Made by a program: the position numbers and the translations under genes. Of a stretch of 64,000 nucleotides of DNA, positions 1 through 64,000 are shown piece by piece (the first letter of the stretch is position 1; the number at the start of each line of letters is the position of its first letter). This stretch comes from Patescibacteria group bacterium (GTDB taxonomy: Bacteria; Patescibacteriota; Minisyncoccia; Phycocordibacterales; Phycocordibacteraceae). A model generated the notes under the pieces. That model had not been told where the DNA came from and ran no database searches. It saw only the letters and a program-made list of their open reading frames with translations. The DNA lies in contig JBBTSZ010000002.1 in assembly GCA_038064495.1 (NCBI GenBank), positions 216,934 through 280,933 on the forward strand, in the 5' to 3' direction.

Positions 1-6
1 CTTTTT

Positions 7-1017
7 ATGAAAGTGAGATGGGCCGAGCGTCTCACCGAGCCGGACGATGAGACACAACTTCTTGCACTCATGCTGTGGAATGAAGCAAAAGAGCGGAGCA
101 TCACCGTCGAAGAGGTTCGCTTGTTCGGACTTCCTCGCAACATCTTTGTTGCAACACTCGCAAATGGCCGGCGTATTTCGTACGAAGGTATACCACTTCC
201 AGCAAGCTCGGTATCTCGAGTACCTTGGTTGGACGATAAGGAAAAGTTGAAGAAGGAATTTACGAAGCGTGGACTGCCGGTAGCGGAGGGTGGAACGGCG
301 CGAACACTTAGCGAAGCGAAGCGGATTTTCCGAAAACTTTCAGCTCCAGTGATTGTGAAGCCGTATTCTGGGTCTGGTTCACGTCACACGGTGCTTCACG
401 TAGATACGGAAGAAAAACTAAAAACAGCCTTTGAAATTGCGAAGCAGATTTGTCCGGCCGCAGTGATTGAAGAAGAACTCGTGGGGCCGGTCTATCGCGC
501 TACGGTGGTGGATGGCGTGCTTGAAGCAACGCTCAGACGGGACCAACCCCATGTGCTCGGCGACGGTATACATACGATAGAAACGTTAGTGAAAGCGGCC
601 AACGAGAATCCGAAGCGAAAGGGACCTTACTTCCACGAACTTTCACTGGATGCACTTGCTGACGAAGAACTTGCCTGGCAATCCCTTACTCGCACGAGTG
701 TACCGGAGAAGGAACAACGCGTACTCCTTCATCAAAAGATAAACTGGAGTGTGGGTGGTACCACGGCTGACGTCACGGACGATGTACATCCGGACAACCG
801 CGAACTTTTTGAGCGCGTTGCAAAGGAGCTCAAAGCGTCCATCGTTGGTATTGATTTCATCATTTCCGACGTCGCTCGCTCATGGAAGGAGACGGAGCGG
901 TGTGGAATTATTGAATGCAACTCCATGCCGTTTTTTGATAATCACCACTTACCGTTTGAAGGTAAGCCCCGTAATGTAGCAGCGAAAATCTGGGACATGA
1001 TAGAACGCTCTAAGTAA
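7..1017 (+). CDS. ATP-grasp domain protein, cyanophycin-synthetase N-terminal-like; may be 5'-truncated by the window edge
   Basis: Motifs VIVKPYSGSGSRHTV and GGTTADVTDDVHPDN resemble the CphA ATP-grasp domain. No Mur-ligase C-domain in the ORF. Confidence 0.55.
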   Translation: MKVRWAERLTEPDDETQLLALMLWNEAKERSITVEEVRLFGLPRNIFVATLANGRRISYEGIPLPASSVSRVPWLDDKEKLKKEFTKRGLPVAEGGTARTLSEAKRIFRKLSAPVIVKPYSGSGSRHTVLHVDTEEKLKTAFEIAKQICPAAVIEEELVGPVYRATVVDGVLEATLRRDQPHVLGDGIHTIETLVKAANENPKRKGPYFHELSLDALADEELAWQSLTRTSVPEKEQRVLLHQKINWSVGGTTADVTDDVHPDNRELFERVAKELKASIVGIDFIISDVARSWKETERCGIIECNSMPFFDNHHLPFEGKPRNVAAKIWDMIERSK

Positions 1018-2491
1018 GATTGTTTGTATAAAGCGTCGGTACAAGTTTCTCAGAGAGGCCAAGTACCGTTTCCATATCGCTATAGGTGAGCGCGGCGAGG
1101 TCAGATTCGCGTGCAGCACCGGCCACACTGACTCGATAGAGATCAGGATGCATGAGTGAGTGGGCTTCCTCAAGGGTGAGTTGTTCAGCAGCTTCTATAA
1201 AACGAGTCCAGGAAGTTTCGGTGCTGTAGAGAGCAAAATCTAACCCAGTAGCCGGTACATGTTTTCCATCAGCTTCCAGAAGGCCGATAATAAACTCCCC
1301 ACAGAGGTTTTTAGTGAAGTCGTCATCCGGAGCGGGAGGAAGTGAAAATACCTTTCGGTAGGCAAGTTCAAACTCAGTGAGATAGTTCACCTGACTAAAC
1401 CCTCCGAGGCATTTGAGCCCGTAATACTGAGAGAGAGTCATCAGGGAGAGCATCATGCTCGGAATCAGAATCTGTGCAGCCAAAAGTGCTCCAATACCTT
1501 CAGGCGTGAGAGGCACTACGTATGTTCCATCTGTTGAGACAAGCTCAGCGCCGTTCCGTATGAGTGCAATACGCGCTCGCGCACCTTCCGGTAGATACCA
1601 GAAATGAAAGGTCCCGCGGTGCTCCTTCCGCGAGAAGGCACTCGGTAGTCCATCAAACTCTACTTCAACCTTATTTAGGATTTCTGCGTCAAACAAGAAT
1701 TGATGGAGTTCGGTAGGAGCATCGAGATGGTGCTTCAGCAACAATCGTATACACACTTCTTCAATACTGAGCGTAATAAGTCGTGGAAGCCTCGTCTCAC
1801 TGAAACTGTTTTGCCAGAGTGCCTCGTTCGTTATCGTAATCTGACTTGCGAAGTTTGAAGCTGAGAGAGCTTCAGGTGTTCCGTAGATTTCTTGTAAAAG
1901 TGTACTCACGTTCTTGGTAAGTTTTGGACTGAGTCCCATGCTATTGAGGGAATGCTGCATGCGCTCAAGGTCCTGGGCAGTGTACGCACGAAAACGAAAC
2001 ACGGGGGAGAGGCGTTCAGAGGCAGGGAAGAAGTGGAGGCGATGCTCCGTTCCGAGTTCATCATGAAAAAGGAGCGAACGCGGAAAGGAAGAATTGCCCA
2101 GTGAGACATTACTACACGCAAGCACGAGGGTGTTTTCATGTGACGCTCTCGAAGCCTCTACCTGAGGACTCGCTGCAAGCAGATTGGCATGTACGAAAAA
2201 AGGGTGCATGAGAGGACCGTGATGGTCGGTGGTTGAAGCGTAGTAGTGTTCCGTGAGTTGTCTTTCAATACTTTCTCTCGCTTCCTTTCCGAGAAGTTCT
2301 TGGGTGAGAGCGGTAATTTCTGCAATACATTCTTCTTTTCGCTTCGCATCCGTGACTCGAGTATTCACCGCGTACCCTTTCGCATAGTCAAAGGCGCTCA
2401 TAGCACCCTTTGTTTCAAGTATCGTTTTCAAGACAGGCCGATTTTTGAGTACCGCGCTCCGTAGGCGCGTAAACTGTTCGGCAGAAATCAT
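1010..2491 (-). CDS. hypothetical protein (493 aa), convergent with and overlapping the end of the ATP-grasp gene
   Basis: Long uninterrupted ORF with protein-like composition; no family recognised. Confidence 0.5.
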   Translation of the reverse strand: MISAEQFTRLRSAVLKNRPVLKTILETKGAMSAFDYAKGYAVNTRVTDAKRKEECIAEITALTQELLGKEARESIERQLTEHYYASTTDHHGPLMHPFFVHANLLAASPQVEASRASHENTLVLACSNVSLGNSSFPRSLLFHDELGTEHRLHFFPASERLSPVFRFRAYTAQDLERMQHSLNSMGLSPKLTKNVSTLLQEIYGTPEALSASNFASQITITNEALWQNSFSETRLPRLITLSIEEVCIRLLLKHHLDAPTELHQFLFDAEILNKVEVEFDGLPSAFSRKEHRGTFHFWYLPEGARARIALIRNGAELVSTDGTYVVPLTPEGIGALLAAQILIPSMMLSLMTLSQYYGLKCLGGFSQVNYLTEFELAYRKVFSLPPAPDDDFTKNLCGEFIIGLLEADGKHVPATGLDFALYSTETSWTRFIEAAEQLTLEEAHSLMHPDLYRVSVAGAARESDLAALTYSDMETVLGLSEKLVPTLYTNNLT

Positions 2492-2641
2492 GAGGCCACT
2501 CTAGCACGCTCAATTGTGCTGTTGCGCTCACCCTTTGCGCCCTATATACTAAGGGGGTAGGTCGATTGCCAGCCAATAAATATTGGACGGCTTATTTTTT
2601 TGGCGTTATAGCCGGAAGTAAGCTGTTCTCCCTAAAACACT

Positions 2642-2772
2642 ATGGATGAGATGAACAATGACCAGGTTATGGGCGACGAGCAGGAGACTGCTGCCGCTAT
2701 GCCTGCAGAAGAGGCTATGGAGACCGAAGCGGCTCCTGAGGTCGCTGAGGAGACTGGCGAGGAGGCTGCATA
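2642..2772 (+). CDS. small acidic ORF (43 aa, MDEMNNDQVMGDEQET...), speculative
   Basis: Short ORF followed by a strong hairpin terminator; no clear RBS. Confidence 0.2.
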
Positions 2773-2793
2773 AGCCACTCGACAATCGAACAG

Positions 2794-2830
2794 AAAACCC
2801 GCACCTAGGTGCGGGTTTTCTGTTTTCTGG
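2794..2830. terminator. hairpin AAAACCCGCACC-tag-GGTGCGGGTTTT plus T-rich tail; bidirectional, between the small ORF and trxB
   Basis: Perfect 12-bp inverted repeat seen in the sequence. Confidence 0.6.
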
Positions 2831-2961
2831 CGTGAGTTGCGCGGGGATCAGAATCTTCCTATACAAGGCACGGGGAAGTATCCGAAGTAGGCGTATATGG
2901 TATACGACGGATGAGGGTGCTGGGACCCGTAACGAAGTAGAGAAAGATTCTGGCCATGTGC

Positions 2962-3909
2962 CTAGCGGGTCATGAGCCACTGGTAAATATCTTCCAAAGC
3001 CTTCACTGCATCTCCCGCAGCAATATTGTTTTGATGATAGAGCTCGTCGGTACAATCACCTGCAGCCCAGATGCCCGCAATGCTCGTGTGTTGGTTCTTT
3101 GGATCGGTAACGACACGGCCGACACTATCAAGTTCAAGGAAGTCTTTCGCAAAGTCAGTGTTTGGCATCACACCAATTTCTACGAACACACCTTCTACCG
3201 CGAGTGTGGTTTCAACACCTGAGTCGCGGTGCTTCACTTTGAGACCTGTTACAAACTTCTCACCGAGCACCTCGGTTGGCTCACTCTTATAGATAACCTT
3301 GAAGTTTGGATTCTTGGTAAGACGCTCCACCGTAATTTCGTCCCCTTTGAGTGCATCATGACGATGGATGAGCGTAACGCTCTTACAGTAGGCAAGGAGC
3401 TGAGCGGCCGTTTCTAGACCTGCGTTCCCGCCACCTACGACTGCGACATCAAGATCTGCATAGAGAGGTCCATCACAGGAAGCACAATAGGTGACTCCTT
3501 TGTTTTCAAATACGTCAGCACCCGGAATAGCGAGCTTCCTGCGAGCGGCACCAGAAGCAACAAGGACGGAACGTGCAGAAAGGACTTTCCCATCACGAGT
3601 GGTGACTTTAAAAGCACCGTTATCCTTCTCTAGTTTTTCCACTCGGTCACCTTCTACAACTTCTACAATCTCTCCTTTATATGCCTCAAGGTGTGTCTTG
3701 AAGGAATGAGCGAGCTCACTCCCGGGGATTTTAATCGTACCAATCCAGTTTTCAATTCCTTCTGATACGGTGGACTGTCCACCGATTTCTTCTGCTATTA
3801 AAACAGACTTGAGACGCTTACGCGCAGCGTAGACACCGGCGGACACACCCGCGGGTCCTCCGCCAATAATGATGAGGTCATGCATAGTCTCCCGAGTATA
3901 CCAAAACAC
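2962..3909 (-). CDS. trxB: thioredoxin-disulfide reductase
   Basis: GGGPAGVSAG FAD motif, CASC redox dicysteine, VVGGGNAGLE NAD motif. Confidence 0.9.
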   Translation of the reverse strand: MFWYTRETMHDLIIIGGGPAGVSAGVYAARKRLKSVLIAEEIGGQSTVSEGIENWIGTIKIPGSELAHSFKTHLEAYKGEIVEVVEGDRVEKLEKDNGAFKVTTRDGKVLSARSVLVASGAARRKLAIPGADVFENKGVTYCASCDGPLYADLDVAVVGGGNAGLETAAQLLAYCKSVTLIHRHDALKGDEITVERLTKNPNFKVIYKSEPTEVLGEKFVTGLKVKHRDSGVETTLAVEGVFVEIGVMPNTDFAKDFLELDSVGRVVTDPKNQHTSIAGIWAAGDCTDELYHQNNIAAGDAVKALEDIYQWLMTR

Positions 3910-3920
3910 TTTAGTTCTGT

Positions 3921-3969
3921 ATAAAAAAACAAAACCGCACCAGGGCTTACGTGAGTAAGGTGGTGCGGT
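3921..3969 (-). terminator. hairpin ACCGCACC...GGTGCGGT with A-run (T-run on minus strand) downstream of the 3994..4305 gene
   Basis: 8-bp stem with long loop and flanking poly-A/T. Confidence 0.5.
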
Positions 3970-3993
3970 CAGCGAACGATTTAGTGAGTTGGC

Positions 3994-4305
3994 TTAGTAT
4001 GCGACGGTCAGCCTTGCCTTCCGTTTATCATGGATTCCGCCCACAATGACGACGGCAGGAATCCAGGCCATGAAGGCGCCGTAGAAGGCGAGACCGAATT
4101 GACCAGTGGCGTAGCCGACGAGGAGTGCGATAATCAAGAGAACGGCAAGCGTCTTCATGATGAACTGCGATGCCTCTCCTTGTTCGCGATTCCAATCTTC
4201 AATCTCAGAAGTGCTCATTGAATTGCACATAGTACCGGTCCTTTTTTGAGGTTGCGGTGGGAACTCACCTAAGGTAATCATAGCATGAACGTATAGACTT
4301 GTCAA
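3994..4305 (-). CDS. small membrane protein, hypothetical
   Basis: Two hydrophobic helices (LAVLLIIALLVGY, AWIPAVVIVGGI). Confidence 0.4.
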   Translation of the reverse strand: MTSLYVHAMITLGEFPPQPQKRTGTMCNSMSTSEIEDWNREQGEASQFIMKTLAVLLIIALLVGYATGQFGLAFYGAFMAWIPAVVIVGGIHDKRKARLTVAY

Positions 4306-4477
4306 CTTTCTTATTAGAATTGGGAGGAAACACGGAAATCCATAAAAGAAAACTCCGCAAGGGGCTTTCAGAGCAGAGCGAGGAGTGTTAGTGCGGAAGA
4401 GTAGAGTAGTTGATCGAGCATGGTGTTTTGGTATTTCTATGCGTCTCCGCTATACCAAAACTCGAACGCGGAACTGA

Positions 4478-4503
4478 GAGAGCCACCGGCTGGGGTGGCT
4501 CTC
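4478..4503 (-). terminator. perfect 10-bp hairpin GAGAGCCACC/GGTGGCTCTC after the ftsZ stop
   Basis: Inverted repeat 30 nt downstream of the ftsZ stop codon. Confidence 0.5.
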
Positions 4504-4532
4504 GCTCTTTCGCACTTGCACTCCGAGTGGAG

Positions 4533-5819
4533 TTATTTCTTGTGGCGGCGGAGGAAACTTGGAATAGCCCCCCACGCCTCATCATCCTCCTGGGGAGTGG
4601 CTGATGCTGACGGAGGCGTAACTGATTTACCTGAAGGCGTCTCGTCACGAGGTTTCGGCTGTGCGGTCACAATAGGCTCCTCACGGCGCATAGACTCGCG
4701 AACGGGCTCATCCTCTGCCGGTGCGGGAGCAGGGGCCTCCTCGGAGTTGTGACGGCGCATAACGTCTCCAAAGATTTTACTCCTCGCATCCTCATCTTTG
4801 AGTGGCATAGCAAAGAGAGAACGCTCTACGCCCGTAACAGAAGAGGTGTCGCTGCTCTCAGACTCTGGGAAGCCAGTTGCAATAACAATGATGCGGATTT
4901 GGCCTTTCTTGAGCTTCTCATCACGCATGATACCGAAGATAACCTTCGCGTTTTTATCAACGGAGTCACCAATAACCTTGGCTGCTTCTTGAACCTCAAG
5001 GATGCCAAGATCGTCGCTACCCGCGACCACAAAGAGCACGCCCTTTGCACCTGCAATAGAGACATCAAGAAGCGGGGAATTAACCGCCATAGCTGCTGCG
5101 TCCTGAGCACGACGGTCTCCGTCGGCAATACCAATACCCATGAGTGCAGGTCCTGCTCCTTCCATGATGGCTTTGATGTCGTTGAAGTCAGTGTTGATAT
5201 CTCCCGGTGTGGTGATGATGTCGGACACACCCTCAACCGCCTGGCGAAGGATTTCATCACAAAGTGCAAATGCATTCTTTGCCGTCGTCTGTGCTTCTAC
5301 GATAGCGAGGAGCTTGTCGTTTGGAATGACGATGAAAGCATCTACTTCCTTCTTGAGTTCTGCAAGACCGCGTTCGGCAATTTCTTTACGCTGTGCTCCT
5401 TCAAACGAAAATGGCTTGGTGACCACCGCAACAGTGAGTGCACCAAGCTCCTTGGACATCTTTGCAACAACCGCGGCCGCACCGGTTCCGGTACCACCAC
5501 CCATACCGCAGGTGATGAACACCATATCTGAACCCTGGAGGGCTTCCTGAATTTCCTGACGCGTTTCTTCTGCTGCTCGGCGACCGAGTTCTGGATTCAT
5601 GCCGGCCCCAAGTCCGCGCGTGAGATTCTTACCAATGTGGATTTTCCGCTTAGCGAGTGAGCGGTGGAGATCTTGGGCGTCCGTGTTTATGGCAAGGAAT
5701 TCAACGCCTTTCACCTTGGAATTAATCATGTGGTTCACGGCATTGTTGCCAGAACCTCCTACACCTACCACGCGGATGCGTGCAAAAGTCTCGATCTCGG
5801 GTTCAACGCGCTTGGACAT
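4533..5819 (-). CDS. ftsZ: cell division protein FtsZ
   Basis: Tubulin signature GGGTGTGAAAVVA, VVGVGGSGNNAV, and a C-terminal disordered tail. Confidence 0.95.
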   Translation of the reverse strand: MSKRVEPEIETFARIRVVGVGGSGNNAVNHMINSKVKGVEFLAINTDAQDLHRSLAKRKIHIGKNLTRGLGAGMNPELGRRAAEETRQEIQEALQGSDMVFITCGMGGGTGTGAAAVVAKMSKELGALTVAVVTKPFSFEGAQRKEIAERGLAELKKEVDAFIVIPNDKLLAIVEAQTTAKNAFALCDEILRQAVEGVSDIITTPGDINTDFNDIKAIMEGAGPALMGIGIADGDRRAQDAAAMAVNSPLLDVSIAGAKGVLFVVAGSDDLGILEVQEAAKVIGDSVDKNAKVIFGIMRDEKLKKGQIRIIVIATGFPESESSDTSSVTGVERSLFAMPLKDEDARSKIFGDVMRRHNSEEAPAPAPAEDEPVRESMRREEPIVTAQPKPRDETPSGKSVTPPSASATPQEDDEAWGAIPSFLRRHKK

Positions 5820-5911
5820 AGGTACTTAATTAGCCACAAAAGATAATGGGGTAATGATACCAGGGCACGCAATTACGCAAATATTGACAAAAAACGCAAT
5901 AATATCGCTAT

Positions 5912-7078
5912 TTATGGCAAGAATTGCTTGATAAATCGCTCAAATGAACTTCCAAGCCCACTAAATTTATGTGTCTTCGGAGTTTCGGTGTCGCCGGTAA
6001 GGCCCCAGAGTGCAAGACCGTAGGCAACGGCCCACATCGCGTCGCGGACTTTACTATCGGGAGCAACGCGCATGTCTGCGGTGCGTGAGGGAAGTGAAAG
6101 TGCGTTTTTTGCAATATCAATAATAGAAGCCTGTCCGCTTCCACCTCCAGAAATAATAATGCCGGCAGGAAGCACCCCTTTGCGTCCGAGCACTTTCAAA
6201 TGTTTATCAATGAGTTCAAACATCGTGCGCACTCGTGAAGCGATAACTTCTTCCACTTTCTTTCGTGGATACATAGAACCGCCAAGACGACCAAGTTTGA
6301 GACGTTCTGCGTCTTCAAGTGACATCTTAAAACCGAGTGCAAGGTCATCGGTCACATTACTGGAGCCAACCGGGAACACTTTTACGGAAATCGGTACTCC
6401 TTCGTCGTGCACCACAATAGAAACGGTTTCAGAGCCAATGTTTGCAAGGACACAGCCCTTCATTTTCTGGTCTTTCGTGAGGATGACGTAGGAGCCCGCA
6501 AGTGGGGAAGCCATGCGGTCAATGACCTCAATATCAGCAGCTTCGGTGGCAAGCGTGAGCGCCTGCTCGTGCTGAGCAAGGCAGGTAACAAAAAGATAGT
6601 CGGCCTCAAGACGCGTACCCTTCATGCCATGGGGTTCGCCAAGTGATTTCACTCCGTCCACACGGAACTCAAGTGGGATTTCGTGGAGAATTTTTTTATT
6701 TAAAAAATTGGGGGCAGCTGCCTCACGTGCAGCTTCACGTGTCTTCTCAATATCAAGTTCGGTAATCTCCTGGTCAGCGCGAGAAATGATGGTGGTTCCT
6801 GAAGCACGAGTTTCATCAAGCGAGACGCCTCCAACAGCGAGGAACCCTTTCTTAATAGGAAAACGCGCCATCTGTTCTGCCTGGTGCTTTGCTTGCCGCA
6901 CACTTTGCGCGACGTCTTCAATATCTACCACATAGCCGTGGCGCATGCCGGACGTAGCCGCAAGACCGGTACCAATGATTTGAACACCCCCGCCTTCAGT
7001 AGCAGGGAGCTCCTCTATCACCACGACCTTCGTGTGATGCGTTCCGATATCAATGCCGGTCGTGATACGCCTTGCCAT
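5912..7078 (-). CDS. ftsA: cell division protein FtsA
   Basis: Actin-like ATPase; IDIGTHHTKVVV N-terminus; located upstream of ftsZ. Confidence 0.9.
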   Translation of the reverse strand: MARRITTGIDIGTHHTKVVVIEELPATEGGGVQIIGTGLAATSGMRHGYVVDIEDVAQSVRQAKHQAEQMARFPIKKGFLAVGGVSLDETRASGTTIISRADQEITELDIEKTREAAREAAAPNFLNKKILHEIPLEFRVDGVKSLGEPHGMKGTRLEADYLFVTCLAQHEQALTLATEAADIEVIDRMASPLAGSYVILTKDQKMKGCVLANIGSETVSIVVHDEGVPISVKVFPVGSSNVTDDLALGFKMSLEDAERLKLGRLGGSMYPRKKVEEVIASRVRTMFELIDKHLKVLGRKGVLPAGIIISGGGSGQASIIDIAKNALSLPSRTADMRVAPDSKVRDAMWAVAYGLALWGLTGDTETPKTHKFSGLGSSFERFIKQFLP

Positions 7079-7469
7079 CAGGAGGTACTAGATTAATAAA
7101 ACGCTGAAGCAGCGCGCGTTCTTGCTTATCCATTGTAGCGCTGTGTGACATCCCCTTCAAATGCAGTAAACCGTGGATAAAAAGAAAACCGACCATCGCA
7201 GTGTAGGAAAAGCCATAGGAGCGAGCTTGTGAGCGCGCTACCTCAGGACAAATGATAATTTCGCCGCTTTTTTTACCACTTTCGTACGACAGTACATTCG
7301 GAACGTACTCTTTATTCCGTAAACGTTTGTTGAGTGAGCGCGCTCGAACACGTCCGGCAAACACGAGTGACAACTCCCAACTAGGAAGCACGGCTTTGAG
7401 AGCCTTTTCGTACGGGAAGGAGGGAGTTTTTCCTTTCGTGAAGTTTCGAATATCCAATTCTGCTTTCAT
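7050..7469 (-). CDS. ybeY: rRNA maturation endoribonuclease YbeY
   Basis: HGLLHLKGMSH zinc-binding H..LH..G..H motif; overlaps the ftsA start by 29 nt. Confidence 0.8.
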   Translation of the reverse strand: MKAELDIRNFTKGKTPSFPYEKALKAVLPSWELSLVFAGRVRARSLNKRLRNKEYVPNVLSYESGKKSGEIIICPEVARSQARSYGFSYTAMVGFLFIHGLLHLKGMSHSATMDKQERALLQRFINLVPPDGKAYHDRH

Positions 7470-7493
7470 GTATTTTGAATGTGTCTACGCAGC

Positions 7494-7577
7494 TTCAGAT
7501 GCGAGGCGCGGGAAGCTGAGGAACGCAAACGTATTCAGTATACGATGGAGTGAGGAAGCGGGACCCGCAACAAAGCA
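7494..7577. repeat. copy A of a roughly 85-nt repeated element (ttcagatgcgaggcgc...tatacgRtg...gcaacaaagcag), directly 3' of rpsU
   Basis: Shares a 16-mer, a central motif and a 12-mer terminus with the element at 12565..12647. Confidence 0.6.
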
Positions 7578-7601
7578 GCTGGAGCTGCTAGGCATGTTCA
7601 A

Positions 7602-7862
7602 CTAGCGGCGGCCTTTCGTTCGTCTTGCTGCCGGATCAATCTTTCCGAGTTTGACGAGCTCGTTGTATTCTCGCTTGCGCTCACCGGAAACGAGGGCGCG
7701 AGCATGGTCTACGTTCTTAGACTTCTGTCGGATGTAGTAGCGCTTCTTGCGCATCATGCGCACGAGGTTAAGCCCCTGCGCCCTGCGGGAGAAACGGCGA
7801 ATAAGCGAGGCTGCGCTCTCGTTCTTACCGCGACGCACCTCAACGCGTGTAGCGTTTGTCAT
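7602..7862 (-). CDS. rpsU: 30S ribosomal protein S21
   Basis: VEVRRGKNES..LIRRFSRR...RKKRYYIRQKS matches the bS21 pattern V.V..NES..AL.RF.R....R.KR.Y.K.S. Start trimmed to the internal Met. Confidence 0.65.
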   Translation of the reverse strand: MTNATRVEVRRGKNESAASLIRRFSRRAQGLNLVRMMRKKRYYIRQKSKNVDHARALVSGERKREYNELVKLGKIDPAARRTKGRR

Positions 7863-7973
7863 ATAAGCAAGAGAATAGCATACGGAGGCCGTTTTCTGCA
7901 ACCAAGCCCTAAATTGACACAGTTAGTGAGATACAGCAGGATGCGGGAGGAAGCTCATTGTAAGGAGGAAACG

Positions 7974-8816
7974 ATGAATATAGAGAATCCAGGTCGGGTT
8001 TTCGACCTTTCCTACGTTCCTCCTCGCAAGAAGGGGAAGAACAAGAAACCACCTGAGTTGGTTTTTACGACAACCTTCAACCACGGTCAAAAGACGGAGG
8101 AATGCATTTTTGAGAGTCGTATCTTTGAACGCGTCTCACCAGAGATATATTTGAAGACAAAAACACATTGGTCAGGTCAGCAAGCTGATCTATTTCCAGA
8201 AGTTCACGGACGCGGGTTTGGATTTGGTGGATGCGGATATGTTGTTGAGGCTGAAGACTTCCGTGAATATCATCTGCCACTGACTCCAACAACGGTGTAT
8301 CACGTCGCACTCACCGTTCATGTTTTCAGCATGGCTCTTGACTGGGTCACCACTGACGAAATGAAGGCTGAAAATAAGTCGAATCGTTTTCAGTTACTTA
8401 CGTTCGAGACATGGTGTGTTGCAAACAGGCAAGCGGGATGGGGACATGCTGTCCACGGTTCTGTCTTCCCAGCTTTTCGTCGGTGGCTAACGCTCACTGC
8501 CGAGAAGATGGATGAGAATTCCTCAATTTCTGAGGCAGAAGCGACGATGCGTACGGTATACAACTATCTGGGACATCCACTGGGAATGGGTTTCAATGAC
8601 CAATGTCGTGCGCGCCTGTATACCGACGGACGCTTTATTCTTGAATGTCCGGGTGATGCCTGTGATGTGGCTATTTATCCTGATTCTGACTATGGAGCCG
8701 AATCCGATATACCCACACCGTTTAGTTGTCACAACCTGGATCATGCTTGGCAGCAGCTCATTCTGCTTTCCGGACTTGCTGTTTTGCACGAGCTTGCGGT
8801 GAAGGACCTCGGCTGA
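7974..8816 (+). CDS. hypothetical protein (280 aa); start set at MNIENPGR behind the GGAGGA RBS
   Basis: The upstream part of the longer ORF overlaps rpsU. Strong RBS gtaaggaggaaacgATG; terminator follows. Confidence 0.5.
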   Translation: MNIENPGRVFDLSYVPPRKKGKNKKPPELVFTTTFNHGQKTEECIFESRIFERVSPEIYLKTKTHWSGQQADLFPEVHGRGFGFGGCGYVVEAEDFREYHLPLTPTTVYHVALTVHVFSMALDWVTTDEMKAENKSNRFQLLTFETWCVANRQAGWGHAVHGSVFPAFRRWLTLTAEKMDENSSISEAEATMRTVYNYLGHPLGMGFNDQCRARLYTDGRFILECPGDACDVAIYPDSDYGAESDIPTPFSCHNLDHAWQQLILLSGLAVLHELAVKDLG

Positions 8817-8824
8817 AAACTCTC

Positions 8825-8855
8825 GCCCCGCGCAGTGCGTGGGGCGTTTTCTTTT
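8825..8855 (+). terminator. hairpin CGCCCCGCGCA/TGCGTGGGGCG plus TTTTCTTTT
   Basis: Stem-loop plus T tract immediately after the 8816 stop. Confidence 0.6.
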
Positions 8856-8873
8856 GCGTACATAAAAATGTAA

Positions 8874-8901
8874 GGCCCGGTCGTCGAATGACGACCGGGC
8901 C
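8874..8901 (-). terminator. perfect 12-bp hairpin GGCCCGGTCGTC-gaat-GACGACCGGGCC downstream of the 8912..9388 gene
   Basis: Inverted repeat seen in the sequence. Confidence 0.5.
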
Positions 8902-8911
8902 CATATTCAAT

Positions 8912-9388
8912 TCAGCGTATCCGATGATACAGACAGCCCACCCCATTTCCGACAATCGTCATGCCGAGTATGAAGAACAAAAAACCTTCATCGTGGATGT
9001 GGAGCGCAGCAAGCACCGGCCAGACCTTGTTCAGCCAGAAGACCAGAATAAGTGCGCAGGTGACTGAAAAGCTCACATACAGGATGGTTCGATTTTCGAA
9101 CTTCCGCTTGTATTGACCCTCGGTGGCTCTGCGCATGGCGAAAAAATGAAGGACTGCCGGAACGACGAGTCCGATAACAACCGGAATCTTCCAGTAGACG
9201 AGTGGTTCAGCTGTAGTTGCGAACAGGACCTTGATGATCCAGAAGGATAGTGCGACAACCATAAAACCAAAGCCGATAGAGAAGTGGCCGACTGCAGGTG
9301 TGATGCGATCGAGTAGTGAGGACCTTCTTGAAATGAGCATAATCCATCTCCCAGACACTACCGGACCCCGGTGTGTTTCTAGCGACAA
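8912..9388 (-). CDS. integral membrane protein, hypothetical
   Basis: Four predicted hydrophobic helices. Confidence 0.45.
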   Translation of the reverse strand: MSLETHRGPVVSGRWIMLISRRSSLLDRITPAVGHFSIGFGFMVVALSFWIIKVLFATTAEPLVYWKIPVVIGLVVPAVLHFFAMRRATEGQYKRKFENRTILYVSFSVTCALILVFWLNKVWPVLAALHIHDEGFLFFILGMTIVGNGVGCLYHRIR

Positions 9389-9418
9389 TTATACCCTCTT
9401 AAGTTATTTTGTCAAAAA

Positions 9419-10564
9419 TTACACAACCGCACGGAGTCGATCTATGAGTGAATCAAGTGGAATAAACGTTTCGGTGTGGGTAGAGCGCTCGCGCAGAATG
9501 ACGGAGCGTTCAAGGGCTTCCTTGCGTCCCATAATAAGGAGGTACGGAGGATTCAAATTGTCGGCAAAGCGCATTTGCTCGGTAAGTGACTCAATACCAA
9601 TGGCCTGGGTCATCGGAATGCGCGCATGACGAAGCTGGTCAGCCATCTTCATGCTTTCACGCTTTGCTTCCTCGCCAATATGTACGAAAACAAAACGAGG
9701 ATGTTTCGTTTCTTTCGGAGCAACGACCGCAGAACGTTCTTCGGTTGCAATATGAATGACCGCACCCACAGAAGAGAAACTGTTCTTAAAGAAATGCTTT
9801 GAAAGCTCAGTGTAGCGAGAGCCCCATGCCTGAATGGACGCATCGGTGAGTATTTCAAAACACGTTTCCGACCAGGACATGCCACGAGAAAGAATATCGG
9901 GTGCGAGTTCGTACGGCGTATCCGTTGCTTCAAGGTATTCAAGGACACCTTCAAAGTGTTTTCGGCTTGCTTCAGAGAGGTGATCCGTTGGGGAAGGAAT
10001 ATCGCATTCGAGTCCCTCACATTTCGTGAGGCGCTCAGCAGCCTCAAACACGTCGGTGCGTGCGCAGGTGACGCAATCAGCAGGAAGGATTGGTCCGTTC
10101 TTTCTGAAGAAGGTGGTGAGTTCGCGTGCAAAGCGACTTCGCGTCTCCTTGTCTCCCATAGAGTTGAGGCGAAGACGCGGCTCGTGTTTCGTGATGTCTC
10201 CAATGAACGAGCGCACCGCGCGAATGAGTACGGCGTCAGCAATCGCGTGGTCCACACCAAAGGCATGAAACTGTACGACGATGCCTTTCGGCGACGTGCG
10301 ACCCGGTGCAATGTTTGTGTGCCAGAGAAAGACGGGGGAAAGGGTAGACGGAGCAATACCGTTGTCGCGCATTTGCTTGAGAAGACCTGCGACATCGCGT
10401 GCTGCTGGGTCTAGCTTATCAAGGTTGATACTCTCAGGGTGAGCACCCTTAGTCTTCGTTCCTTTTTTCTTAGAGGAGAGTGAAGCAAGCGACGAGAACC
10501 CATAGTAATTTCCGACGGCATGTGCCCGGCGGAGTATGTCAGTTGGGCTCGCGATGGTACTCAT
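9419..10564 (-). CDS. histidyl-tRNA synthetase-like protein (HisS/HisZ family), divergent
   Basis: Motif-2-like QFHAFGVD, RGMSWSETCFE (like RGLDYYtgtvFE), and a C-terminal anticodon-binding-like segment FVFVHIGEE...YLLIMG. No clear motif 1. Confidence 0.45.
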   Translation of the reverse strand: MSTIASPTDILRRAHAVGNYYGFSSLASLSSKKKGTKTKGAHPESINLDKLDPAARDVAGLLKQMRDNGIAPSTLSPVFLWHTNIAPGRTSPKGIVVQFHAFGVDHAIADAVLIRAVRSFIGDITKHEPRLRLNSMGDKETRSRFARELTTFFRKNGPILPADCVTCARTDVFEAAERLTKCEGLECDIPSPTDHLSEASRKHFEGVLEYLEATDTPYELAPDILSRGMSWSETCFEILTDASIQAWGSRYTELSKHFFKNSFSSVGAVIHIATEERSAVVAPKETKHPRFVFVHIGEEAKRESMKMADQLRHARIPMTQAIGIESLTEQMRFADNLNPPYLLIMGRKEALERSVILRERSTHTETFIPLDSLIDRLRAVV

Positions 10565-11193
10565 TGCGGTTCGGTTACGGCGCCGGGTAGCGTGCCCACT
10601 TTGTTGAAAGGAAGGAGGCGCAGATACGCGCGTCCCATGATATTTGCTTTTGGTAGAGGGCCCCAGATACGTGAGTCGCTACTGCGTGGGCGGTTATCAC
10701 CCATGACGAAGTACTGTTCAGTACCAAGTGTGGTGTCCTGGGTGTACGTAGCGTCTTCAGCGACGACGTAGGACTCGTTCAAGGTCACCGTAGAACCATC
10801 CGTCTTGGTGACGGTGGTCTGCCCATGGTCTATGTGTACGGTCTCACCAGGTAGACCAATGATGCGCTTAATATAGAAGACGTTTGGGTCTCCCGGATAG
10901 CGGAAAATAATCACGTCACCACGTTTTGGTGCAGAAAAATGATAGGAGAACTCATCCACGATGAGATAATCAGAACTTTCAAACGTCGGATGCATTGATT
11001 CGCCTTCAACCACGAATGGTTGTGCGACGAACAAACGGATGGGGACGACGATGATAACAGCGAGAACGATGAACGTAAGAATCTCCTTGAACGCGCTCTC
11101 GAGGAACTTCATGTGAGGGTATTGTAGTCTTAGTTTTCTTTCCGTCAAATGTTGCGCTCGCGATGTTTGATTTTGTGGTACGCGTCGCCTCAA
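10561..11193 (-). CDS. lepB: signal peptidase I
   Basis: GESMHPTF (catalytic Ser box), GDNRPRSSDSRIWGP box E, N-terminal TM helix. Confidence 0.85.
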   Translation of the reverse strand: MRRRVPQNQTSRAQHLTERKLRLQYPHMKFLESAFKEILTFIVLAVIIVVPIRLFVAQPFVVEGESMHPTFESSDYLIVDEFSYHFSAPKRGDVIIFRYPGDPNVFYIKRIIGLPGETVHIDHGQTTVTKTDGSTVTLNESYVVAEDATYTQDTTLGTEQYFVMGDNRPRSSDSRIWGPLPKANIMGRAYLRLLPFNKVGTLPGAVTEPQ

Positions 11194-11376
11194 TCAGCGA
11201 CTCGGCACGCTCACTCTCGCTGCAACAAATGTGCTCGCAGCCGCCTTTCGGCTCGCACATTACCATGCTGTTGCAGCTGCGAGAGCCCACAAAATCAAAC
11301 ATCACTCGCTTCGGGGCACTGTCTATTGGACGCTTCAGTGAGACATGCTAGGTTCTAGCTAGAAAGGAGGCGTACA

Positions 11377-11538
11377 ATGTCTGACAATAAACGTACTCTG
11401 CAAGAAATTGCAGATGATTCCGGTCTCTCGAAGACTGAACTGACCAAACAAGCTATCAGTCTGCTTGCAAGCGCTGACACACCTGAAAAGCGTGCCCAGA
11501 TTATTAGGTTGGCAAGCAACGACTCTCTTGAAGAATAG
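11377..11538 (+). CDS. small hypothetical protein (53 aa, MSDNKRTLQEIADDSGLSK...)
   Basis: RBS gaaaggagg 7 nt upstream; followed by a perfect terminator hairpin. Not in the ORF track (<60 aa). Confidence 0.35.
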   Translation: MSDNKRTLQEIADDSGLSKTELTKQAISLLASADTPEKRAQIIRLASNDSLEE

Positions 11539-11557
11539 TTTCAATTTTGAAAACAAT

Positions 11558-11590
11558 GAGGCGGCCATGTGGCCGCCTCAAGTCTTTATA
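11558..11590 (+). terminator. palindromic hairpin GAGGCGGCCA-tg-TGGCCGCCTC
   Basis: Perfect 10-bp stem 20 nt after the small-ORF stop. Confidence 0.55.
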
Positions 11591-11843
11591 GTGCGGAGAG
11601 TATTTGCCCGTGGAGCCACGCCTTGGCCAACGTGGCTTGTGCATCGGTGAGTTCGGCTCGATGAACGAACTGCGCATTAATGCTTACCGCACGATCACCT
11701 TTCGTAAGGCGCGGGTTCGTCTCGAACCACCCGACGAAATCGTTAGTCGAAAAAATCCGGAGCTCAAAACGCTTTTCATCCGGTTGCACACCAGTACCTG
11801 ACCGCACGTATAGATCATGAGAAGCAAGATCTTTCATCACCAT
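11586..11843 (-). CDS. hypothetical protein (85 aa)
   Basis: ORF only; no recognisable family. Confidence 0.3.
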   Translation of the reverse strand: MVMKDLASHDLYVRSGTGVQPDEKRFELRIFSTNDFVGWFETNPRLTKGDRAVSINAQFVHRAELTDAQATLAKAWLHGQILSAL

Positions 11844-11913
11844 TCTCCCTGGAGCTATTCCAAAGTCTAAGTATAACAGTCACCGCGGACCCGTTACTAA
11901 ACGAAATGGTAGT

Positions 11914-12519
11914 ATGGCGGGAATGGCATACGTCATCATCGGTCTCGGAAATCCGGGAAAAGAATACGCAAAAACACGCCACAACGCGGGACGTATGGCG
12001 GCGGAGAAACTCCAAAAAGAATTTGGCTTTGATGATTTTGCGCTTCGTAAGTCGGCGCAGTCACTGGTGAGCGAAGGAGCGATTGAAGGCGAGAAAGTAG
12101 TGCTTGTTCTTCCTGAAGTGTTTATGAATCTTTCTGGGAAAGTCATTCCAAGTTTTGTAAAAAGCAAACCAGCTGCAAAAAAATTACTCATCATTCGCGA
12201 TGAGCTTGATATGCCACTTGGCACTATGAAAATGACCTTTGGACGGGGAAGTGGAGGACACAAAGGTGCTGAGAGCATCATGCGCGCACTCAAGACAAAA
12301 GAGTTTGCTCAAATCAAGATTGGTATTTCAGGATCCACAGCAAAAGGTAAGGTAAAGAAACCAGGGAGTGAAGAAAAAGTTATTAAGCACGTGATAGGGA
12401 AGTGGAAGCCGGAGGAAGAAACGAAACTCAGGAAGATGTTGAAAAAAACACAAGAAGCAACGGAACACTTCATTGCCGGAGACATAGAAAAAGCGATGCT
12501 CGTCGCGAATACAAAATAG
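11914..12519 (+). CDS. pth: peptidyl-tRNA hydrolase
   Basis: GLGNPGKEYAKTRHNAG N-terminal signature; C-terminal Lys-rich extension. Confidence 0.9.
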   Translation: MAGMAYVIIGLGNPGKEYAKTRHNAGRMAAEKLQKEFGFDDFALRKSAQSLVSEGAIEGEKVVLVLPEVFMNLSGKVIPSFVKSKPAAKKLLIIRDELDMPLGTMKMTFGRGSGGHKGAESIMRALKTKEFAQIKIGISGSTAKGKVKKPGSEEKVIKHVIGKWKPEEETKLRKMLKKTQEATEHFIAGDIEKAMLVANTK

Positions 12520-12544
12520 AAAAATGCCCCAATGGGGCATTTTT
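12520..12544. terminator. bidirectional hairpin AAAAATGCCCC-aat-GGGGCATTTTT between convergent pth and rpsA
   Basis: Perfect stem flanked by A/T runs on both sides. Confidence 0.7.
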
Positions 12545-12564
12545 CTATAGGACTCTCAAAAAAT

Positions 12565-12647
12565 TTCAGATGCGAGGCGCTGGCGAGGAGCGAAGCGAGT
12601 CGTATGTGCTATACGGTGAGCTGCTACCTGCGCCAGCAACAAAGCAG
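12565..12647. repeat. copy B of the roughly 85-nt repeated element, directly 3' of rpsA
   Basis: Same 16-mer ttcagatgcgaggcgc and terminal gcaacaaagcag as copy A at 7494..7577. Confidence 0.6.
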
Positions 12648-12671
12648 GTGAAGGATTTTTGAGAGGACTAC

Positions 12672-13799
12672 CTACTTCTTTTTTGGGTCGACATAGGTAA
12701 GTGTCATTCGCTGGTCCTTCGGCTCAAAGAGCGTGATGGTGAAGGGATAACTCTTGCCAAGTTCAAGTGACTCGCGTAATGCAGCAGGGGAGTCGAACTC
12801 ACTGATGTGGACGAGTCCAGCAACACCCTCCTCAATGGAAGCGAGTGCACCATGCTTGTTGTACTTGATGATGACACCGGAAACTTCCATACCCTTCTTG
12901 TAGCGATCGCTTGCGGTCTTCCATGGGTTCTCCTTGAGTGCCTTGATGGAAAGGGAAATCTTTCCGTCTTTGATCTCAATTACCTTTACGGAGACCTTGT
13001 CGCCAACGGTGAAGAGGGTACGAGGGTCTTCCACAAGGCCCCAATCAAGCTCGCTGATGTGCACGAGGCCTTCAAGACCCTGCTCGAGCTTTACGAAGAC
13101 ACCGAAGTCAACAGCTCCCGTTATCTCACCTTCAATCACGTCCCCAACTTGGTACTTATCAATGAGGTTTGCTTTCTCCTGCTCCTCGTCGCCTGCGCGC
13201 TCAGAGAAGATAAGTTTTCCTTCCTTAGCATCTGCCGTGATAATGCGGACCGGAAGGGCAACACCGACAAGCTTGAGAAGTTCTCCAAAGATTTTTTCTT
13301 TGTCTCCCTCAGGTACACGTGGGTAGTGCTCCTTAGCAAGCTGACTTGCTGGGAGGAAGCCCTGGATACCTTGCCATGAAAGGATGAGGCCACCTTTGTT
13401 TGCTTCTTCAACGGTGAGGTTGTAGACCACCTGTCCTGCGATAGCCTGTTCAGCTTCGCCCCAGATAGCAGCCTGACGAGCTTCCTTAAGTGAAAGTTCG
13501 ATGTAGCCATCAATGCCCGCAGCGTCAACGACTTTTGCCGTGATGAGGTCTCCTGGGTTTGCTTTACGAAGGACGTCAGCAGCGTTGAGGTACTCGCGAC
13601 CATAAATGATGCCGGTACCAAACGGTGGCAAGTCTACGTAGAGGCGTCCACGAACAAGCTCAATAATAGTGCCCTCCACCAAATCACCGGGACGCGGTGG
13701 GGTAGGGATGCTCTCAATAAGCCCCGCCATCGGGTGCTCAGGAGCAAGTACAATAGTGTTGACCACCAAAGGCGCGGCCTTCTTCTCTTCAGTTTCCAT
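12672..13799 (-). CDS. rpsA: 30S ribosomal protein S1 (short, about 4 S1 domains)
   Basis: Repeated S1/OB motifs (GDLVEGTI..., GDVIEGEI..., GMEVSGVI...). Confidence 0.8.
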   Translation of the reverse strand: METEEKKAAPLVVNTIVLAPEHPMAGLIESIPTPPRPGDLVEGTIIELVRGRLYVDLPPFGTGIIYGREYLNAADVLRKANPGDLITAKVVDAAGIDGYIELSLKEARQAAIWGEAEQAIAGQVVYNLTVEEANKGGLILSWQGIQGFLPASQLAKEHYPRVPEGDKEKIFGELLKLVGVALPVRIITADAKEGKLIFSERAGDEEQEKANLIDKYQVGDVIEGEITGAVDFGVFVKLEQGLEGLVHISELDWGLVEDPRTLFTVGDKVSVKVIEIKDGKISLSIKALKENPWKTASDRYKKGMEVSGVIIKYNKHGALASIEEGVAGLVHISEFDSPAALRESLELGKSYPFTITLFEPKDQRMTLTYVDPKKK

Positions 13800-13858
13800 A
13801 ATCTTTTATAGGGCGAAATTAAAAATTTCGCGTGTAGCGGGACTTTTGTGGAGGGTAT

Positions 13859-13894
13859 CCAGCCCCAGATTGAGAAAATCCAATCTGGGGCTGG
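13859..13894. other. perfect 14-bp hairpin CCAGCCCCAGATTG/CAATCTGGGGCTGG in the rpsA upstream region
   Basis: Inverted repeat seen in the sequence. Confidence 0.5.
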
Positions 13895-13970
13895 AGGTTA
13901 GCCCACACACGACTCGTCAGACGCTGTAAATGAACCTACGGAATATAGCAAAGAGTGAGGAAAATGAAAA

Positions 13971-13994
13971 GGCCCGGACGTAAACGTCCGGGCC
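13971..13994. other. perfect 10-bp palindromic hairpin GGCCCGGACG-taaa-CGTCCGGGCC
   Basis: Inverted repeat seen in the sequence. Confidence 0.5.
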
Positions 13995-14020
13995 TCCTGT
14001 GCAACCACACCCATTTTCAA

Positions 14021-14029
14021 GGGGGGGGG
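14021..14029. repeat. G9 homopolymer tract
   Basis: gggggggggc, in a noncoding context. Confidence 0.9.
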
Positions 14030-14550
14030 CGAAAAACGAGCAGGGAAGCACAAGCTCTTTGCTAGGCATTGGGCGCCGGCGATTTCCTAGATCGCGGCCG
14101 ACGCCGCCAGGCCGGCTGGTGAAGATGATGTGATCGCAGTATCCGCGCGATCGAAGCCACAAAAAAAGATTCCGTCGAAAACGACGATGTTCACGGTGAA
14201 CGCATCCTTCTTCTCCTCGTTCGAGTCCTGTCTTCCCGCACAGTTGCGGGCACCTGGACCAAGGCAAGTTACCACAACCTTTTTCCTTGTCAAGTAAGGT
14301 GTGGATAACTTTTATCGCTGAAACGAGATGGTGGGGGACTCAGCCGTAGGAATCTTATTCTAGGCTCTATTCCTTACATTGCACTACCTCATATACTCGT
14401 ACACGAGCTTGCAGGCATATGGTACTGCGCCACGTACACCGCGTTTCCTGAATAAAAAAGCGTTCCAACTCCCCTGCTAAAATCCCACTTCCGACTCCCC
14501 TATTTCTTTGGTTTTTGGCGCTCCGAAGACTCGTTTTTTGGCTTACTTTA

Positions 14551-14559
14551 TGCTATAAT
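14551..14559 (+). promoter_or_regulatory. extended -10 promoter element TGcTATAAT, 11 nt upstream of the 14570 start codon (leaderless or near-leaderless transcript implied)
   Basis: Exact TGnTATAAT consensus. Confidence 0.5.
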
Positions 14560-14569
14560 CCCCTTATAT

Positions 14570-15211
14570 ATGGTTATTACGCACCACGGCGGTCAGTGTT
14601 TCAAAGTCACCTTTGGTGACTTGACCCTTGTGTTTGACCCAATTTCTAAGAAAGGCTCCGTCCCAGCTGTTCGCTTTGGAGCCGACATCGCTCTTGTATC
14701 TCGCAATCATCCGAACATGAATGGTATTGAGGAAGTCTCATTTGGTGGCAAGGAGACGTTTGCTATCACGGGTCCGGGTGAATATGAGCACTCCGGCGTC
14801 ACTATCCAGGGCTTTTTGACCAAGAGTGAATACGACCTCCCGAAAAATCAGGACGAGGCGGTGAACACGGTGTACGCCGTAAATCTTGAAGGTATGACGC
14901 TCGTACACCTCGGAGCGCTCAACGAACCGATGCTTTCGCACGAAGCACGAGAAGCCATTGATGAAATAGACGTGCTCTTCGTACCCATCGGAGGCGATGG
15001 CGTCCTGGATAGTGCACAAGCGGCAAAGCTTGCCGTGACGCTTGAACCACGCATCATTATCCCTATGCACTGGAGTGGTATGGGCGCACCAAAGTCTCTT
15101 GAAGCGTATTTGAAGGAGGAAGGTGAAGGAGCCGAAAAAATGGATAAACTGACGCTCAAGAAAAAAGACACAGCAGACAAAGACGGTGCTATTATTGTAA
15201 TCACGCCTTAG
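14570..15211 (+). CDS. metal-dependent hydrolase, MBL-fold (UPF0173/YtkL-like)
   Basis: MVITHHGGQCFKV start typical of UPF0173; later motifs are MBL-like. Confidence 0.65.
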   Translation: MVITHHGGQCFKVTFGDLTLVFDPISKKGSVPAVRFGADIALVSRNHPNMNGIEEVSFGGKETFAITGPGEYEHSGVTIQGFLTKSEYDLPKNQDEAVNTVYAVNLEGMTLVHLGALNEPMLSHEAREAIDEIDVLFVPIGGDGVLDSAQAAKLAVTLEPRIIIPMHWSGMGAPKSLEAYLKEEGEGAEKMDKLTLKKKDTADKDGAIIVITP

Positions 15212-15213
15212 AT

Positions 15214-15573
15214 ATGGAAACTCGTCGCGTCCACGAAGTCGTCCATGGTCTCCGCCAGAAACCGGAGCATGTGCGGGAGCGCATTGCCCTTCTGACCGCT
15301 GCCGGTAGCACCCTTGTCGTTGCACTCGGTTGGTTCGGTGTCATGAGTACGACGGGAGCTTTTTCTCTTGCACCAAATCTTCCCGCAAGCGACATTGCGC
15401 AAACGAAATCAAGTGTGACTGACGAGACGAACTTCAAAGCGCTTCTTGGAGCTGCGGGAGCTGCGATGGGAGCAACTTCTACCGCGCCAAACATTAAAGT
15501 CGTTGATACCAAGTCCTACTCCACGCTTGATGCGCCAACCCCCCCGCAAGATCAGACCGTCATTCATTTTTAA
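15214..15573 (+). CDS. small membrane protein, hypothetical
   Basis: One TM helix (LLTAAGSTLVVALGWFGV); 3-nt spacing after the preceding gene. Confidence 0.4.
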   Translation: METRRVHEVVHGLRQKPEHVRERIALLTAAGSTLVVALGWFGVMSTTGAFSLAPNLPASDIAQTKSSVTDETNFKALLGAAGAAMGATSTAPNIKVVDTKSYSTLDAPTPPQDQTVIHF

Positions 15574-15709
15574 GAACATGCCTAAAAATTCCATCTGCTT
15601 CGTTATGGGTCCCCATCACCTCATCCGCCGTATAGCACATACGTCTACTTCGGTGACGTACCTATGCCTCGCATCTGGAGCTTTTTTGGCATGTTCTAGC
15701 TAGTTATTT

Positions 15710-18178
15710 ATGGCAAAGAAAGTTGAAGTAGAGGGAGTAGCACCCGAGCCACGCGTGAGCGTGATTGATCAGTCCATTGTGGCTGAGATGCGTTCTAGCT
15801 ATTTGGATTACGCAATGTCCGTTATTACGAGTCGTGCACTCCCAGACGTACGTGATGGATTGAAGCCGGTACATCGCCGCATTCTGTTTTCCATGAAGCA
15901 GAACGGACTCACCGCATCTGCAAAGTTTCGTAAATCAGCAACCGTGGTGGGAGACGTGCTTGGTTCGTACCATCCGCATGGAGACGTTGCGGTGTACGAT
16001 GCGATGGTGAAGCTTGCGCAGGATTTCTCTACGCGCTATCCACTCGTACTTGGACAGGGAAACTTTGGTTCCATTGATGGCGACCCACCTGCTGCGTATC
16101 GCTACACCGAGGCAAAGATGTCACGCATTGCTGAGGAACTCCTCAAAGACCTTGATAAGGAAACGGTTGAGTGGGCGCCGAACTATGACGGTAGTAAGAA
16201 TGAGCCGACCGTGCTTCCTGCCGCCATTCCAAATCTCCTTTTAAACGGCACCTTGGGTATTGCGGTTGGTATGGCGACGAACATTCCTCCGCACAACCTG
16301 CGTGAGGTGGTTGAGGCAACCATGCATTTGATAGAGAACCCAGACGCGTCGGTGGACGACCTCCTCAAGTTTGTGAAAGGTCCTGATTTTCCACTCGGTG
16401 CGATTGCGTTCAATCAGTCAGACATTAAGCACGCCTACACGACCGGTAAGGGTGGCGTGGTCGTACGTGGGGAAGCCGACATTGTGGAAGATAAGAAGGG
16501 AACGCAAATCATCATCACTTCCCTACCATTTCGTGTAAACAAAGCTGACCTCATTACCCGTATCGCAGACCTCGTGCGCGATAAGAAGCTTGAAGGCATC
16601 AAAGACCTTCGTGATGAGTCTGCGGCGGATATACGCGTGGTCGTGGAGATGAAGGGCTCAGCGCATCCACAAACGGTCTTGAACTCGCTTTACAAGCACA
16701 CCGAGCTAGAAAGCACCTTCCACTACAACATGCTCGCGCTCGTGGATGGCGTTCCGCAGACCCTCTCTCTCAAGGGCATGCTTGAGAATTTCATCGCGCA
16801 TCGTCAGGTGGTGGTGAAGCGTCGTACCGAGTACGACCTTCGGAAGGCAGAAGAGCGTGAGCACATTCTCCTTGGTCTCTCTAAGGCGCTGGACCATATT
16901 GATGAGGTCATTAAAATTATCCGCGCATCAAAGGACGTTCCGACGGCGTCTGCAGCGCTCATAAAAAAATTCGCTTTTACGCCTATACAGACGGCAGCCA
17001 TCCTTGCCATGCGTCTCCAGACACTTGCCGGTCTTGAACGCAAGAAGATTGAGGACGAGCTTGCTGAGATTCAAGAACTCATCAAGAGGCTCAAGAAAAT
17101 CCTTTCATCCCTCAAAAATATTCTTGACGTCGTGAAGGCGGAACTCTCGGAAGTTTCAGAGAAATACGGTGACGAGCGACGTACAAAGATAGTAAAAGGT
17201 GGCGTTAAAAACATTTCCGTAGAAGATTTGATTGCGGACGATGAGTCCGTGCTTGTACTTACTGCAGGTGGCTACGTGAAGCGTACGAATCCGGACGAAT
17301 ACAAAGCGCAGAAACGTGGCGGCGTGGGTGTGATTGATATGTCCACGAAGGAAGAAGATGTGGTAACACACTTCCTCGTAGCGTCTGCACACTCGGACCT
17401 CCTCTTCTTTACGGACAAAGGCAAGGCATATCAAACAAAAATGTATGACATTCCGGAGGGACGTCGCGCCACAAAAGGAAAGTCCATTATGAATTTCCTT
17501 CCGCTTGCGGCTGACGAAAAAGTAACGAGTGTCCTTCCGGTACCAAAGGGTGCAGCGCGTGACGCGATGAGTGTCTTTTTTGTAACGAGTGAAGGCGTCG
17601 TGAAGAAAGTGGAAGCAAAGAATTTTGCTGATGTACGTCGTTCCGGCATTATTGCGATTGCGCTCAAGGGTTCCGACAAGCTCGTTTCCGCGTCGCTTTC
17701 AGGCGATGGGGACTCAATGTCCATCGTGACGTCAAAGGGCCAGTCCATTCGTTTTGATGAGTCAGATGTGCGAGCAATGGGACGAACGGCCGCAGGTGTG
17801 CGCGGTATGACTGTCAAAAAGGACGATTATGTCGTTTCTGCTGAGGTGGTCTCTGGTATGGAGAAAGGAGCAACACTTTTGGTGATTATGGATAAGGGAT
17901 ACGGAAAGAAAACAGTACTGTCTGAATACAAGATTCAAGGACGCGGTGGTTCCGGTATCAAGACCGCCGAAGTAACTTCGAAGACGGGAAGTATCATTGG
18001 CGCGAAGGTCATTTCCGGTGACGTAGAAAAGGCAGAAGAGATTGTCGTCATCTCAAAGAAAGGACAGGTCATCCGCTGTTCTGCAGGAGAGATTCCTTCC
18101 CTATCACGCGCGACCCAGGGCGTGCGGATTATGAAGATGCGGGAGGGCGATTCGATCGCTAGTATGGTAGCGCTGTAA
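15710..18178 (+). CDS. gyrA: DNA gyrase subunit A
   Basis: Active-site region [24 protein letters not shown], 822 aa with a C-terminal beta-pinwheel region. Confidence 0.9.
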
Positions 18179-18222
18179 TCGCACCCTTCGTTTGCTTGTG
18201 CTAAAGTGCGCTCGGAAAGGAG

Positions 18223-18720
18223 ATGCACATGAGGAGAAAACGAGCTCCGGTGCGGGCGTGTGGCGGATGCACTGCCTGCTGCAAAACGCACGAGGTACGA
18301 AAAGTGCTGAAAAAGCCGCCAGGTGAGTGGTGCACGCACTGTGAACAAGGAGTCGGATGTCATATATATGAGACCCGGCCACAGCCATGCAAAGTCTATG
18401 AGTGTGCGTGGGCACAAGGACATGGAACCGAAGCGGAGCGTCCGGACAAATGCGGTGTCGTCGTTGATGTACAGAGAACACCGAATCAACATCTTGCTTT
18501 CGTTTGTATCTGGGAGGTTGAGGAGGGTGAAGTTGAGAAGGAGTACGCACAACAGCAACGGAAGTGGTATTTGAATCACGGCATGTGCGTACTGTTTGTA
18601 CGGTTACAAGGAAGCCGTACCGTGACTTTTCCGTTGGAAGTCCCATTCACGCAAGCACTGAAGGATGATTTTCTTGCGCTTGGGGTTACTCGTCTTCAAC
18701 GCTTGCAGCGAGTTGGGTGA
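18223..18720 (+). CDS. YkgJ-family Cys-rich protein (CxxCxxCC putative Fe-S/zinc-chelating domain)
   Basis: CGGCTACCK followed by further Cys pairs (CTHC, GCH, CKVYEC). Confidence 0.55.
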   Translation: MHMRRKRAPVRACGGCTACCKTHEVRKVLKKPPGEWCTHCEQGVGCHIYETRPQPCKVYECAWAQGHGTEAERPDKCGVVVDVQRTPNQHLAFVCIWEVEEGEVEKEYAQQQRKWYLNHGMCVLFVRLQGSRTVTFPLEVPFTQALKDDFLALGVTRLQRLQRVG

Positions 18721-18725
18721 ATAAC

Positions 18726-18757
18726 GGGCCGCCACTACCGGCGGCCCGTGTTATTTT
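18726..18757 (+). terminator. hairpin GGGCCGCC-acta-CGGCGGCCC plus TGTTATTTTT
   Basis: Perfect stem plus T tract just after the 18720 stop. Confidence 0.7.
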
Positions 18758-18765
18758 TACAGTAT

Positions 18766-18882
18766 GCATCCCGTTAGAAATCGCGGACGCTCATCTACAT
18801 ACAACATGATCGACATTTATAGAACTAATCGAGTGGGGTACGGAGGCACGAAGCTGTCCGCGTCCTATTTCTAACGGGATGC
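18766..18882. other. 117-nt element closed by a 16-bp perfect long-range inverted repeat (GCATCCCGTTAGAAAT ... ATTTCTAACGGGATGC) with an inner 7-bp helix; overlaps the annotated start of the downstream methyltransferase
   Basis: Seen in the sequence; a candidate structured RNA or cis-regulatory element. Confidence 0.4.
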
Positions 18883-19421
18883 ACCTTGCAGATCTCTTTA
18901 GTAATCCGACAAAAAACGTACTACAGATGGGGCTCACTGAAGGTATGAAAGTCGGAGACTTAGGCGCAGGTTCTGGACACTATGCGCTTGCCGCTGCACA
19001 TCTTGTGGGGCCATCCGGTCGTGTCTACGCGCTTGATGTCCAAGAAGATATCTTGAAGCACATCCGGGACGCGGCAAAAGAAAAAAAGCTACAGAATATT
19101 GAGACTATCTGGGGCGATTTCCAGTATCCAGGCGGTACGCGTCTTACCGATCATATTCTTGATGCGGTTATATTATCTAATACCCTGTTTCAAGTAGAAG
19201 AAAAACAAACGGCAGTTGCTGAAATGAGACGGATATTGAAACCGGGTGGCAAGGTGCTCGTATGTGACTGGGCCGGAAGTTACAGTGGTATGGGTCCGCA
19301 TCCCGAACACATTGTGTCAGAACATGATGCCGAAGAATTGTTCATCACGGCTGGTTTTCATAAGACGAAAACGTGGCGTGGCGGCCCACATCATTACGCA
19401 ATACTATTTATGTCTCCCTAA
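18879..19421 (+). CDS. class I SAM-dependent methyltransferase (start uncertain; alternative Met at 18927)
   Basis: Motif I VGDLGAGSGHYAL, post-I acidic ALDVQ, LKPGGKVLVCDW. Confidence 0.7.
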   Translation: MHLADLFSNPTKNVLQMGLTEGMKVGDLGAGSGHYALAAAHLVGPSGRVYALDVQEDILKHIRDAAKEKKLQNIETIWGDFQYPGGTRLTDHILDAVILSNTLFQVEEKQTAVAEMRRILKPGGKVLVCDWAGSYSGMGPHPEHIVSEHDAEELFITAGFHKTKTWRGGPHHYAILFMSP

Positions 19422-19448
19422 CAGGGAGACACGTGCTACCTTTTCTAT

Positions 19449-20747
19449 ATGAAGCCCTTTCAAATAATCACCATTTCTGTCTTCGCTCTGCTCGCGCTTG
19501 TGGGCCTCTTTCTCTTTGCCACCTTTAAAGGATTCGGCGGAGCAAAACCACTCGGAAATGTGATGATATGGGGAACACTCTCCGCTGATGCACTGCAGCC
19601 AGCACTCAACGAACTGAAACGAAATCACAAAGAGTTTGATAAGGTCGCTTATCTTGAACGAAACGAGAGCACGTTTGATGCTGACCTTGCCGAAGCAATT
19701 GCTTCAGGTACGGGTCCCGATATGATTATCATTACGCAGGAACAACTAACGGCAGAAATACCAAAGCTGTCCATTATTCCCTACGCTACGATTCCAGAGC
19801 GCACCTATCGCGATACCTACGTACCTATATATGAACTCTTCCTGGATCGTAATGGTACGTTTGGTGTTCCATTTGTCGTTGACCCGCTCGTCCTCTATTA
19901 CAACCGCACCCTACTCGCAAGTGGTGGTCTTGCACAACCACCAACAACCTGGGAAGCAGTCGTCGGACTCGCTCCCACGTTAACGAGAAAGAGTGATACC
20001 GGAGTCGTGAGCAGAAGCACCGTTGCTTTTGGCACGTATGAGAACATTCCAAACGCCAGAGCCATTATTTCCTTGCTTCTACTGCAATCGGGAAGTCAAA
20101 TAACCACCTACGGCACGCTCGGCATCACCGGCGCACTTGCTTCGGGTGGCTCTTCCGCTGCTTACAGCCTTTCTCCAGCTGAGTCAGCCGTCAGTTTCTA
20201 CACCCAGTTCGCTGATCCCGCTAAGGTGGTCTACTCGTGGAACCGCTCTCTCCCAAGCGCTCGCCAAGCATTCACTTCAGGGGACTCCGTGTTCTATGTG
20301 GGATTTGCCTCTGAAGCAGCCTTACTCAAAGCGACAAACCCAAATCTAGACTTTGATATGGCTCCGGTGCCTCAGCCTCAGACCGCACAAACAAAGACCG
20401 ACTATGGACTCGCCTATGCGTTCGCCATTCCAAAAGCCGCCAGTAATCCTGACGGTGCGTACAAGACCGCCCAGGCCTTAACGGCGAAGGATGAACTCTA
20501 CATTATTGCCGGATCGCTTGGCATGGCCCCTGCAAAGCGTGCCTTTCTGACGCCACAAACAAACGATATTTTTGCTTCGGTGTATTACCCAATGGCGATT
20601 ATAGCGAAAGGATGGCTGTCCCCAACGCCAGGCGTAACCGACGCAATTTTCACTGCTATGATTACGGATGTGATAAGCGGTCGCTCAAACGTGCATGATG
20701 CCATTAAGCGGGCAGATGATGCGCTCTCCGCCGCGTTTTCTCACTAA
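19449..20747 (+). CDS. extracellular solute-binding protein family-1-like lipoprotein/secreted protein; no cognate ABC permease or ATPase nearby
   Basis: N-terminal TM/signal, then SBP-like fold hints (MIWGTLSAD..., VPFVVDPLVLYYN). Confidence 0.5.
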   Translation: MKPFQIITISVFALLALVGLFLFATFKGFGGAKPLGNVMIWGTLSADALQPALNELKRNHKEFDKVAYLERNESTFDADLAEAIASGTGPDMIIITQEQLTAEIPKLSIIPYATIPERTYRDTYVPIYELFLDRNGTFGVPFVVDPLVLYYNRTLLASGGLAQPPTTWEAVVGLAPTLTRKSDTGVVSRSTVAFGTYENIPNARAIISLLLLQSGSQITTYGTLGITGALASGGSSAAYSLSPAESAVSFYTQFADPAKVVYSWNRSLPSARQAFTSGDSVFYVGFASEAALLKATNPNLDFDMAPVPQPQTAQTKTDYGLAYAFAIPKAASNPDGAYKTAQALTAKDELYIIAGSLGMAPAKRAFLTPQTNDIFASVYYPMAIIAKGWLSPTPGVTDAIFTAMITDVISGRSNVHDAIKRADDALSAAFSH

Positions 20748-20750
20748 ACT

Positions 20751-21266
20751 ATGCAAATTAAATGGCAAGAAGCCACCTCACTCATTCCACTTTTGCTCTT
20801 AGGTTTATGTAGCTTTACGTTTTCGGCTCAGGCTGCGGCAACAATTCCAGGCGTAATCTTTGAGAATGATCCTCCAGCGAAGACAACGGTTCTTCTGCCG
20901 TCTGCATCAACTCCCGCACCAACAAAACCAGCTACGCCAGGTGCAACTGGAGCCACTTCTCCGGGCGCGGCAACTGGCCAGACATCAACTCAGTCTGGTT
21001 CGCCAACAGGTCTCCAAAATCCGCTTCAGGCAGGAACACTTGAAGAGCTTCTTACTGCGATTCTTAAGGGCGTTGTAGCGATTGGTGCCATATTCCTTAC
21101 CTTTATGATTATCTATGTCGGCTTCCTCTTTGTAGCTGCGCGCGGGAACGAAGAAAAAATACGTGATGCGCGTCAAGCACTTGTCTGGACCGTGATTGGA
21201 GGACTCCTTTTGCTTGGTGCTGAAGCCATAAGTCTGGTCATTCAGTCTACGGCGCAAACGTTATGA
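20751..21266 (+). CDS. pilin-like paralogue P1: signal peptide, Pro/Thr/Ala-rich linker, two TM helices (VirB2/TrbC-like topology)
   Basis: Signal peptide plus the conserved two-TM module shared with the next four ORFs (..F..GF..V...GNEEK.R....L.W..IG). Confidence 0.55.
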   Translation: MQIKWQEATSLIPLLLLGLCSFTFSAQAAATIPGVIFENDPPAKTTVLLPSASTPAPTKPATPGATGATSPGAATGQTSTQSGSPTGLQNPLQAGTLEELLTAILKGVVAIGAIFLTFMIIYVGFLFVAARGNEEKIRDARQALVWTVIGGLLLLGAEAISLVIQSTAQTL

Positions 21267-21589
21267 GCCCCTTCACAAGACTGTTTTCGCTGCTTCCCGC
21301 ATTTCTGTTCGTACTCATTCCACTGCACAGCGCTTTTGCGGCAACTCCCACGTTTGAAGAGTGGGTAAATAACACTGCAGTTGGATTCGTTGATTCCTAT
21401 GTGATACCGCTCCTCTACGCAGTTGCGTTCCTTGTTTTTATGTTCGGTGCCTTTCGCTACTTCTTTACCGGCGGGGAGGAAAACAGGGAAAAGGGACGTG
21501 CTTTTCTCCTTTGGTCCATTATCGGCATGGTCGCAATATTTTCCGTGTGGGGCGTCGTGAATCTACTCCTTACTGCTCTTCCGCAGTAA
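21263..21589 (+). CDS. pilin-like paralogue P2
   Basis: AFLVFMFGAFRYFFTGGEENREKGRAFLLWSIIGMVAIFSVWGVVNLL module; signal peptide; 4-nt overlap with P1. Confidence 0.6.
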   Translation: MSPFTRLFSLLPAFLFVLIPLHSAFAATPTFEEWVNNTAVGFVDSYVIPLLYAVAFLVFMFGAFRYFFTGGEENREKGRAFLLWSIIGMVAIFSVWGVVNLLLTALPQ

Positions 21590-21638
21590 CGTGTATAACT
21601 GCTTGATTCACGCCAAGCGCTTGCTAGGCTTCATCTAT

Positions 21639-22319
21639 ATGACACATTTCCGTACCCTACTCACCGGCATTTCAGCTGTGGCGCTTCTGTTTATCGTTAA
21701 CGTTCCGCATGCCCTTGCACAAACAGCAACCAATAGCTCAGCACCCATAGACCAGCTGGGTCAATTCTTACAACAGTTCATTCGCTTTTTTGACCTCTAT
21801 CTGGTCCCGCTCATATTTGCACTCGCCTTCATCGTGTTCTTGTGGGGCGTCTATCGGTACCTCATTCTTGGTGCTGACAACGAGGAGAAACGTCAGGAGG
21901 GTCAAAAGTTCATCATGTATGGCCTTATCGGTTTCTTCATCATGATTTCAATTTGGGGGATTGTTAATTTACTTGTCGGTTCGCTTGGTTTCGGAAATGA
22001 TCAGCGTCCCAATCTTCCGACCTTCGGTTCACCCTCTCAATCAGGAAGTAACGGTTCAAAGATTCTTCCAAGCAGTCCGTCAGTAAACACGACTGGATCT
22101 GCCAATACGAGCGGAGGTTCTGTTACCCCGGGAAACACGTCTACAGACTGTCGTTCTGACGGTGTGTGTCCTGCTAACACCGTTTGTTCGTTTAGCGGTA
22201 CGCAAGCAGGGCAATGTATAACCACGAACCCTCAAGATTGTCGTCTTCCGAACACAGCCTGTCCTTCAGGATACGTGTGTAACGCAAACAATGGTCTCTG
22301 TAAATTGAATTCAATATAG
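21639..22319 (+). CDS. pilin-like paralogue P3 with a C-terminal Ser/Thr/Gly linker and an 8-Cys extracellular domain
   Basis: Module AFIVFLWGVYRYLILGADNEEKRQEGQKFIMYGLIGFFIMISIWGIVNLL, then CRSDGVCPANTVCSFSGTQAGQCITTNPQDCRLPNTACPSGYVCNANNGLC. Confidence 0.6.
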   Translation: MTHFRTLLTGISAVALLFIVNVPHALAQTATNSSAPIDQLGQFLQQFIRFFDLYLVPLIFALAFIVFLWGVYRYLILGADNEEKRQEGQKFIMYGLIGFFIMISIWGIVNLLVGSLGFGNDQRPNLPTFGSPSQSGSNGSKILPSSPSVNTTGSANTSGGSVTPGNTSTDCRSDGVCPANTVCSFSGTQAGQCITTNPQDCRLPNTACPSGYVCNANNGLCKLNSI

Positions 22320-22415
22320 AAACTGTTGTCCACAAAGCGAAAACGAGCCAATTGACGGAGGGGTGAGAATCGCTATGCTTAGAGGGAACCTACGTGGTTA
22401 TACTAATTACCTTAT

Positions 22416-22775
22416 ATGAAGAAACTCGGCTACACTCTCGCAGCTTTTGCCACGCCTTTTCTTGCGTTTGCACAGGTGCAAACCATTAATGACGCAGGTA
22501 GAATCGTGATTGATATCATTAACAATGTTGCGGTACCTATCGTATTCGCACTCGCCTTCATCGTCTTTATCTGGGGTATCTTTCGATACTTCGTTCAAGG
22601 AGGACACGACGAGGAAAAACGTGAAGACGGTAAGCAGCTCATGCTCTGGGGCCTCATTGGTTTCTTTGTCATGGTCTCGGTGTGGGGCTTAATCCACATC
22701 CTCATTGGAACCTTCAACTTGAACCCAGCTATTCCAAATTATCCAACCGCACCGTATACCACGAAAGGACGCTAG
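22416..22775 (+). CDS. pilin-like paralogue P4
   Basis: AFIVFIWGIFRYFVQGGHDEEKREDGKQLMLWGLIGFFVMVSVWGLIHIL; signal peptide ending AFA-QVQ. Confidence 0.6.
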   Translation: MKKLGYTLAAFATPFLAFAQVQTINDAGRIVIDIINNVAVPIVFALAFIVFIWGIFRYFVQGGHDEEKREDGKQLMLWGLIGFFVMVSVWGLIHILIGTFNLNPAIPNYPTAPYTTKGR

Positions 22776-22797
22776 TTTCCTATAGCACTCTCCTTGG

Positions 22798-22826
22798 AAA
22801 CCCGCGCAATCCTTGCGCGGGTTTCT
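22798..22826 (+). terminator. hairpin AAACCCGCGCAA-tcc-TTGCGCGGGTTT after P4
   Basis: Perfect 12-bp stem. Confidence 0.5.
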
Positions 22827-22841
22827 GCTATGATAGAGAGC

Positions 22842-23099
22842 ATGAATACAGAATTCAACGCATTTCTCGGTAAAGTTGAACAGGCTATTTTGAACCCACT
22901 CATCACGCTTTTGATACTGGCCGCGTTCGTGCTCTTTGTATATGGGGTCGTTGAATTCATTGCTGGAGCGGGAAATGATGAAAAAAGAAAGATAGGTCAG
23001 CAACATATGATATGGGGCTTCATTGGACTTGCCATTATGTTTGGTGCTAAAGGCATTGTGGCGCTTCTTGCAAGTACGTTTGGCGTTCCGGTCCCCTAG
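22842..23099 (+). CDS. pilin-like paralogue P5 (most divergent; no obvious cleavable signal)
   Basis: AAFVLFVYGVVEFIAGAGNDEKRKIGQQHMIWGFIGLAIMFG module. Confidence 0.5.
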   Translation: MNTEFNAFLGKVEQAILNPLITLLILAAFVLFVYGVVEFIAGAGNDEKRKIGQQHMIWGFIGLAIMFGAKGIVALLASTFGVPVP

Positions 23100-23156
23100 T
23101 ACATACAAAAAGGGTCCAATACGCGCGAGGCATACTGGACCCTTGAAAGGTACAAA

Positions 23157-23792
23157 TTAGAGCGAAGGACAAGGTGTACTACATTCGCTCGCTTCTTTTC
23201 TGAAACACACACGGGTCGTAAAGGCCTGCTCGTCCGCCGAACTGAAACGCTCGGCACTCATGTCAGGAACTTTACCCTCTGGTTTTGGAAACCAGTGAGA
23301 TTCATCCATGTCATGAAAACGACGATCCCGATAGCTCACGCTAATTTGCGATGGTGATGCGTTATCAACGCACATTGCATATCCGGGAACACCCTCAACG
23401 ACATCTGAGTACGTTCCGCGTGCAGGCACAAGGAGCAAACGCGTTGGTGGTGGAACCACCTCCGCAACTCTCTGGCCCGACGTTGACGGTACAGAGTGTC
23501 TGCTCGCCGTTAGCTCGCTAATCAACTGCTGTCCCTGGGGTTGCGTAAGGATAAACCAAATCGCAAATCCAAGGAGGGCAAGCACCACGAATTTCGAGGC
23601 ATTCATCCCGGAGGATGAATGCCCTCCACTTTCTCGACGCTGCACAACCGTTGGTGCAGGTGGAGTACTTGCCGAGACAGTTACTGCCTTCGGCTTCCTC
23701 CACCAGCCAAGTGCCCACCATCCGAATAAACCGATGACGAGCAGGAAGGCAAGCAAGGCAAGGTTACCGTTTGTTGCGGAAAACGCCGTCAT
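23157..23792 (-). CDS. membrane protein, hypothetical; second gene of the SPFH operon
   Basis: Two TM helices; 4-nt overlap with the upstream SPFH gene. Confidence 0.45.
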   Translation of the reverse strand: MTAFSATNGNLALLAFLLVIGLFGWWALGWWRKPKAVTVSASTPPAPTVVQRRESGGHSSSGMNASKFVVLALLGFAIWFILTQPQGQQLISELTASRHSVPSTSGQRVAEVVPPPTRLLLVPARGTYSDVVEGVPGYAMCVDNASPSQISVSYRDRRFHDMDESHWFPKPEGKVPDMSAERFSSADEQAFTTRVCFRKEASECSTPCPSL

Positions 23793-25198
23793 CTTTTTTC
23801 TCCTACTGGCTCAGGCTTCTCTGTTGCTCCCTCCGTTTTCAGGCCGAGACCAAAGAGTTTCCCAATGCTTGCGGCCTGCATGAGGCCACCGTCACCGAGA
23901 ATGGTCGCGTTTGCGCCCGGAATCGTTGCACGCGCAGTTTCAGCTGCGAGCACCTCGGAACCGTCCACGCTGATTGCTTCCATCATTTCCTTCATGCCTT
24001 CAGCTCGGCCCCGAAGGGGACCAGCTGCTTCTGCTCGGAGCGCCTTGCCCTTTGCTTCACCGACAACGACAATTGCATCAGCATCTGCCTTCGCAGCAGT
24101 CACCTTTGCAGTCGCCAGAAACGGAGCCATGGCTGCGTCACGTTGTGCCTTCGCGTATTCGTGCGACGGATTGATCTTCGTGACGTCAGCGTCGATGACC
24201 TGGATTCCCCAATTGAGGGTACGAGCACGGATGTGGTCATCCAAATGCTCGTTCAACTGGGCAAGCCCCGAAATGATGCCGTTGTAGTCCTTAGAAGCAA
24301 AGTCTTCGTTCAGGACTGCGAGTGACATCTTTTCGAGTTGACTTCGCGCTTCAGCAATCGTGCCAACGTTCGCAATGAACGTAGCAAGGTCAACAATTCG
24401 CCAAAAGACGAACCATATGACCCCAACAGACATTTGTGCCTGGCTCGAGCCATTATCGACGGTAAAACTCGTGTTGATAAACACTGGCTTCACCATGCCT
24501 TTCGGCGCTGGTATTTTTTCGTCGTTCCAATCAATGATGTCAGGTGGACCTGGCATATAGAACTCTTGCAAATCGCGGGGACCGCGCTTCAGGGTCAAAA
24601 TACCAGGAGGAACGAAGTGTGGACCCGCTCCAGTGTTCTTGAGTGCAATATCGTAGAAGTAGAACGAGGCAAGCTCGTTCGGCTTCACGACCCGAATGGA
24701 AAACGCCACATACAACAACGGGAAAAAGATAAACCAGAACCCGAGGTTGAAGTTGAGCGACCCGATAGTTCCTAGAATTGTGAACCAGGTCAGATACACG
24801 CCGAAGCTGATGCCGATAAGGGCGAACAGCATCGCTGTATTGATTTTGCGATATAGCGGCCTATTGAGTCGCACGAGGTCCATTTTTGGATTGGACTGGT
24901 CGCTTGCTTCAGGTGCAGAGTTCGTTGCCGAACCCTGATTCTGGAAGGCATTCTTCAAACGCCTCCCAGTCCATTTGGAAGCAGATGCGATTCCGCGACC
25001 AACCTTTGTTCCGGCGGCTCGGTAAAAGATGATACTCTTGCCGCCCCATTTTTTGATTTGTCTTCCAGTCCATTTTGCAGTGGACATTGCGCCACGCGCC
25101 AGTTGAGAACGAAATTTCCAACTTATTGCGCTGAACACAAGTCCAGCCAGAATCCAGACCATCCGTTCCATGGCCACATGAATGAATTGATCGAACAT
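23789..25198 (-). CDS. SPFH/band-7 (stomatin/flotillin-like) domain membrane protein
   Basis: N-terminal TMs; the core NWGIQVIDADVTKINPSHEYAKAQRDAAMAP...AKADADAIVVVGEAKGKALRAEA is typical of HflK/C-flotillin. Confidence 0.6.
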   Translation of the reverse strand: MFDQFIHVAMERMVWILAGLVFSAISWKFRSQLARGAMSTAKWTGRQIKKWGGKSIIFYRAAGTKVGRGIASASKWTGRRLKNAFQNQGSATNSAPEASDQSNPKMDLVRLNRPLYRKINTAMLFALIGISFGVYLTWFTILGTIGSLNFNLGFWFIFFPLLYVAFSIRVVKPNELASFYFYDIALKNTGAGPHFVPPGILTLKRGPRDLQEFYMPGPPDIIDWNDEKIPAPKGMVKPVFINTSFTVDNGSSQAQMSVGVIWFVFWRIVDLATFIANVGTIAEARSQLEKMSLAVLNEDFASKDYNGIISGLAQLNEHLDDHIRARTLNWGIQVIDADVTKINPSHEYAKAQRDAAMAPFLATAKVTAAKADADAIVVVGEAKGKALRAEAAGPLRGRAEGMKEMMEAISVDGSEVLAAETARATIPGANATILGDGGLMQAASIGKLFGLGLKTEGATEKPEPVGEKR

Positions 25199-25359
25199 TT
25201 CAATACTCCTCTTGAGTGTGTATTTTCAAAATCCTTGTATCTAATGGGTAGAATACACCTAAATAGTGGTTTTGTCAAGTTCACGTAGCACAGAAGAACA
25301 CCGTATATAGTGACTATCTAGCTGTGCTACGGACAGATTTCTGATAGGATGCAGTTATT

Positions 25360-25441
25360 GCCCAGGTGGTGAAATTGGTATACACGCCTGCCTTAGGAGC
25401 AGGTCCCTTCGGGGGTGGAGGTTCAAGTCCTCTCCTGGGCA
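25360..25441 (+). tRNA. tRNA-Leu (anticodon TAG), type II with long variable arm
   Basis: Acceptor GCCCAGG/CCTGGGC, anticodon loop CTTAGGA, T-arm GGTTCAAGTCC; hand-folded. Confidence 0.75.
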
Positions 25442-25451
25442 CACAAATAAT

Positions 25452-25474
25452 AAAAACCCTGCAGAGGGGTTTTA
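25452..25474. terminator. hairpin AAAACCCT-gcag-AGGGGTTTT after tRNA-Leu
   Basis: Stem plus T tract. Confidence 0.55.
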
Positions 25475-25485
25475 TTATTTAGGTT

Positions 25486-25680
25486 CCAGCTCGCACTACG
25501 TGGTCAGGAATATTTTCGCTCGTGGTCACAGATAATTTTCTGCTGAAAATTTCCGCGACCCCGCCTCAGCGCCGTCGCGCTTCCGGCTCGCACCTTGTGG
25601 TCACGAGTCACTAAGGACTTTGCTCCATGCATTCGCAAACTACTAAGTGCTCTCGACCCCGTCTCGGCACTTACTCCTGC
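25486..25680. repeat. two degenerate roughly 97-bp tandem direct repeats (ccRgctcgcacYWYgtggtcaSg ... cgaccccgYctc) between convergent tRNA genes
   Basis: 23-nt and 12-nt blocks recur with 97-bp periodicity. Confidence 0.4.
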
Positions 25681-25708
25681 CCCGCAGGCGTGCCTCCGAC
25701 CCGCACCA

Positions 25709-25740
25709 AAAGATAAAACCCCGTTAGGGGTTTTATCTTT
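25709..25740 (-). terminator. perfect 14-bp hairpin AAAGATAAAACCCC-gtta-GGGGTTTTATCTTT abutting the tRNA-Lys 3' end
   Basis: Inverted repeat seen in the sequence. Confidence 0.65.
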
Positions 25741-25816
25741 TGGTGCGCCCACCTGGGCTCGAACCAGGGACCTTATCCTTAAGAGGGATCTGCTCTACCG
25801 ACTGAGCTATGGGCGC
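25741..25816 (-). tRNA. tRNA-Lys (anticodon CTT), CCA encoded
   Basis: RC reads GCGCCCATAGCTCAGTCGGTAGAGC...anticodon loop CTCTTAA...GGTTCGAGCCC...GGGCGCACCA. Confidence 0.8.
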
Positions 25817-25882
25817 AAACTAACTCGCGTATCGGTACTACGCTATTCGCGATTATATAGTCTCCACCTCGTAGCGTCTAGG

Positions 25883-27040
25883 TCACTCCGCGTGTCGCTC
25901 AAGGTGGGAGGCAATGTGAGTCAGGACCACATACTCAGTCTCCTTATATTCAGAAGTACTCACCGTGCTTGCGATGTTACTTACTGAGTTTGCGTCCGTT
26001 GGAACGCGTGAGATGGCAACGACCGGGTCACCGATCGTAACATTTGGCACGTTTGATACATCGATACTCGTCATATTCATAGACACTCGTCCAACAATGG
26101 GACAGATGATTCCTTTAACGAGCATGGAGCCTTTGTTTGAAAGTCTACGGTCAATGCCTTCGTAGTAGCCAACGGGCACGGTGGCAACCTTCATATCGCT
26201 TCCAGTGGTGTACGTTGCGTTGTAACCAATTTTATCTCCCTCTGGAACGATGCGCAGTGAACTGATAAGTGAACGCACTTCAAGTACGGGTTTGAGTGGT
26301 GCACCTTGTGCTGGAGAAGTGTCAAAGCCATAAAGACCAATTCCAAGACGGACGATGTTTGTATCAGTCTCTGTTGCGAAGCGAACACCTTTCGTGGCAG
26401 CGATATGTTTCTCGGTGAGTGTAGGGAAGGCACTCATGAGTTCCGAGACCCCTTCCTTCCACACCTTGGTTTGGCTCGTCGTCACCGTCTCATCTTTTCC
26501 GTCTGCGTCTGCGAAGTGGGAACACACTCCAACGAGTTCAAGAAGTGGCTGGCCCTTCAGCGCATCCTCAGCATAAGAAAGTTCAGAGAGAGTAATTCCC
26601 TGCCGATGCATCCCGGTATCAAGCTTCAGATGGACACGAATAGGGCGCCTCGCAAGTGACGCGACTTTTTGCACCTGCGCGAGATCAACAAGGGTGAAAT
26701 CAACATGGGGAAGCCGACTTCGGGCGATATCCTCGGGCCGTACGTACCCCATAACGAGAATGCGTGAGCGGATACCATGACGCCGAAGGCGGAGCGCTTC
26801 GTAGTAGGAATCAACCACAAAGAAAGCGATGCGCTCCCTGTCTAAAAGACGAGCAACCGTTCCTATATCATGTCCGTAGGCGTTTGATTTAAGTACCGGA
26901 GCAAACGTAATTCCCGGATAGCGTTCCTGATACGTATGCAAATTATGAAGGAGATTTTCTTTTGAAATACCGACCTCAATCAAAGGTGTATAGCCGGTAA
27001 GTTTCCGGCGGATTTTTCGAAGTACAGTACGAAAAGACAT
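25883..27040 (-). CDS. alr: alanine racemase
   Basis: PLP-Lys motif VLKSNAYGHD; HLKLDTGMHRQG. Start trimmed to the internal Met because the longer ORF overlaps tRNA-Leu. Confidence 0.85.
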   Translation of the reverse strand: MSFRTVLRKIRRKLTGYTPLIEVGISKENLLHNLHTYQERYPGITFAPVLKSNAYGHDIGTVARLLDRERIAFFVVDSYYEALRLRRHGIRSRILVMGYVRPEDIARSRLPHVDFTLVDLAQVQKVASLARRPIRVHLKLDTGMHRQGITLSELSYAEDALKGQPLLELVGVCSHFADADGKDETVTTSQTKVWKEGVSELMSAFPTLTEKHIAATKGVRFATETDTNIVRLGIGLYGFDTSPAQGAPLKPVLEVRSLISSLRIVPEGDKIGYNATYTTGSDMKVATVPVGYYEGIDRRLSNKGSMLVKGIICPIVGRVSMNMTSIDVSNVPNVTIGDPVVAISRVPTDANSVSNIASTVSTSEYKETEYVVLTHIASHLERHAE

Positions 27041-27042
27041 AT

Positions 27043-27128
27043 TGGTACCGGGGGCGGGACTCGAACCCACACGACATCGCTGTCTGAGGTGTTTAAGACC
27101 TCTATGTCTACCATTCCATCACCCCGGC
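27043..27128 (-). tRNA. tRNA-Leu (anticodon TAA), type II
   Basis: RC: GCCGGGGTGATGGAATGGTAGAC...stem GAGGT loop CTTAAAC...GGGTTCGAGTCCCGCCCCCGGTACCA. Confidence 0.8.
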
Positions 27129-27154
27129 GTACGATATGACGATATCACAAATTG

Positions 27155-27172
27155 GAGGCCCGAGCGGGATCG
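27155..27172 (-). repeat. partial duplicate of the tRNA-Cys 3' end (gaggcccgagcgggatcg), 155 bp from the intact gene
   Basis: 15/15 nt identity with 27329..27343; no 5' half is present. Confidence 0.5.
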
Positions 27173-27327
27173 TGAGTACACTATCGGTCACAACTCTCAG
27201 TTCGTCGTCACTCACCTCGGTCGCGACCCCGCCTCGCGGTTTGACGTACTCGCCAAACATCGCTCCGGCTTACGATTCCCTGTCACTGCGTACGCAATGA
27301 CACCGTGCCTCTATTCGAGGATTCTAG

Positions 27328-27399
27328 AGGCCCGAGCGGGAATCGCACCCGCGCATCGAGGATTTGCAGTCCCCTGCGTTACTACTTCGCCATCGGGCC
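27328..27399 (-). tRNA. tRNA-Cys (anticodon GCA), U73 discriminator; unusual T-loop (TGCGATT)
   Basis: RC: GGCCCGATGGCGAAGTAGTAACGC...anticodon loop CTGCAAA...GGGTGCGATTCCCGCTCGGGCCT. Confidence 0.7.
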
Positions 27400-27421
27400 G
27401 AACTTTAGAATAGTAGCGCGA

Positions 27422-27745
27422 CTAGACGTCTTTGGAAATTTCGTCCAGGCGCTGTCGATTCTGTTCGCCAATGTCTGCCTCAAACTTGATGAACGGAAGC
27501 ATAGAGAAGCGACCATGCTTTTTGAGATACTCGCGGAACTCGTTTACATTACGGTTGAGGAAGGCGAGTGCATGAGGCATCTCATCAGACGGAAACACGC
27601 TCACGTAGATGGTAGCGAACTTAGGGTTACGTCCAAAGACAACACGGGTGGGTGTGATAAGGGTAGAGCGACCCGCCTCGCGAGCAATAAACTCACCAGC
27701 AAGCATGGTGAGTTGGGAAGCTGCTTTTTCATCGCGAAGTGTCAT
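27422..27745 (-). CDS. rbfA: ribosome-binding factor A
   Basis: LITPTRVVFGRNPKFATIYVSV resembles the RbfA KH-like core; located downstream of infB. Confidence 0.7.
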   Translation of the reverse strand: MTLRDEKAASQLTMLAGEFIAREAGRSTLITPTRVVFGRNPKFATIYVSVFPSDEMPHALAFLNRNVNEFREYLKKHGRFSMLPFIKFEADIGEQNRQRLDEISKDV

Positions 27746-27868
27746 ACGAGAGTGTGTTCAAAAATCTTCCCAGGCGCGGAGCGAACGAGGAACGGAGTGA
27801 GACGTATAGGTGATACGTTGAGCGAGTCCCGGAGTGAGCGACAAAGCATGGGGAGATTTTGGGACATA

Positions 27869-29374
27869 CTATGATTCCACCATGCGGAAGGCGACCAAAG
27901 TATCCCCACCCGCCACCTCAGCCTTAGTCTCAATTTGAAGACCAAACTCCCCTTCTGTGTGAATGTTTGTAACATCCGCGCGCGCCACCTGCAGGTTCAC
28001 GAGCTTGCCACGACCAAGGTCAATGCCACGTCGGTCAATCTTTACGAGGTCGTTAAGTGAGAGGGAACCCGATACCCATTTTGCGCCAAGCACTGATTTT
28101 CCACTTGCCGTACTAAACACTTTCAAAACTTTTGCCTCGCCGAGTATTTCTTCGGTGATGATGCGCGGAGCTGCTGCTAGCACCAATTTCTCAACCTGTT
28201 CCTTAAGGTCGTAAATGATAGAAAACGTGTCTATAGAAATCCCACTTCGCTCCGCAAGGTCACGCGCGGTTGAATCGGTTGGAACATTAAAGCCAATGAT
28301 GCGCGCGGTAGAGGCCACGGCACTTTTCACATCACCCTCAGAAACAGCACCAATGCCTTCTGACACAATGCGGATTGAAACGCGGTCGTGTGAAATTTTC
28401 GCAAGCTCATGCTTGATGGCCTCAACCGTTCCGGTCACGTCAGCTTTGAGCACGAGCGCAAGGGAAACCTTTCCTTCGGTTGGACCGTCAATCTGGGTAC
28501 GGAGAGGAACATTCGCGAGCGTGGTGAGTTTTTCAGCCTCCTTCTTTGAAGAGATCATTACGAACGGTGTGCCTGAAGGTGGGAGTGTGCTCCATCCAGC
28601 GATGCGTACTGGTTGACTGAGCGTTGCGGACGTAATACGTGCTCCAGCAAAGTTCTCAATGAAGCGCACAGGAGCGCTTGCTCCACCCGCAACCACAAAC
28701 GAACCGGTCGTGAGCGTACCGTTTTTAATGATGAGGGTTGCCGTGAGTCCTTGCTTCGGATCTTGTGAAGACTCAAGCACAAAGCCTTCTGCAGGCACAC
28801 CCCGGTCTCCCGTGAGTTCAGACAAGTCAGCGGTGAGGAGCACGAGGTCAAGCAGTTCCGGAACACCGTCTCCAGTCTTTGAAGAAACCCCGACATATGG
28901 AATGCTTCCACCCAGACCTTCCAAATAGATTTCGTGTTCAAGCGCGGAAACTTTTGCGCGCTCAATGTCTGCTCCTGCTTTATCTATCTTAGTGAAGGCA
29001 ACGACGACCGGAGTACCCGCTTCTACGGCCGCCTGATACGCCTCAATGCTTTGTGGTTTGATACCTTCCTCTGCCGCAATCACGAGAATGGCAACATCGG
29101 CTACTTTTGCGCCACGCGCACGAAGCGCACGAAAGGCTTCGTGTCCCGGCGTGTCCAGAAAGGTGATATTTCGCTCCACTCCTTCGTGGGTGTGCGATGC
29201 CTCATACGCAGAGACATGTTGCGTAATACCACCCGCTTCACTTGCGGTGACATTTGCCTTACGGATGTAATCAAGCAGGGAAGACTTTCCGTGGTCGATG
29301 TGGCCCATAACGGCCACGATAGGTGGGCGGGTTTCTAAGGCCATAATAGGCAAAGTAGACCACGGAGCTTGCAA
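27869..29374 (-). CDS. infB: translation initiation factor IF-2 (short form, no long N-terminal region)
   Basis: G-domain [26 protein letters not shown]; beta-barrel domains follow. Confidence 0.9.
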
Positions 29375-29403
29375 AAAAGCAATAAAACCGCCACTTTATA
29401 GAT

Positions 29404-30576
29404 ATGTTGGGGAAACCGAAACGAGTGTATCTAGACTGGGCAGCAAGCGCCCCTATAAGCGGGCGCGCCAAAAGCGTCCTCTCGGCTTCTCTTGGTGTCT
29501 TTGGAAACCCAGGCGCTCTCCACCAGGAGGCACAGGTTGCAAGAGTACTGCTTGAAGAAGCTCGGACGAAGCTTGCTCGCCTTGTAGAGGTGAAAGAAGA
29601 TGGCGTTATCTTTACTTCAGGAGCGACCGAAGCAAACGCACTTGCCATACTCGGTCTCGTTCGCGCAGAAGTACAAAAGGGCAGTCGACTTCCCCACGTG
29701 CTGTATCATCCGGGAGCGCACGCGTCGCTCGTTGGTTCAATAGCGATGCTTAAGGAAGGGGGTGTTGAGATTGAGGCACTACCCCTTAGTAAGGGAGCGG
29801 TTGATTTGGAAAAGCTTGTCACGACACTCAAACCAACGACCACGCTTGTCGTGCTTGAAGCGGTGTGTGGTGAAACGGGTATGGTCTACGACACCCGTGG
29901 TGTCAGGCGCGCGCTTGATGCCTACGCAAAGAAAACAGGTACCCGTATCTACCTGCATGTGGACGCGAGTCAGGCGCCCCTTACGCAGAATCTCACGCTC
30001 GCGCACCTTGGCGCTGACCTTGTCACACTAGACGCGCAGAAGGTGGGTGGGGTTCGTGGTATCGGTGCACTCCTGCTTCGTCAGCACATCACCCTTGTTC
30101 CACTCATGCGTGGCGGTGGCCAAGAAGGCGGACGACGTCCGGGAACTGAGAATCCGGTTCTTGCGCATGCATTTGTAACTGCACTCACTGAAGTGCAAAA
30201 GAATAGAGAAGTGTTTACGAAAGAAGGTACACGACTGCGTGCACACCTGACGAAACTGCTTACGGAGATTCCTCGGTTAGAGGTGAACGAGCATAGCGAG
30301 AACGTCCCGAACATTCTCAACATCTCACTTCTGGGTCGGGATACTGACTATGCGGTGATGCTTCTGGATGCTTCTGGATTTGCAGTTTCAACGAAGAGCG
30401 CGTGCGAGACAGACGAACAAGGTTCTCGCCCAGTTGCTCTCATGAAGGATACGGAACATGCAGAAACAACACTCCGTATTTCATGGGGTCCGGGAATAAC
30501 GGAAAAAGAACTTGTGCGCTTCGCCTCTACGCTTGTGGGTGTGACTCGGTTCCTGGACGAGAAAGCGTTATACTAA
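29404..30576 (+). CDS. cysteine desulfurase / class-V aminotransferase (IscS/NifS-like)
   Basis: LDWAASAP, FTSGATEANA, the PLP-Lys region TLDAQKVGGVRGIGAL, and a C-terminal ...SACE Cys loop. Confidence 0.8.
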   Translation: MLGKPKRVYLDWAASAPISGRAKSVLSASLGVFGNPGALHQEAQVARVLLEEARTKLARLVEVKEDGVIFTSGATEANALAILGLVRAEVQKGSRLPHVLYHPGAHASLVGSIAMLKEGGVEIEALPLSKGAVDLEKLVTTLKPTTTLVVLEAVCGETGMVYDTRGVRRALDAYAKKTGTRIYLHVDASQAPLTQNLTLAHLGADLVTLDAQKVGGVRGIGALLLRQHITLVPLMRGGGQEGGRRPGTENPVLAHAFVTALTEVQKNREVFTKEGTRLRAHLTKLLTEIPRLEVNEHSENVPNILNISLLGRDTDYAVMLLDASGFAVSTKSACETDEQGSRPVALMKDTEHAETTLRISWGPGITEKELVRFASTLVGVTRFLDEKALY

Positions 30577-30582
30577 CGACAT

Positions 30583-31344
30583 ATGAATCTAGAAGACCTG
30601 AACAAAAGCCAACTCCTCCTGCTCACGGTATTGGTGAACTTCGTGACCTCTATTGCGGTCGGTGTGCTGACTGTGTCACTCCTCGACCAGGCACCGCCTA
30701 CGGTCACTCAGACCGTAAATCGTATCGTGGACCACACAGTAGAAACGATTGCCTCCACGACGCCGATTCAGACCTTCATACCGATACCGTCTAAACCCAC
30801 AACGGTAGTGATTCATGATGAGGATCTGCTCACGGCAGCACTTGCTGCTGATGTTTCTCGAACTGTACGCCTCTATGTGAGATCAACCAGTACTCCTGCC
30901 GTTGCTATCGGCACCTATCTACCAAACGCACGTGCGGTTGCAACGGCAACAACGCTCGGTTTGCCACGAGAAATTATCGTCGCCTTTTCTGATGGTTCAA
31001 GTGCACCTGCATCTCTCTCACGTGCAGGAGCGACCCTCACCATTTACGGATTCTCCGACACGAGTGCACTGCCGAAAGTCCCGGTACCAAATCTCATCTC
31101 ACGTACGGACGTAAAGCAGGGACAGACGGTCCTTGCAATTGGAAGCGGCGGAAGTGCCTTTACCGGTATTGTTTCAAAGATAGACGACTTTATTCATACC
31201 AGCCTCATGAATATTCCGGTTGGTGCAGCCGCCGTCAGTAGTTCGGGCAATATCGTTGGTATCTCCATTGATGGAGCCGGCACGTTTGCAAGTGCCGACA
31301 AGATAACCATTCTTTTGAGTGCAACATCTTCGCCCGCAAAGTAG
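30583..31344 (+). CDS. membrane-anchored hypothetical protein, possibly a degenerate trypsin-like fold
   Basis: N-terminal TM; GQTVLAIGSGGSAFTGIVS is HtrA-like but has no obvious catalytic triad. Confidence 0.35.
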   Translation: MNLEDLNKSQLLLLTVLVNFVTSIAVGVLTVSLLDQAPPTVTQTVNRIVDHTVETIASTTPIQTFIPIPSKPTTVVIHDEDLLTAALAADVSRTVRLYVRSTSTPAVAIGTYLPNARAVATATTLGLPREIIVAFSDGSSAPASLSRAGATLTIYGFSDTSALPKVPVPNLISRTDVKQGQTVLAIGSGGSAFTGIVSKIDDFIHTSLMNIPVGAAAVSSSGNIVGISIDGAGTFASADKITILLSATSSPAK

Positions 31345-31357
31345 TATTACTTGATAT

Positions 31358-34030
31358 ATGCCTCCTTTCAAAAACTTCACCACCAAAGCAAAAGAAGCCA
31401 TTCGTAAGGCCCACGAACTCGCTATTGAGCGAGGTCAAAATCATGTAAGCCCACTTCACCTCCTTGCGGCCCTCATTCATCAGGAAGAAAGCATGGTGTT
31501 CTCAGTCCTTGACCGCATGGACATTGATACGATGCTTTTGGCTGACACCGTACTTGAAACCCTTGAAGCACCTGAGACAAGCGCAACTTTGTCGCCGTCG
31601 TACCAGCTCTATCTTACCCCAGACCTCGCTCAAGCACTTGAGTCAGCGGGAAAAGTAGCGGCACGCATGAACGATTCGTTCATTGGTACCGAGCATCTTT
31701 TTGTAGCAGTGCTTGAAAACCCTGGTCCAGCAACCGAAATTATCGGACGGTTCAAGATTGATGACGAAACCGTGATTTCCATCTTGAAAGAATTGAAATC
31801 AACCAAAGACGGACACACCGGCGAGCAAAAACGTTTTCGTGCGCTCGCAAAGTACACCCGTAACTTAACAAAGCTTGCGGCAGACAACGCGCTTGATCCA
31901 GTTATTGGTCGTGATCAAGAAATTAGTCGCGTGATTCAGATTCTCTCCCGTCGCACGAAGAATAACCCGGTTTTGATTGGTGAAGCAGGAGTCGGAAAGA
32001 CGGCGATTGCCGAGGGGCTCGCGGCGCGTATGGCAGCCGGAGACTTGCCGGAGTCTCTCAAAGGCAAGGAGCTCCTCTCCCTTGACCTTGGTCTCATGAT
32101 TGCGGGCACGAAGTACCGTGGCGAGTTTGAAGAGCGTATGAAGAGCGTGATGAAAGAAGTAGAAAAGGCGCAAGGCAAAGTCATCCTTTTTATTGATGAA
32201 CTCCACACGCTTGTGGGAGCCGGCGCCGCTGAAGGTGCGATGGATGCTTCTAACATGCTGAAGCCTGCCCTTGCACGTGGTGAATTCCGCATTATTGGAG
32301 CGACAACCCTGAAGGAGTATCAGCAACACATTGAAAAAGACACCGCACTCACACGCCGTTTCCAGCCGGTGTTTGTGAATGAACCCTCAGATGAAGACGC
32401 GGTTGCAATTCTTCGTGGACTGCGTGATAAGTACGAGCTCTTCCACGGGGTGCGTATTACTGACGGCGCGATTGTGTCTGCGGTAGAACTTTCCTCTCGC
32501 TACATCACCGACCGGTTCCTTCCAGACAAGGCCATTGATCTTATCGATGAGGCTGCGTCAGGTCTGCGTATTGCACTTGAGAACAAACCCCCCCTACTTG
32601 AAGAAACAGATAGACGTATTCGTCGTCTTGAAATAGAACGCCAGGCACTTCTGAAAGATATCAGCGGGGAACACGGAAAAGAGATTAAAGACCGTGTGAA
32701 GAAGATTGACCTCGAGGTTGCAGACCTGAAAGAAAAGACAGGCGAGCTAGAGCTCAAGTGGAAAAATGAAAAAGAAGTGCTCCACGCTATTCGTGAAATA
32801 AAAGGAGAGCTCGAGAAGCTCCGTGTACAGGCAGATAATGCCGAAGCAAGTGCGGACCTTGGTGTTGCGGCAGAGATTCGTTACGGACGCATACCCATGC
32901 TGGAAAAAGAACTTGATACCAAGATGAAGCGTTTGAAGACGCTCCAGAAGTCTCGTCGTGTACTCCACGAAGAAGTGACTGAGCACGAAATCGCCGGGGT
33001 CGTCTCTCGCTGGACCGGCATTCCCGTATCCAAAATGCTTGAGGAAGAGGCGGTAAAACTTGCTCGTATGGAGGAAGCACTTCGCGCAGCCGTGATTGGC
33101 CAGGATAAGGCCGTGAAAGTCATCACGGACGCGGTGAAGCGTTCTCGCGTGGGTATTGCAGACCCGAACCGTCCTATTGGCTCCTTCCTCTTTATGGGAC
33201 CTACGGGAGTCGGTAAGACCGAACTTTCGCGCAAGCTCGCTGAGTTTATGTTTAACGACACCGAAGCTCTCGTGCGGGTGGACATGTCTGAGTTTATGGA
33301 GAAGCACTCTATTTCAAAATTGATTGGTGCACCTCCTGGCTATGTGGGCTACGAAGAAGCGGGTAGCTTGACTGAGCGCATTCGTCATCGACCGTATGCC
33401 GTTATTCTCTTTGATGAAATAGAGAAGGCACATCCTGAAGTGTTTAACATTCTTCTTCAAGTACTTGATAACGGCCACCTCACAGATGGAAAGGGACGGA
33501 AGGTAAATTTCAAGAACACCATCATTGTGCTTACTTCAAATATTGGTGCTGAGTTTATCGATAGAATGGCGAACATTGGTTTCGGCGTGAGTTCAGGTGA
33601 TGACGTAGCTCAGTATGAACAAGTGAAAGAGAAAGTACTGGTTGCGCTCAAAGACCGATTCCGTCCGGAATTCCTCAACCGTCTTGATGAAATCGTCATC
33701 TTTGATGTGCTCTCTAAGGAATCTCTCGCAAGCATTGTTGAGAATCAAGTGAAGGACGTCGTGAAGCGTCTGTCTGGAAAACGCATTAACCTTTCCATCT
33801 CACCTGAGGTGCGTGCGTGGCTTGCTGACAAAGGCTACAACCCACAGTATGGTGCGCGCCCATTGAAGCGTGCGATTCAGGACAAGATTCTCACTCCTAT
33901 AGCTTCGCTCATGGTAGGCAAGGGCATCATGGAAGGAGGCACCGTAGAAGTTGTGATGAAGAATGGCGAGCCGCATTTTGAGGTGAAGAAGTCGGCAACG
34001 CGCGCAAAGAAAGTCCCGGTACGCGCCTAA
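31358..34030 (+). CDS. clpB: ATP-dependent chaperone ClpB
   Basis: Two AAA+ modules ([30 protein letters not shown]) with a long middle coiled coil; 890 aa. Confidence 0.9.
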
Positions 34031-34033
34031 GGC

Positions 34034-34741
34034 ATGGAAACTGAACAAAACGAGCGCCAGGAACTGGAGCAGCTTTCTCGCGAACTTGTTGATGAGGCAG
34101 TGCTTGTTGAATACAAACAGACCTACGATAACTATCACATCTCGTTTATTCCGAGCATGCTTGGAGCCGTACTCGTGTTCTCCGGGAATCTAGTCTACGG
34201 AAAACGTCCTTCCTATATGAAGTTTCGTGCGGTGGAGGTTATCGCACGAGTTCCCTATCATTCATGGAGCTCAGCGGCATACACACTCCTCACCATGTTC
34301 TACAGCAACGAGCAGAAAGCACTGAAGCTGTCTGAAGTCTCGCAATTCTCACGCATTGCGCAGGATAACGAAACCATGCACGTGGTGGTCATTTCTAAAC
34401 TAGCCTGTCTGGAACACCGCGTGAATTTTTTCGTACACACCCTTATTCCGATGATTTTTGCGTTCTTCTACTTCTGGGCTTCCTACATTTTGTATTTGAT
34501 TAACCGAAAGTATTCACTTGAGCTCAATTATTGTTTTGAGCAACACGCGTTTGATCAATACAATCAGTTTCTGAAGGAGAACGAGGAAGCGCTCAAAGGG
34601 AAGCCGATAGAGAGTGAATTTCTTTCGTGGTACGGCAGAAATCCCACCAACCAGTACGATTTCTTTATGGGCGTCCGGAATGACGAAATCATCCATCGTA
34701 ATATGTCGGCGCATGTGCTTCAGGGTCTGAAGAAGAAGTAG
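34034..34741 (+). CDS. alternative-oxidase-like membrane-associated diiron carboxylate protein (AOX/PTOX family)
   Basis: Four spaced iron-ligand motifs: AVEVIARVP, QDNETMHVVV (E..H), LELNYCFEQHA (E..H), RNDEIIHRNMS (DE..H); hydrophobic mid-region. Confidence 0.55.
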   Translation: METEQNERQELEQLSRELVDEAVLVEYKQTYDNYHISFIPSMLGAVLVFSGNLVYGKRPSYMKFRAVEVIARVPYHSWSSAAYTLLTMFYSNEQKALKLSEVSQFSRIAQDNETMHVVVISKLACLEHRVNFFVHTLIPMIFAFFYFWASYILYLINRKYSLELNYCFEQHAFDQYNQFLKENEEALKGKPIESEFLSWYGRNPTNQYDFFMGVRNDEIIHRNMSAHVLQGLKKK

Positions 34742-34760
34742 CAATACTCTCGGATGTTCA

Positions 34761-34894
34761 GTTTTCGGGCACGTGTCGCCTTGACCTGCGACAAGGCGTA
34801 CTCGCTCTCGCTGTGCCAGCTTGGCAATTCCGGTGCAGACTGTCTACGGCACCAGAATTGCCAAGCTGGCACAGCTCCGAGAGTCCCGAAAACC
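34761..34894. other. roughly 135-nt composite hairpin: a 25-bp near-perfect stem (34812-34836/34849-34873) extended by ctctcg/cgagag and outer ttttcggg/cccgaaaa pairing, plus a side hairpin CGCCTTG/CAAGGCG
   Basis: Seen in the sequence between the AOX-like stop and the rpmG start. Confidence 0.6.
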
Positions 34895-34963
34895 TAACAC
34901 CCTCGGTACCTGCCGTACTGGCCCTGGATTGCGGTACGGAGCGGGATTTGGTAAGGTGGGGCT

Positions 34964-35119
34964 ATGTCTCAAGAACGCCTTTTAAAGCTCCGCTCCACGA
35001 AGTCGGACCACGTCTATTTCAGCCGAAAGAACAAGAAGAAAGTAGAACGCAAGATTGAACTCAAGAAGTTTGATCCGACGCTCCGTGAGCGCGTTATCTA
35101 CAAGGAAGTGAAGAAATAA
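34964..35119 (+). CDS. rpmG: 50S ribosomal protein L33
   Basis: MSQERLLKLRSTKSDHVYFSRKNKKKVERKIELKKFDPTLRERVIYKEVKK matches the bL33 C-terminal LELKKFDP..R.HV.YKE. Not in the ORF track (<60 aa). Confidence 0.75.
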   Translation: MSQERLLKLRSTKSDHVYFSRKNKKKVERKIELKKFDPTLRERVIYKEVKK

Positions 35120-35173
35120 GAAAAGCCCCTTGGGGGCTCCTTTCTTTGTATACAAGCCACGATTCTATGCTAC

Positions 35174-35202
35174 TTGACATACACCTATTTTAGGTGTATT
35201 AT
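35174..35202 (+). promoter_or_regulatory. sigma-70-like promoter TTGACA-17bp-TATTAT with an 8-bp-arm palindrome (TACACCTA-ttt-TAGGTGTA) filling the spacer (operator-like)
   Basis: Exact -35 consensus and near-consensus -10; palindrome at 35180..35198. Confidence 0.55.
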
Positions 35203-35232
35203 ATTTACAGAACAAACGTAAGGGAATTCCAG

Positions 35233-35433
35233 ATGTATAGCTCTCAACGGTACCACTCGGACCTTCTAAAGGCCGTGAAGCCGGTACAGAAATCTGCTGC
35301 TGTCTTCGGGAAATCTCTCTCGAAGCTCGATCTTTTTAAAATCTGCATGCCGTGCCTTGTTATGGTCGCTCAGCTCGTATGGTTTTTCTATCAGTTTGCG
35401 TTCTTCACTGGACGCAGGCTTCTCAACTTCTAA
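35233..35433 (+). CDS. small membrane protein, hypothetical (66 aa)
   Basis: Start chosen downstream of the promoter; one hydrophobic helix. Confidence 0.3.
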   Translation: MYSSQRYHSDLLKAVKPVQKSAAVFGKSLSKLDLFKICMPCLVMVAQLVWFFYQFAFFTGRRLLNF

Positions 35434-35445
35434 AGGAGACTCAGT

Positions 35446-35727
35446 ATGGCTCGTGCGCCGTTACAGCAACGCCCTTCGATTCGCTCGAATTGGGTCCACT
35501 TCTTTCTCGGCTCGCCGAAACGCTTTCTATGGACCTGCTTCACAGTGTTCCTGATGCTTGTGGTGACTGCACCGAACGTGGCCGGAGCTCTTCTTGCCTA
35601 TGTTCTTACAGCTGTCACCAGGGCACTTGGACCTGCCGTGGGACCACTGTTCGAGATCGGAATTGTTTTGTGGGGATTCAAGATCATGTTCTCACCACTC
35701 CGGCCGAAGAGGGGAAATAAGCATTAA
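35446..35727 (+). CDS. small membrane protein, hypothetical (93 aa)
   Basis: RBS aaggagactcagtATG; two TM helices; terminator follows. Confidence 0.45.
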   Translation: MARAPLQQRPSIRSNWVHFFLGSPKRFLWTCFTVFLMLVVTAPNVAGALLAYVLTAVTRALGPAVGPLFEIGIVLWGFKIMFSPLRPKRGNKH

Positions 35728-35747
35728 CTGCAGGTTCGTCCGTAAGT

Positions 35748-35773
35748 CCCGCACAATTTGGTGCGGGGCTTTT
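35748..35773 (+). terminator. hairpin CCCGCAC-aatttg-GTGCGGG plus GCTTTT
   Basis: Stem plus T tract 20 nt after the stop. Confidence 0.6.
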
Positions 35774-35909
35774 ATGTATGTGCGGGTCCTATGGGACGAG
35801 ATTCGAACTGAGCTACGCAACCCTTTACTTAGCCCTTTAAGCTCTATATAGTTGCCACAGATATGTACCGAGCTGCGGCGGTACCGCGCATTCACTAGAG
35901 GAGGGGTCG

Positions 35910-36365
35910 ATGCATCTCATTTCAGGTTTTTTCTGCCAAAGGGACCGGAGTTACCATATCGGATTTGCTTCGGGAATCGGCGCAGTCGCTATGTCCAACG
36001 AAGATGTCGTCTCCGTATTCTTCGGCGGCTTTATCAGGCAGCACGACTCCGATCCGGAGGGCGTTCTGAGCGGTGCGATGTTCGATGATTATGGCCTGGC
36101 TGAGCTATCGGAAGTCGCCATAAGCGATAAGGACATTCGGTTCCGTAAACGATACTTGCGGCGTGGCGCTGAAATCCAAGGGCCGGCCATCGACTATGTG
36201 TTTCAACCTGCCGAGGACGACCCGAACACCTGGGTCGGCGAATATTTCATCGATTCAGGTGCAGGCGGGGAGGTAAAGGGACTGGCGCGCTGCGTCATTA
36301 CCGAAGTGAGCTCCCGACCATTCGGAGACGACCTGAAGAAGTTCGCTCTCGACAATGGATTCTGA
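35910..36365 (+). CDS. hypothetical protein (151 aa)
   Basis: RBS agaggagg 6 nt upstream. Confidence 0.4.
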   Translation: MHLISGFFCQRDRSYHIGFASGIGAVAMSNEDVVSVFFGGFIRQHDSDPEGVLSGAMFDDYGLAELSEVAISDKDIRFRKRYLRRGAEIQGPAIDYVFQPAEDDPNTWVGEYFIDSGAGGEVKGLARCVITEVSSRPFGDDLKKFALDNGF

Positions 36366-36427
36366 ATCAAGATCGCAAAAGGCGCTGGGGTCGATCCCGG
36401 CGCCTTTTACATTCCCTTGTTCGAAAG

Positions 36428-36498
36428 CGGGCCCACGAGGAATCGAACCTCGACTATCGGTTTTGGAGACCGATGTTCTACCACTAAACTATGGACCC
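36428..36498 (-). tRNA. tRNA-Trp (anticodon CCA)
   Basis: RC: GGGTCCATAGTTTAGTGGTAGAAC...stem TCGGT loop CTCCAAA...GAGGTTCGATTCCTCGTGGGCCCG. Confidence 0.75.
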
Positions 36499-36589
36499 AG
36501 GGCGAGGCACAGCCTCACGGTTACCTTAGCAGATTGGGGGGTGGGAACAAAGGTCTAGGAGAGCGCGAAGGGGAGGCTACAATGCTTGT

Positions 36590-37588
36590 ATGCGGAGATA
36601 TCTCCTTCCAGCGCTCCTTGCGCTCTGTATAGTGTTTCTGCCGAGTATTGCGTCAGCAGAGTCTAATGCAGGAATCTTCGCGCCAGTCATTTCTGACGTC
36701 TGCACGTGTCCAGGCACTGCTCCTGGTTTTGGATGCATTCTAGACACCATACAGAACCTTCTTAACCTCGGCGTCTCACTTTCAGCGATGCTTGCGGTGC
36801 TCATCATTGCCTACGCAGGTACCCTTCTCATCTTTAACCCAACCAAACCGGAGTACCGGACACAAGCGAAAGGCATGCTCGCGAATGTTGCCATAGGCAT
36901 GGTCATCGTACTCGCCTCCTGGCTCATCGTTGATTTTGTGATGAAGATTGTCTACAACCCCGGTGCGGTATTTTCGGGAAATGTTATTGGACCTTGGAAC
37001 GATATTCTTGGTGGTGGCGAGGCCTGTATTGTTGCTCAACAACTCGACACCATCTTTGATGGAAATCTAGTGACGACGCCGACGACCGATGTGGCTGCAA
37101 GTGGAGGTGTACTCACCAACTCTGGAAAAGGAGCTTGTAATGCAATAACGGTTGCACAAAGTGCCGCCGCAGGTGGAGCACGCATGTCCACACAGGAGGC
37201 GAACATTCTTGCCTGCGTGGCAGGTCCGGAAAGCCAATGTGGTGCAGTGTTACAAAACTATAATTGGAACGGCGCAAAAAGCTATCCACCTTCAACCGCG
37301 TACGGGCCCTTTCAGATTACACTCAAAGGAAACAGCGGCTGTTTTGAGAATGCAGCTTGCTATCAAGCCGCCGGTGTTAGTGGATCGCTAAACTGTGATG
37401 CAGCGTTTGATTCAAAAGGCTATGCAATTCCCGGTGCCAGGCTTGAACAGTGCAAGCGTGCCGCCGCGAACCTCACGTGTAGTTCGGTTGCTGCAGATTG
37501 TGTATATCGTAAGCAAGGTGCAAGTGCGTGGACAGCTGATAAAAGTAGTTCAAAGCAACAGGCGTGCATCTCTGGTAATGGAGGCTAA
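36590..37588 (+). CDS. pilin-like N-terminal module (signal peptide, CxCPG...GC, two TM helices) fused to a Cys-rich C-terminal domain with a possible lysozyme/lytic-transglycosylase-like motif
   Basis: The N-domain is paralogous to that of the 38156..39100 ORF. The C-domain has ...QEANILACVAGPESQCGAV...STAYGPFQI (E-S ... A.G..Q resembles the SLT/lysozyme-like signature). Confidence 0.5.
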   Translation: MRRYLLPALLALCIVFLPSIASAESNAGIFAPVISDVCTCPGTAPGFGCILDTIQNLLNLGVSLSAMLAVLIIAYAGTLLIFNPTKPEYRTQAKGMLANVAIGMVIVLASWLIVDFVMKIVYNPGAVFSGNVIGPWNDILGGGEACIVAQQLDTIFDGNLVTTPTTDVAASGGVLTNSGKGACNAITVAQSAAAGGARMSTQEANILACVAGPESQCGAVLQNYNWNGAKSYPPSTAYGPFQITLKGNSGCFENAACYQAAGVSGSLNCDAAFDSKGYAIPGARLEQCKRAAANLTCSSVAADCVYRKQGASAWTADKSSSKQQACISGNGG

Positions 37589-37597
37589 ACTACAACT

Positions 37598-38152
37598 ATG
37601 AAAAAGGCGCTCATCATCATTTCAGTCATACTCGTGCTTTTGCTTGTTGCCGGACTTGGTTACTATTTCTATACCCATACAAAGACCCCACAGGCGCCTG
37701 ATAGTACAAATACATTTCCGATCGGTGATATGAATCAAGGAGGTAGTTCAACCATGGTAATACCTGCTGAGGATGGAGGTAGCATCTCCACATTGGATTT
37801 CATACATAACAACGTCACGTTTGAAGATCCTGCGAATAAGGGCGACTACTATCTTGCCGGAAGTAATGACATTTGTAATCCAGACGGTACCTGTCCAAAA
37901 GCAGGCACGTCTACCCATTTCAATATTCTGTATTTCTCAGACTCTGGTTCTTTCGTCATAAGTCTTAATGAAGAACCACTTGGTCAGATTCGCAGAGAAG
38001 CAGAAGAGTATCTCATACAAACGCTTGGTATAACGCAAGAGCAAATGTGTAAACTAAACTACACCATCGGTACGACGTCATACATCAACGACACATTTGG
38101 AGGTGAGAATTTAGGATTCAGTTTCTGTCCCGGAGCAGTGAAGCTCCCTTAG
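37598..38152 (+). CDS. membrane-anchored secreted hypothetical protein
   Basis: N-terminal TM; 9-nt spacing after the previous gene; sits between two paralogous fusion genes. Confidence 0.4.
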   Translation: MKKALIIISVILVLLLVAGLGYYFYTHTKTPQAPDSTNTFPIGDMNQGGSSTMVIPAEDGGSISTLDFIHNNVTFEDPANKGDYYLAGSNDICNPDGTCPKAGTSTHFNILYFSDSGSFVISLNEEPLGQIRREAEEYLIQTLGITQEQMCKLNYTIGTTSYINDTFGGENLGFSFCPGAVKLP

Positions 38153-38155
38153 ACT

Positions 38156-39100
38156 ATGTGTAGATTCCTCATCCCACTTCTCGTCACGGTCTTCCTCATA
38201 GGAATACCACTCATGGCACAGGCTGCCGATACCAGTTTCTTTGGCCCTATCGTTCCGACACAATGTAATTGTCCGGGTGAAGCCCCGGGTCTTGGCTGCA
38301 TTCTTGAAAGCCTCCGGCTTTTGATGAACCTCATCATTTCCATCGCCTGTGTGTTCCTTACGCTCATCATTGCGTACGGTGGCCTCCTTTTCATGATGGG
38401 TGCGACGAACCCCTCGCAACGCGAGACCGGTAGGAACGTGCTCATCAACGGTTTCATCGGTATTGTCATCGTCTTGTCGGCCTGGCTCCTGGTTGATTTC
38501 ATTATGAAGCGTCTGTATAACTCAAACTCTTTCGGACCGTGGAACTCTATTTTGCTCGGTCAAGGAGAGCTCTGTCTGCATAAACAACAAACCGGAGAAA
38601 TATTTACTGGAAATATTGTAGTAACTCCAACCACAAACCCTGGTTCTGCGGGTGGGGCAGGTGGAAGTGGTGGGAGTGGTGCAAATTGTCCTGCCGCTGA
38701 CCCTGGAAGCATGGTTAACTTTCCAGCTTCAGCAACCTCAGGTGCGGCCGAGAAGGCAACTCCTACAACCGTGCAGAATTTCCTTGCCATGCGAGCTGCT
38801 GCACTTAAAGAAGGTATTGATTTAAAAGTAACGGATGGATATCGATCTGAGTCCGAACAAATAGCTCTGTGGGATAGATATGGGCACGACACCAGCCAGG
38901 CAGCTCGACCTTGTACGCTCGGAGGTGGTGGGTCAAATCACAACTCTGGAACGGCGGTTGACCTGACCGTCGGTTGTGCCAAGACGGATAGTTCGTGCAA
39001 CAGTCCACAGTACCGCTGGTTGAAGGCAAATGGTTCCAAGTGGAATTTTAGAAACGCACTTCCAACTGATACGGTGCACTGGTCGCCAAGTGGTACCTAA
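38156..39100 (+). CDS. pilin-like N-terminal module fused to an M15/VanY-type D,D-peptidase (LAS metallopeptidase) domain
   Basis: The N-domain shares CNCPGEAPGLGCILESL...IIAYGG...GIVIVLSAWLLVDFIMK..YN...FGPWN with the 36590 ORF. The C-domain has SNHNSGTAVDL (SxHxxGxAxD) and TVHWSPSG, preceded by a Gly-rich linker. Confidence 0.6.
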   Translation: MCRFLIPLLVTVFLIGIPLMAQAADTSFFGPIVPTQCNCPGEAPGLGCILESLRLLMNLIISIACVFLTLIIAYGGLLFMMGATNPSQRETGRNVLINGFIGIVIVLSAWLLVDFIMKRLYNSNSFGPWNSILLGQGELCLHKQQTGEIFTGNIVVTPTTNPGSAGGAGGSGGSGANCPAADPGSMVNFPASATSGAAEKATPTTVQNFLAMRAAALKEGIDLKVTDGYRSESEQIALWDRYGHDTSQAARPCTLGGGGSNHNSGTAVDLTVGCAKTDSSCNSPQYRWLKANGSKWNFRNALPTDTVHWSPSGT

Positions 39101-39966
39101 GTAAGATTTTCTAGAGAGAGTTTCCGAAGCCACGCTTTTTGGTGACGAGCATAGTGCCAGAGGCGTGATGAAAGAGTAGGTAAAAGGGAATCAAACGAGC
39201 GTTCACCACGGAGATACTCACCAATAATTTTATACTCAAGACCAAGTTCCTGTAGGCGCTCGTCTCCGACGTACGCGCGGACACGCTCCACCTCATCTAT
39301 AAGGCCTTTCTCAAGAGATTCCATCAGACGCTTGCGCAAGCGTGCTCGTAGTTCGTCACGTTCAGGATTAAGTACCACCCACCCCACCTCATAGCGAGGT
39401 AGAAGGGTGTCTCGCTCAGGCACACTCCCGTTTTCAGCAATAATTTCAAGAGCACGGATAAGGCGTCTGCGGTTTTTTGGGTCAAGACGTACGGCTCGTC
39501 GTGGATCTGCATCACGCACCCGATTCATTAATTCTTCATCGCTCACGGTTTCAAGCTCTCTCCGCAAATCCTCATTCTTTGGAATCTCGGCTGGAAGTCC
39601 GTAGATAAGCGCATCAAAATAAAAGTGTGTTCCTCCAGCAAGTATCGGTAGCTTGCCACGAGCAGATAACTCAGTAATGAGTTTGTCAGCGTCTTGCACA
39701 AAATCTCCTGCACTGTAGGTTTCTCTCGGGTCACGAATGTTAATGAGGTGATGAGGTATTCCATCCATTTCCTCTTTGGTGATTTTTTCAGTGCCGATAT
39801 CAAGCATCTGATATATCTGACGTGAATCAACCGATATAACTTCCCCGTCTAATTCCTTAGCAAGTGCAATAGCGCGTGCGGTTTTTCCTGAGGCAGTAGG
39901 GCCCACAACCGCAATAACCTTCAAAAGAGGATTTTTTTTGGTGGACCCTGGTTCCGGTGATATCAT
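39097..39966 (-). CDS. miaA: tRNA dimethylallyltransferase
   Basis: P-loop GPTASGKTA, SVDSRQIYQMLDIGTEK, HHLINIRDP. Confidence 0.85.
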   Translation of the reverse strand: MISPEPGSTKKNPLLKVIAVVGPTASGKTARAIALAKELDGEVISVDSRQIYQMLDIGTEKITKEEMDGIPHHLINIRDPRETYSAGDFVQDADKLITELSARGKLPILAGGTHFYFDALIYGLPAEIPKNEDLRRELETVSDEELMNRVRDADPRRAVRLDPKNRRRLIRALEIIAENGSVPERDTLLPRYEVGWVVLNPERDELRARLRKRLMESLEKGLIDEVERVRAYVGDERLQELGLEYKIIGEYLRGERSFDSLLPTLSSRLWHYARHQKAWLRKLSLENLT

Positions 39967-39995
39967 GGCCTAACTTCAGATAACGATACTTCCAT

Positions 39996-40661
39996 ATGAA
40001 CAAAAACAGCCAGAAAAGCAATTATTGCGAAGCGTGCGGAGATTTCCATGATGCCGGACACGACGGAGCCTCCTTTGTACAGATCGGGGAAGTCATTCCA
40101 GACTACGAGTTTGAAATCTTCCATAAGGACGACCAAAAGACGGTAAAGTTTTCTGACTATCGCGGCAAATGGCTCGTGGTGATGTTTTATCCGGGCGACT
40201 TCACCTTTGTGTGTCCAACGGAGCTTGAGGATATGGCAAAGCTCTATCCGAAGTTTCAAGAAATGAATACGGAAGTACTCTCTTTTTCTACGGACACGGT
40301 CTACGTACACAAGGCGTGGCATGACACTTCTGCCGCTATCAAACAGGTGAACTATCCAATGGGTTCAGACCCGTCTGGTAAGATTTCCTTTGCCTTCGGT
40401 ACGCTTATTGAAGGAGGAGATATGGCGCATACACCAGATGAAGGCCAGTCTCGACGCGGCACATTTGTTATTGACCCCTCGGGAGTGCTTCGTACGATAG
40501 AAATTCATGACAATAGCATTGGGCGGCGCGCAGGCGAAACACTTCGCAAGGTACAGGCAGCGCAGTACGTGGAGGCCCATCCAGGTAATGTCTGCCCGGC
40601 AAGTTGGGAGGAAGGCGACGACACACTGGAACCGGGCATGGATCTTGTAGGTAAGATTTAG
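39996..40661 (+). CDS. peroxiredoxin (AhpC/TSA family) with an N-terminal Cys/His-rich extension
   Basis: FTFVCPTE peroxidatic-Cys motif; WLVVMFYPGDF. Confidence 0.8.
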   Translation: MNKNSQKSNYCEACGDFHDAGHDGASFVQIGEVIPDYEFEIFHKDDQKTVKFSDYRGKWLVVMFYPGDFTFVCPTELEDMAKLYPKFQEMNTEVLSFSTDTVYVHKAWHDTSAAIKQVNYPMGSDPSGKISFAFGTLIEGGDMAHTPDEGQSRRGTFVIDPSGVLRTIEIHDNSIGRRAGETLRKVQAAQYVEAHPGNVCPASWEEGDDTLEPGMDLVGKI

Positions 40662-40856
40662 TGGAAGTAGTCCAAAATATCCGCCACCGTTGTTACGGAG
40701 CCTCTACATCTCCTTCACCGTACCAGCACGGTACGGCTCAGTCGATGTTTTCCCCGTGCCTAGGTGGCAAACATTTATGGAGCTACTTCAGTTGGAATTA
40801 TATTCAAGAAATCAAAGAAAAACGGCGGCCCATGGGGCCGCCGTTCGCGCATCGCA

Positions 40857-41525
40857 TTATGCATATTCGCGCGTGAGTTGATGCCAGTTTGCTTTTCCTG
40901 CCGGCAGGGGTGGTACTAATTCATTCCCGTCTGGCGTGAAAGGGTTTTCACCCTCTTGCCATGAGTTTGCTTCAAGTGTTATTAGCGACAATATGGAAAA
41001 ATCATCAAAAAATGTTTTTCCAGAACGATTGCAGATGGCTAGTACCTGAGGATACAAAATAGCTCCAGGTATTTCGCGTAGTATTACAGTTCTCAGCTCA
41101 CGGAGAGTACCTGCAGTTGAAATCGTGTCTTCAACCATCATGATGCGTTCGTCATCACGAAAGTGTGATGAAAAACGTTTATCGAAAACAAACACCTCGT
41201 TTGGTTTCTCGGCATAGGCATAGGTGGTATCGAGCATACTACTTGCTAGGTTGTACGAAAGTACAATGCCACCTTTGGCTGCGCCAACAATACGATCGAT
41301 AGCCCCGTGAGGCGGAGAAATCTTCCGAGCGAGTTCAGTACATGCTCGCCTGAAAAACCTGGGGTGTTCCGACACAATGAGACCACAATTGAAATACCCA
41401 TCTGAAATCAATCCTGAAGTGAGTCGGACATAAGGGCGCTCGGGGTTGCCATCGTGTTTCCAAAAGGCACCAAAACCTTTGAATGATTCGGTCCAATCGT
41501 GCTCAGTTCGCATTTCATCAAACAT
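40857..41525 (-). CDS. type I phosphoribosyltransferase (orotate PRTase-like)
   Basis: PRPP-binding motif IMMVEDTISTAGT. Confidence 0.55.
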   Translation of the reverse strand: MFDEMRTEHDWTESFKGFGAFWKHDGNPERPYVRLTSGLISDGYFNCGLIVSEHPRFFRRACTELARKISPPHGAIDRIVGAAKGGIVLSYNLASSMLDTTYAYAEKPNEVFVFDKRFSSHFRDDERIMMVEDTISTAGTLRELRTVILREIPGAILYPQVLAICNRSGKTFFDDFSILSLITLEANSWQEGENPFTPDGNELVPPLPAGKANWHQLTREYA

Positions 41526-41652
41526 ATCTTATCTCCCATAGGACAAATACCTGTGCCACCCTATCAGAAGGGTCTCATGCTGGCCAGCTCTATTAGTTTG
41601 TGCCGGGGGAGTTGGTACTCCAACGAGCTCTTATATATGCCTCACGAAATTG

Positions 41653-41733
41653 TGCCGGGGGAGAGACTCGAACTCTCAAGCCTTGCGGCAGCGGGTTTTG
41701 AATCCACCGTGTATACCATTCCACCACCCCGGC
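41653..41733 (-). tRNA. tRNA-Leu (anticodon CAA), type II; 4/5-bp anticodon stem
   Basis: RC: GCCGGGGTGGTGGAATGGTATAC...loop TTCAAAA...GAGAGTTCGAGTCTCTCCCCCGGCA. Confidence 0.65.
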
Positions 41734-41776
41734 AATTCCCTCATCCTACTCCACCAGGCACCACGGCGTAAAGCGA

Positions 41777-42784
41777 GTGAATGTTATACTGAAGGAAATG
41801 AGCGAGGGAAAATATACTGAACCAACGAAGTACGACTCCGTCTATTGGGTGGAGGTAAATCGTATTGTGCCCAATCCCTACCAGCCTCGTAAGGAATTTG
41901 ATGAGACCGCACTTAAGTCCCTCGCCGAATCCATTCGTCAGTACGGTATTCTTCAGCCGCTTACGGTTACGAGAAAGGAAGTAGAGAAAGAAGACGGTGG
42001 TCTACAAAGTGCGTATGAGCTTATTGCAGGTGAGCGTCGTCTTCGCGCGTCTAAGTTGATTGGTCTTAAAGAAGTTCCGGTGGTTATCCGTGTGGGTGAA
42101 CAAACCGACAAGATGAAACTTGAGCTCGCTATCATTGAGAACCTACAGCGTGAGGACTTGAATGCGATTGACCGCGCGGTTGCCTTTAATCAGCTCGCGC
42201 AAGATTTCGGACTGCAGCACAACGAGATTGGCGCGAAAATTGGCCGCTCTCGTGAATACGTTTCAAACTCCATTCGCCTGCTCGCACTTCCGGAAGCCAT
42301 TCAGCAGAGTGTTATCAACAAAGAAATCTCAGAGGGGCACGCACGTGCACTCCTCATGTTGAACGACCGTCCAGACGAACGCGATACGTTGTTTAAGGAA
42401 ATCGTCTTGAAGAAGAGTTCCGTACGTATGGTAGAACAGCTTGCGCGCCGTATCGCAACCGATAAAATCCGTAAGCATGACAAGACGCCGGAGATGATGG
42501 AGCTTGAGAAAAGTCTCACTGAGACACTTGGCACTCGAGTCCTCATTGAAAACAGACCGAACGGCGGAAGGGTATTGATTGAGTTCTTCTCACCTGAAGA
42601 TTTGTCACACATCGCCGCTATTCTTGCAGAGCGTAAAGAAGCTGAAGCGGCGATGAGTCCTGAGGCAACTGCTTCCACGGGTGACATGCCAATACACCCG
42701 AACACCACACAGCTCGAGCATGAAACGCCAGCTGAAAAACAACAAGAAGAGGATCTGTACTCAGTCAGTAATTTCGCCGTCTAG
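41777..42784 (+). CDS. parB: chromosome partitioning protein ParB; no adjacent parA
   Basis: ParB box LIAGERRLRAS, N-terminal GILQPL..V; C-terminal acidic tail. Confidence 0.8.
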   Translation: MNVILKEMSEGKYTEPTKYDSVYWVEVNRIVPNPYQPRKEFDETALKSLAESIRQYGILQPLTVTRKEVEKEDGGLQSAYELIAGERRLRASKLIGLKEVPVVIRVGEQTDKMKLELAIIENLQREDLNAIDRAVAFNQLAQDFGLQHNEIGAKIGRSREYVSNSIRLLALPEAIQQSVINKEISEGHARALLMLNDRPDERDTLFKEIVLKKSSVRMVEQLARRIATDKIRKHDKTPEMMELEKSLTETLGTRVLIENRPNGGRVLIEFFSPEDLSHIAAILAERKEAEAAMSPEATASTGDMPIHPNTTQLEHETPAEKQQEEDLYSVSNFAV

Positions 42785-42786
42785 GG

Positions 42787-44397
42787 TTACTTCACAGAAC
42801 GTTTCTTTGATACACGCTTCTTCTTTTTCTTTCCTTCTGGCTCGGGTGTCTTAGAGACGATTGGTTCAAGAGCATTTCTAATGTGTCGCCTGGCAAGTGA
42901 GGTCTTTGCATATTCCAGCCATTTTGAAGTTGGCTTTGCAGACTCTCGCGTGAGAATCTCTACCACATCCCCATTTCGGAGTTTCGTATCAAAGGAGACC
43001 AATTTTCCGTTCACTTTTGCTCCGTTCATATGGGCACCGAGGTCGCTATGTATTGCGTAGGCAAAATCGGCAGGTGTTGACTCCACCGGAAGGTCAATAA
43101 CGTCTCCGCGAGGCGTAAACACAAATACTCGATGCGAGAAGAAATCTGATTTCAAACCTTCTACAAAGTCGCCACTCGGCTCGCTGCTTGGATGCGCGTC
43201 AGCAAGCTCCGTGAGCCAGCGTGGAATATTTGTCTCCGCCTTTCCTTTTTTAGTTGTAGGTTCGGTCGTAGTGACAGCCCCCTTTCTAAAATTCAGAAGC
43301 GTCGGGAGAAGGTCGCGAATCCACGGAAAGGAAAGTCGCTGGAAAGCGCCCTTCGGAGCTTCTTTTCCCAGCAATTTGTAGGACATATGCGAGGCAATAC
43401 CGAACTGAGCTCGTTGGTGCATTTCCTTCGTGCGAACCTGTACTTCTACGATGCCGGCTTCAGGAGTGAGTACGGTGGTGTGCAAGGACTGATACCCGTT
43501 TGGTTTTGGGAACGCTATGTAGTCCTTAAACTCACCCGGCAGTGGCTTCCAGAGCGAATGCACAAGACCAAGCACGCTGTAGCAGTCGTCAATTGTCGGT
43601 ACGATAATCCGAAGTGCTGCGATGTCATGTATTTGGGTAATGTCGTCGTTCTTACGTTCAAGTTTCTTATGAAGACTCCACAAACCCTTCATGCGGATGC
43701 TACTGGTGAACTCTTTAATATCTTTTCGGACAAGCGCGTGACGGAGTTCTTTTTGCACCCGGGCAAGACCGGTCTCATTTTCCTTACTTTTTAGCTTCCG
43801 CACTTCAAGTGCGTGTTGGTAGGCGTCGGGGTCAACGACCGGGAACGAAAGGTCCTCCAGCTCCTTCTTCAAGCGTCCGATACCAAGGCGGTCGGCAATA
43901 GGTGCATAAATTTCAAGGGTCTCAAGCGCAATTCGTCTTCGTTTATGTTCCGGCACGTGCTCTATCGTGGTCATGTTGTGATAGCGGTCCACCAGCTTGA
44001 TGATGAGTACGCGCACATCTGCTGATGTGGCAACGAGGAGACGTCGCAGACTTTCTGCATGGCGCTCACCTCCCTGATATTTGTGCTTACCGAGCTTCGT
44101 TACACCCTCAACCAAGAACAGAATTTCCTTTCCAAATTCTTTTTCAATCTCCTCGGCAGTCACTTTTACGTCCTCAATCGCGTCATGCAAAAGGGCAGCC
44201 GCGATGGTTTCGCTATCCATACCAAATTCCGCGAGGTACTGTGCGACCGCTGCTGGGTGAAGGAAGTAGGGCTCACCCGAGTACCGGGTATGGCCCTCGT
44301 GCGCCTTTAGACCAAATGCGTAGGCTTTTTCTATAAGGGCGTGGCCCTCGGGAGTGCGGTCTTCTGCGTGCGCAAGAATCTCCTTGACGGTGGTCAT
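42787..44397 (-). CDS. bifunctional (p)ppGpp synthetase/hydrolase (RelA/SpoT homologue)
   Basis: HD domain AHEGHTRYSGEPYFLHP...LLHDAIED, synthetase domain, TGS and ACT-like C-terminus. Start trimmed to MTTVKEIL so that AHEG sits at residue 33 as in SpoT. Confidence 0.85.
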   Translation of the reverse strand: MTTVKEILAHAEDRTPEGHALIEKAYAFGLKAHEGHTRYSGEPYFLHPAAVAQYLAEFGMDSETIAAALLHDAIEDVKVTAEEIEKEFGKEILFLVEGVTKLGKHKYQGGERHAESLRRLLVATSADVRVLIIKLVDRYHNMTTIEHVPEHKRRRIALETLEIYAPIADRLGIGRLKKELEDLSFPVVDPDAYQHALEVRKLKSKENETGLARVQKELRHALVRKDIKEFTSSIRMKGLWSLHKKLERKNDDITQIHDIAALRIIVPTIDDCYSVLGLVHSLWKPLPGEFKDYIAFPKPNGYQSLHTTVLTPEAGIVEVQVRTKEMHQRAQFGIASHMSYKLLGKEAPKGAFQRLSFPWIRDLLPTLLNFRKGAVTTTEPTTKKGKAETNIPRWLTELADAHPSSEPSGDFVEGLKSDFFSHRVFVFTPRGDVIDLPVESTPADFAYAIHSDLGAHMNGAKVNGKLVSFDTKLRNGDVVEILTRESAKPTSKWLEYAKTSLARRHIRNALEPIVSKTPEPEGKKKKKRVSKKRSVK

Positions 44398-44626
44398 GTA
44401 GTACAAGATACTGCCAAAAGATTCGCTTGGGAAGAAAGGAATACGTAGCCATGCAAGTACAAATTCACGTGCATCAGTGCACGAGATGTGCAGGTGCACA
44501 CAGTATCGTTGACTGCAAAGCGCCAGAGTCTCCCTATCCATGGTCAGTACTCGGTCACCCCGCTGTCGGTGTGTACATCGGTCCGGACGGAGTTCATGTT
44601 GGAACTCCACCTCTGAAAAAGTAAAA

Positions 44627-44650
44627 GGGACTGCGCTCATGCGCAGTCCC
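44627..44650 (-). terminator. perfect 10-bp hairpin GGGACTGCGC-tcat-GCGCAGTCCC, with a T-run on the minus strand, after topA
   Basis: Inverted repeat 20 nt downstream of the topA stop. Confidence 0.7.
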
Positions 44651-44671
44651 TACTACGTTAGCGCTTGAGCT

Positions 44672-47065
44672 CTACGCTAAATAGCTTGCGGCAATCTCTG
44701 GAGTCATCTCCTCTGCCTGTTCCGATTCAGGAAGATAAATGCGGCGAAGACCTTTCTTCAGGAAGAAACCTTGTTTTGATTTATACAACGTGAGCATCTT
44801 TCCCGTCTTTGGATGCTTACCAATATCTTTCACAAGGTCTACACCCTTTGGCGGGCGCTTTGGTTCAGCAATAAGGGCGAGTGCTTCTTCAAGCGTAATG
44901 GTGTACGGGTCACCTTTTTTAATGGAACGGAATTCTCCATTGTGAGCAACAAATGGTCCAAAGCGCCCGGTGGAAGCGGTAATCACCTCACCGGTTTCCG
45001 GGTGCTTTCCAAGCGCGCGAGGAAGTGAAAGATACTTCACTGCGTCACTAAGAGTCACCGTCGTTGGGTCCATGCCAGTCGGTACACTTGCGCGCTTCGC
45101 GTTTATTTTTGGTTTTATCACTTTTTTCTTTTTTGGCTTACCGGCTTTGGTGAGCTCCACCGGAGCTTCAACAACAGGCTCACTTGGAAGCACCATTTCT
45201 ACATACGGACCAAAACGTCCAGTCTTCACATATATAGGAGCGCCGGTATCGGGGTGCATACCAATAGGCTCATCTGACTTAAGTTCACCACCATCCTCCT
45301 GTCGTGCACCAGTACACTCTGGGTAGCGTGTACAGCTCATGAAGATGCCACCACGTCCGAGCTTAAACTCCATCGCCGCGCCACAGATAGGACAGGGGAA
45401 TTCTACTGGAACGGCACCGAGCGATGTTGCTTTCGGGAGTGATTCCTTGTCGGCAATGGCTTTTGCAAACGGCGTATAGAAATCTCGGAGCGTCGGCTCG
45501 TACTCGCGCTCGCCACGCGCAATTTCATCAAGCTCGTCTTCCATTTCAGCAGTAAAGGAATCACTAATGTACTCAGCAAAATGTTCCTCAAGGAAACCAG
45601 AAACCACCATACCGGTTGCCGTTGGTGTAAGCGTGCGACCGGTCTTCTCTACGTACCCGCGGTCTGCGATGGTTTTCATAATGGATGCGTAGGTGGACGG
45701 GCGACCAATACCGCGCTTCTCAAGTTCCTTCACGAGTCCTGCCTCCGTGTATCGATTTGGCGGTTCGGTCTGTTTTTCTGTACTCGTAAGGTCTTTCAAA
45801 TTCGCACTCCGGCCAACCGTAAGCTTTGGCAGTTCAACGTCTTCACCACGAGCACGGGTATCAAGCGCAAGCCATCCCGGAAAGAGTACACGAGAACCAT
45901 TTGCAGAAAAGAGGGGAATTGCTTCTGATGCTTGAAGCTTTACTCCGGTGCGCTGTACTTTCGCGGCTGCCATCTGGCTTGCGAGTGCGCGAATACGAAT
46001 CAGCTCGTAGAGTTTACTTTCGTCACCGGTTGCGCCCGCATGTACTTTGCCTGGGTCAGTCGGACGCACTGCCTCATGTGCCTCCTGCGCGTTCTTGCTC
46101 TTCGTTTTGTACGTGCGAGCCTGCACGTACTCTGTACCAAACGAAGATTCCACGACACTTGCAAGGCGCGCTATCGCGTCCTTGGCAAGATTCACGGAAT
46201 CAGTACGCATGTAGGTAATATGTCCTGCCTCATACAGTTTTTGTGCGGCGCGCATAGTGCGGCTCGGCGAGAATCCAAGACGCGTAGACGAAACTTGCTG
46301 GAGGGTAGACGTGGTAAATGGGGGACGCGGATTTCGCTCCTCAGAGCGTTCCTGTATGTCGGCAATACTCCACGAGGCCTTCTTGCCAAGGGTGAGAATA
46401 CGCTGCGCCTCAGTCGCATTGTCAGGTTGCTCCACGCAACTTGCTGGGAAGGTGCCGCCGGAAGCTTCAAACAAGGCATCAAGGGTGTAGTAGGTAACGG
46501 GAATGAACGCCTGTATTTCACGCTCGCGTTCCGCAAGGATGCGGAGCGCGGGTGACTGTACACGCCCGGCTGAAAGTCCGTAACGGACCTTCTTCCAGAT
46601 AAGCCCGGAAAGGTCATAGCCAACCAAGCGATCAAGCACACGACGAGCCTCTTGTGCCTCGCGCATCTTTTGGTCAATGGTGCGTGGATGCGTGAGGGCT
46701 TCCTCTACCGCCTGTTTCGTAATCTCATGGAACACCACGCGCTTTGGGTCCTTGAGACCAACGGCTTGCTGGATGTGCCACGAAATAGCCTCTCCTTCGC
46801 GGTCAGGGTCGGTTGCAAGAAAGACTTCACTTGCCTTTCCTGCCGCTTTTTTGATTTTCTCAATCACGTCTCGTTTGTCAGGAGAAACGACGTATTTCGG
46901 CTTGAAGCCGTGCTCAATATCAACCGCGTCCTTGTTGCTCTTGGGAAGGTCACGCACGTGACCAACCGACGCGAGCACTTCATACCCACTGCCAAGGTAT
47001 TGACCAATAGTTCTCGCCTTTGCGGGAGATTCTACAATCAATAATTTCTTTCCGGTTGAAGCCAT
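44672..47065 (-). CDS. topA: DNA topoisomerase I
   Basis: TOPRIM LLIVESPAKA, active-site Tyr region, C-terminal Zn-ribbon (CPICG) and Lys-rich repeats. Confidence 0.9.
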   Translation of the reverse strand: MASTGKKLLIVESPAKARTIGQYLGSGYEVLASVGHVRDLPKSNKDAVDIEHGFKPKYVVSPDKRDVIEKIKKAAGKASEVFLATDPDREGEAISWHIQQAVGLKDPKRVVFHEITKQAVEEALTHPRTIDQKMREAQEARRVLDRLVGYDLSGLIWKKVRYGLSAGRVQSPALRILAEREREIQAFIPVTYYTLDALFEASGGTFPASCVEQPDNATEAQRILTLGKKASWSIADIQERSEERNPRPPFTTSTLQQVSSTRLGFSPSRTMRAAQKLYEAGHITYMRTDSVNLAKDAIARLASVVESSFGTEYVQARTYKTKSKNAQEAHEAVRPTDPGKVHAGATGDESKLYELIRIRALASQMAAAKVQRTGVKLQASEAIPLFSANGSRVLFPGWLALDTRARGEDVELPKLTVGRSANLKDLTSTEKQTEPPNRYTEAGLVKELEKRGIGRPSTYASIMKTIADRGYVEKTGRTLTPTATGMVVSGFLEEHFAEYISDSFTAEMEDELDEIARGEREYEPTLRDFYTPFAKAIADKESLPKATSLGAVPVEFPCPICGAAMEFKLGRGGIFMSCTRYPECTGARQEDGGELKSDEPIGMHPDTGAPIYVKTGRFGPYVEMVLPSEPVVEAPVELTKAGKPKKKKVIKPKINAKRASVPTGMDPTTVTLSDAVKYLSLPRALGKHPETGEVITASTGRFGPFVAHNGEFRSIKKGDPYTITLEEALALIAEPKRPPKGVDLVKDIGKHPKTGKMLTLYKSKQGFFLKKGLRRIYLPESEQAEEMTPEIAASYLA

Positions 47066-47132
47066 GTAAGGTATGCATAACGTGTATACCTATATATAGT
47101 CAAGTAAAGATTTCCGAAAAGCATATACAAAA

Positions 47133-47161
47133 GCCGCGGATTTCTGAAAAGAATCCGCGGC
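47133..47161 (-). terminator. hairpin GCCGCGGATT-tctgaaaag-AATCCGCGGC with flanking A/T runs
   Basis: Perfect 10-bp stem downstream of the 47178 gene. Confidence 0.6.
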
Positions 47162-47177
47162 AAAAGTGTGTTTTGCA

Positions 47178-47495
47178 TCATCCAGGAAAGTATCTTTTGC
47201 TCTCCCGGTAGCATGCTCGGCAAACCCACAGACCGATGATGAGGGTGTATATCACCACTGACCAAAAAATAGTCGGGTACTGGTGGTACGCGTCACCCAA
47301 GAGTGTGGTCACGACAATCAGTACCTGAAGTGGTGACAAAAACGTCAACACCATAGTCCGATGGTTACCATCTTCTGACGAAAGCCATTCCAGCTCTGGT
47401 ACACGCTCGTCAAGCTTGCTGGTGTAGAAGTACACGAACCAAAGAAGTAGTGCTGAAAGACACGTCAGATGAGAACGAATATTACGACGGCGCAT
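47178..47495 (-). CDS. small membrane protein, hypothetical
   Basis: Three hydrophobic helices. Confidence 0.4.
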   Translation of the reverse strand: MRRRNIRSHLTCLSALLLWFVYFYTSKLDERVPELEWLSSEDGNHRTMVLTFLSPLQVLIVVTTLLGDAYHQYPTIFWSVVIYTLIIGLWVCRACYRESKRYFPG

Positions 47496-47573
47496 AGCCA
47501 GTCCTTTCCTGGTTGTTGCGACAAAAAACGTATCTAGTATTTGTTATACACCCCAAAGATGATTCTTCAACCA

Positions 47574-48428
47574 CTAGAGTCTGCGCCAGGCGCCAAATTC
47601 TTCTTTTGCTATGCCTTTGAGTTCAAGGAGCACGAGTGCGGTAAGCGTGTCGCTCGCAGAGAGTCCTGAATCTCGAAGGAGCACGTCTTTGGCACAGGGC
47701 TCAGTGAGAAGGTTATAGAGAAGCAGTTCGTGTCCCTCAAGTGATGGAGTCTTAGTACGCGCCGTGTCCTCGCTCGGTGTGAGGTGGAGTGCTTCAAGAA
47801 TATGGAAGGAATCAGAAACGTGGGTTGCGCCAATACGTAAGAAGAGGTGAGAACCAAAACTGTGCACATCCCCAATGCGGTGCGGAACACAGAGGAGTTC
47901 TTTGTTGTATTCAGTCGCAAGACGTGCGGTTATCAGCGTTCCTGATTTTTCTCCGGCTTCAATAACGAGGACGGCGTCAGCAAGACCGACCATAATGCGA
48001 TTACGTGAAGGAAAGTCATATGCATGTGGTAGATAGTCCGGTTCGTGTTCCGAAAGAAGCGCGCCACCTGACGCGAGAATATCTTTCGCAAGGCCAAGGT
48101 TGGTGCGTGGGTAAAGCGCACGTTCGGCAAGTCCGGAACCAGGCACCGCAATCGTGTGGAGACCTGCAGAAAGTGCCGCGCGATGTGCCTCGCTATCCGC
48201 ACCAAGCGCAAGGCCCGACACGATTGAAATCGGATAGCCGGAGAGGTCCGAAATAAGTTTATGGCAAGCTTCGCGTCCGTAGTTCGTCAGTGCACGACTT
48301 CCCACCACGGCGAGCAGTTTTGTACCGGCAGGTGGAAGCGTCCCGGAAAGCCAGAGGCTTTCCGGCGGGTCAGGAATCTGTGAGAGTCCTCCCGGGAGCG
48401 CTTCAAACGATACCTCGCGGATATCCAT
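47574..48428 (-). CDS. dprA: DNA processing protein DprA (Smf)
   Basis: Rossmann-like LAVVGSRALTNYG...IVSGLALGADSEAH...TIAVPGSGL; conserved dprA-topA synteny. Confidence 0.8.
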   Translation of the reverse strand: MDIREVSFEALPGGLSQIPDPPESLWLSGTLPPAGTKLLAVVGSRALTNYGREACHKLISDLSGYPISIVSGLALGADSEAHRAALSAGLHTIAVPGSGLAERALYPRTNLGLAKDILASGGALLSEHEPDYLPHAYDFPSRNRIMVGLADAVLVIEAGEKSGTLITARLATEYNKELLCVPHRIGDVHSFGSHLFLRIGATHVSDSFHILEALHLTPSEDTARTKTPSLEGHELLLYNLLTEPCAKDVLLRDSGLSASDTLTALVLLELKGIAKEEFGAWRRL

Positions 48429-48454
48429 ATGGTCAGTATAGTATAGTGAAGTAC

Positions 48455-49723
48455 ATGCTCGATATTCATTTTATTCGCGAGAATGCGGACCTGGTGAAGG
48501 CCGGCGCTGAAAAAAAGAGGATACCGGTTGATATTGACCGACTCCTTTCACTTGATGACTCCCGCAAGACGCTTCGCGGGGAGCTTGACGATAGACGTGC
48601 CGAACAAAACCGCGCAAGCGGAAACATTGCGAACGCCCACGGGGAAGAGAAAGAAAAGCTTCTTGAGGCCATGCGTCATGTGAAGCAAGGGATGGCCGAC
48701 ACGGAAGAGAAGTACAAAGAGGTCATGAAAGAGTGGCAGGAGCTCATGCTCACGGTGCCAAACATTCCGGATATGTCCGTGCCGGAAGGTGAAAGTGATG
48801 CGGATAACACCGAGGTAAAAGTCTGGGGTGAAAAACCGACCTTTGATTTCACCCCGATGAATCACGTGGACTTGATGACCAAACTCGGGATGGCTGATTT
48901 TGAGCGTGGTGCGAAAGTCGCTGGCTTCCGTGGCTACTTTCTGAAAGGAGACGGTGTTCTGCTTACCAACGCCGTCTGGCAACTCGCACTCAAACACTGG
49001 ACTAATAAAGGTATGGTGCCACTCATGGCGCCCTCACTCGTGCGCCGTGAGACCTTTATGGGTACCGGGTATCTCCCGCAAGGAGAAGAAGATTTATATA
49101 AAACACAGGACGGTGAATATCTCGCAGGCACAGCTGAAGTTGCAGCCATGGGGTATCACATGGACGAAACCCTTGAGATGGGTGATCTCCCCGTGAAGTT
49201 CCTTGCCTTCTCACCGTGCTTCCGTCGTGAGGCAGGTGCTCATGGTAAAGATGTACGAGGCCTCATCCGCGTACATGAATTCTTTAAATGGGAGCAGGTA
49301 GTACTCTGTGAGGCTTCCCACACTACGTCTGTAGCGCTTCACGAAGAGCTTAATCGTAACACCGAAGAATTCATCGAGCTCCTCAACATTCCGTATCACA
49401 CTGTCGTGAACTGCGGTGGGGACCTTGGTCTTGGTCAAGTGAAGAAATATGACATTGAGCTTTGGGTACCGGGAGAAAACACCTACCGAGAAATAAGCTC
49501 AGCCTCCTATTTCCATGATTTCCAAACACGCCGTTTGAACATTCGGTATCGTGACGCGGAAGGAAAGATGCAATTTGCGCATTCACTGAACTCAACAGCC
49601 ATACCAACACCGCGCATTCTCGTGTCCATCATTGAAAATTATCAACAGCAGGATGGCACGATTCGTGTGCCAGCCGCACTCGTCCCGTATGTCGGAAAGG
49701 AGATCCTGGGACATTCAGTCTAG
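48455..49723 (+). CDS. serS: seryl-tRNA synthetase
   Basis: N-terminal coiled coil; class II motifs FRREAG..., GLIRVHEF, and an active-site Arg region. Start trimmed to MLDIHFIREN. Confidence 0.9.
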   Translation: MLDIHFIRENADLVKAGAEKKRIPVDIDRLLSLDDSRKTLRGELDDRRAEQNRASGNIANAHGEEKEKLLEAMRHVKQGMADTEEKYKEVMKEWQELMLTVPNIPDMSVPEGESDADNTEVKVWGEKPTFDFTPMNHVDLMTKLGMADFERGAKVAGFRGYFLKGDGVLLTNAVWQLALKHWTNKGMVPLMAPSLVRRETFMGTGYLPQGEEDLYKTQDGEYLAGTAEVAAMGYHMDETLEMGDLPVKFLAFSPCFRREAGAHGKDVRGLIRVHEFFKWEQVVLCEASHTTSVALHEELNRNTEEFIELLNIPYHTVVNCGGDLGLGQVKKYDIELWVPGENTYREISSASYFHDFQTRRLNIRYRDAEGKMQFAHSLNSTAIPTPRILVSIIENYQQQDGTIRVPAALVPYVGKEILGHSV

Positions 49724-50657
49724 TCCGCGGGCGTCTGCGCCTGTACGAAAACCGACACCGGTACGTGTCCAGCGCGTGGTTGATGTGCGTCCCACACGTA
49801 CCGTATCTCGTCCTCAGGCACCCGCGCGAAGAGTCATAGGCAAAGGACCGGTGGTACCTCTTCGCCTCCGTAGAAAGTCTGCGAAGCGGAAGCTGTTGAT
49901 GCTCGGGGGTATCGGGATACTCATGCTTCTTATCTTGGGAGAAATCTTGCTTTGGCAATCATTCTTCCGAGTACAGACCATTCAGGCAGAAGGACCTGAG
50001 GCAGAAGAACTCAAAGCATATGTACTGTCGGAACTGTCCGGTACGCACTACGGCATTATTCCAAAAAGCTCCATTTTCTTTCTTCCCGAGAAAGAACTTC
50101 GCGCCAGCATCCTTGAGCATTTTCCGGAAGTACAGGCAGTGACAATAGCGCCCTCAGGACTAACCATACTGACCGTTACCACCACCCATCGCGCGACGGT
50201 ATTTTGGTGGTGTGGTATTTCTTCGCTCACACCGGAAGCGAGTTGTTACCAAGCAGATACGGAAGGAACTATTTTTGCACCCATACCTCCCGAGGATACC
50301 GTTGCCTCAACAAGCATGCTCAAACTGTATGCACCACTTCAGTCTTCACCACTTGCCTCTTCGTCACCTATCGGCGCTCGTATGGAGGACGCGAAATATG
50401 TTCCGCATGTGCTTGAATTTGTGAAGGCAATGCGCGCCCTTGGGGCAGATATAACGCACGTAGATATCCGCCAAGATGAAGCAGATCTCTTCACGAAAGG
50501 CGGAACTCGCATTACGTATGTTATGGGTCGTGAACAACAGGCAGCAGCACTCGCAGTAACTGCCTTTCCTAGTTTCAATTTGAATAACGGCTCACTCCTG
50601 TATGTTGATTTGCGCTTTGATTCCAAAGTCTTTTTCAAGAAGAAGGATACTAAATAG
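49689..50657 (+). CDS. FtsQ/DivIB-like cell division protein (start uncertain)
   Basis: Basic cytoplasmic N-terminus, a single TM (LLMLGGIGILMLLIL), then a POTRA-like beta region. Confidence 0.45.
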   Translation: MSERRSWDIQSSPRASAPVRKPTPVRVQRVVDVRPTRTVSRPQAPARRVIGKGPVVPLRLRRKSAKRKLLMLGGIGILMLLILGEILLWQSFFRVQTIQAEGPEAEELKAYVLSELSGTHYGIIPKSSIFFLPEKELRASILEHFPEVQAVTIAPSGLTILTVTTTHRATVFWWCGISSLTPEASCYQADTEGTIFAPIPPEDTVASTSMLKLYAPLQSSPLASSSPIGARMEDAKYVPHVLEFVKAMRALGADITHVDIRQDEADLFTKGGTRITYVMGREQQAAALAVTAFPSFNLNNGSLLYVDLRFDSKVFFKKKDTK

Positions 50658-50686
50658 ACTTGGTTATCTGATAAAGCCAGGGTAGT

Positions 50687-51676
50687 GTGCATCACATGCA
50701 ATCGTTTTGGAACAAACTAGAAAAACCATTCTTCGTCATGGCACCCATGGCGGACGTCACGGACCCTGCCTATCGCAAGCTCATAACGGAGTATGGAAAA
50801 CCGGATATCACCTGGACCGAGTTTGTGTCTGCAGATGGTCTCTACGCTACACGTGAAAAGAAGGGGATGAAGGATGAGGAGAACCCCCTCATGCGTGATT
50901 TTCTGTTTACCAAAGGCGAACACCCCATCCTTGCACAGATTTTCGGTAGTAATCCGGACACGATTCGCTACGCATCACTTCTTGCTCGCGACCTAGGCTT
51001 TGACGGCGTGGATATCAATATGGGTTGCCCGGATCGTTCCATAGAGAAACAGGGAGCCGGTGCTGCCATGATGAAGCATCCAGAAAAGGCAGCGGCCATA
51101 ATTGCTGCAGCAAAAGAAAGTAACCTCCCAGTTTCAGTGAAGACCCGTATCGGCTACAACGTACAGGAAATTGAAACTTGGATTCCAACGCTCCTCAAAG
51201 AAAATCTTTCGGCGCTCACGGTGCACCTGCGTACCCGTAAGGAAATGTCACTCGTGTCGGCACACTGGGATGTTGCGCAGCGTGTTACAGAGCTCCGTAA
51301 CGTCCATGCTCCAGACACACTTTTGCTCGGGAACGGGGACGTGACCTCTCTCGTTGACGCACGCAAGAAAGTAGCCGAGTCGGGTTTTGATGGCATCATG
51401 CTTGGTCGTGCTATCTACGGAAATCCGTGGGTGTTTACGGGCAGGGTACCAAGTGACCTTTCGCCAAGAGAGCGGCTGGAAGCACTCCACAAACTTGCGA
51501 CGTACTTTGATGAACTACGACCACAGAAGTCCTTTCATTTGCTGAAAAAACACTTCAAGGCCTTCGTGCAGGGATGGGAGGGTGCATCTGAGCTTCGGCG
51601 TGAGCTTATGGAAACGGAGACAATTGGCGACCTGCAAATAAAGCTTACCGACGCTATTCAAGAACAGGCTCCGTAA
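50687..51676 (+). CDS. tRNA-dihydrouridine synthase
   Basis: FVMAPMADVTD, GVDINMGCP, and a catalytic Cys region. Confidence 0.85.
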   Translation: MHHMQSFWNKLEKPFFVMAPMADVTDPAYRKLITEYGKPDITWTEFVSADGLYATREKKGMKDEENPLMRDFLFTKGEHPILAQIFGSNPDTIRYASLLARDLGFDGVDINMGCPDRSIEKQGAGAAMMKHPEKAAAIIAAAKESNLPVSVKTRIGYNVQEIETWIPTLLKENLSALTVHLRTRKEMSLVSAHWDVAQRVTELRNVHAPDTLLLGNGDVTSLVDARKKVAESGFDGIMLGRAIYGNPWVFTGRVPSDLSPRERLEALHKLATYFDELRPQKSFHLLKKHFKAFVQGWEGASELRRELMETETIGDLQIKLTDAIQEQAP

Positions 51677-51708
51677 GCAGAGCGTGGTAAAATCGTCCTA
51701 CCTAGACT

Positions 51709-52737
51709 ATGGCTCATCAATCGCTGTATCGTGCGTATCGTCCAAAAACCTTTAAAGAGGTGGTAGGACAGAACCACGTTACCGAACCCCTTCAAGAGCA
51801 GATAGCAACAGGAAAGGTCGCTCACGCCTATCTCTTATCAGGCTCACGAGGACTCGGAAAAACCTCCATCGCGCGCATCTTTGCGCGCGAGCTCGGCACG
51901 AGCGATAAAGATCTCTATGAAATAGACGCAGCGTCTGCAAACAGTGTGGACGATATTCGTCAGCTCACGGAAAACGTCTATACTCTTCCGTTTGAGTCAA
52001 AATATAAGTTCTATCTTTTGGACGAGGCACACATGCTTTCCAAAGCCGCGTGGAATGCTTTTTTGAAGACGCTGGAGGAACCACCAGCCTACGTAATTTT
52101 TGTACTCGCCACGACCGAGCTTGAAAAAATACCTGACACGGTGCGCTCGCGCACCCAAGTGTTTGAACTGAAGAAACCTACACGTGTCGGCCTGAGCAAG
52201 CTTATTAGTGAGGTCGCAAAGAAAGAAAAATACACGATTGAACCAGGTGCTTCAGAGCTCATCTCACTTCTTGCCGAAGGTTCCTATCGTGATGCACTCT
52301 CTATTCTTGAGAAAGTCTTTTCCGTTTCAAAAGATAACAACATTAGCCTTACTGAAGCGGAATCTGCGACAGGTGCGCCCAAGCGCGCACTCGTTCTCGC
52401 GTTGGTGAACGCCCTTAGTGAGGGTTCAGCTGAAAGGGCACTAACCGCAATCCGGAAGGCAAGTGAAGGTGGCGTAGATATGCAGTTGTACCTCACGCTT
52501 CTACTTGAAGCACTGCGTACCGTGCTCCTGTTTCGTCACGCTCCGGAGCTTCGTGCAGAGCTTAAGACTGAGCTCGGGACAGATGAATACACCGAGCTTG
52601 AAGCACTCGCAAACGAAAAAGAGTCAAAGATTACTCACACGACCCTGCTCGCATTTCTAAACGCCGCAAGCACGATGCGCTACTCACCCATCCCAGCGCT
52701 CTCGCTTGAACTTGCGGTGTACGACGTCACATCATGA
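51709..52737 (+). CDS. dnaX: DNA polymerase III subunit gamma/tau (short form)
   Basis: YRPKTFKEVVGQ, P-loop GSRGLGKTS, SRTQ sensor; 342 aa. Confidence 0.75.
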   Translation: MAHQSLYRAYRPKTFKEVVGQNHVTEPLQEQIATGKVAHAYLLSGSRGLGKTSIARIFARELGTSDKDLYEIDAASANSVDDIRQLTENVYTLPFESKYKFYLLDEAHMLSKAAWNAFLKTLEEPPAYVIFVLATTELEKIPDTVRSRTQVFELKKPTRVGLSKLISEVAKKEKYTIEPGASELISLLAEGSYRDALSILEKVFSVSKDNNISLTEAESATGAPKRALVLALVNALSEGSAERALTAIRKASEGGVDMQLYLTLLLEALRTVLLFRHAPELRAELKTELGTDEYTELEALANEKESKITHTTLLAFLNAASTMRYSPIPALSLELAVYDVTS

Positions 52738-53651
52738 CCAAGCTATCAGCCGGACTCGCAATCCTTCTGACACTCGTGGCGTGCGCCACGCTCGGCACCA
52801 CCATCTATGTATATGGAGTTCCCCAGATATCTCGTTCATTGTTTGAAAAACCGTGCCGTGATCCGATAGCCATACGCATAGAAAGTATTGACCCCAAGTT
52901 TAATCTCACAAAAGGTGAGTTAGTCACGGCGCTGACTGCTTCTATGAAGCTGTGGAATGAAGTAGCGGGTAAAGCGGTGTTTACCTACGAACCTGATAAT
53001 GTGCACGCATTACCGATTCGCCTCGTGTACGACGCTCGCCAGCAGACGGTAGCGCTTGGGCAAGCAATAGATTCAACAGAGGCACGACAAATGGAATCAC
53101 GTGCACATATTGAGTCACTCCAGTCAGCGTATGAAAAAGCGACCGCTGAGTATAACCAGCAACTCCAAGCATTTAATGAGGAAGCAAATGCGTACGAGAA
53201 TGAAGTGAAGACCGTGAATGCACAGGGTGGAGGGAATGCTGAGACTGTAAAAAGATTAAATGCAGAACAAGTACGACTTCAACAAGAGCAAAAAGAATTG
53301 AATAAGCAAAGTGCGGCATTGAAGGCACAGGGCGATGCGCTCAAAAAAGAAATTGCCGCATTCAATGCGTCGGTAAAAGATGTGAACTCAGTGGTGCAAG
53401 CCTTTAATTCGCAAGCAGGAGGAGATTTTGAAGAAGGGCAGTACACCAAGGACGCGTCTGGAGCGCGCATCGCCATCTATGCGTACAAAACAAAAGATGA
53501 ACTACTGCACTCACTCGCGCATGAACTGGGCCATGCACTTGGTCTTGAGCACAACAATAATCCGGCATCCATCATGTATCCCTACAACAAGAGTGGGACG
53601 AAGGTGAGTAGTGACGATATTGCGGCACTCAAGAAAGTCTGCGGTAGCTAG
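52734..53651 (+). CDS. matrixin-like (M10) zinc metalloprotease lipoprotein with a central coiled coil
   Basis: Lipobox LVACAT, HELGHALGLEH (HExxHxxGxxH) plus Met-turn SIMYP. Confidence 0.6.
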   Translation: MTKLSAGLAILLTLVACATLGTTIYVYGVPQISRSLFEKPCRDPIAIRIESIDPKFNLTKGELVTALTASMKLWNEVAGKAVFTYEPDNVHALPIRLVYDARQQTVALGQAIDSTEARQMESRAHIESLQSAYEKATAEYNQQLQAFNEEANAYENEVKTVNAQGGGNAETVKRLNAEQVRLQQEQKELNKQSAALKAQGDALKKEIAAFNASVKDVNSVVQAFNSQAGGDFEEGQYTKDASGARIAIYAYKTKDELLHSLAHELGHALGLEHNNNPASIMYPYNKSGTKVSSDDIAALKKVCGS

Positions 53652-53693
53652 TTGCTCAACAAGCGTCTATCAGGCAAAGTAGGAAGGTGCTAT

Positions 53694-53767
53694 TGGGAGA
53701 TCGTCTAATGGTAGGACAGCGGCCTTTGAAGCCGTGAATCTAGGTTCGATCCCTAGTCTCCCAGCCA
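53694..53767 (+). tRNA. tRNA-Gln (anticodon TTG), U1:A72, CCA encoded
   Basis: TGGGAGATCGTCTAATGGTAGGAC...stem GCGGC loop CTTTGAA...GGTTCGATCCCTAGTCTCCCAGCCA. Confidence 0.8.
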
Positions 53768-53825
53768 GAAATTTATAAAAAAGCCGCCCGGAGCGCGGCG
53801 AAGATACTCCGGGCGCTTCAGGCGG

Positions 53826-54272
53826 TTAAGCAGCAACGATTCTAGAACCGACGCTTTTGAGATGTGCACGAGTGGCATCGGAAATAGTTCCGACAGTCCC
53901 GCCCTCGATTGCAAGTGGGAACTGCTTGATGAGTTCGACGAGTCGAGTCGGGTCAGTACACCGATTGATTTTGTGCCAGCCTTTCTTTTTCGGGACGGAT
54001 GCACCACCAGTGATATGCGGACCCTTGTAGCCGATAGAGACATGGGTCCCACGGTCAGAAACAGATGTCAGCTCCGCGCGGTCATAGCCGTAGACCTTTC
54101 CGTTTGGATGCTCAGAGTCGACCCAGATGGTTGCGCCTGGCTCAAACTTTGCGAGTTCTTCTGCAGGAATGCATTCAAAGAGAGCCCCGATATCCTTGTT
54201 CCTGAAATCCGTCCAGTGGTTGCTGTATATGACTTCGCTCGGAAGTTCTAGGTGAGGTGTTTGGTCTGTCAT
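53826..54272 (-). CDS. hypothetical protein
   Basis: ORF; a hairpin CGCCCGGAG...CTCCGGGCG lies downstream. Confidence 0.4.
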   Translation of the reverse strand: MTDQTPHLELPSEVIYSNHWTDFRNKDIGALFECIPAEELAKFEPGATIWVDSEHPNGKVYGYDRAELTSVSDRGTHVSIGYKGPHITGGASVPKKKGWHKINRCTDPTRLVELIKQFPLAIEGGTVGTISDATRAHLKSVGSRIVAA

Positions 54273-54498
54273 CGCTACACTCCATGTTTGAGATTTCAAT
54301 TCCTGTTGCGGGTGCTACAGGGCGTCTGCGTTGTCTATAACACAGTTATTTGAGTAAGTAAAAAGGTTCCAATATAGCCCCAGACTGTCAGCTAACTTTA
54401 GTATGCAAAATAAAAAACCTGTCCGTAAAGACAGGTATTTTTGGCCAATGCCCGATAAGAACTTCCTTGTACAAACTACTTACAATTTACTTGTGAAC

Positions 54499-54858
54499 TT
54501 AATCTCTATCATTTAGCCAAAGTTTAAAGGCTTTCATGCGAGATGTCAGATTCTTCATTTCCCACCGAAAATAATCATTGGAGCCGGTTTCAAAGGGATT
54601 CTTCCACTCAGGATGGTCAAATTCAAAAATACCTCTTAAAGAACGCTCCGTGTCCGTTTTCTTACCAGCCTCCTCAAAGTCTTTGTGGAGGGTATTCTTC
54701 CAGCCGGAAGACGGTCTTCCCGCGCGTATTTCACGAAGCATCATTCTAGCTGCAAGCTTGGCGTTTTGCCTAGCTACTTGATTCTTAAATGCGGCGGTTT
54801 CTGTGAAATCAGGGTTCGACTCCGGAAGATTAGGATCTTTGGACTCTTCATCGCTCAT
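54499..54858 (-). CDS. hypothetical protein (119 aa)
   Basis: ORF only. Confidence 0.4.
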   Translation of the reverse strand: MSDEESKDPNLPESNPDFTETAAFKNQVARQNAKLAARMMLREIRAGRPSSGWKNTLHKDFEEAGKKTDTERSLRGIFEFDHPEWKNPFETGSNDYFRWEMKNLTSRMKAFKLWLNDRD

Positions 54859-54979
54859 ATCGGACCTCCTTATTTGTCCAAGATATTTATATCACAAAAA
54901 CTTGGTTTGTCTATGTTACTGAGAATAAATACGTTCCAACATCGTCCCAGACTGCCAGCAATGATGCTATTGTTTTTTA

Positions 54980-55336
54980 ATGCTCAAACACAACCTCTAC
55001 GCCACACCCTTTGCAAAGGTCTATCCGTACTACGTTGCTAAGGCGGAGAGAAAAGGACGCATAAAAGCGGAAGTTGATGAACTCATTCGTTGGTTAACGG
55101 GATACACCGAGAAAGGATTTGAGACACAACTGAAGAAGCAAACAAGCTTTGAAGACTTCTATACCAAGGCTCCAAAGATGAACCCTTCACGCAAACTCAT
55201 CACCGGTGTGGTGTGCGGTATACGGGTGGAAGAAATTGACGACCCGCTCATGAAGGAGATTCGATATTTGGATAAATTGATTGATGAGCTCGCAAAAGGA
55301 AGGGCGATGGAGAAAATCAAACGGGAAGCAACGTAA
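54980..55336 (+). CDS. DUF2200-family conserved protein
   Basis: [25 protein letters not shown]...[31 protein letters not shown] matches my recollection of DUF2200. Confidence 0.5.
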
Positions 55337-55438
55337 ATCGGTGAACGTAGTGACAATAAAAAAGGTTCCAACATTGACCCGGACTCTAATAAAAAGGGAC
55401 GAGCACTAGGCTCGTCCCCTTCAAAAAATCCAGTAACT

Positions 55439-55747
55439 CTAGCCGGCGTTTGAGAACTCCATCATTCCTGTTCTTTTCTCAGCATTGTATTCAACGAAGA
55501 TGAAATTGAAGGGAGGAAGTCTGGGTTCTCTCCAGGCCGACGATGACAAAATTCCACCAAGCTTATAATTTGGACCTTGGCAAGTGACGAATGCAAAGTT
55601 CAAAATCTGCAAACGAAACAGAATCGGGCCACATTCTGGAAGAAAGATGGTGAAAGTAGCAGTAGCACCAAGATTGCGAGCTGTAAAGGCGTGCTCTAAA
55701 TCTCGCACGCCAGGACCATTCGTGATATGTAGCTTGGGATAAGTCAT
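55439..55747 (-). CDS. hypothetical protein (102 aa)
   Basis: ORF only. Confidence 0.35.
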   Translation of the reverse strand: MTYPKLHITNGPGVRDLEHAFTARNLGATATFTIFLPECGPILFRLQILNFAFVTCQGPNYKLGGILSSSAWREPRLPPFNFIFVEYNAEKRTGMMEFSNAG

Positions 55748-55890
55748 AAAGACTTCCTATACGTAAAGAGCATTACGTTAAACATAAAGAGTAACGCAAG
55801 CTATCAGACCACCTGACAGCTAAGACACACTACGTTATAGCTTTAGTAAGTCAAACAGTACGTTCGTCTCCGGTTTGGTACACTGTTCGT

Positions 55891-56283
55891 ATGGAAAAAG
55901 TGCCAGCAGATTTAAAAAAAGCACTTAGTGCTAAACCCTCAGTAGAAGCAAAATGGAAGGACCTCACACCAATTGGGCGGAGGGACTTCATCACCTGGAT
56001 AGAAGGAGCTAAGCAACCGAAAACACGCAAGCGCCGTATAGAAGTAACCCGTAGCAAACTTCTGAGCGGACAGAGGCGTCCGTGCTGTTACGCTGTCGTA
56101 CCAATGAATCTCTACAAAGCACTCGGCACTTCACCCAAGGCAAAAGCGACGTGGAAGACGCTTACCCCGGACGCACGTCGCGACTTTGTGGCTTGGATAG
56201 ACGAAGCGAAAGACTCAGATACGAAGGGACTTCGGATAGATAAAACGTGCGTACTCTTGGCTGCGGGGAAACGCCGTCCTTAA
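55891..56283 (+). CDS. YdeI/OmpD-associated family protein (internal duplication)
   Basis: Two repeats of KW(K)DLTP..RRDF..WI..AK....R.RRI. Confidence 0.5.
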   Translation: MEKVPADLKKALSAKPSVEAKWKDLTPIGRRDFITWIEGAKQPKTRKRRIEVTRSKLLSGQRRPCCYAVVPMNLYKALGTSPKAKATWKTLTPDARRDFVAWIDEAKDSDTKGLRIDKTCVLLAAGKRRP

Positions 56284-57116
56284 GAACCTTTCGTGCGGTA
56301 GTGCTTCAGATAGGCAACGATGATGAAGCTGATGATAACGAGCAGTGACCAGGACGTTATCTTTCCAAAACCCACAAGCGTCCACACGTGAAACTGGTCA
56401 GGATATTTCCATGCGCCGAAATAGGTGGAGATATTCTCCGCAATCCATATAAAAAGAGCAATGAGAACAAACGCAAGATTCATAGGCAGCCATCTTCGCT
56501 CCCGAACGACGGTGAAGTAGACGCGTGCTCTGAAAAATACAACAAAGACCAAGAACATAAGCACATAGCGGAAGTCGTACAGAAAGTGATGCGTGAAGAA
56601 ATTTATATAAATGAGCACAGAGAGCACGAGGAGTAGGAAATAGTTGGGAGCATGCGCAAGCGAGAGCTCCATATACTTCCACGACAGGCTGATATAGCTC
56701 CCGACTGCCGCATACATGAAGCCGCTGAAGAGTGGCACGGTCGCTATTTTGAAAAAGCCTTCCTCTGGGTAACTCCACGAACCAATAGCCGGATTCGTTT
56801 TATACAGCTCAAGCATGAAGCCAATGATATGAAAAAGGAATATAACCTTAATCTCGTGGAAGGTTTCAAGTTTGAATACATACAGCACGACTTGAATAAG
56901 AATCGCTGAAAGGAAGAGAAAATCGTAGCGGGGAAGTCCAAATAAGGGGAGGTAGTTGGATAGAAATAAAACTACGAAAAAAGAGCCTGCGAATATGCAG
57001 GCTCTTGCCTGCTTCATTCCAAATGTCCAGAATTCATGGCCTACATTCCTGAGAGCGCGGAGCATAGCTATTAAAACAGTATAAAGCTGAATGTGGTTCC
57101 ACATATATTCAACCAC
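56280..57116 (-). CDS. polytopic membrane protein (DUF817-like)
   Basis: 7-8 hydrophobic helices; Phe/Tyr-rich. Confidence 0.5.
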   Translation of the reverse strand: MVEYMWNHIQLYTVLIAMLRALRNVGHEFWTFGMKQARACIFAGSFFVVLFLSNYLPLFGLPRYDFLFLSAILIQVVLYVFKLETFHEIKVIFLFHIIGFMLELYKTNPAIGSWSYPEEGFFKIATVPLFSGFMYAAVGSYISLSWKYMELSLAHAPNYFLLLVLSVLIYINFFTHHFLYDFRYVLMFLVFVVFFRARVYFTVVRERRWLPMNLAFVLIALFIWIAENISTYFGAWKYPDQFHVWTLVGFGKITSWSLLVIISFIIVAYLKHYRTKGS

Positions 57117-57177
57117 AAAAAGAAAACCGCCCTCTCGTTGAAGCGAAAGTTTGGTTTTCGTTTCGCCGAGTGGGCGG

Positions 57178-57591
57178 TTATAGATTCAGTGTCGCGTGGA
57201 TTTCATCGAAATGAGCCAGCAATTTTTCAGCTTCCTCAAATGAGGCTTGCTTACACAAGACAGCTTGTTTCAAGCGAACTCTTTGCGGAATCAGATACTC
57301 AGTGACAAGCTCTGGGGACGTCAGTCTCATCATTTGGCGCGACGTGCACGAGTGTTCGTTGATATCAAACTCGTACCATTGCTCCTGTTCCCTCATGTCG
57401 TCAAGTGAACGGATACGGAACTTTTGATTTTCCGTATCAACTTCAGTGATGATGGCAGGGCAATCCCATCCAGACATGCTGGTGATACCGCTGTACCACA
57501 GAAGTCGCCCAACCTGCACATGTTTCCCAAGGAGAGGTTCTTCAATCAAAATTGCTGAACCGTCAACCGGATTTCTAACGGTGAGTGTCAT
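57178..57591 (-). CDS. hypothetical protein (137 aa)
   Basis: ORF only. Confidence 0.4.
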   Translation of the reverse strand: MTLTVRNPVDGSAILIEEPLLGKHVQVGRLLWYSGITSMSGWDCPAIITEVDTENQKFRIRSLDDMREQEQWYEFDINEHSCTSRQMMRLTSPELVTEYLIPQRVRLKQAVLCKQASFEEAEKLLAHFDEIHATLNL

Positions 57592-57696
57592 GTGTGTTCC
57601 TTTCCGTATCGCACATCTGAACGCACTGTTATATAGAAAATGTCGATTGTCAAATAAATACAGCGTATTGGTGTCCGCTGTAACAAATAAGGTCGC

Positions 57697-58260
57697 TCAC
57701 GACGGAGCGACCTCAAGGTAAAACGGCAGTATTGGCTTACAAAGTTGTTCAAAAGCACGAAAGGGTTTGACAAGCTCGCCTCGAACGACGCGGCATCCTT
57801 CGTACCGACCACCGCCAGCACTGTAGGCGATGGCCTGCCTACCATTCCATTCGATACTCTTGAAATCATATTTCGATAGAAACGCACGGGTAGCTTCAAG
57901 AATATTGTCCGGCACGATTCGTACATCTTCAGCCATTTCCGCAACCTGTTCAAGGAACGTAGTGCGGACACGTCGAGCATCCCGGGAGGCACGAGTCGTG
58001 AAAAGATTAAAATTCTTGCCATAGATGAAGAGTACGTCTCTGTCAACAAAACGTTCACAGGTATGGAATCGCATGCTCGGAATCGTTTCCAATAAGGTCT
58101 TCAAAGATTCGTCACTTGGCAGAAGTGGTGTTGCCCGGGGCGGATAGATGGCATACAGATACAAGAATCGCTTCCGTATCTTTCCCCAAGCTTTTTTCAC
58201 ATACCGGTACTCTGCACGCTCGGGACGTGCCGCTATTCGCGCAATTTTCTCGTGTCGCAT
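57697..58260 (-). CDS. hypothetical protein (187 aa)
   Basis: ORF only. Confidence 0.4.
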   Translation of the reverse strand: MRHEKIARIAARPERAEYRYVKKAWGKIRKRFLYLYAIYPPRATPLLPSDESLKTLLETIPSMRFHTCERFVDRDVLFIYGKNFNLFTTRASRDARRVRTTFLEQVAEMAEDVRIVPDNILEATRAFLSKYDFKSIEWNGRQAIAYSAGGGRYEGCRVVRGELVKPFRAFEQLCKPILPFYLEVAPS

Positions 58261-58376
58261 GGCACATCTCCTATGTTGTAAAAGGTCAGGTTCGTGGCAA
58301 GCATACTCCTCGGTTTTCTAATGGCAAGAAAGAACCGCCGAGCGAAAGCTCGGCGGTCTTGATTTTGCGGCGCGCG

Positions 58377-58736
58377 TCACAGGAAACGAAGCTCGCCAGG
58401 ATAACTTTGACCAACACTGAGTTGAATAATCCAACCTTGTTCAGTATGTTGAAAGCCGGTTATCGGGATTCCTGAGAAGAATTTTTCTGCGACAGACAAT
58501 TTGAGAAACCCATCATCAGAAAGACTTACCTCGCTGATTGTTCCAGTCCACTTATTTTCTCTCTCGCTGAGTATTCGGATGAATTCGTACCTTCTTCCCT
58601 TCAGTTGCTCGTACCCACCTGACACCCCGGCTTTTTGAAGTGCGCAGATCATACGTTCGGCTGCTTGCCGAATGCTTTCAATGTCACTTGGCGATTTCGA
58701 AACCCCGCCTATCGGGGTACGTATACCGGTATCCAT
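58377..58736 (-). CDS. hypothetical protein (119 aa)
   Basis: ORF only. Confidence 0.4.
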   Translation of the reverse strand: MDTGIRTPIGGVSKSPSDIESIRQAAERMICALQKAGVSGGYEQLKGRRYEFIRILSERENKWTGTISEVSLSDDGFLKLSVAEKFFSGIPITGFQHTEQGWIIQLSVGQSYPGELRFL

Positions 58737-58822
58737 TTCTTCCTCCTTAAAGTTTCCTTTGGCAAGCTACCACAATTTAAAAAAGGTCGCGATATGTGGA
58801 AAGCGCCTGCTATGATATCTGC

Positions 58823-59347
58823 ATGACAACTAAGATGCCGGTACCCATCGTTGAGAGCGCAGAAAAAAGGAGAAATACGATACGTAGCTTTAAGGCCAAG
58901 GCGAATGATAAACGCACTACCTCTGACAAGATTGCGGACCTCCTTACCGAATCATTCGGTACGGTTGCGTTCCTCGTCATTAACGCATTCTTCTTCGGAG
59001 GATGGATTTTATGGAATACCGGGAATATTCCAGGACTCACTCCTATAGATCCCTTCCCGTTTGGACTCCTCACCATGGTCGTCTCACTTGAGGCCATTTT
59101 TCTCGCCATCATCGTCCTTATTTCACAAAACAGGGAAGCAAGAATTGCGGAGCTTCGTGAAGAAGTAGAACTCTACATCAACACCTATGCTGAGAATGAA
59201 ATTACGAAAGCCATCTACCTCATGACCCTCATCCTTAAAAAAGACGGCATAGATATTTCCAAGGACGAAGACCTGAAGGAAATGCTTGAAAACATTGATA
59301 GCGAAGTGATTGAACAGGAACTAGAGAAGCAGCTAGCACAATTCTAG
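58823..59347 (+). CDS. DUF1003-like membrane protein
   Basis: Two TMs (TVAFLVINAFFFGGWILW; LLTMVVSLEAIFLAIIVL) followed by a coiled-coil tail. Confidence 0.5.
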   Translation: MTTKMPVPIVESAEKRRNTIRSFKAKANDKRTTSDKIADLLTESFGTVAFLVINAFFFGGWILWNTGNIPGLTPIDPFPFGLLTMVVSLEAIFLAIIVLISQNREARIAELREEVELYINTYAENEITKAIYLMTLILKKDGIDISKDEDLKEMLENIDSEVIEQELEKQLAQF

Positions 59348-59439
59348 TTACGGGAACGTACTGCTTGACATAGTCAGCATTTCATAATCTAATCTACATT
59401 AGACCACATCGCGTGGCAGATTTATTTGGAGAGCAGAAA

Positions 59440-59586
59440 TGTCTCAGGGTTCACATTCCACCTTCTCGTGGCGCATGTTTTTTGGCGTTGCCCTTGTCGG
59501 ATTGTTGTTGGTCGGGCTGTACAACCAGATCGCCATCAACCTGGAAAATATGAAAACTAATGCTGCGGAAGCAGCTGAACAATAAG
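59440..59586 (+). CDS. small single-TM protein (48 aa), speculative
   Basis: RBS ggagag; TM GVALVGLLLVGL; followed by a terminator. Conflicts with a junk-like minus-strand ORF. Confidence 0.3.
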
Positions 59587-59634
59587 CCAAAACAACGTAA
59601 GATATGAGTTGTGGCTCCCAAGGCCAAAAAACCT

Positions 59635-59665
59635 GTCCCCACCCAAGCGGTGGGGACTTTTGTAT
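59635..59665 (+). terminator. hairpin GTCCCCACC-caagc-GGTGGGGAC plus TTTTGTAT
   Basis: Perfect 9-bp stem plus T tract. Confidence 0.65.
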
Positions 59666-59672
59666 ACAAAAA

Positions 59673-59692
59673 GGCCCCGCGGATGCGGGGCC
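59673..59692 (-). terminator. hairpin GGCCCCGC-ggat-GCGGGGCC with a T-run on the minus strand, after the 59706 gene
   Basis: Perfect 8-bp stem. Confidence 0.55.
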
Positions 59693-59705
59693 TGATAGGC
59701 GAAAG

Positions 59706-60005
59706 TTATGCTGCCACTTGCGCGAGATGGATTGGATACGCTTTTCCGACAAGCTCAAGTGCCTGCTCTTCAGTAAACCCTGCGCCCACATGAGCAAGAA
59801 AGAGTTTCCTTTGTCGGCATGCGTATTCCTTCAAGAATCGCTGGTGGCGGGTCTCAGGTGTTACAAGCGCTTCAAGAAGCGCTGCCTCTACCCAGGCAAC
59901 CTGGCTCACACCACGATTCTTTGCGGCTTCGCGCGTTTGTGTCACCACATCACTTGAAATACCGCGCATCGTCCATTGGCACGTTCCGTCAGATTCCGTT
60001 TTCAT
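59706..60005 (-). CDS. hypothetical protein (99 aa)
   Basis: ORF only. Confidence 0.4.
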   Translation of the reverse strand: MKTESDGTCQWTMRGISSDVVTQTREAAKNRGVSQVAWVEAALLEALVTPETRHQRFLKEYACRQRKLFLAHVGAGFTEEQALELVGKAYPIHLAQVAA

Positions 60006-60152
60006 GTTCAGCTCCTCTCGGGTCTAAGCGGAACCATAGCACGGCACATGAGTCACTCCAATTGAGCCGTGCTTCCCACTTTTGGCCGGATACGGTAGGG
60101 TGTCTCCAGATTTACTGTACAAATTACACTCAAGCAAAGAAGGGAATCGAAG

Positions 60153-61472
60153 ATGAACGTTGACGCAGCGACTGCCGATCGGCAGACAGCAAAGTACCGT
60201 CTCGGCCGGATGTTGACGGAAGGAAAGACAAAGAAGCTTCATGAAGCGAAGGACAAGCCCGGGATTGTTATTGTAATTTCCAAAGACGACATTACTGCCG
60301 GCGACGGCAAGAAGCACGATATTATTGTAGGCAAAGCTAACCTTGCGACCGAAACGACCTGCAACGTTTTTGAATTGCTCAAGGCGTGCGATATTCCAAT
60401 CGCTTACATTGAGCGCGATAACGTAAACTCGTTTATTGCCTATCACACTGACATGCTTCCGTACGAAGTCGTCGTCAGGCGTGAGGCGCACGGCTCATAC
60501 CTGAAAAGCTATCCGCATTTGCAGAAGGGACATCTTTTCCAAAAGCTCGTCGTGCAGTTCTTCCTGAAAACGAAGGACCGTCGCTGGAAAGAACACACGC
60601 TTGTCTGCGACGACCCCCTGATGCTGCATCGGGAGGGTGCGGGCAAGATTGAGCTCTATAATCCTGCGGAGTCACTCCGAGGCCAGAAACCCTTCCTCAT
60701 CCTCGACGAGATGGAAGTGTTCGGGTATGCCGAGGAATGGCATTGCTTCAAGGAAATGCAATCAATTGCTACCAAGACGTTCCTCGTGCTCGAGCGAGCC
60801 TGGGAGCTCGAAGGCGGCAAGCTGGTCGACTTCAAGGTTGAATTTGGTTTTGACCCGACGGGAAACCTGGTTCTCTCAGATGTTATCGACAATGACTCGT
60901 GGCGCGTGGTTGAAGACGGCGCGTATCTCGACAAGCAAGTCTATCGAGATGGTGGAGACATCAAGGAGGTGGCAAACAAGTACGAGCGCGTCGCCAACAT
61001 CACCAGTCGTTTTCGCCTCCCGAGTCAGCGCATCATCCTATGGTGCGGCTCTGAATCAGATGTCACCAAGCCATTTCATGATGCGCTTGGGGGCTTCCGA
61101 GATTTACTGACCGAGGTGGTGTGCTCAGCACATAAGGAGCCGCAAGCTGCAGTCTCTATTATTCAGAGCACGGTGCATGCGTATCCAAACTCGGTTGTGA
61201 TTGCCTACATCGGCAGAAGCAACGGGGCTGGCCCCATCCTGTCAGCGCAATCAACGGTACCGGTCATTACGGTGCCTGCGAGTGTGAAGGACTTTCCGGA
61301 TGATGTGTGGTCTTCACTTCGTGCACCAAGTAAGGTGCCGGTGATGACCGTGCTTGAGCCGACGAATGCCGTGCTTGCTACACTGCAAATTCTTTCGGCT
61401 CGAAATCCTCGCATCTATGCGCATTTGCGCCAAGAAGTGGAAACTCGTTTGATTAACACTATCCCACTGTAG
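60153..61472 (+). CDS. bifunctional SAICAR synthetase (PurC-like) / AIR carboxylase (PurE-like) fusion, PAICS-like arrangement
   Basis: The N-domain LTEGKTKKLHEA...GKANLATETTC..FELL resembles PurC. The C-domain RIILWCGSESD...VCSAHKEP...AYIGRSNGAGPILSAQSTVPVITVP resembles PurE. Confidence 0.65.
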   Translation: MNVDAATADRQTAKYRLGRMLTEGKTKKLHEAKDKPGIVIVISKDDITAGDGKKHDIIVGKANLATETTCNVFELLKACDIPIAYIERDNVNSFIAYHTDMLPYEVVVRREAHGSYLKSYPHLQKGHLFQKLVVQFFLKTKDRRWKEHTLVCDDPLMLHREGAGKIELYNPAESLRGQKPFLILDEMEVFGYAEEWHCFKEMQSIATKTFLVLERAWELEGGKLVDFKVEFGFDPTGNLVLSDVIDNDSWRVVEDGAYLDKQVYRDGGDIKEVANKYERVANITSRFRLPSQRIILWCGSESDVTKPFHDALGGFRDLLTEVVCSAHKEPQAAVSIIQSTVHAYPNSVVIAYIGRSNGAGPILSAQSTVPVITVPASVKDFPDDVWSSLRAPSKVPVMTVLEPTNAVLATLQILSARNPRIYAHLRQEVETRLINTIPL

Positions 61473-61572
61473 TGTTTGAAGACCTTGCCCGCCGCGTTAT
61501 GCGGCGGGTTTCTTTTTACCAATGAAAAAGCCCTGACAGAGAGCCGAGGCTTTCTCATCAGAGCTGTGCGAA

Positions 61573-61848
61573 TTACGCGAGGAGCGGACACTCCAAGTAG
61601 CATTTTCCGCCAATGCGAGAGGTGAACAGAATGTCATGATCGCGAAAAACACGAACGTGCGCTTTTCCTCTTGCGGCATTCCATTGCTGGAAATCAATGA
61701 GCACCATGTCTCCAACTCGGAAATTGCGTGTCTCAGGGAATTCATCAACTCGAAATCCGATTCTGGTATGGTCATCAAGCGTGATAAAACGGTCACCTTC
61801 CCGAACTTCAATCTCTTGTATCGGTTCGTACACGTGAACTATCGACAT
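61573..61848 (-). CDS. hypothetical protein (91 aa)
   Basis: ORF only. Confidence 0.3.
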   Translation of the reverse strand: MSIVHVYEPIQEIEVREGDRFITLDDHTRIGFRVDEFPETRNFRVGDMVLIDFQQWNAARGKAHVRVFRDHDILFTSRIGGKCYLECPLLA

Positions 61849-61947
61849 GTGAGCCTCCCTTGTTCTCTAACCGAAACGTACCACGTATCGCACCATAGCA
61901 AAAACGCGCGCAGTGTATACTGCGCGCGTCTGTCTCTGTTCCGAGAG

Positions 61948-62163
61948 CTATCGGTGAAGAGGTCGACCGCCATGTTTCGGACAAAGTGCAGAATTCACAT
62001 GAGTTTCGTTTCCACACCGTGTTCCTGACTTCGGATCGATCTCTCGACATCCAACAACGAACCTTGGCGCGCCTGTGTTCTTGCTCCGTTTTTCACGAAA
62101 TCCATTACTGATTGATTGTCCGTGCTTTAATCTGTCGTGCTGGGCGTCTGAAACCTTCGGCAT
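61948..62163 (-). CDS. small Cys/His-containing hypothetical protein (71 aa)
   Basis: Strong RBS aaaggaggcagccATG; start trimmed to MPKVSD. Confidence 0.4.
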   Translation of the reverse strand: MPKVSDAQHDRLKHGQSISNGFREKRSKNTGAPRFVVGCREIDPKSGTRCGNETHVNSALCPKHGGRPLHR

Positions 62164-62210
62164 GGCTGCCTCCTTTCTTTGTTCCAGAAATAGCATACTA
62201 CAGCTAAAAA

Positions 62211-62232
62211 GAAGCCGCCTCCAGGCGGCTTC
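62211..62232 (-). terminator. hairpin GAAGCCGCC-tcca-GGCGGCTTC with an A/T run
   Basis: Perfect 9-bp stem downstream of the 62243 gene. Confidence 0.6.
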
Positions 62233-62242
62233 AGGGGCGTCA

Positions 62243-62560
62243 TCACTGTACTCGTTGTAGATCGTCTATTTCCTTTTGGAGAAGTGCAAGCGTGCCTTCC
62301 AAACGAGTCTTTTCGTCAAGGAGTGGTTTCAGGTACTCCTTCACAACACCGTGTTCCTTAATAATCTTGAGCCGCTCTGCCATAAATCGCTCATGCTTTC
62401 GTCTGTTTTCCTCAATCATTTCCTCTGGGGTTGGGCCACCGATTATAAAATCCGAGCAGAATTCGCGCCTCTGTCTCAGATACTGTATGGCGAATTCCGC
62501 TTTTTCCATTGCAGTCAATTTCGGCAGAGTGAACGCAACAGTTGTTACTTTCCCTGACAT
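62243..62560 (-). CDS. hypothetical protein (105 aa), predicted coiled coil
   Basis: ORF only. Confidence 0.4.
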   Translation of the reverse strand: MSGKVTTVAFTLPKLTAMEKAEFAIQYLRQRREFCSDFIIGGPTPEEMIEENRRKHERFMAERLKIIKEHGVVKEYLKPLLDEKTRLEGTLALLQKEIDDLQRVQ

Positions 62561-62629
62561 ATCTCCGTCCTTTCCTCGTTACATCTAGCCAAGACCATAT
62601 CAGGCAAGGGAGAGGGTGTAAAACAAGAA

Positions 62630-62652
62630 GCCGCCCGACGTAGTCGGGCGGC
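62630..62652 (-). terminator. hairpin GCCGCCCGAC-gta-GTCGGGCGGC with an A/T run
   Basis: Perfect 10-bp stem downstream of the 62661 gene. Confidence 0.6.
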
Positions 62653-62660
62653 TGCGCGTG

Positions 62661-62915
62661 TTACACGCGGTGGATTCGGTATTCAACACCGATTCCCATA
62701 TATCCGTTCAAGCGCGGAATGATGTTTTGAGTGTGGAAGTAGGTCATTTCCGCGACATCCTGCAAGCGCTTCATTTCACACAGACGAGCGGGAAAATAGA
62801 CATCCACACCACCAACGAAATCCGAGCGGTCAGCACGAAAGATGGTTCCGTTGTGGCAACGATGTTCAAACGGTTTGTCATTGAGAAACCGTTCAGCGAT
62901 AGCCGTTACACTCAT
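62661..62915 (-). CDS. hypothetical protein (84 aa)
   Basis: Strong RBS caaggaggacaccATG. Confidence 0.45.
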   Translation of the reverse strand: MSVTAIAERFLNDKPFEHRCHNGTIFRADRSDFVGGVDVYFPARLCEMKRLQDVAEMTYFHTQNIIPRLNGYMGIGVEYRIHRV

Positions 62916-63069
62916 GGTGTCCTCCTTGCATCCATATAACCAAAAGAAAACCCGGCTCTCGCCGAGAACGAATGTATCTGAGCCTCCTACTGTTCAAAGT
63001 CCTTTGAGGTTATACCGTAATAACATGCGTGAGTCAATATATACGTTTTCCACAGTTATAAGGTGTGTT

Positions 63070-63376
63070 GTGCTTTTTATCTCGAAAGCATATATTCGCA
63101 GAGGAGTGAGTAGGAAGAGACCAAAAAGCATTGCAAGCGCGGCGATGTATGGCAATTCCCGAACGGGTAGGTCGCAGCGTAGCGGCTGCCTATAAGGATC
63201 CAGTCCAGTGCTTTCCTGATAAACCAGTGTCCAGATGGAACTGCAGTATTAGGCTGGTGACAGACAAAAAGACTTGAGTAGGACGCTTTTGGAACCGTCC
63301 GAACATGGGAGGGCAACCTTCTAAGGCTAAACCTGCTCACTCCACTAACTGCCCCCTTGGGGCGGTTTTCTTTTTT
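63070..63376 (+). ncRNA. candidate sRNA or cis-regulatory leader: putative promoter TTGTGC-17-TATATT (63069-63097) to the intrinsic terminator CTGCCCCC-ttg-GGGGCGG plus T8 (63349-63376); class unknown
   Basis: About 450 bp free of credible ORFs; internal hairpins (e.g. GGACG...CGTCC); strong terminator 20 nt before the yjjX-like start. Confidence 0.3.
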
Positions 63377-63395
63377 GTCCTGATATACTCCAGAC

Positions 63396-63929
63396 ATGAA
63401 AATCGGCGTAGGTTCCAAGAATCAAACAAAAGTAAATGCTGTGCGTACCGTCCTTGCGGGCTACCCTTTGTTTGCAGACGCGGAAGTTTTTCCGGTAGCT
63501 GTTCAAGTGGAGGAATTCGGTCATCCAAAAAGTATTCTTGAAACAGTTGAAGGAGCTATTGATAGAGCCAAACAAGCCTACGAAGGAAATGATTACGGTT
63601 TTGGTATTGAGGGTGGCCTCATAGAGATTCCAAAAACTAAAACAGGTTACATGGAAATCGGCGTGTGCTGTATCTATGACGGAGCACAAACGCATATCGG
63701 ACTGTCGCCTGCGTTTGAGTGGCCTTCGAAGGTTCTCGATGGGATTTTGAACAAAGGACTTGATGGTAGTCAGGCTGTTAAGGCAGCTGGGCTCACTGTG
63801 GAAGATAAACTTGGCGAAGGTCAGGGGATTATTGGGGTACTCACGAAAGGACGAACATCCAGAACAGAACAAAATGCTATTGCCATACGAATGGCATTGA
63901 TACACCTAGAGAACCCTGAACACTATTAG
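63396..63929 (+). CDS. non-canonical purine NTP phosphatase (YjjX/ITPase, Maf-Ham1 superfamily)
   Basis: MKIGVGSKNQTKVNAV N-terminus typical of YjjX. Confidence 0.65.
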   Translation: MKIGVGSKNQTKVNAVRTVLAGYPLFADAEVFPVAVQVEEFGHPKSILETVEGAIDRAKQAYEGNDYGFGIEGGLIEIPKTKTGYMEIGVCCIYDGAQTHIGLSPAFEWPSKVLDGILNKGLDGSQAVKAAGLTVEDKLGEGQGIIGVLTKGRTSRTEQNAIAIRMALIHLENPEHY

Positions 63930-64000
63930 TTGAGTTTCTGGTGCTACTATTTATGTATGAAACTAGCGCTTGCAGTTCTCGTGGTCATACTCCTTCTTGG

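Follow-up and report, generated by a model that had tools for sequence, protein, structure and literature searches.

A previously undescribed family of ~125-nt hairpin repeats set exactly behind stop codons

REP and REPIN repeats are extragenic palindromes, present in many copies and lying mostly just downstream of open reading frames (ORFs). A REP is a palindrome of 20-40 nt, or part of a doublet of inverted REPs, and most REP families are reported to be confined to one species or a few. They are thought to act as single-stranded hairpins, and roles in termination and mRNA stability have been credited to them. The termini of GTAG REPs are reported to often provide the TAG stop of the flanking ORF, and both REP and ERIC repeats are reported as cis-acting 3'-UTR or intercistronic elements (PMC3733652).

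Hairpin MITEs such as ERIC/IRU, Correia, RUP and SMAG are imperfect palindromes of 100-170 nt in transcribed intergenic regions. They are lineage-restricted, show insertion polymorphism, and have conserved terminal inverted repeats around a variable middle. How an ERIC repeat affects the flanking mRNA varies with its orientation. In the single-strand transposons IS200/IS605 and REP/RAYT, the recognised hairpin and the 5' target share a strand. Integron attC sites are imperfect palindromes that follow the stop codon of an ORF, with the folded functional strand antisense to that ORF. A hairpin beginning at a stop codon is also seen in intrinsic terminators, including bidirectional ones, and the thiS/HMP-PP riboswitch is a terminator-embedded aptamer (PMC6478431).

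The element described here occurs six times in the window, the whole 64-kb stretch of DNA, from a groundwater bacterium of the Patescibacteria, that was analysed. It represents a previously undescribed family of ~125-nt hairpin repeats, set exactly behind stop codons. The family is multi-copy, has been inserted in the present lineage, keeps a fixed orientation to the gene of the stop codon, and conserves the fold of one strand. Like REP and REPIN repeats, it is extragenic and found mostly downstream of ORFs. It differs from them in its length and asymmetric core, in sharing that core among many phyla, and in having its structured strand antisense to the ORF. With the hairpin MITEs it shares its size and imperfect palindromy, its place in transcribed intergenic regions, its presence or absence at orthologous sites, and a possible TA target. 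The pattern of conservation is the opposite, however, with variable ends and a conserved middle; moreover, the element is multi-phylum and is inserted at position +1 after a stop codon.

The original prediction described an ~85-nt conserved element in two copies, and both stretches are real. A 16-mer, TTCAGATGCGAGGCGC, is common to them and occurs exactly only at 7494 and 12565 (allowing up to three mismatches there are four matches, against 0.67 expected), and both also carry CGTAT...TATACG and GCAACAAAGCAG. Both stand at the predicted positions; they lie on the + strand, just past the stop codons of minus-strand genes for S21 and an S1-domain protein. The ~85 nt proved to be the core of a longer hairpin, however, and the window holds six copies rather than two. 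These were found with a covariance model (CM) built from homologues, and each of the six matches is the centre of an imperfect hairpin of 123-127 nt.

The first copy, W1 (2839..2961, + strand, 123 nt; CM match 2849-2951, 63.9 bits), folds at -57.1 kcal/mol, against -38.8 kcal/mol for the opposite strand. It stands immediately behind a TrxB/AhpF-like gene (2962-3909, minus), between the stop codon and that gene's native terminator. Its boundaries were set by comparing the filled site with the empty site in the relative L124.

W2 (7475..7601, +), which contains the first-noted copy at 7494-7577, is a 127-nt hairpin (CM match 7487-7589, 83.9 bits; -59.7 kcal/mol on the + strand, -42.6 on the - strand). 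It takes up nearly the whole spacer between ybeY and the S21 gene (minus strand, stop 7602-7604; TIGR00030 match with E=0.0056, below that model's cut-off), with + as the structured strand, antisense to the two genes. The empty sites in L122, L124 and L125 define its boundaries. W3 (12548..12671, +), a 124-nt hairpin containing the second-noted copy at 12565-12647, gives a CM match at 12558-12658 (91.1 bits) and folds at -57.4 kcal/mol, against -48.3 on the other strand. It lies between the stop codon of the S1-domain protein gene (minus strand, stop 12672-12674) and a native bidirectional intrinsic terminator at 12516..12548, an arrangement that had been correctly described. That terminator, called by a terminator scan, is common to pth and the S1 gene and is outside the repeat. 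Within the outer stem of W3, an A6 tract pairs with a T5 tract.

W4 (15574..15696, - strand, 123 nt; CM match 15584-15686, 68.5 bits; coordinates confirmed) is situated between the TAA of a 119-aa ORF (15214-15573, +) and gyrA (15710, +), with minus as the structured strand. In its outer stem it is similar to W2 (GAACATGCCTA). The boundaries of the last two copies are approximate. W5 (27751..27870, +; CM match 27760-27860, 63.5 bits; -53.9 against -31.7 kcal/mol) adjoins the TAG of the IF-2 gene (27869-29374, minus), overlapping the stop codon by 2 nt. W6 (40664..40789, -; CM match 40674-40778, 45.9 bits; -67.5 against -51.7 kcal/mol) is the most divergent copy; it starts 2 nt past the TAG of the AhpC gene (39996-40661, +), and its other flank is a convergent PyrE-like gene.

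All six copies start 0-2 nt past the stop codon of an opposite-strand gene. Because genes for IF-2, a TrxB-like protein, AhpC and the 119-aa protein precede copies as well as those for S21 and S1, the link to ribosomal proteins is incidental. A 3'-UTR regulatory or stability element for ribosomal-protein mRNAs had been suggested; the genes before four of the six copies are non-ribosomal, and the structurally constrained strand is the complement of those mRNAs, both of which speak against the suggestion. An autoregulatory RNA of a ribosomal protein, as a leader or 3'-UTR mimic, would be confined to the operon of that protein and lie on the mRNA strand; here the neighbours are mixed, and it is the antisense strand that is structured.

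The window copies belong to a long class, the ~100-nt form, of which 69 copies were analysed. In 39 of these, a convergent stop codon lies at -5 to +14 nt of the end of the model match; a minority of copies of the family, for example at loci L116 and L119, have the opposite orientation. Flanking stops in the present lineage are TAG seven times, TAA once and TGA never, against a background of 19, 17 and 11. The element begins at nucleotide +1 to +3 after the ancestral stop, which is mostly TAG. At the four measured window sites, and at the gyrA site of L122, it begins directly after that stop, even before a spacer and native terminator. Of the non-coding TAG/CTA in the window, only about 10% are true stops, so targeting of TAG combined with purifying selection is not obviously enough to explain six out of six. 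Four of the window copies lie within co-directional gene strings, and in the two checked the next start codon is 5-13 nt away. Replication strand was rejected as the cause of orientation, which flips with the neighbouring gene inside the window.

Evidence for insertion can be provided by related genomes in which the same sites are empty. In four relatives (L122-L125), the S21-ybeY, 119aa-gyrA and S1-pth sites are all empty, as is the trxB site in both relatives compared there (L124, L125). Since relatives with an 85-91% identical S1 are without the element at the same sites, the copies are insertions. The same gaps are seen with L121, an independent assembly of the same species, and L122 has a copy of its own behind gyrA. 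At the four window sites measured, the insert is 123-127 nt long. At the S1-pth site, the relatives have only a 7-nt spacer and the terminator. The homologous terminators of the relatives show that W3 came in behind the stop codon, in front of a terminator already there. Similarly, only 1-3 nt separate the stop of the 119-aa ORF from the ATG of gyrA in the four relatives.

A target-site duplication is no more than possible. W3, W4 and the L122 gyrA copy have TA (as TAG/TAA) at each junction; it is possible in W2 and W5, and absent in W1 and W6. Over the seven sites, TA or TAR stands at both junctions in only 3-4. Two origins for the outer stem were considered and rejected, namely insertion of the core into pre-existing terminator loops and copying of the stem from the target flank. 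The empty sites are without the outer-stem sequence, and the outer arms of W2 and W4 are alike.

Each unit of ~125 nt has a variable outer stem (P1) of ~24 bp. Within it lies a deeply conserved, asymmetric core consisting, in order, of a tandem G·A pair, a UGC/GCA helix and the purine-rich internal loops 5'-GA-G-GC and 5'-AA-C-AAA. Past the core, the fold continues through the inner stems P2 and P2b, which covary, to the apical hairpin P3 of the form CGUAY-loop-RUACG, whose loops differ from the stable RNA tetraloops. No outermost stem sequence is common to the copies, apart from the resemblance of W2 to W4; instead, the ends pair within each copy. With termini that vary in this way, the element has no inverted terminal repeats as usually understood. 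A run of A and a run of T, each of at least four, flank the inner stem in 33 of the 69 long copies, W1 and W2 being among those without, and a simple terminator scan of the window did not call the elements.

Across 123 sequences, 90.5% of cells pair, compared with 67.2% in shuffles, and 25 of the 27 pairs have changed on both sides (slid controls, 24-42%). The middles of the two first-noted copies, described as partly compensatory, are truly so. Variant copies show that pairs within the 'invariant' core covary too: in W1, UAC/GUA replaces UGC/GCA and AC/GU replaces GC/GC. The 221 G·U against 39 A·C combinations indicate constraint on one strand only, and in all six window copies the structured strand folds better, by 5-22 kcal/mol. 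Transcription-associated mutation bias was rejected as the source of this asymmetry, as by reasoning it predicts the opposite one. The core was also compared by inspection with the K-turn, hammerhead, SRP domain IV, boxA and group II intron domain V; it misfits each of these, and the likenesses are resemblances only. As had been supposed from the outset, the repeat is non-coding. Core lengths vary from 57 to 83 nt and are not multiples of three, and read-through frames are open for ~37 codons in three of the six copies and closed early in the remainder.

The core, CAG-AUGCGAGGCGC...GCAACAAAGCA-GAUG, is widespread: by exact-pattern scan, at least 119 genome contigs carry it, and they come from many phyla, including Patescibacteria, Desulfobacterota, Chlamydiota, Acidobacteriota and Clostridia. 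One Chlamydiae MAG has at least eight copies, and its contigs break within the hairpin; overall, 23 of the 119 matches are no more than 100 nt from the end of the locus. The family is also present in the complete genome of Sporomusa aerivorans DSM 13326. The viral contigs scanned gave no match to the core, and a BLAST search of plasmids gave chance matches only. Genes neighbouring the loci include those for S21, S1, IF-2, S12, S6/S18, KhpA, LepA, GreA, RpoC, TrxB-like proteins, AhpC, GAPDH and PilT. ORFs within 2.5 kb of the 119 loci belong to generic families, with no recurring neighbour protein family.

Further copies and conservation in other genomes therefore exist, and the match is explained neither by Rfam nor by the tag of GTAG/CGTC REPs. 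With Rfam 15, only tRNAs are matched in the window, and nothing over the elements even at E<=10 (positions 7000-13000); 20 homologous loci gave only tRNA and SSU rRNA matches. No GTAG/CGTC tag was found at a fixed position in the 69 long copies (at most 2 per position). A full-text search of the literature with core strings and descriptive terms returned no description of the element.

The element is best read, with somewhat better than even confidence, as a non-autonomous mobile hairpin of MITE or REP-like type, with a deeply conserved recognition core, that now occupies terminator-like positions. Of the identities originally offered, a tiny MITE-like repeat comes closest: the element is multi-copy, absent at the sites of relatives, and recurs across phyla. 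Its spread would involve the structured strand in single-stranded form, as ssDNA or RNA. The core may be the recognition site of a widely distributed enzyme encoded elsewhere than beside the element, and joining beside 5'-TAG/TAA-3' on the coding strand would fix the orientation. After insertion, the element is transcribed together with the upstream gene, whose message carries the complementary, weaker hairpin at its 3' end. In this place its probable role is that of a terminator, 3'-end stabiliser or intercistronic hairpin, the A/U tracts helping in about half of copies. Against mobility, the 46-70% identity among copies within the genome is more like that of a maintained structured element than of a young transposon burst. 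No gene for a transposase, reverse transcriptase, Y1/HUH enzyme or RAYT is found among the 28 window ORFs scanned, which include the trxB-like, IF-2 and AhpC genes, and the strand arrangement is opposite to that of IS200/IS605 and REP/RAYT. A more tentative suggestion is an undescribed class of mobile structured element, in which a widespread enzyme would recognise the purine-rich core in the single-stranded hairpin and join the ~125-nt unit, in fixed orientation, at the 3' edge of stop codons; or else the antisense hairpin might itself be a functional RNA or ssDNA that has a conserved partner.

The strong strand-specific covariation, the purine-rich loops, and a fold and core kept by all copies within the genome at only 46-70% identity would also suit a functional structured RNA or folded ssDNA, retained at each locus by host-level selection. 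Examples would be a convergent small RNA or a protein-binding decoy, ending at the shared A/U-tract terminator; mobility would then account only for the origin of new copies. Between CPR genomes, copies that share a site are set apart by 4-9 compensatory pairs, and a U tract follows the inner stem in about half of the long copies. Even so, this explanation is unlikely. An upstream promoter motif is not enriched, a sigma-70-like pair being present in only 3 of 65 copies, and the promoter scan of the window gave no site. With the next start codon so close in the two copies checked, any promoter would need to be embedded in coding sequence. A terminated RNA would not include the outer stem, which is situated past the U tract, the apical loops are not of the stable RNA tetraloop kind, and relatives do without the element at the same genes. 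The same promoter counts, and the four copies inside co-directional gene strings, weaken the idea of a two-copy small RNA gene.

Function might instead reside on the mRNA-sense strand, in a cis-acting 3'-UTR or intercistronic element serving as terminator, stabiliser against 3' exonucleases, or translational-coupling hairpin at the stop codon. The tie of position and orientation to the upstream stop (six of six in the window, 39 of 69 in the long class), the paired A and U tracts in 33 of 69, and neighbours that are mostly highly expressed housekeeping genes all agree with this. It is nevertheless quite improbable, since the mRNA-sense hairpin is systematically weaker and bears A·C mismatches, its conserved loops are pyrimidine-rich, and a minority of copies are oppositely oriented. 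A plain terminator or stabiliser needs no core conserved across phyla; compared with intrinsic terminators, the stem-loop is far larger and half of the copies have no tracts, and native terminators persist downstream of the trxB-like and S1 genes. Least probable is a folded single-strand recombination site for a tyrosine recombinase or HUH enzyme, comparable to integron attC or a phage attP hairpin, with the post-ORF position reflecting a cassette-like organisation. An imperfect palindrome of attC-like size, after an ORF stop and with its structured strand antisense to the ORF, does recall attC. The RYYYAAC...GTTRRRY (R/L) boxes are absent, however, and the invariant AAC is part of an internal loop, where it faces GAGGC rather than GTT. 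The neighbours are essential housekeeping genes in conserved synteny rather than a cassette array, and no integrase was found nearby.

If the mobile-hairpin reading is true, a structured element common to many phyla has been overlooked by Rfam 15, the curated RNA-family library. In the streamlined genomes of the Candidate Phyla Radiation (CPR) it occupies entire intergenic regions, and in metagenome assemblies it is found at contig breaks. Because the complete genome of a culture-collection strain, S. aerivorans DSM 13326, carries the family, the open questions are directly testable. The nucleotide-exact, orientation-fixed placement at stop codons suggests a novel joining activity, whose mechanism would be of interest, as might its technical use.

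Two stretches of the window, beginning at 7494 and 12565, resemble each other exactly where the original prediction placed them. They have in common the 16-mer TTCAGATGCGAGGCGC, a CGTAT...TATACG block and GCAACAAAGCAG. Exact occurrences of the 16-mer in the window are limited to these two positions, and allowing up to 3 mismatches gives 4 matches against 0.67 expected by chance. Both stretches fold into a long hairpin, with z-scores of -3.2 to -4.1 relative to shuffled sequence. The first is flanked by the genes for YbeY (7050-7469, minus strand) and a probable ribosomal protein S21 (7602-7862, minus). The second is flanked by the gene for an S1-domain protein (12672-13799, minus) and a bidirectional terminator (12516-12548) at the end of the Pth gene (11914-12519, plus). 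The naming of 7602-7862 as rpsU holds with some reserve: the match to the S21 model TIGR00030 is weak (E=0.0056, below cut-off), and Pfam gives no hit for this protein and has none on record for its 86-aa homologues in relatives. The model match points to a divergent S21.

A covariance model of the element, R1, was searched against the window with filters off. It recovers six copies: W1 (2849-2951, plus strand, 63.9 bits), W2 (7487-7589, plus, 83.9 bits), W3 (12558-12658, plus, 91.1 bits), W4 (15584-15686, minus, 68.5 bits), W5 (27760-27860, plus, 63.5 bits) and W6 (40674-40778, minus, 45.9 bits). The next best match scores 13.8 bits. W2 and W3 are the two stretches first noted, and pairwise identity among the six is just 46-70%.

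The fold of the element is conserved and strand-specific. A consensus computed with RNAalifold from 18 copies of the long class (the form of about 100 nt that includes the window copies) gives the following layout from the outside inward: an outer stem, P1; a 2x2 loop with GA opposite GA; a UGC/GCA helix; internal loops of GA-G-GC opposite AA-C-AAA; an inner stem, P2; and an apical hairpin, P3, of the form CGUAY-loop-RUACG. An additional inner helix, P2b, was found by inspection and covaries, for instance as GGAGC/GCACC, GGACC/GGACC and GGAUG/CACCC. When 123 copies are aligned by R1, 90.5% of pairing cells are paired, compared with 67.2% in shuffles (the observed value is reached in 0 of 500) and 24-42% in slid controls; both sides change in 25 of 27 pairs, and the covariation score is 0.511 versus 0.151, all of these counts being biased toward R1 because the alignment was fitted to it. 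Counts based on a MAFFT alignment show the same pattern. Even the seemingly invariant core pairs are swapped in a compensatory manner in variant copies (UGC/GCA to UAC/GUA; GC/GC to AU/AU or AC/GU), which leaves two near-constant unpaired strings, 5' NA-G-GC and 3' AA-C-RAA.

In each of the six window copies the structured strand, which carries the core pattern, forms a more stable fold than the complementary strand. The energies of the two strands are -57.1 and -38.8 kcal/mol for W1, -59.7 and -42.6 for W2, -57.4 and -48.3 for W3, -48.2 and -43.4 for W4, -53.9 and -31.7 for W5, and -67.5 and -51.7 for W6. On the structured strand, G·U pairs outnumber A·C by 221 to 39 in the 123-sequence alignment, and by 127 to 29 in inner P1 among 116 distinct sequences. 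W2 and W4 have their outer arms in common, and the 5' arm of W2 carries three transitions, all of which preserve pairing on the structured strand only. The conserved loops are purine-rich on this strand, with tandem G·A.

The placement of the element is equally regular. In 6/6 window copies, 0-2 nt separate the 3' end of the structured strand from the stop codon of an oppositely oriented gene. True stop codons account for just about 10% of the window's non-coding TAG/CTA, so "TAG plus avoidance of genes" would predict a less specific placement. The stop codon is TAG five times and TAA once, against a window background of 19 TAG, 17 TAA and 11 TGA. Among 69 long-class copies, the gene on the 3' side is convergent in 42 and co-directional in only 9. 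In 39 of those 42 the stop codon lies -5 to +14 nt from the end of the R1 match, that is, at the base of the outer stem or within it. A few copies, such as those at L116 and L119, have the opposite orientation, and the rule is absent from short-class copies. A degenerate copy in a close relative (L122:16994-17085, 25 bits) stands directly behind the ybeY TAG with its structured strand co-directional with ybeY, an exception to the antisense rule.

The original prediction linked the element to ribosomal protein genes. S21 and S1 do adjoin copies, but the other genes ending at window copies encode a TrxB/AhpF-like protein, a 119-aa ORF, IF-2 and AhpC. At CPR (Candidate Phyla Radiation) loci the neighbours are chiefly translation and transcription genes (KhpA, S12, S6/S18/SSB, LepA, GreA, RpoC), besides GAPDH and PilT. 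Given this variety, the element is associated with gene ends rather than specifically with ribosomal protein genes; the ends concerned are probably those of highly expressed genes.

Past the TAG of the trxB-like gene, S21 and IF-2, a read-through frame runs for 36-38 codons without closing, through the full length of the element (2839-2961, 7475-7601, 27751-27870); at the other three copies it is shut after 2-15 codons. The open frames are probably a by-product of shared sequence. Elsewhere in the window, a stretch of about 2 kb holds four tRNA genes (25360-25441, plus; 25744-25816, 27046-27128 and 27328-27399, minus), the last about 350 nt from W5. A 156-nt direct repeat (21803-21958 and 22532-22687, 72% identity, 729 nt apart) occupies a region that in relatives encodes several small T4SS-pilin-like (PF18895) proteins.

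Evidence for insertion is provided by empty sites. The 397-kb contig that holds the window derives from the 0.1-µm fraction of a groundwater sample from Hainich, and the S1 protein encoded in the window groups with Parcubacteria/Paceibacterota. Four relatives keep the gene order, with S1 85-91% identical. R1 finds no copy in three of them, and in the fourth, L122, two matches, both at sites other than the window's; one is a private copy at +1 behind the gyrA TAG. Between the 119-aa ORF and gyrA, relatives have TAA or TAG, 1-3 nt and ATG, while the window has 123 nt inserted immediately behind TAA. In relatives the S21-ybeY spacer measures 11-43 nt and contains a small ordinary terminator; in the window it is filled by the element from +1 behind TAG. 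At the S1 and trxB-like sites, relatives have a stop codon, a 7-12-nt spacer and a terminator, and in the window the element lies between stop codon and spacer, the native terminator being retained. Four measured units are 123, 127, 124 and 123 nt long, and the flanking proteins keep their C-termini and stop positions. Intergenic lengths are the same in L121, an independently assembled genome of this species, so the insertions are not assembly artefacts. They are lineage-specific, of defined length, placed at stop codons and fixed in orientation. TA (from TAG or TAA) is found at both junctions of three sites, is possible at two more and is absent at two, which does not establish a target duplication.

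The element has multiple copies and occurs in many phyla. One genome per species was scanned for the exact core pattern (ATGCGAGGCGC, a gap of 35-65 nt, GCAACAAAGCA), which is present in at least 119 contigs; together with the six R1 matches in the window, this shows that the element is not confined to the first two copies. By record title, the matches listed include Patescibacteria/Saccharibacteria, Thermodesulfobacteriota and other "delta" groups, Aminicenantes, Acidobacteriota, Chlamydiae, Verrucomicrobiota/Kiritimatiellia, Planctomycetota, Burkholderiales, Clostridia/Eubacteriales and Sphingobacteriales. Two of those listed are not titled simply as uncultured MAGs: the complete chromosome of Sporomusa aerivorans DSM 13326 and a Maridesulfovibrio record labelled isolate. 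The same pattern has zero matches in 2.9 million viral contigs. Two sequence classes can be distinguished, a long one (core 74-83 nt, including the window copies) and a short one (core 57-63 nt). Some genomes hold many copies. For 23 of the 119 matches listed the locus ends within 100 nt, and in a Chlamydiae MAG at least 8 hairpin units of about 190 nt lie at contig breaks.

In some genomes, copies stand in tandem about 40 nt apart, or one behind each of two successive genes. Multi-copy loci are L016 (3327-3427 and 3468-3567), L065 (1832-1932 and 3747-3849, at both lepA ends) and L004 (three R1 matches). Oversized matches with a large apical insertion (L091:76-265, 190 nt; L025:6397-6520, 124 nt) may represent nested elements or a longer form.

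A unit of about 290 nt (aligned from L002, L011, L032, L040, L052, L107, L112, L114, L118 and others) in MAGs of Aminicenantes, Eubacteriales and Thermodesulfobacteriota contains the short-class core hairpin as a branch. This unit has inverted ends, TAACCTGGATTATTCA...TGAATAGTTCAGGTTA, flanked by TA, and a 14-bp inner inverted repeat, TAAAAAATGTCGAT/ATCGACATTTTTTA, enclosing about 100 nt of variable, AT-rich sequence. Its end sequences covary among subfamilies, for instance as TAACCCGCTTATTTCA/TGAAATATGCGGGTTA. The unit resembles either a TA-flanked MITE or a larger RNA with the same module. The Chlamydiae MAG, K940_chlam_7 (L001, L005, L014, L020, L067, L102, L105, L115), carries at least 8 near-identical hairpins of about 190 nt with the short core, in two subfamilies with compensatory differences in the outermost stem. 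Several of its contigs end or start within the hairpin, apparently because the repeat interrupts assembly.

Rfam has no family matching the element. A coding repeat is rejected, as originally predicted, and so are an attC site, since R boxes are absent, and a GTAG- or CGTC-tagged REP, there being no such tag that recurs at a fixed position. A gene with its own promoter is not obvious: a sigma-70-like pair lies upstream of 3/65 copies, without position enrichment, and a promoter scan of the window finds none. The closest described likenesses are REP/REPIN elements and hairpin MITEs. In GTAG REPs the terminus is reported often to provide the TAG stop codon of the flanking ORF (PMC3733652), the closest parallel to the present placement. 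The suggestion of a tiny MITE-like repeat agrees with multiple copies and lineage-specific insertion but not with the ends, which vary between copies around a conserved centre; a classical MITE with conserved terminal repeats is rejected.

A rival reading is that the element functions as an antisense RNA or as ssDNA. The structured strand runs antisense to the gene that fixes the element's position and orientation, and co-directional gene strings enclose 4/6 window copies. Divergence among the copies of a single genome is too great for a recent burst, but the fold is kept in every one of them. Finally, same-site copies of different CPR genomes show 4-9 compensatory pair differences, which is compatible with selection in situ, repeated insertion into one site or replacement by a different copy. 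Together, these points leave this rival substantial weight.

We infer that the family consists of small, non-autonomous elements that would spread via a single-stranded intermediate. The conserved core would then be the recognition site of an enzyme acting in trans; the 28 window ORFs scanned and the recurrent neighbours yielded no transposase, integrase or reverse transcriptase. A/U tracts are paired around the inner stem in 33/69 long copies. After insertion of such a mobile element, the weaker complementary hairpin would join the 3' end of the upstream mRNA, where it may serve as a terminator, a stabiliser or an intercistronic hairpin.

Follow-up and report, generated by a model that had tools for sequence, protein, structure and literature searches.

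Five consecutive genes on one strand of a contig from an ultra-small bacterium of Hainich groundwater, of the Patescibacteria (Paceibacteria-type), encode small, divergent membrane proteins of a catalogued pilin-like family. The window, by which we mean the whole 64-kb stretch of DNA that was analysed, comes from this contig, which is 397 kb long. The five ORFs, P1 to P5, occupy positions 20751-23099 on the plus strand:

20751..21266, plus strand: P1, 171 aa; signal peptide, a Pro/Thr/Ala/Gly-rich linker of about 65 aa and a C-terminal 2-TM core
21263..21589, plus strand: P2, 108 aa; signal peptide and 2-TM core
21639..22319, plus strand: P3, 226 aa; signal peptide, 2-TM core, low-complexity linker and a C-terminal 8-Cys tail
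22416..22775, plus strand: P4, 119 aa; pilin-like protein
22842..23099, plus strand: P5, 85 aa; 2-TM core only, without a signal peptide

The start of P2 overlaps the end of P1 by 4 nt. The five same-strand ORFs reported in the initial annotation stand; as the public gene calls for the source contig give 171, 108, 226, 119 and 85 aa, its size range of 86-227 aa is one residue off. No clear Shine-Dalgarno sequence is present upstream of the array genes, and so the starts chosen for P3 (ATG start, 226 aa; upstream GTG, 242 aa) and P5 (ATG start, 85 aa; TTG at 22794, 101 aa) rest on the public gene calls and on the lengths of orthologues.

We compared the five proteins with known pilin families. 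All of them exceed the curated gathering score of PF18895 (T4SS_pilin; 26.6 bits, a whole-protein score), with 35.7, 39.9, 39.4, 44.9 and 31.6 bits for P1 to P5, respectively; the match in P1 spans residues 95-160, and precomputed PF18895 matches are on record for the public gene calls. Against Pfam PF04956 (TrbC/VirB2; gathering score 27.9 bits), the profile by which the initial annotation had proposed to check its VirB2/TrbC reading, P1, P2, P4 and P5 match below threshold (21.9, 19.1, 14.9 and 17.0 bits) and P3 does not match. Scores to NF045849, the Mbov_0395-family pilin-like conjugal transfer protein, range from 24.6 to 36.1 bits (E=3.9e-9 to 1.5e-5, with P4 at 36.1 bits and E=3.9e-9), below the curated cutoff of 40 bits, and these proteins look like significant homologues of that family, not equivalogs. 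Two-TM hydrophobic proteins easily yield spurious matches. Using hhalign, a 15-sequence family alignment aligns weakly to 7 VirB2/TrbC sequences (P=4e-4, probability 34%) over 50 columns with TM1-loop-TM2 in register, which only weakly supports homology to canonical VirB2. The P4 family profile, searched against PDB sequences, matched nothing but a de novo designed channel (E=0.09), and fold searches with the helical hairpin were non-discriminating. NCBI names the proteins identical to P4, and to the further family member P6 described below, as 'pilin'.

The proteins share the PF18895 architecture, namely two hydrophobic helices linked by a short charged loop, in most cases with a signal peptide in front. 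Each of P1-P5 contains two strong hydrophobic 19-residue segments (Kyte-Doolittle 2.0-2.75), and the consensus derived from 416 domains of the family in 80 related genomes, '..AFivFiwGvf.Fi.gggdEEkR..Gk..mlWGiIGfvvmfsvWGiVnll', matches the shared core motif that the initial annotation had read from the five translations. P1-P4 begin with a hydrophobic segment ending at an AxA-type site (AQA, AFA, ALA and AFA, respectively), whereas P5 has none; by this heuristic, which combines hydropathy with the AxA site and is not a dedicated predictor, four of the five proteins carry predicted signal peptides, as first proposed, and these would be of the Sec type. The Pro/Thr/Ala/Gly-rich linker of P1 is likewise present, and P3 has exactly 8 Cys, all of them in the C-terminal tail, which gives only weak Granulin/Lustrin-Cys hints. 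In the AF2 model of P4 (pLDDT 77), a signal-peptide helix is followed by a hairpin at residues 24-61 and 66-99, whose helices reach pLDDT 82-91. With PF18895 passed by 5/5 proteins, PF04956 matched below threshold by 4/5 and the literature in agreement, the VirB2/TrbC-like architecture claimed at the outset is supported. Each protein is predicted to form a hairpin of two hydrophobic helices around a conserved charged loop (GG-D/N-E-E-K-R..G-K). By the positive-inside rule, this loop would be cytoplasmic and both termini would face outward, so the P1 linker and the Cys-rich tail of P3 would be exposed at the surface.

Searching all six-frame ORFs of the window with the family HMM recovers exactly seven members, P1-P5 and the ORFs at 36590-37588 and 38156-39100. 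The last two are absent from the list in the initial annotation. They form, with the ORF between them, a second small array under the published definition given below (PMC12102498):

36590..37588, plus strand: P6, 332 aa; pilin-like N-domain fused to a Cys-rich extracellular domain of about 200 aa
37598..38152, plus strand: ORF184, a single-TM protein with one N-terminal hydrophobic helix, between P6 and P7
38156..39100, plus strand: P7, 314 aa; pilin-like N-domain fused to a VanY/M15-type cell-wall peptidase

P6 scores 42.9 bits against PF18895 and has 57 full-length homologues. Its C-domain is modelled by AF2 with pLDDT above 90, and neither Pfam nor PDB nor fold searches give it a significant match. 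An alignment of the window protein with 30 homologues shows no variation at E214-S215 and G239..Q242 across the 31 sequences. This E-S...G-x-x-Q motif prompted us to consider a VirB1/SLT-type lytic transglycosylase, a candidate we rejected, as it finds no support in Pfam, PDB-sequence or Foldseek searches and hhalign against four VirB1/SLT proteins aligns only an 'IAxxES' segment (P=0.35). The motif is an unproven hint of a transglycosylase-like function. ORF184 matches no Pfam or PHROG family and is syntenic, with an equivalent 195-aa ORF between the P6 and P7 homologues of two relatives (L094 and L095). P7 scores 39.2 bits against PF18895, and its C-terminal part matches VanY (E=1.8e-14), PDB 2vo9 (the Ply500 L-Ala-D-Glu peptidase; E=2e-6) and PHROG endolysin families (E=7e-8). 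In other proteins, the same N-domain is joined to Big_5, IPT/TIG and PKD domains.

We then considered the genes around the array, which include a Band7 gene and the following features:

18724..18749, plus strand: terminator-like GC-rich hairpin with a T-run, 10-bp stem with 9 GC pairs, from a consensus scan only
18879..19421, plus strand: class I SAM methyltransferase, 180 aa (Pfam Methyltransf_31/11/25)
19449..20747, plus strand: orphan membrane-anchored solute-binding protein (SBP), 432 aa, of sugar/maltose-binding type
23110..23144, unstranded: 15-bp-stem hairpin (inverted repeat I4), between P5 and the convergent gene at 23157-23792

The first hairpin sits between the ORF at 18223-18720 and the methyltransferase gene, and is the probable upstream limit of the transcription unit. 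The methyltransferase gene, possibly the first of the unit, is separated from the next gene by 27 nt and has a homologue at the same position in 70/80 related loci. The SBP matches SBP_bac_1 (E=8.6e-18) and SBP_bac_8 (E=6.9e-17), has a single N-terminal hydrophobic segment, and its distant PDB sequence matches are sugar/maltose-binding proteins; no ABC permease or ATPase is found among the window ORFs scanned. Only 4 nt separate the SBP gene from P1, and the SBP adjoins the array in 75/80 related loci. Within the array, the 96-nt gap before P4 holds a promoter-like site (22352-22379) that is not above chance expectation, the promoter scan as a whole being at chance level (6 found vs 5.9 expected). 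The hairpin at 23110..23144 has its T-run on the minus-strand side and is the probable end of the unit; plus-strand transcription would presumably terminate there.

T4SS genes are missing from these surroundings. We analysed about 55 ORFs of the window by Pfam and screened the ORFs of unknown family for Walker A motifs and TM helices, and found no VirB4, VirB6, VirD4, VirB3 or VirB8 in the 64-kb window or in the 10 kb beyond either end. The statement of the initial annotation that the window lacks VirB4, VirB6 and VirD4 is thus confirmed, and the look for T4SS ATPases elsewhere on the contig that it had proposed yields none in the 10 kb past each end, the part of the 397-kb contig that this search covered. 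Nor are T4SS genes present within 10 kb of the array in the 80 related genomes, where all large ORFs were screened. The neighbours of the array are the methyltransferase, SBP and Band7 genes, in place of the virB1-virB2-virB3-virB4... order of a canonical T4SS operon. With no T4SS genes nearby, it is the family name, along with what is known from other lineages, that connects the array of this lineage to a T4SS. In a survey of Patescibacteria, VirB4 is present in 2417/3035 genomes and a pilin gene lies near virB4 in 1135/1948 assemblies (PMC12102498).

To see how the array varies, we compared it across 80 related genomes or loci, all of them Paceibacteria/Parcubacteria MAGs. The locus is syntenic (S1-MBL-GyrA-MT-SBP-[pilin x5-7]-..-IF2-ClpB), and the gene order P1-P2-P3-P4-P5 is kept in 46/80 loci. 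For the members of the 54 five-member arrays, 263/270 best matches in other genomes (97%) lie at the same array position, and orthologues are 69-87% identical vs 29-44% for paralogues of the same genome. P1 is the first gene in nearly all relatives, P2 is the position-2 orthologue in 52/54 five-member arrays, and P5 is the last in 54/54, with orthologues that have a median length of 85 aa and likewise lack a signal peptide. P4 has the highest median best inter-genome identity of the five positions (87%). Between species, only the N-terminal linker of P1 and the Cys-rich tail of P3 vary in length: the P1 extension ranges from 7 to 260 aa, and the P3 tail, which follows a conserved 'RPxLPxF' motif, has 1-285 aa and 0-20 Cys, with even Cys counts in the tails listed. 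In some relatives the middle copies vary, giving 5 to 7 members, and natural ORFs fuse 2-8 tandem pilin hairpins; one such fusion of 820 aa, with 17 hydrophobic segments and no internal stop (table 11), occurs in two independent assemblies. The comparison of copy number and sequence across relatives, which the initial annotation had proposed, thus reveals 5-7 copies, with position-specific orthologues in the five-member arrays. Judged from this conservation, the array is an ancient core-genome operon of position-specific orthologues, kept in order together with an anchored sugar-type SBP. Positional orthology, SBP linkage and polyprotein fusions are not mentioned in the available portions of the array literature (PMC7427843, PMC10633639, PMC12102498).

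The locus belongs among the pilin-gene arrays that earlier work has reported from Patescibacteria, and the finding is largely known. Since tandem VirB2-like arrays have been reported in this group, the kind of system is not new: PMC12102498 counts 441 arrays in 383 assemblies, each with 2-11 divergent VirB2-like pilin genes, and gives an average within-array identity of 25% and a maximum of 54%, an array being at least two pilin genes in tandem or one non-pilin gene apart in a Patescibacteria genome. P1-P5 are five adjacent genes on a Patescibacteria contig, and their core identity of 12-42% shows the divergence expected of such arrays. They share with the published arrays the PF18895 family, the phylum, the one-strand tandem arrangement, signal peptides in most members and low identity, but differ in lying neither in nor near a T4SS cluster, in a gyrA-to-ClpB core-genome block after an orphan SBP. 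The pilin series SEML1_0006-0019 of Southlakia epibionticum is essential and lies inside the T4SS cluster (PMC10633639). The 'Sec-secreted array' of TM7x was originally read by analogy with pertussis toxin (PMC7427843), and later papers regard such arrays as encoding pilins (PMC10633639, PMC12102498). A conduit resembling a pilus has been put forward in a review (PMC12857230), and another paper calls what the T4SS does in Patescibacteria 'completely unknown' (PMC11665869).

Other pilin systems show further likenesses and differences. Like VirB2/TrbC/TraA of the Agrobacterium T-pilus and the F pilus, the proteins are small, with a signal peptide, two helices and a loop with basic residues, but their loop is about 7 residues longer and bears a conserved acidic-basic motif (D/N-E-E-K-R). 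They also differ in belonging to a monoderm organism and in that several family members carry large extra domains. All 6/6 plasmid virB2 genes that we fetched lie directly upstream of virB3, and 5/6 are directly preceded by a VirB1/transglycosylase gene, whereas the array has no adjacent virB1, virB3 or virB4. The VirB2 paralogues of Bartonella, Anaplasma and Rickettsia are also divergent side-by-side genes of host-dependent bacteria with reduced genomes; their copies have been proposed to allow variation of antigens or host range, whereas the members of the array are positionally orthologous and non-equivalent. This strict positional orthology, together with the non-equivalence of P5 and the decorated P1 and P3, argues for distinct structural roles. 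The Mbov_0395 family (NF045849) of a Mycoplasma ICE consists of small 2-TM proteins from a monoderm MPF-FATA-type conjugation system, and differs in being encoded by a single-copy gene on a mobile element and not by a chromosomal five-gene array. This resemblance may mean that the pilin-like protein arrived together with the monoderm-type T4SS.

With moderate confidence, we favour the reading that P1-P5 are VirB2-like T4SS_pilin proteins that act together as distinct subunits of a T4SS pilus or conduit. They would act jointly and in fixed proportions in one envelope structure. Most Patescibacteria carry a monoderm-type T4SS, without which Southlakia cannot grow epibiotically, and the pilus or conduit of this system is the likeliest candidate for the structure. 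P4, the most conserved member, would be the likeliest bulk (major) subunit, P1 and P3 would add species-specific surface decorations, P6 and P7 may display cell-wall hydrolases, and the ATPase and channel genes would lie elsewhere in the genome. To our knowledge, no pilus of a PF18895-type family has been observed, and we infer that P1-P5 form one. Covalent 8-hairpin polyproteins would be awkward for polymerisation from a pool of membrane monomers, which speaks against a filament, and the tight linkage to a solute-binding protein is a non-T4SS feature, which speaks against the T4SS reading.

A possible, though unlikely, alternative is that the PF18895 hairpin serves to anchor proteins in the membrane and to oligomerise them rather than to build a filament, and that P1-P5, perhaps with the SBP, form a fixed hetero-oligomeric ring or platform in the cytoplasmic membrane that displays surface domains or forms an uptake channel and could function without a T4SS. 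No T4SS gene is linked to the array here or in the 80 relatives, the orphan SBP is tightly co-conserved with it, and strict positional orthology fits a fixed stoichiometry; moreover, the N-domain also carries the VanY peptidase of P7, the Cys-rich domain of P6 and Big_5, IPT/TIG and PKD domains, and there are ORFs with 16 TM helices from 8 hairpins. Such a platform is, however, compatible with a pilus, as canonical pilins are also membrane-resident before assembly. The family also remotely resembles VirB2/TrbC and the pilin-like protein of a Mycoplasma ICE, and in other Patescibacteria it is commonly found beside virB4 and is essential with the T4SS (PMC12102498, PMC10633639).

It is doubtful, and to our minds quite unlikely, that the five paralogues assemble one-to-one into a single hetero-oligomeric unit, possibly with the SBP as a contact-dependent uptake device. 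Such a unit could consist of five-fold layers of a VirB2-type tube with five different subunits, or of a fixed membrane ring or conduit, and the device might be encoded apart from, or even be independent of, a T4SS ATPase. This would fit with best matches that keep their array position in 97% of cases, with members that are not equivalent to one another, with the linkage to the SBP and with the fusions of 2-8 hairpins. Every characterised conjugative pilus that we know of is a homopolymer, from which a hetero-oligomeric unit would differ.

We consider it improbable that the cell varies its antigens or host range by means of interchangeable paralogues, using one or a few of them at a time. Low intra-array identity (12-42%), P1 and P3 decorations that differ between species, middle copies that bring some relatives from 5 to 7 members, and the Bartonella/Anaplasma analogy suggested in PMC12102498 all point that way. 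Against it, each position holds an old orthologue shared by at least 54 species, with 97% positional best matches in a fixed order; the members are not equivalent, because P5 is uniformly without a signal peptide; and the fused polyproteins imply joint use. The array contains no long DNA repeats, the only repeat being 156 nt at 72% identity between P3 and P4, and without long identical DNA tracts we reject a gene-conversion or cassette mechanism. The initial annotation had offered major and minor pilus subunits or antigenically variable filaments; old positional orthologues, the lack of gene-conversion-type repeats and natural polyprotein fusions favour distinct subunits, as in our preferred reading, and disfavour the variable filaments.

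Very improbable is a set of Sec-exported soluble effector or toxin subunits released via the T4SS, by the pertussis-toxin analogy made for TM7x. Small proteins, four signal peptides, 4-6 genes in a row and the original reading of such arrays in PMC7427843 suggest it, but two strongly hydrophobic segments form a hairpin after the signal peptide and are therefore incompatible with a soluble secreted subunit, no toxin family matches in Pfam or NCBIfam, and the arrays were later reinterpreted as pilins in PMC10633639 and PMC12102498.

Hardly tenable is the reading as holin-like lysis proteins or other unrelated small membrane proteins with a misleading pilin-like Pfam name, for although the proteins are small and 2-TM and P7 carries an endolysin-like peptidase, no PHROG holin family matches any of the seven proteins at E<=0.1, the only 'lysis' match to the core region is a marginal spanin (E=0.0075), housekeeping genes surround the array, which in 80 species belongs to the core genome as an operon and not to a prophage, and a search of 2.9 million viral contigs found no relative. 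Class II holins also differ in topology from the N-out/C-out arrangement predicted here once the signal peptide is cleaved. The initial annotation had said that a holin-family match would overturn its pilin-like reading; PHROG gives none, and the reading stands.

Much of bacterial diversity belongs to the Patescibacteria, which apparently subsist on host cells, and their T4SS and pilin array are essential in the one species examined. The locus adds no new kind of system to this picture. The comparison does show a stable, position-specific five-subunit core operon in a large Paceibacteria clade, tied to an SBP, with subunits that are sometimes fused and with no T4SS ATPase gene within 10 kb in the loci compared. 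This directs experiments to a heteromeric structure of fixed stoichiometry rather than to antigenic variation, and singles out P4 as the probable bulk subunit, with P1 and P3 the probable host-facing parts.

The five tandem pilin-like genes (P1-P5) occupy positions 20751-23099 of the window and are preceded by genes for a class I SAM methyltransferase (MT) and an anchored solute-binding protein (SBP).

Genes of the array and the two genes before it (window coordinates)
18879-19421, MT, class I SAM methyltransferase
19449-20747, + strand, SBP, membrane-anchored, sugar/maltose-type, separated by a 4-nt gap from P1, the next gene downstream
20751-21266, + strand, P1, 171 aa
21263-21589, + strand, P2, 108 aa, overlapping P1 by 4 nt
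21639-22319, + strand, P3, 226 aa
22416-22775, + strand, P4, 119 aa
22842-23099, + strand, P5, 85 aa

The start codons of P3 and P5 were chosen from the source contig's public gene calls and from orthologue lengths. The initial annotation had described five same-strand ORFs with a common motif, and the ORF map confirms this arrangement, with the motif ..AF.vF.wG...F...GG(D/N)EEKR..GK..mlWG.IG....s.WG.V. recovered both in an alignment of seven sequences and in the consensus of 416 homologous domains. Using hydropathy analysis, we found two strong hydrophobic helices in each protein, as well as an N-terminal hydrophobic segment with an AxA-type end in P1-P4 that is absent from P5, matching the four signal peptides proposed earlier. 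The linker of P1, rich in Pro/Thr/Ala/Gly, and the C-terminal tail of P3, with 8 Cys, had also been noted and are both present. Pairwise identity of the core (the two hydrophobic helices and the charged loop) is 12-42% within the array. P3 and P4 are the closest pair, with 42% amino-acid identity in the core and 72% nucleotide identity across 156 nt of core DNA (21803-21958 versus 22532-22687). No long DNA repeats able to drive cassette exchange were found.

All five proteins score above the gathering score of the Pfam family PF18895 'T4SS_pilin' (31.6-44.9 bits against 26.6), and these profile scores establish their membership in it. Four of these proteins also match TrbC/VirB2 (PF04956), always below threshold, and NCBIfam NF045849 (Mycoplasma ICE 'pilin-like conjugal transfer protein') gives matches that are significant (E=4e-9 to 1.5e-5) yet below its cutoff. 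A profile-profile comparison with seven plasmid VirB2/TrbC proteins gives a weak match (P=4e-4, probability 34%) with TM1-loop-TM2 in register, and canonical VirB2 is a plausible, if weakly matched, homologue. The earlier pilin-type reading is thus correct, with PF18895 above threshold and the weak in-register alignment in its favor, and a search of the PHROG holin families, a possibility raised with that reading, returned no match. In the AF2 model of P4 (pLDDT 77), a signal-peptide helix is followed by a helical hairpin, a fold so simple that fold searches were uninformative. NCBI names both P4 and P6, a further family member in the window, 'MAG: pilin [Patescibacteria group bacterium]'.

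Arrays of this kind have been described before. McLean et al. (2020) reported a 'novel array of 4-6 small secreted proteins' beside VirB4/VirB6 in TM7x and across CPR (PMC7427843), Wang et al. (2023) recognised the TM7x-type array proteins as predicted pilins that are essential in S. epibionticum (PMC10633639), and Quinonero-Coronel et al. (2025) catalogued 441 arrays of 2-11 genes via PF18895 and PF04956 (PMC12102498). Thus, the P1-P5 locus is one more example of the catalogued pilin arrays and no new kind of system. As to function, a 2025 review speculates on a pilus-like conduit (PMC12857230), and a 2024 perspective calls the role of the T4SS 'completely unknown' (PMC11665869).

Proteins identical to those of the window are encoded on a groundwater contig of 397,175 bp from Hainich (ENA ERZ1292619), and the window is ordinary chromosomal DNA, with ftsA/ftsZ, gyrA, IF2, ClpB, parB, relA, topA, dprA, serS and seven tRNAs. 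Terminator-like hairpins at 18724-18749 and 23110-23144 flank MT, SBP and P1-P5, which probably form one transcription unit bounded by the two. Among the window ORFs scanned, we found no ABC permease or ATPase partner for SBP.

Several features of the surrounding DNA were observed alongside. Between gyrA and MT (18104-18720) the ORFs are in conflict: the public gene call at 18104-18646, on the minus strand and 180 aa long, overlaps gyrA's end, lacks homologues in the 80 relatives and may be spurious, while the plus-strand alternative at 18223-18720 is a 165-aa ORF ending at a strong terminator-like hairpin. Downstream of the array and convergent to it, a minus-strand gene pair (23157-25198) lies at the one edge that varies in a block whose synteny is otherwise kept. 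The first product, 211 aa long with two TM segments, falls in no family and has a homologue at only 1 of the 80 related loci; the second, an SPFH/Band7 protein of 469 aa, is present in 12 of them. At 54000-60000, G+C falls to 0.445-0.475 from about 0.50; this stretch, which has several family-less ORFs as well as short ones from poorly known families (DUF2200, OmdA, DUF817, DUF1003), may be an accessory island. About 4-7 kb past the window end (13805-16756 of locus L006), a gene for a FecR-like protein precedes one for a CHASE2-guanylate/adenylate cyclase sensor, a signalling pair unexpected for so reduced a genome.

Searching P4 against one genome per GTDB species yielded 207 relatives of P4, and we compared the best 80 loci, all from Paceibacteria/Parcubacteria-type MAGs. 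The array is present in 80/80, with 5-7 members wherever no contig end cuts the locus, within the syntenic block S1-MBL-hyp-GyrA-MT-SBP-[array]-..-Alr-RbfA-IF2-..-ClpB; SBP adjoins it in 75/80. When each gene is assigned to its best-matching window paralogue, the order P1-P2-P3-P4-P5 is found in 46/80 loci, and the others mostly carry one or two additional middle copies. Since these copies are P3- or P4-like, the P3/P4 pair seems to be the place where copy number changes. In a positional test independent of the window sequences, covering the 54 genomes whose arrays have exactly five members, 263 of 270 genes find their best inter-genome match at the corresponding position, with a median identity of 69-87% by position against 29-44% between paralogues of the same genome. 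Array copy number and sequence across relatives, a comparison the initial annotation had proposed, therefore mark P1-P5 as old, position-specific orthologues and not as recently amplified genes. Variation between species is concentrated in the N-terminal extension of P1 (7 to 260 aa) and the C-terminal tail of P3 (1-285 aa, following the conserved RPxLPxF motif, with 0-20 Cys and even counts among the tails listed). P2, P4 and P5 are constant in size, and a signal peptide is missing from all P5 orthologues.

No VirB4/VirB6/VirD4-like genes occur in the window, as stated at the outset, or in the 10 kb past either end on the 397,175-bp contig, and in the 80 relatives the array has none within 10 kb. 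According to the same catalogue (PMC12102498), VirB4 is found in 2,417 of 3,035 Patescibacteria assemblies, usually near dnaA/dnaN in Paceibacteria, and only 1,135 of 1,948 assemblies have VirB2-like genes close to virB4, so an array without linkage to virB4 is not unusual.

The window contains exactly two further family members, P6 and P7, separated by a single-TM ORF (ORF184). Synteny of this second locus extends to a distant relative (L094/L095).

Further family members (P6 and P7 in window coordinates; L100 and L101 are loci with their own)
36590-39100, + strand, second family locus, P6-ORF184-P7
36590-37588, P6, pilin-like N-domain and well-folded Cys-rich C-domain of unknown type (AF2 pLDDT above 90), invariant residues E-S...G-x-x-Q
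38156-39100, P7, pilin-like N-domain and VanY/M15 cell-wall peptidase similar to phage endolysin
L100 9925-12387 (JGI Ga0265297_10004127) and L101 230-2692, also P0193 and P0178, multi-hairpin ORFs with 3-8 tandem hairpins each

When 1.84 billion representative proteins were searched with the family profile, 42,847 clusters matched at E<=1e-3, indicating a very large family. Many top-ranking matches carry 2-8 tandem pilin hairpins within a single ORF, and by hand count 55 of the best 150 representatives have at least two domains. One fusion ORF, 820 aa long and uninterrupted by stops under table 11, has 17 hydrophobic segments and occurs in two independent assemblies; 3' of it lie more pilin-domain proteins and PKD-repeat proteins, and no VirB4 was found nearby. 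Other members carry Big_5, IPT/TIG or PKD domains. In the 650-1400 aa proteins P0321-P0327, the PF18895 domain is joined to Big_5, IPT/TIG or other surface-type domains, and the hairpin may therefore be a widespread anchor for adhesin-like proteins.

P1-P5 are predicted to be PF18895 hairpin proteins, and Sec signal peptides are predicted for four of them. Under the positive-inside rule, the loop with its conserved charges would be cytoplasmic and both termini outward, so that the decorations of P1 and P3 would be external. By sequence comparison, the five subunits are shown to be non-equivalent and co-inherited. We infer that they work jointly, at constant ratios, as parts of a single envelope structure, most likely the pilus or conduit belonging to the monoderm-type T4SS of this lineage. 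P4 would then make up its bulk, P1 and P3 would face the host, and P6 and P7 would serve as accessories that remodel the cell wall. It is rather unlikely that the five proteins form a non-filamentous membrane ring, possibly coupled to SBP. The initial annotation had offered either a set of distinct subunits or antigenically variable filaments; the first option is favored, and the positional orthology and the natural polyproteins weigh against antigenic variation. The same two observations argue against soluble toxin subunits. The interest of the P1-P5 locus, with its probable pilus or conduit subunits, lies in its details: what would be a fixed five-subunit operon, its linkage to SBP, and the hairpin fusions.

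Follow-up and report, generated by a model that had tools for sequence, protein, structure and literature searches.

The C-terminal tail of P3, the third of five pilin paralogues encoded in a row in an ultra-small groundwater bacterium (Patescibacteria), is built of modular four-cysteine repeats, and the best explanation, to which we would give even chances, is that P3 is a VirB2-like hairpin presenting disulfide-stapled modules for extracytoplasmic contact. Directly established for P3 are the core family, the topology prediction, the four-Cys repeats, purifying selection on the tail, the restriction of such tails to one part of the array, and synteny. The gene lies in a 64-kb stretch of DNA (hereafter, the window), where an operon-like block consisting of a methyltransferase gene, a solute-binding protein (SBP) gene, and P1–P5 is located beside gyrA (Table 1). 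This block is conserved in ~70 species; among 81 related loci, a methyltransferase homologue is present upstream of the array in 70, the SBP gene directly upstream of it in 73, and a P1 homologue in 75. The SBP, the N-terminus of which is hydrophobic by eye, ends with a stop codon 3 nt before the start codon of P1, and the start of P2 overlaps the stop of P1 by 4 nt. Terminator-like hairpins flank the block at 18724–18749, before the methyltransferase gene, and at 23110–23144, after P5, and a promoter scan gave nothing above shuffled expectation. In addition to the family listed in Table 1, P1, P2, and P5 show weak matches to TrbC/VirB2 (PF04956).

Patescibacteria are already known from the literature to carry VirB2-like pilin arrays, which are widespread in the phylum and one of which is essential in Southlakia epibionticum (PMC12102498; PMC10633639; PMC12857230). 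The 441 reported tandem arrays contain 2–11 sequence-divergent pilin genes with a mean identity of 25% (PMC10633639, PMC12102498), and a pilin is found near virB4 in only 1135 of 1948 assemblies (PMC12102498). The present array has PF18895 and the phylum in common with the published ones and comprises five tandem genes. In contrast to the pilin series of S. epibionticum, which is situated inside an essential T4SS cluster (PMC10633639), neither VirB4 nor any other T4SS gene was found in the 64-kb window, in which the four ORFs of at least 600 aa encode GyrA, ClpB, RelA/SpoT, and TopA; the locus therefore gives no link to a secretion machine. Neither a ligand nor a disulfide-forming enzyme was identified in the window. 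The literature open to search describes neither Cys-rich modules at a terminus nor a variable tail tied to one array position, nor the methyltransferase–SBP–pilin block by gyrA.

Table 1. Coordinates of the pilin array, of the parts of P3, and of two further pilin-core fusions in the window.
Feature	Coordinates	Strand	Details
SAM-dependent methyltransferase-like gene, first of block	18879..19421	+	Methyltransf_11/25/31 and UbiE Pfam (identical gene, L001)
Solute-binding protein SBP_bac_1/SBP_bac_8	19449..20747	+	PF01547 E 8.6e-18, PF13416 E 6.9e-17
P1 pilin paralogue, P/T/G/S-rich extension at mature N-terminus	20751..21266	+	PF18895 35.7 bits
P2 pilin paralogue, 108 aa, no tail	21263..21589	+	PF18895 39.9 bits
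P3 pilin paralogue	21639..22319	+	226 aa, ATG start, stop 22317-22319, tail included
P3 predicted signal peptide, residues 1-27	21639..21719	+	hydrophobic segment 4-27; AF2 helix 2-20
P3 two-helix hairpin core	21744..21983	+	AF2 helices 36-76 and 82-115; short charged loop GADNEEKRQEGQK
P3 post-TM2 motif R-P-x-L-P-T-F-G, residues 123-130	22005..22028	+	conserved in homologues
P3 low-complexity Ser/Gly/Thr/Asn/Pro linker, residues 131-168	22029..22142	+	predicted disordered
P3 Cys unit 1 DCRSDGVCPANTVCSFSGTQAGQC, residues 170-193	22146..22217	+	predicted beta-hairpin, Cys183/Cys193 on opposite strands
P3 Cys unit 2 DCRLPNTACPSGYVCNANNGLC, residues 200-221	22236..22301	+	predicted beta-hairpin, Cys214/Cys221 on opposite strands
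P3 extreme C-terminus L-N-S-I	22305..22316	+	L, S, I invariant across four orthologues
P4 pilin paralogue, 119 aa, short tail	22416..22775	+	PF18895 44.9 bits
P5 pilin paralogue, 101 aa from TTG (85 aa in public records)	22794..23099	+	PF18895 31.6 bits
T4SS_pilin core + Cys-rich C-terminal domain, ~160 aa	36590..37588	+	PF18895 42.9 bits
T4SS_pilin core fused to VanY (M15) D-Ala-D-Ala carboxypeptidase	38156..39100	+	PF18895 39.2 bits, PF02557 54.1 bits

The P3 protein consists of a signal peptide, a two-helix T4SS_pilin core, a linker of Ser, Gly, Thr, Asn, and Pro, and a tail of 58 aa. An alternative, longer ORF initiated by GTG begins at 21591; the NCBI record has the 226-aa form (P0001, 100% identity) and names the protein "pilin". 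The core matches PF18895 (T4SS_pilin) over residues 54–112 with 39.4 bits against a cut-off of 26.6, and the family is common to the neighbouring genes, which bears out the description of P3 in an earlier note on this DNA as a pilin-like paralogue with a conserved two-TM core. Hydropathy segments at residues 4–27, 46–79, and 90–119 correspond to the signal peptide and two TM segments, and the AF2 blocks over residues 41–110 have a mean pLDDT of 87–93. P3 thus shows the signal peptide, the two hydrophobic helices, and the short charged loop by which VirB2-like pilins are recognized. Judging from its AxA motif, the signal peptide would be cleaved after A-L-A, before Q28. In the R-P-x-L-P-T-F-G motif, P124 is invariant, and P127 and F129 are kept in >90% of 91 homologues; a sortase LPXTG sorting signal was rejected on the reading of the motif itself, its position after TM2, and the lack of a C-terminal TM segment behind it. 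The 53 aa between TM2 and the tail include 12 Ser, 9 Gly, 7 Thr, 6 Asn, and 6 Pro, and pLDDT is <50 at residues 137–167 of the AF2 model. The tail, TDCRSDGVCPANTVCSFSGTQAGQCITTNPQDCRLPNTACPSGYVCNANNGLCKLNSI, corresponds exactly to residues 169–226 and holds the Cys residues at positions 171, 177, 183, 193, 201, 208, 214, and 221, with none in residues 1–168; the eight-Cys tail and the composition of the Ser/Thr/Gly/Asn-rich linker preceding it were thus as the note had described them. Since Cys makes up only 0.54% of the residues encoded by 25 housekeeping ORFs of the window, the probability of at least eight Cys in 58 aa is ~1e-9.

The tail is composed of two tandem copies of a unit with the consensus C-x5-C-x5-C-x6-C. 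The internal repeat was detected at p=0.003, or at p=0.017 with the Cys residues fixed, and the unit HMM matches P3 twice with an E of 4.5e-13. Both units are predicted as beta-hairpins in the full-length AF2 model, at moderate confidence only (mean pLDDT of 72–85 per 10-residue block), and the tail-only model is weaker (63 overall and 55–74 per 10-residue block). We infer that each hairpin is most likely held together by a pair of disulfides. Among the tails of 120 homologues, 24 contain no Cys, 34 contain two, 43 contain four, 11 contain eight, 2 contain twelve, and 1 contains sixteen; the number is even in 117 of the 120, and the unit is present in zero, one, two, or three or more copies per homologue. 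The earlier reading of the tail as a knottin-like eight-Cys domain is therefore not supported, the tail being two four-Cys units, and 43 homologue tails possess exactly four Cys. A single four-Cys unit has too few Cys for a three-disulfide cystine knot. The knottin, or inhibitor cystine knot (ICK), was also rejected on the absence of CC doublets (the Cys spacings being 5,5,9,7,6,5,6), a Toxin_12 match at only E=4.2, and the absence of a fold match, the Foldseek matches of the tail to ICK structures covering 17–27 residues only at E>2.9. The knottin or toxin label is a tempting misreading, which is corrected here. Four Cys is also the usual count of Cys ligands per zinc site, which could suggest that the units bind metal in a zinc-ribbon-like manner; however, CxxC knuckles are absent (spacings of 5,5,9 and 6,5,6) and the predicted location is extracytoplasmic, and the zinc-binding reading was rejected on these two grounds.

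P3 orthologues occupy the matching syntenic position (L003, L004), and in three of them (P0002, P0003, and P0005) all eight Cys residues, the terminal L-x-S-I, and the position of the stop codon are kept. Identity among the orthologues amounts to 57–64% in the tail, 46–63% in the core, and 26–37% in the linker, and pN is 0.29 against a pS of 0.78–0.90, with synonymous sites saturated. The P3 tail is a true coding domain under purifying selection. A read-through or annotation artefact, which the position of the tail after a low-complexity stretch could suggest, is effectively refuted by the conservation of the tail, its frame, the stop position shared among orthologues, and a pN far below pS. 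The earlier note had left room for a tail that is poorly conserved or frame-disrupted in relatives, and the three in-frame orthologues with eight Cys removed this concern. Taken together as one alternative, metal binding by the units or an artefactual tail is highly improbable. A terminal motif related to that of P3, L-x-G-L-Y/H, is found in 13 of 120 homologues, against an internal frequency of 0.0005.

The tail could not be classified among known disulfide-rich domains as the note had envisaged, since knottin, toxin, chitin-binding, and granulin profiles all remained below cut-off, and the Pfam and NCBIfam profiles considered at E<=10 gave sub-threshold matches only. Granulin (PF00396) was rejected at 16.7 bits against a cut-off of 20.9, the absence of CC doublets, and a top Foldseek match to granulin C at E=0.88, and CBM_1 at 13.3 bits against 20.6. 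Also rejected on P3 were Lustrin_cystein (17.0 against 27), Dickkopf_N (12.6 against 25), DUF7107 (12.5 against 24.6), and the Myxococcus Cys-rich repeat TIGR04201 (13.7 bits against 25). Hevein or CBM14 profiles were not listed for the tail in Pfam at E<=10, and one CBM14 structure appeared in Foldseek at E=6.1 over 21 residues. For the EB module, the three-unit tail of a homologue at another locus (L034) sums to 30.7 bits against 24.3, with no single domain passing. Foldseek searches of the PDB with the full-length and tail-only models gave nothing below E=0.8, the top non-significant matches being granulin C, Dkk4, and EGF pairs. In Cys spacing and G-x-C signatures, the tail resembles granulin, EGF-like, EB module, Dickkopf_N, Lustrin Cys-rich, and TIGR04201 domains, which gave the best of the sub-threshold profile matches; on the other hand, it differs from granulin in lacking CC doublets and from EGF and knottin domains in lacking a six-Cys unit, and such families are mostly eukaryotic. 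When the 60-aa tail was used by itself in a word-index homology search, no candidate emerged. In an exhaustive HMMER search, in which a profile of the four orthologous tails was compared with 1.84 billion representatives, six matches were obtained at E<=1e-3; each was a repeat protein of eukaryote-, virus-, or phage-like character that aligned mainly to unit 2, none was a pilin, and the sensitivity of the search for such short modules is limited because it missed the query's own cluster. A PDB sequence search with the P3 family profile returned one chance-level match, FliL at E=0.14, and no solved pilin, and no binding-domain homology of the tail was detected in the Pfam, NCBIfam, PDB, or Foldseek searches.

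For comparison across related arrays, ORFs were assigned to P1–P5 by their position, extra small terminal ORFs in some arrays shifting the index by one, since best-BLAST assignment is unreliable owing to the close paralogy of P3 and P4. The middle array position is where such tails differ most across related species. In 71 species-level arrays, tails of at least 25 aa were confined to the middle paralogue(s), and none of the 142 genes at the last two positions had one; the longest reach 367 aa and 28 Cys, and ~31 of the 71 arrays have no tail of at least 25 aa at the middle position. In some other species, similar Cys modules precede the pilin core, at the N-terminus of the mature protein, rather than following it; in known conjugative pilins, both termini are on one side. 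The note had proposed checking whether paralogues of related genomes swap this domain; across species, the middle position gains, loses, multiplies, and exchanges Cys modules, and such turnover would fit a surface-exposed specificity determinant. If the tail served assembly alone, structurally or as a regulator, it would have no external ligand and would act as a bulky, rigid cap (on an initiating, terminating, or base subunit) or cross-link subunits through intermolecular disulfides; this could explain why the extension occurs in one or two paralogues per array at a constant position and why the last residues keep their motif regardless of what the tail contains. However, the tail is not generally required for assembly, since ~31 of 71 arrays do without it; moreover, even Cys counts per tail favour intramolecular pairing, and such wide differences in length and copy number are more usual in regions exposed at the surface, which leaves a role confined to assembly improbable.

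In the proposed model of a hairpin presenting its modules, both P3 helices would span the membrane after removal of the signal peptide, with the charged loop inside, so that both termini and the whole C-terminal extension would be outside the cytoplasm. The Ser/Gly/Thr/Asn linker, which would be flexible and possibly glycosylated, may carry the two tandem four-Cys mini-modules and keep them off the membrane, or off the filament surface if P3 polymerises like conjugative pilins. The modules could then be a protease-resistant means of contacting or recognising a ligand of the host or of the cell envelope. We infer surface or pilus display and a binding function of the P3 tail, the likeliest function being that of an extracytoplasmic surface or host-contact module. 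To our knowledge, none of the VirB2-like proteins of Patescibacteria has been shown to form a filament. Rondot et al. in 1998 reportedly obtained display on pili of epitopes that had been fused to the C-terminus of F-pilin, which would be a laboratory analogue. The D-region of type IV pilins, a variable, disulfide-stabilised, surface-exposed C-terminal region that can mediate receptor binding, is a functional analogue only; it belongs to an unrelated family and machine (type IV pili, not T4SS) and forms a single disulfide loop in a globular head, whereas the tandem modules of P3 are appended on a linker.

P3 shares the signal peptide and the helix-loop-helix hairpin with TraA (F), VirB2 (T-pilus), TrbC (RP4), and TrhA (H-pilus), but unlike them possesses a conserved extension of ~100 aa beyond TM2, and no solved pilus subunit matched it significantly by sequence (PDB) or fold (Foldseek). 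These four pilins are ~65–75 aa long when mature and have no appended folded domain, and in solved structures of conjugative pili the loop between the helices points into the lumen, with the two termini adjacent (PMC11722321). In Bartonella and Anaplasma, T4SS loci contain tandem, diverged VirB2 paralogues that are thought to vary surface or host interaction (PMC12102498); these differ in sequence, without added disulfide-rich modules, and belong to diderm animal pathogens. Since some conjugative pilins are trimmed C-terminally in maturation or cyclised, C-terminal processing being known in TrbC and TrhA (PMC11722321), the P3 tail might be removed and then act as a free disulfide-rich peptide, be it a toxin, a bacteriocin, or a signal, for which the pilin core would be the export carrier. 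The nearly invariant RPxLPTFG between TM2 and the linker, the weak sub-threshold matches to Toxin_12, Inhibitor_I36, and Antistasin, and the toxin-like impression recorded in the earlier note point in this direction. Against release, no profile reaches its cut-off and no fold match is significant, a conserved cleavage motif beside the tail is absent, the linker being the least conserved part, and the genes beside the array include no evident immunity or processing gene. Furthermore, many orthologous positions are tail-less or carry tails of hundreds of residues, unlike a dedicated precursor, and we regard a released peptide as quite unlikely.

A more far-reaching reading, which we put forward as rather doubtful, is that the middle gene of the deeply conserved SBP and five-pilin operon encodes a host-recognition subunit that is modular, rich in disulfides, and fast-evolving and that is displayed either on the cell surface or on a monoderm T4SS-type pilus. 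If this were true, the tail repertoire, which ranges from 0 to 28 Cys and occurs at either end of the protein, would help determine the host of the epibiont and could be read from sequence. Patescibacteria account for a large share of bacterial diversity and apparently live attached to host cells, and in the sole genetically tested species the T4SS genes and the pilin array are essential, their role being called completely unknown (PMC12857230, PMC10633639). An array paralogue bearing an exposed, variable, disulfide-stabilised element would be a tangible candidate for the component that contacts the host or sets specificity. The P3 tail is small enough for expression and mapping, and it could be compared with co-occurring hosts across metagenomes.

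Two further pilin-core fusions are encoded in the window (Table 1). The C-terminal domain of the first (36590–37588) has no Pfam or PDB sequence match, and a lytic transglycosylase assignment was dropped for want of Pfam or PDB sequence support. The two-domain architecture of the second, pilin and VanY, recurs in ~80 protein clusters. The same hairpin might therefore be a non-polymerising membrane anchor, with the Cys modules acting at the producer's own envelope (cell wall, S-layer, or an SBP partner), and the conserved VanY fusion is no less compatible with a plain anchor than with a polymerising pilin. Consistent with an anchor, precomputed PG_binding domains followed by a terminal four-Cys unit are found in the homologue P0029, the array is closely tied to the SBP gene (73 of 81 loci), and a T4SS ATPase is absent from the window. 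However, an anchor hardly accounts for five divergent hairpin paralogues in a fixed order, most of which (P2, P4, and P5) have nothing to anchor, and the place of the S. epibionticum pilin series in an essential T4SS cluster (PMC10633639) also speaks against it; we consider it possible, though on the unlikely side. The view of the pilin-like scaffold as a display platform, which the earlier note had taken, holds in outline, given the conserved VanY fusion, P0029, and the N-terminal Cys modules elsewhere, and the VirB2-like hairpin appears to be reused in this lineage as a carrier of extracytoplasmic domains, a cell-wall peptidase included.

P3, the third of five tandem paralogues (P1-P5) of the VirB2-like T4SS_pilin family, matches the Pfam profile PF18895 over residues 54-112 (39.4 bits against a cut-off of 26.6). 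Its hydropathy profile contains a signal-peptide-like hydrophobic segment at residues 4-27, with A-L-A at its end, and two long hydrophobic segments at residues 46-79 and 90-119, and the AlphaFold2 model, with 91 homologues as input, places helices at residues 36-76 and 82-115 (pLDDT 87-93). The second transmembrane segment (TM2) is followed by 53 residues (S12 G9 T7 N6 P6) leading to the tail, residues 169-226; the linker is disordered in the model (pLDDT <50), and the tail blocks reach 72-85. Removal of the signal peptide and an inward placement of the charged loop GADNEEKRQEGQK would leave both termini extracytoplasmic; conjugative pili of solved structure have the inter-helix loop on the lumen side and the two termini side by side (PMC11722321). 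After TM2, an R-P-x-L-P-T-F-G motif (22005-22028) is near-invariant in the alignment of P3-family homologues (P124 invariant, P127 and F129 >90%). It resembles LPXTG yet is not LPXTG, and might act in processing, in contacts between subunits or in membrane exit. An alternative GTG start at 21591 would give a longer version of the ORF, and the identical 226-aa protein is found in the NCBI entry "MAG: pilin [Patescibacteria group bacterium]", on contigs as long as 566 kb, and also in an ENA assembly with the sample label Hain_H41.

All eight cysteines of P3 (positions 171, 177, 183, 193, 201, 208, 214 and 221) lie within the last 58 residues, an accumulation expected by chance with a probability of about 1e-9 at the background Cys frequency of 0.54% in 25 housekeeping ORFs of the window. 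The Cys content of the tail and the linker composition agree with the earlier note, and its reading of P3 as a pilin-like paralogue bearing a Cys-rich tail that is conserved was right. Three orthologues (P0002, P0003 and P0005) are 45-52% identical to P3 in BLASTP local alignments, and all eight cysteines and 30 of 60 tail positions are invariant across the four proteins; the two orthologues placed on contigs are each the third pilin gene in an unchanged gene order. The orthologues match P3 at 57-64% of tail residues, compared with 46-63% for the core and only 26-37% for the linker, and the codon-level divergence of the tail amounts to a pN of 0.29 against a saturated pS of 0.78-0.90. The tail is therefore neither poorly conserved nor frame-disrupted in relatives, and the feature stands; it is a real domain under selection. 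The extreme C-terminus (22305-22316) is kept regardless of tail content, as L-x-S-I in P3 and the three orthologues; a terminal L-x-G-L-Y/H occurs in 13 of 120 homologues (P0006, P0023, P0037, P0051, P0057, P0072 and others), compared with a frequency of about 0.0005 internally, which suggests a putative terminal recognition or docking motif.

The tail consists of two 4-Cys units, and the earlier assignment to a knottin-like 8-Cys domain was thus wrong in kind. The alignment of the halves DCRSDGVCPANTVCSFSGTQAGQC and DCRLPNTACPSGYVCNANNGLC has p = 0.003 relative to composition shuffles and p = 0.017 with the cysteines fixed, and a single-unit profile built from 58 units (consensus GDCSSDSQCPSGYTCNPSTGTCVP) matches P3 twice (E 4.5e-13) and no other real ORF of the window. 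Among the best 120 homologues, the tail holds 0 (24 proteins), 2 (34), 4 (43), 8 (11), 12 (2) or 16 (1) cysteines, and the count is even in 117, as would be the signature of paired disulfides. Because the unit occurs alone with four cysteines, a three-disulfide cystine knot is excluded. Each unit forms one β-hairpin in both AlphaFold2 runs, with the third and fourth cysteines on opposite strands, and the predicted module is best regarded as a generic hairpin of the granulin/EGF/EB kind, stapled by disulfides and outside every curated family. P3 scored below the cut-off in every profile searched: Lustrin_cystein (17.0 bits; cut-off 27), Granulin (16.7; 20.9), CBM_1 (13.3; 20.6), Dickkopf_N (12.6; 25), Toxin_12 (8.5; 21) and Myxo_Cys_RPT (13.7; 25). 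Foldseek searches against the PDB gave a best E of 0.88 (granulin C) for the full P3 model and 1.5 for the tail-only model, and matches to spider toxins span just 17-27 residues. Six repeat proteins, matched mainly via unit 2, came out of an exhaustive tail-profile search across 1.84 billion representatives. Several repeats resembling unit 2, DCRxxxC..G..C..TGLC, are present in the database proteins P0124 and P0125, which by eye look eukaryotic or giant-viral in type and have a conserved transmembrane domain at the C-terminus, after the repeats; these repeats are either convergent or a very widespread simple module.

The survey of tail variation covered 71 arrays of four or more pilin ORFs. 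Tails of at least 25 aa occur in middle paralogues of about 40 arrays and in 0 of the 142 genes at the last two positions; middle-paralogue tails hold at least two cysteines in about 35 arrays and at least four in about 26. The largest (L070, 367 aa/28 Cys; L050, 297 aa/28 Cys; L025, 349 aa/26 Cys) reflect a repertoire of 4-Cys units, 2-Cys loops and short helical 2-Cys elements, and Pfam detects the pilin core alone in nine of ten long-tailed proteins. A few species have the Cys modules of a middle pilin on the N-terminal side, after the signal peptide and ahead of the first helix, and not at the C-terminus (Table); placement at either terminus is expected if the two ends point to the same outer side and exposure is what the modules are for.

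The Cys-rich C-terminal domain of the fusion protein at 36590-37588 gave no match in Pfam or among PDB sequences, and the pilin+VanY architecture recurs in about 80 protein clusters with identity down to 34%. The homologue P0029 has peptidoglycan-binding domains (PF01471 and PF09374, database-precomputed) and a 4-Cys unit at its end. These three kinds of protein show that the T4SS_pilin hairpin does serve repeatedly to carry extracytoplasmic domains; the "display platform" of the earlier note is thus reasonable, and its term "effector" is unsupported. Both fusion proteins share an N-terminal C-x-C-P-G-x-A-P-G-x-G-C motif before the first helix. For P3, the leading reading, at about even odds, is the extracytoplasmic display of two disulfide-stapled hairpin modules: these would be held outside the cytoplasm on the flexible linker and could serve contact or recognition at the array position varying most among species. 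Since the pilin+VanY protein looks more like a membrane-anchored enzyme than a filament subunit, the main rival retained is that P3 is a non-polymerising surface anchor and not a pilus subunit, which is considered rather unlikely.

VirB2-like pilins, detected by PF18895 and PF04956, have been reported in 1,948 Patescibacteria assemblies, with 441 arrays of 2-11 genes (mean identity 25%) suggested to aid adaptation to different host strains (PMC12102498), and the role of the system has been termed completely unknown (PMC11665869). Term searches of these papers and full-text searches of incomplete coverage found no mention of Cys-rich terminal modules on Patescibacteria VirB2/pilins, which is absence of evidence only. 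The P3 system is of this published kind, and its Cys-rich tail is a new variant within it. As a specific and testable candidate, P3 may be the exposed part that carries specificity in an apparatus otherwise opaque; the one species in which this apparatus was tested requires it.

Downstream of the methyltransferase and solute-binding protein genes, the pilin genes follow one another closely, and terminator-like hairpins flank the block. A one-genome-per-species scan yielded 79 loci; in 81 (these plus L003 and L004), the genes upstream of the array include a solute-binding protein homologue (73 loci), the methyltransferase (70) and gyrA (60), the loci lacking one of them being mostly on short contigs. 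Arrays hold 4-6 co-directional pilin ORFs, most commonly five. No ABC permease gene was seen beside the solute-binding protein gene, and this protein may be functionally linked to the pilins. The window belongs to the core chromosome (FtsA, FtsZ, S1, GyrA, alanine racemase, IF-2, ClpB, ParB, RelA/SpoT, TopA, DprA, SerRS and others), and a VirB4-like ATPase is absent from the 64 kb, as all four ORFs of at least 600 aa are accounted for. The array thus lies in a conserved chromosomal block and not in a mobile T4SS island.

Table. Features of the window and of related loci
Feature	Location	Strand	Detail
Terminator-like hairpin	18724-18749
Small methyltransferase gene	18879-19421
Solute-binding protein gene (SBP_bac_1)	19449-20747		hydrophobic N-terminus; stop 3 nt ahead of P1 start codon
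P1, T4SS_pilin family	20751-21266
P2, T4SS_pilin family	21263-21589
P3, pilin paralogue	21639-22319	+	ATG start, 226 aa
P4, T4SS_pilin family	22416-22775
P5, T4SS_pilin family	22794-23099
Terminator-like hairpin	23110-23144
T4SS_pilin-family fusion protein	36590-37588		Cys-rich C-terminal domain, ~160 aa
ORF between the two fusion genes	37598-38152		184 aa; hydrophobic N-terminus; no Pfam match
Pilin+VanY protein, T4SS_pilin family	38156-39100
Alternative-oxidase-like ORF	34034-34741		PF01786, E 1.9e-8
Peroxiredoxin-like ORF	39996-40661		by eye
Thioredoxin-reductase-like ORF	2962-3909		Pfam Pyr_redox_2
N-terminal Cys-module pilin	L072:7350-8231		12 Cys
N-terminal Cys-module pilin	L077:3290-4021		6 Cys
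N-terminal Cys-module pilin	L082:7130-7804		8 Cys

The low-complexity P/T/G/S-rich extension of P1 lies at its mature N-terminus, not at its C-terminus. Many related MAG records (loci L006, L007, L009 and others) are titled "uncultured Candidatus Saccharibacteria"; loci so titled show GyrA identity of 75-89% and full synteny with Paceibacterota, Kaiserbacteria or Parcubacteria records, and the titles are probably unreliable as taxonomic labels. The peroxiredoxin-like ORF lies near the alternative-oxidase-like ORF, with the thioredoxin-reductase-like ORF elsewhere in the window, and these three may relate to oxygen tolerance.
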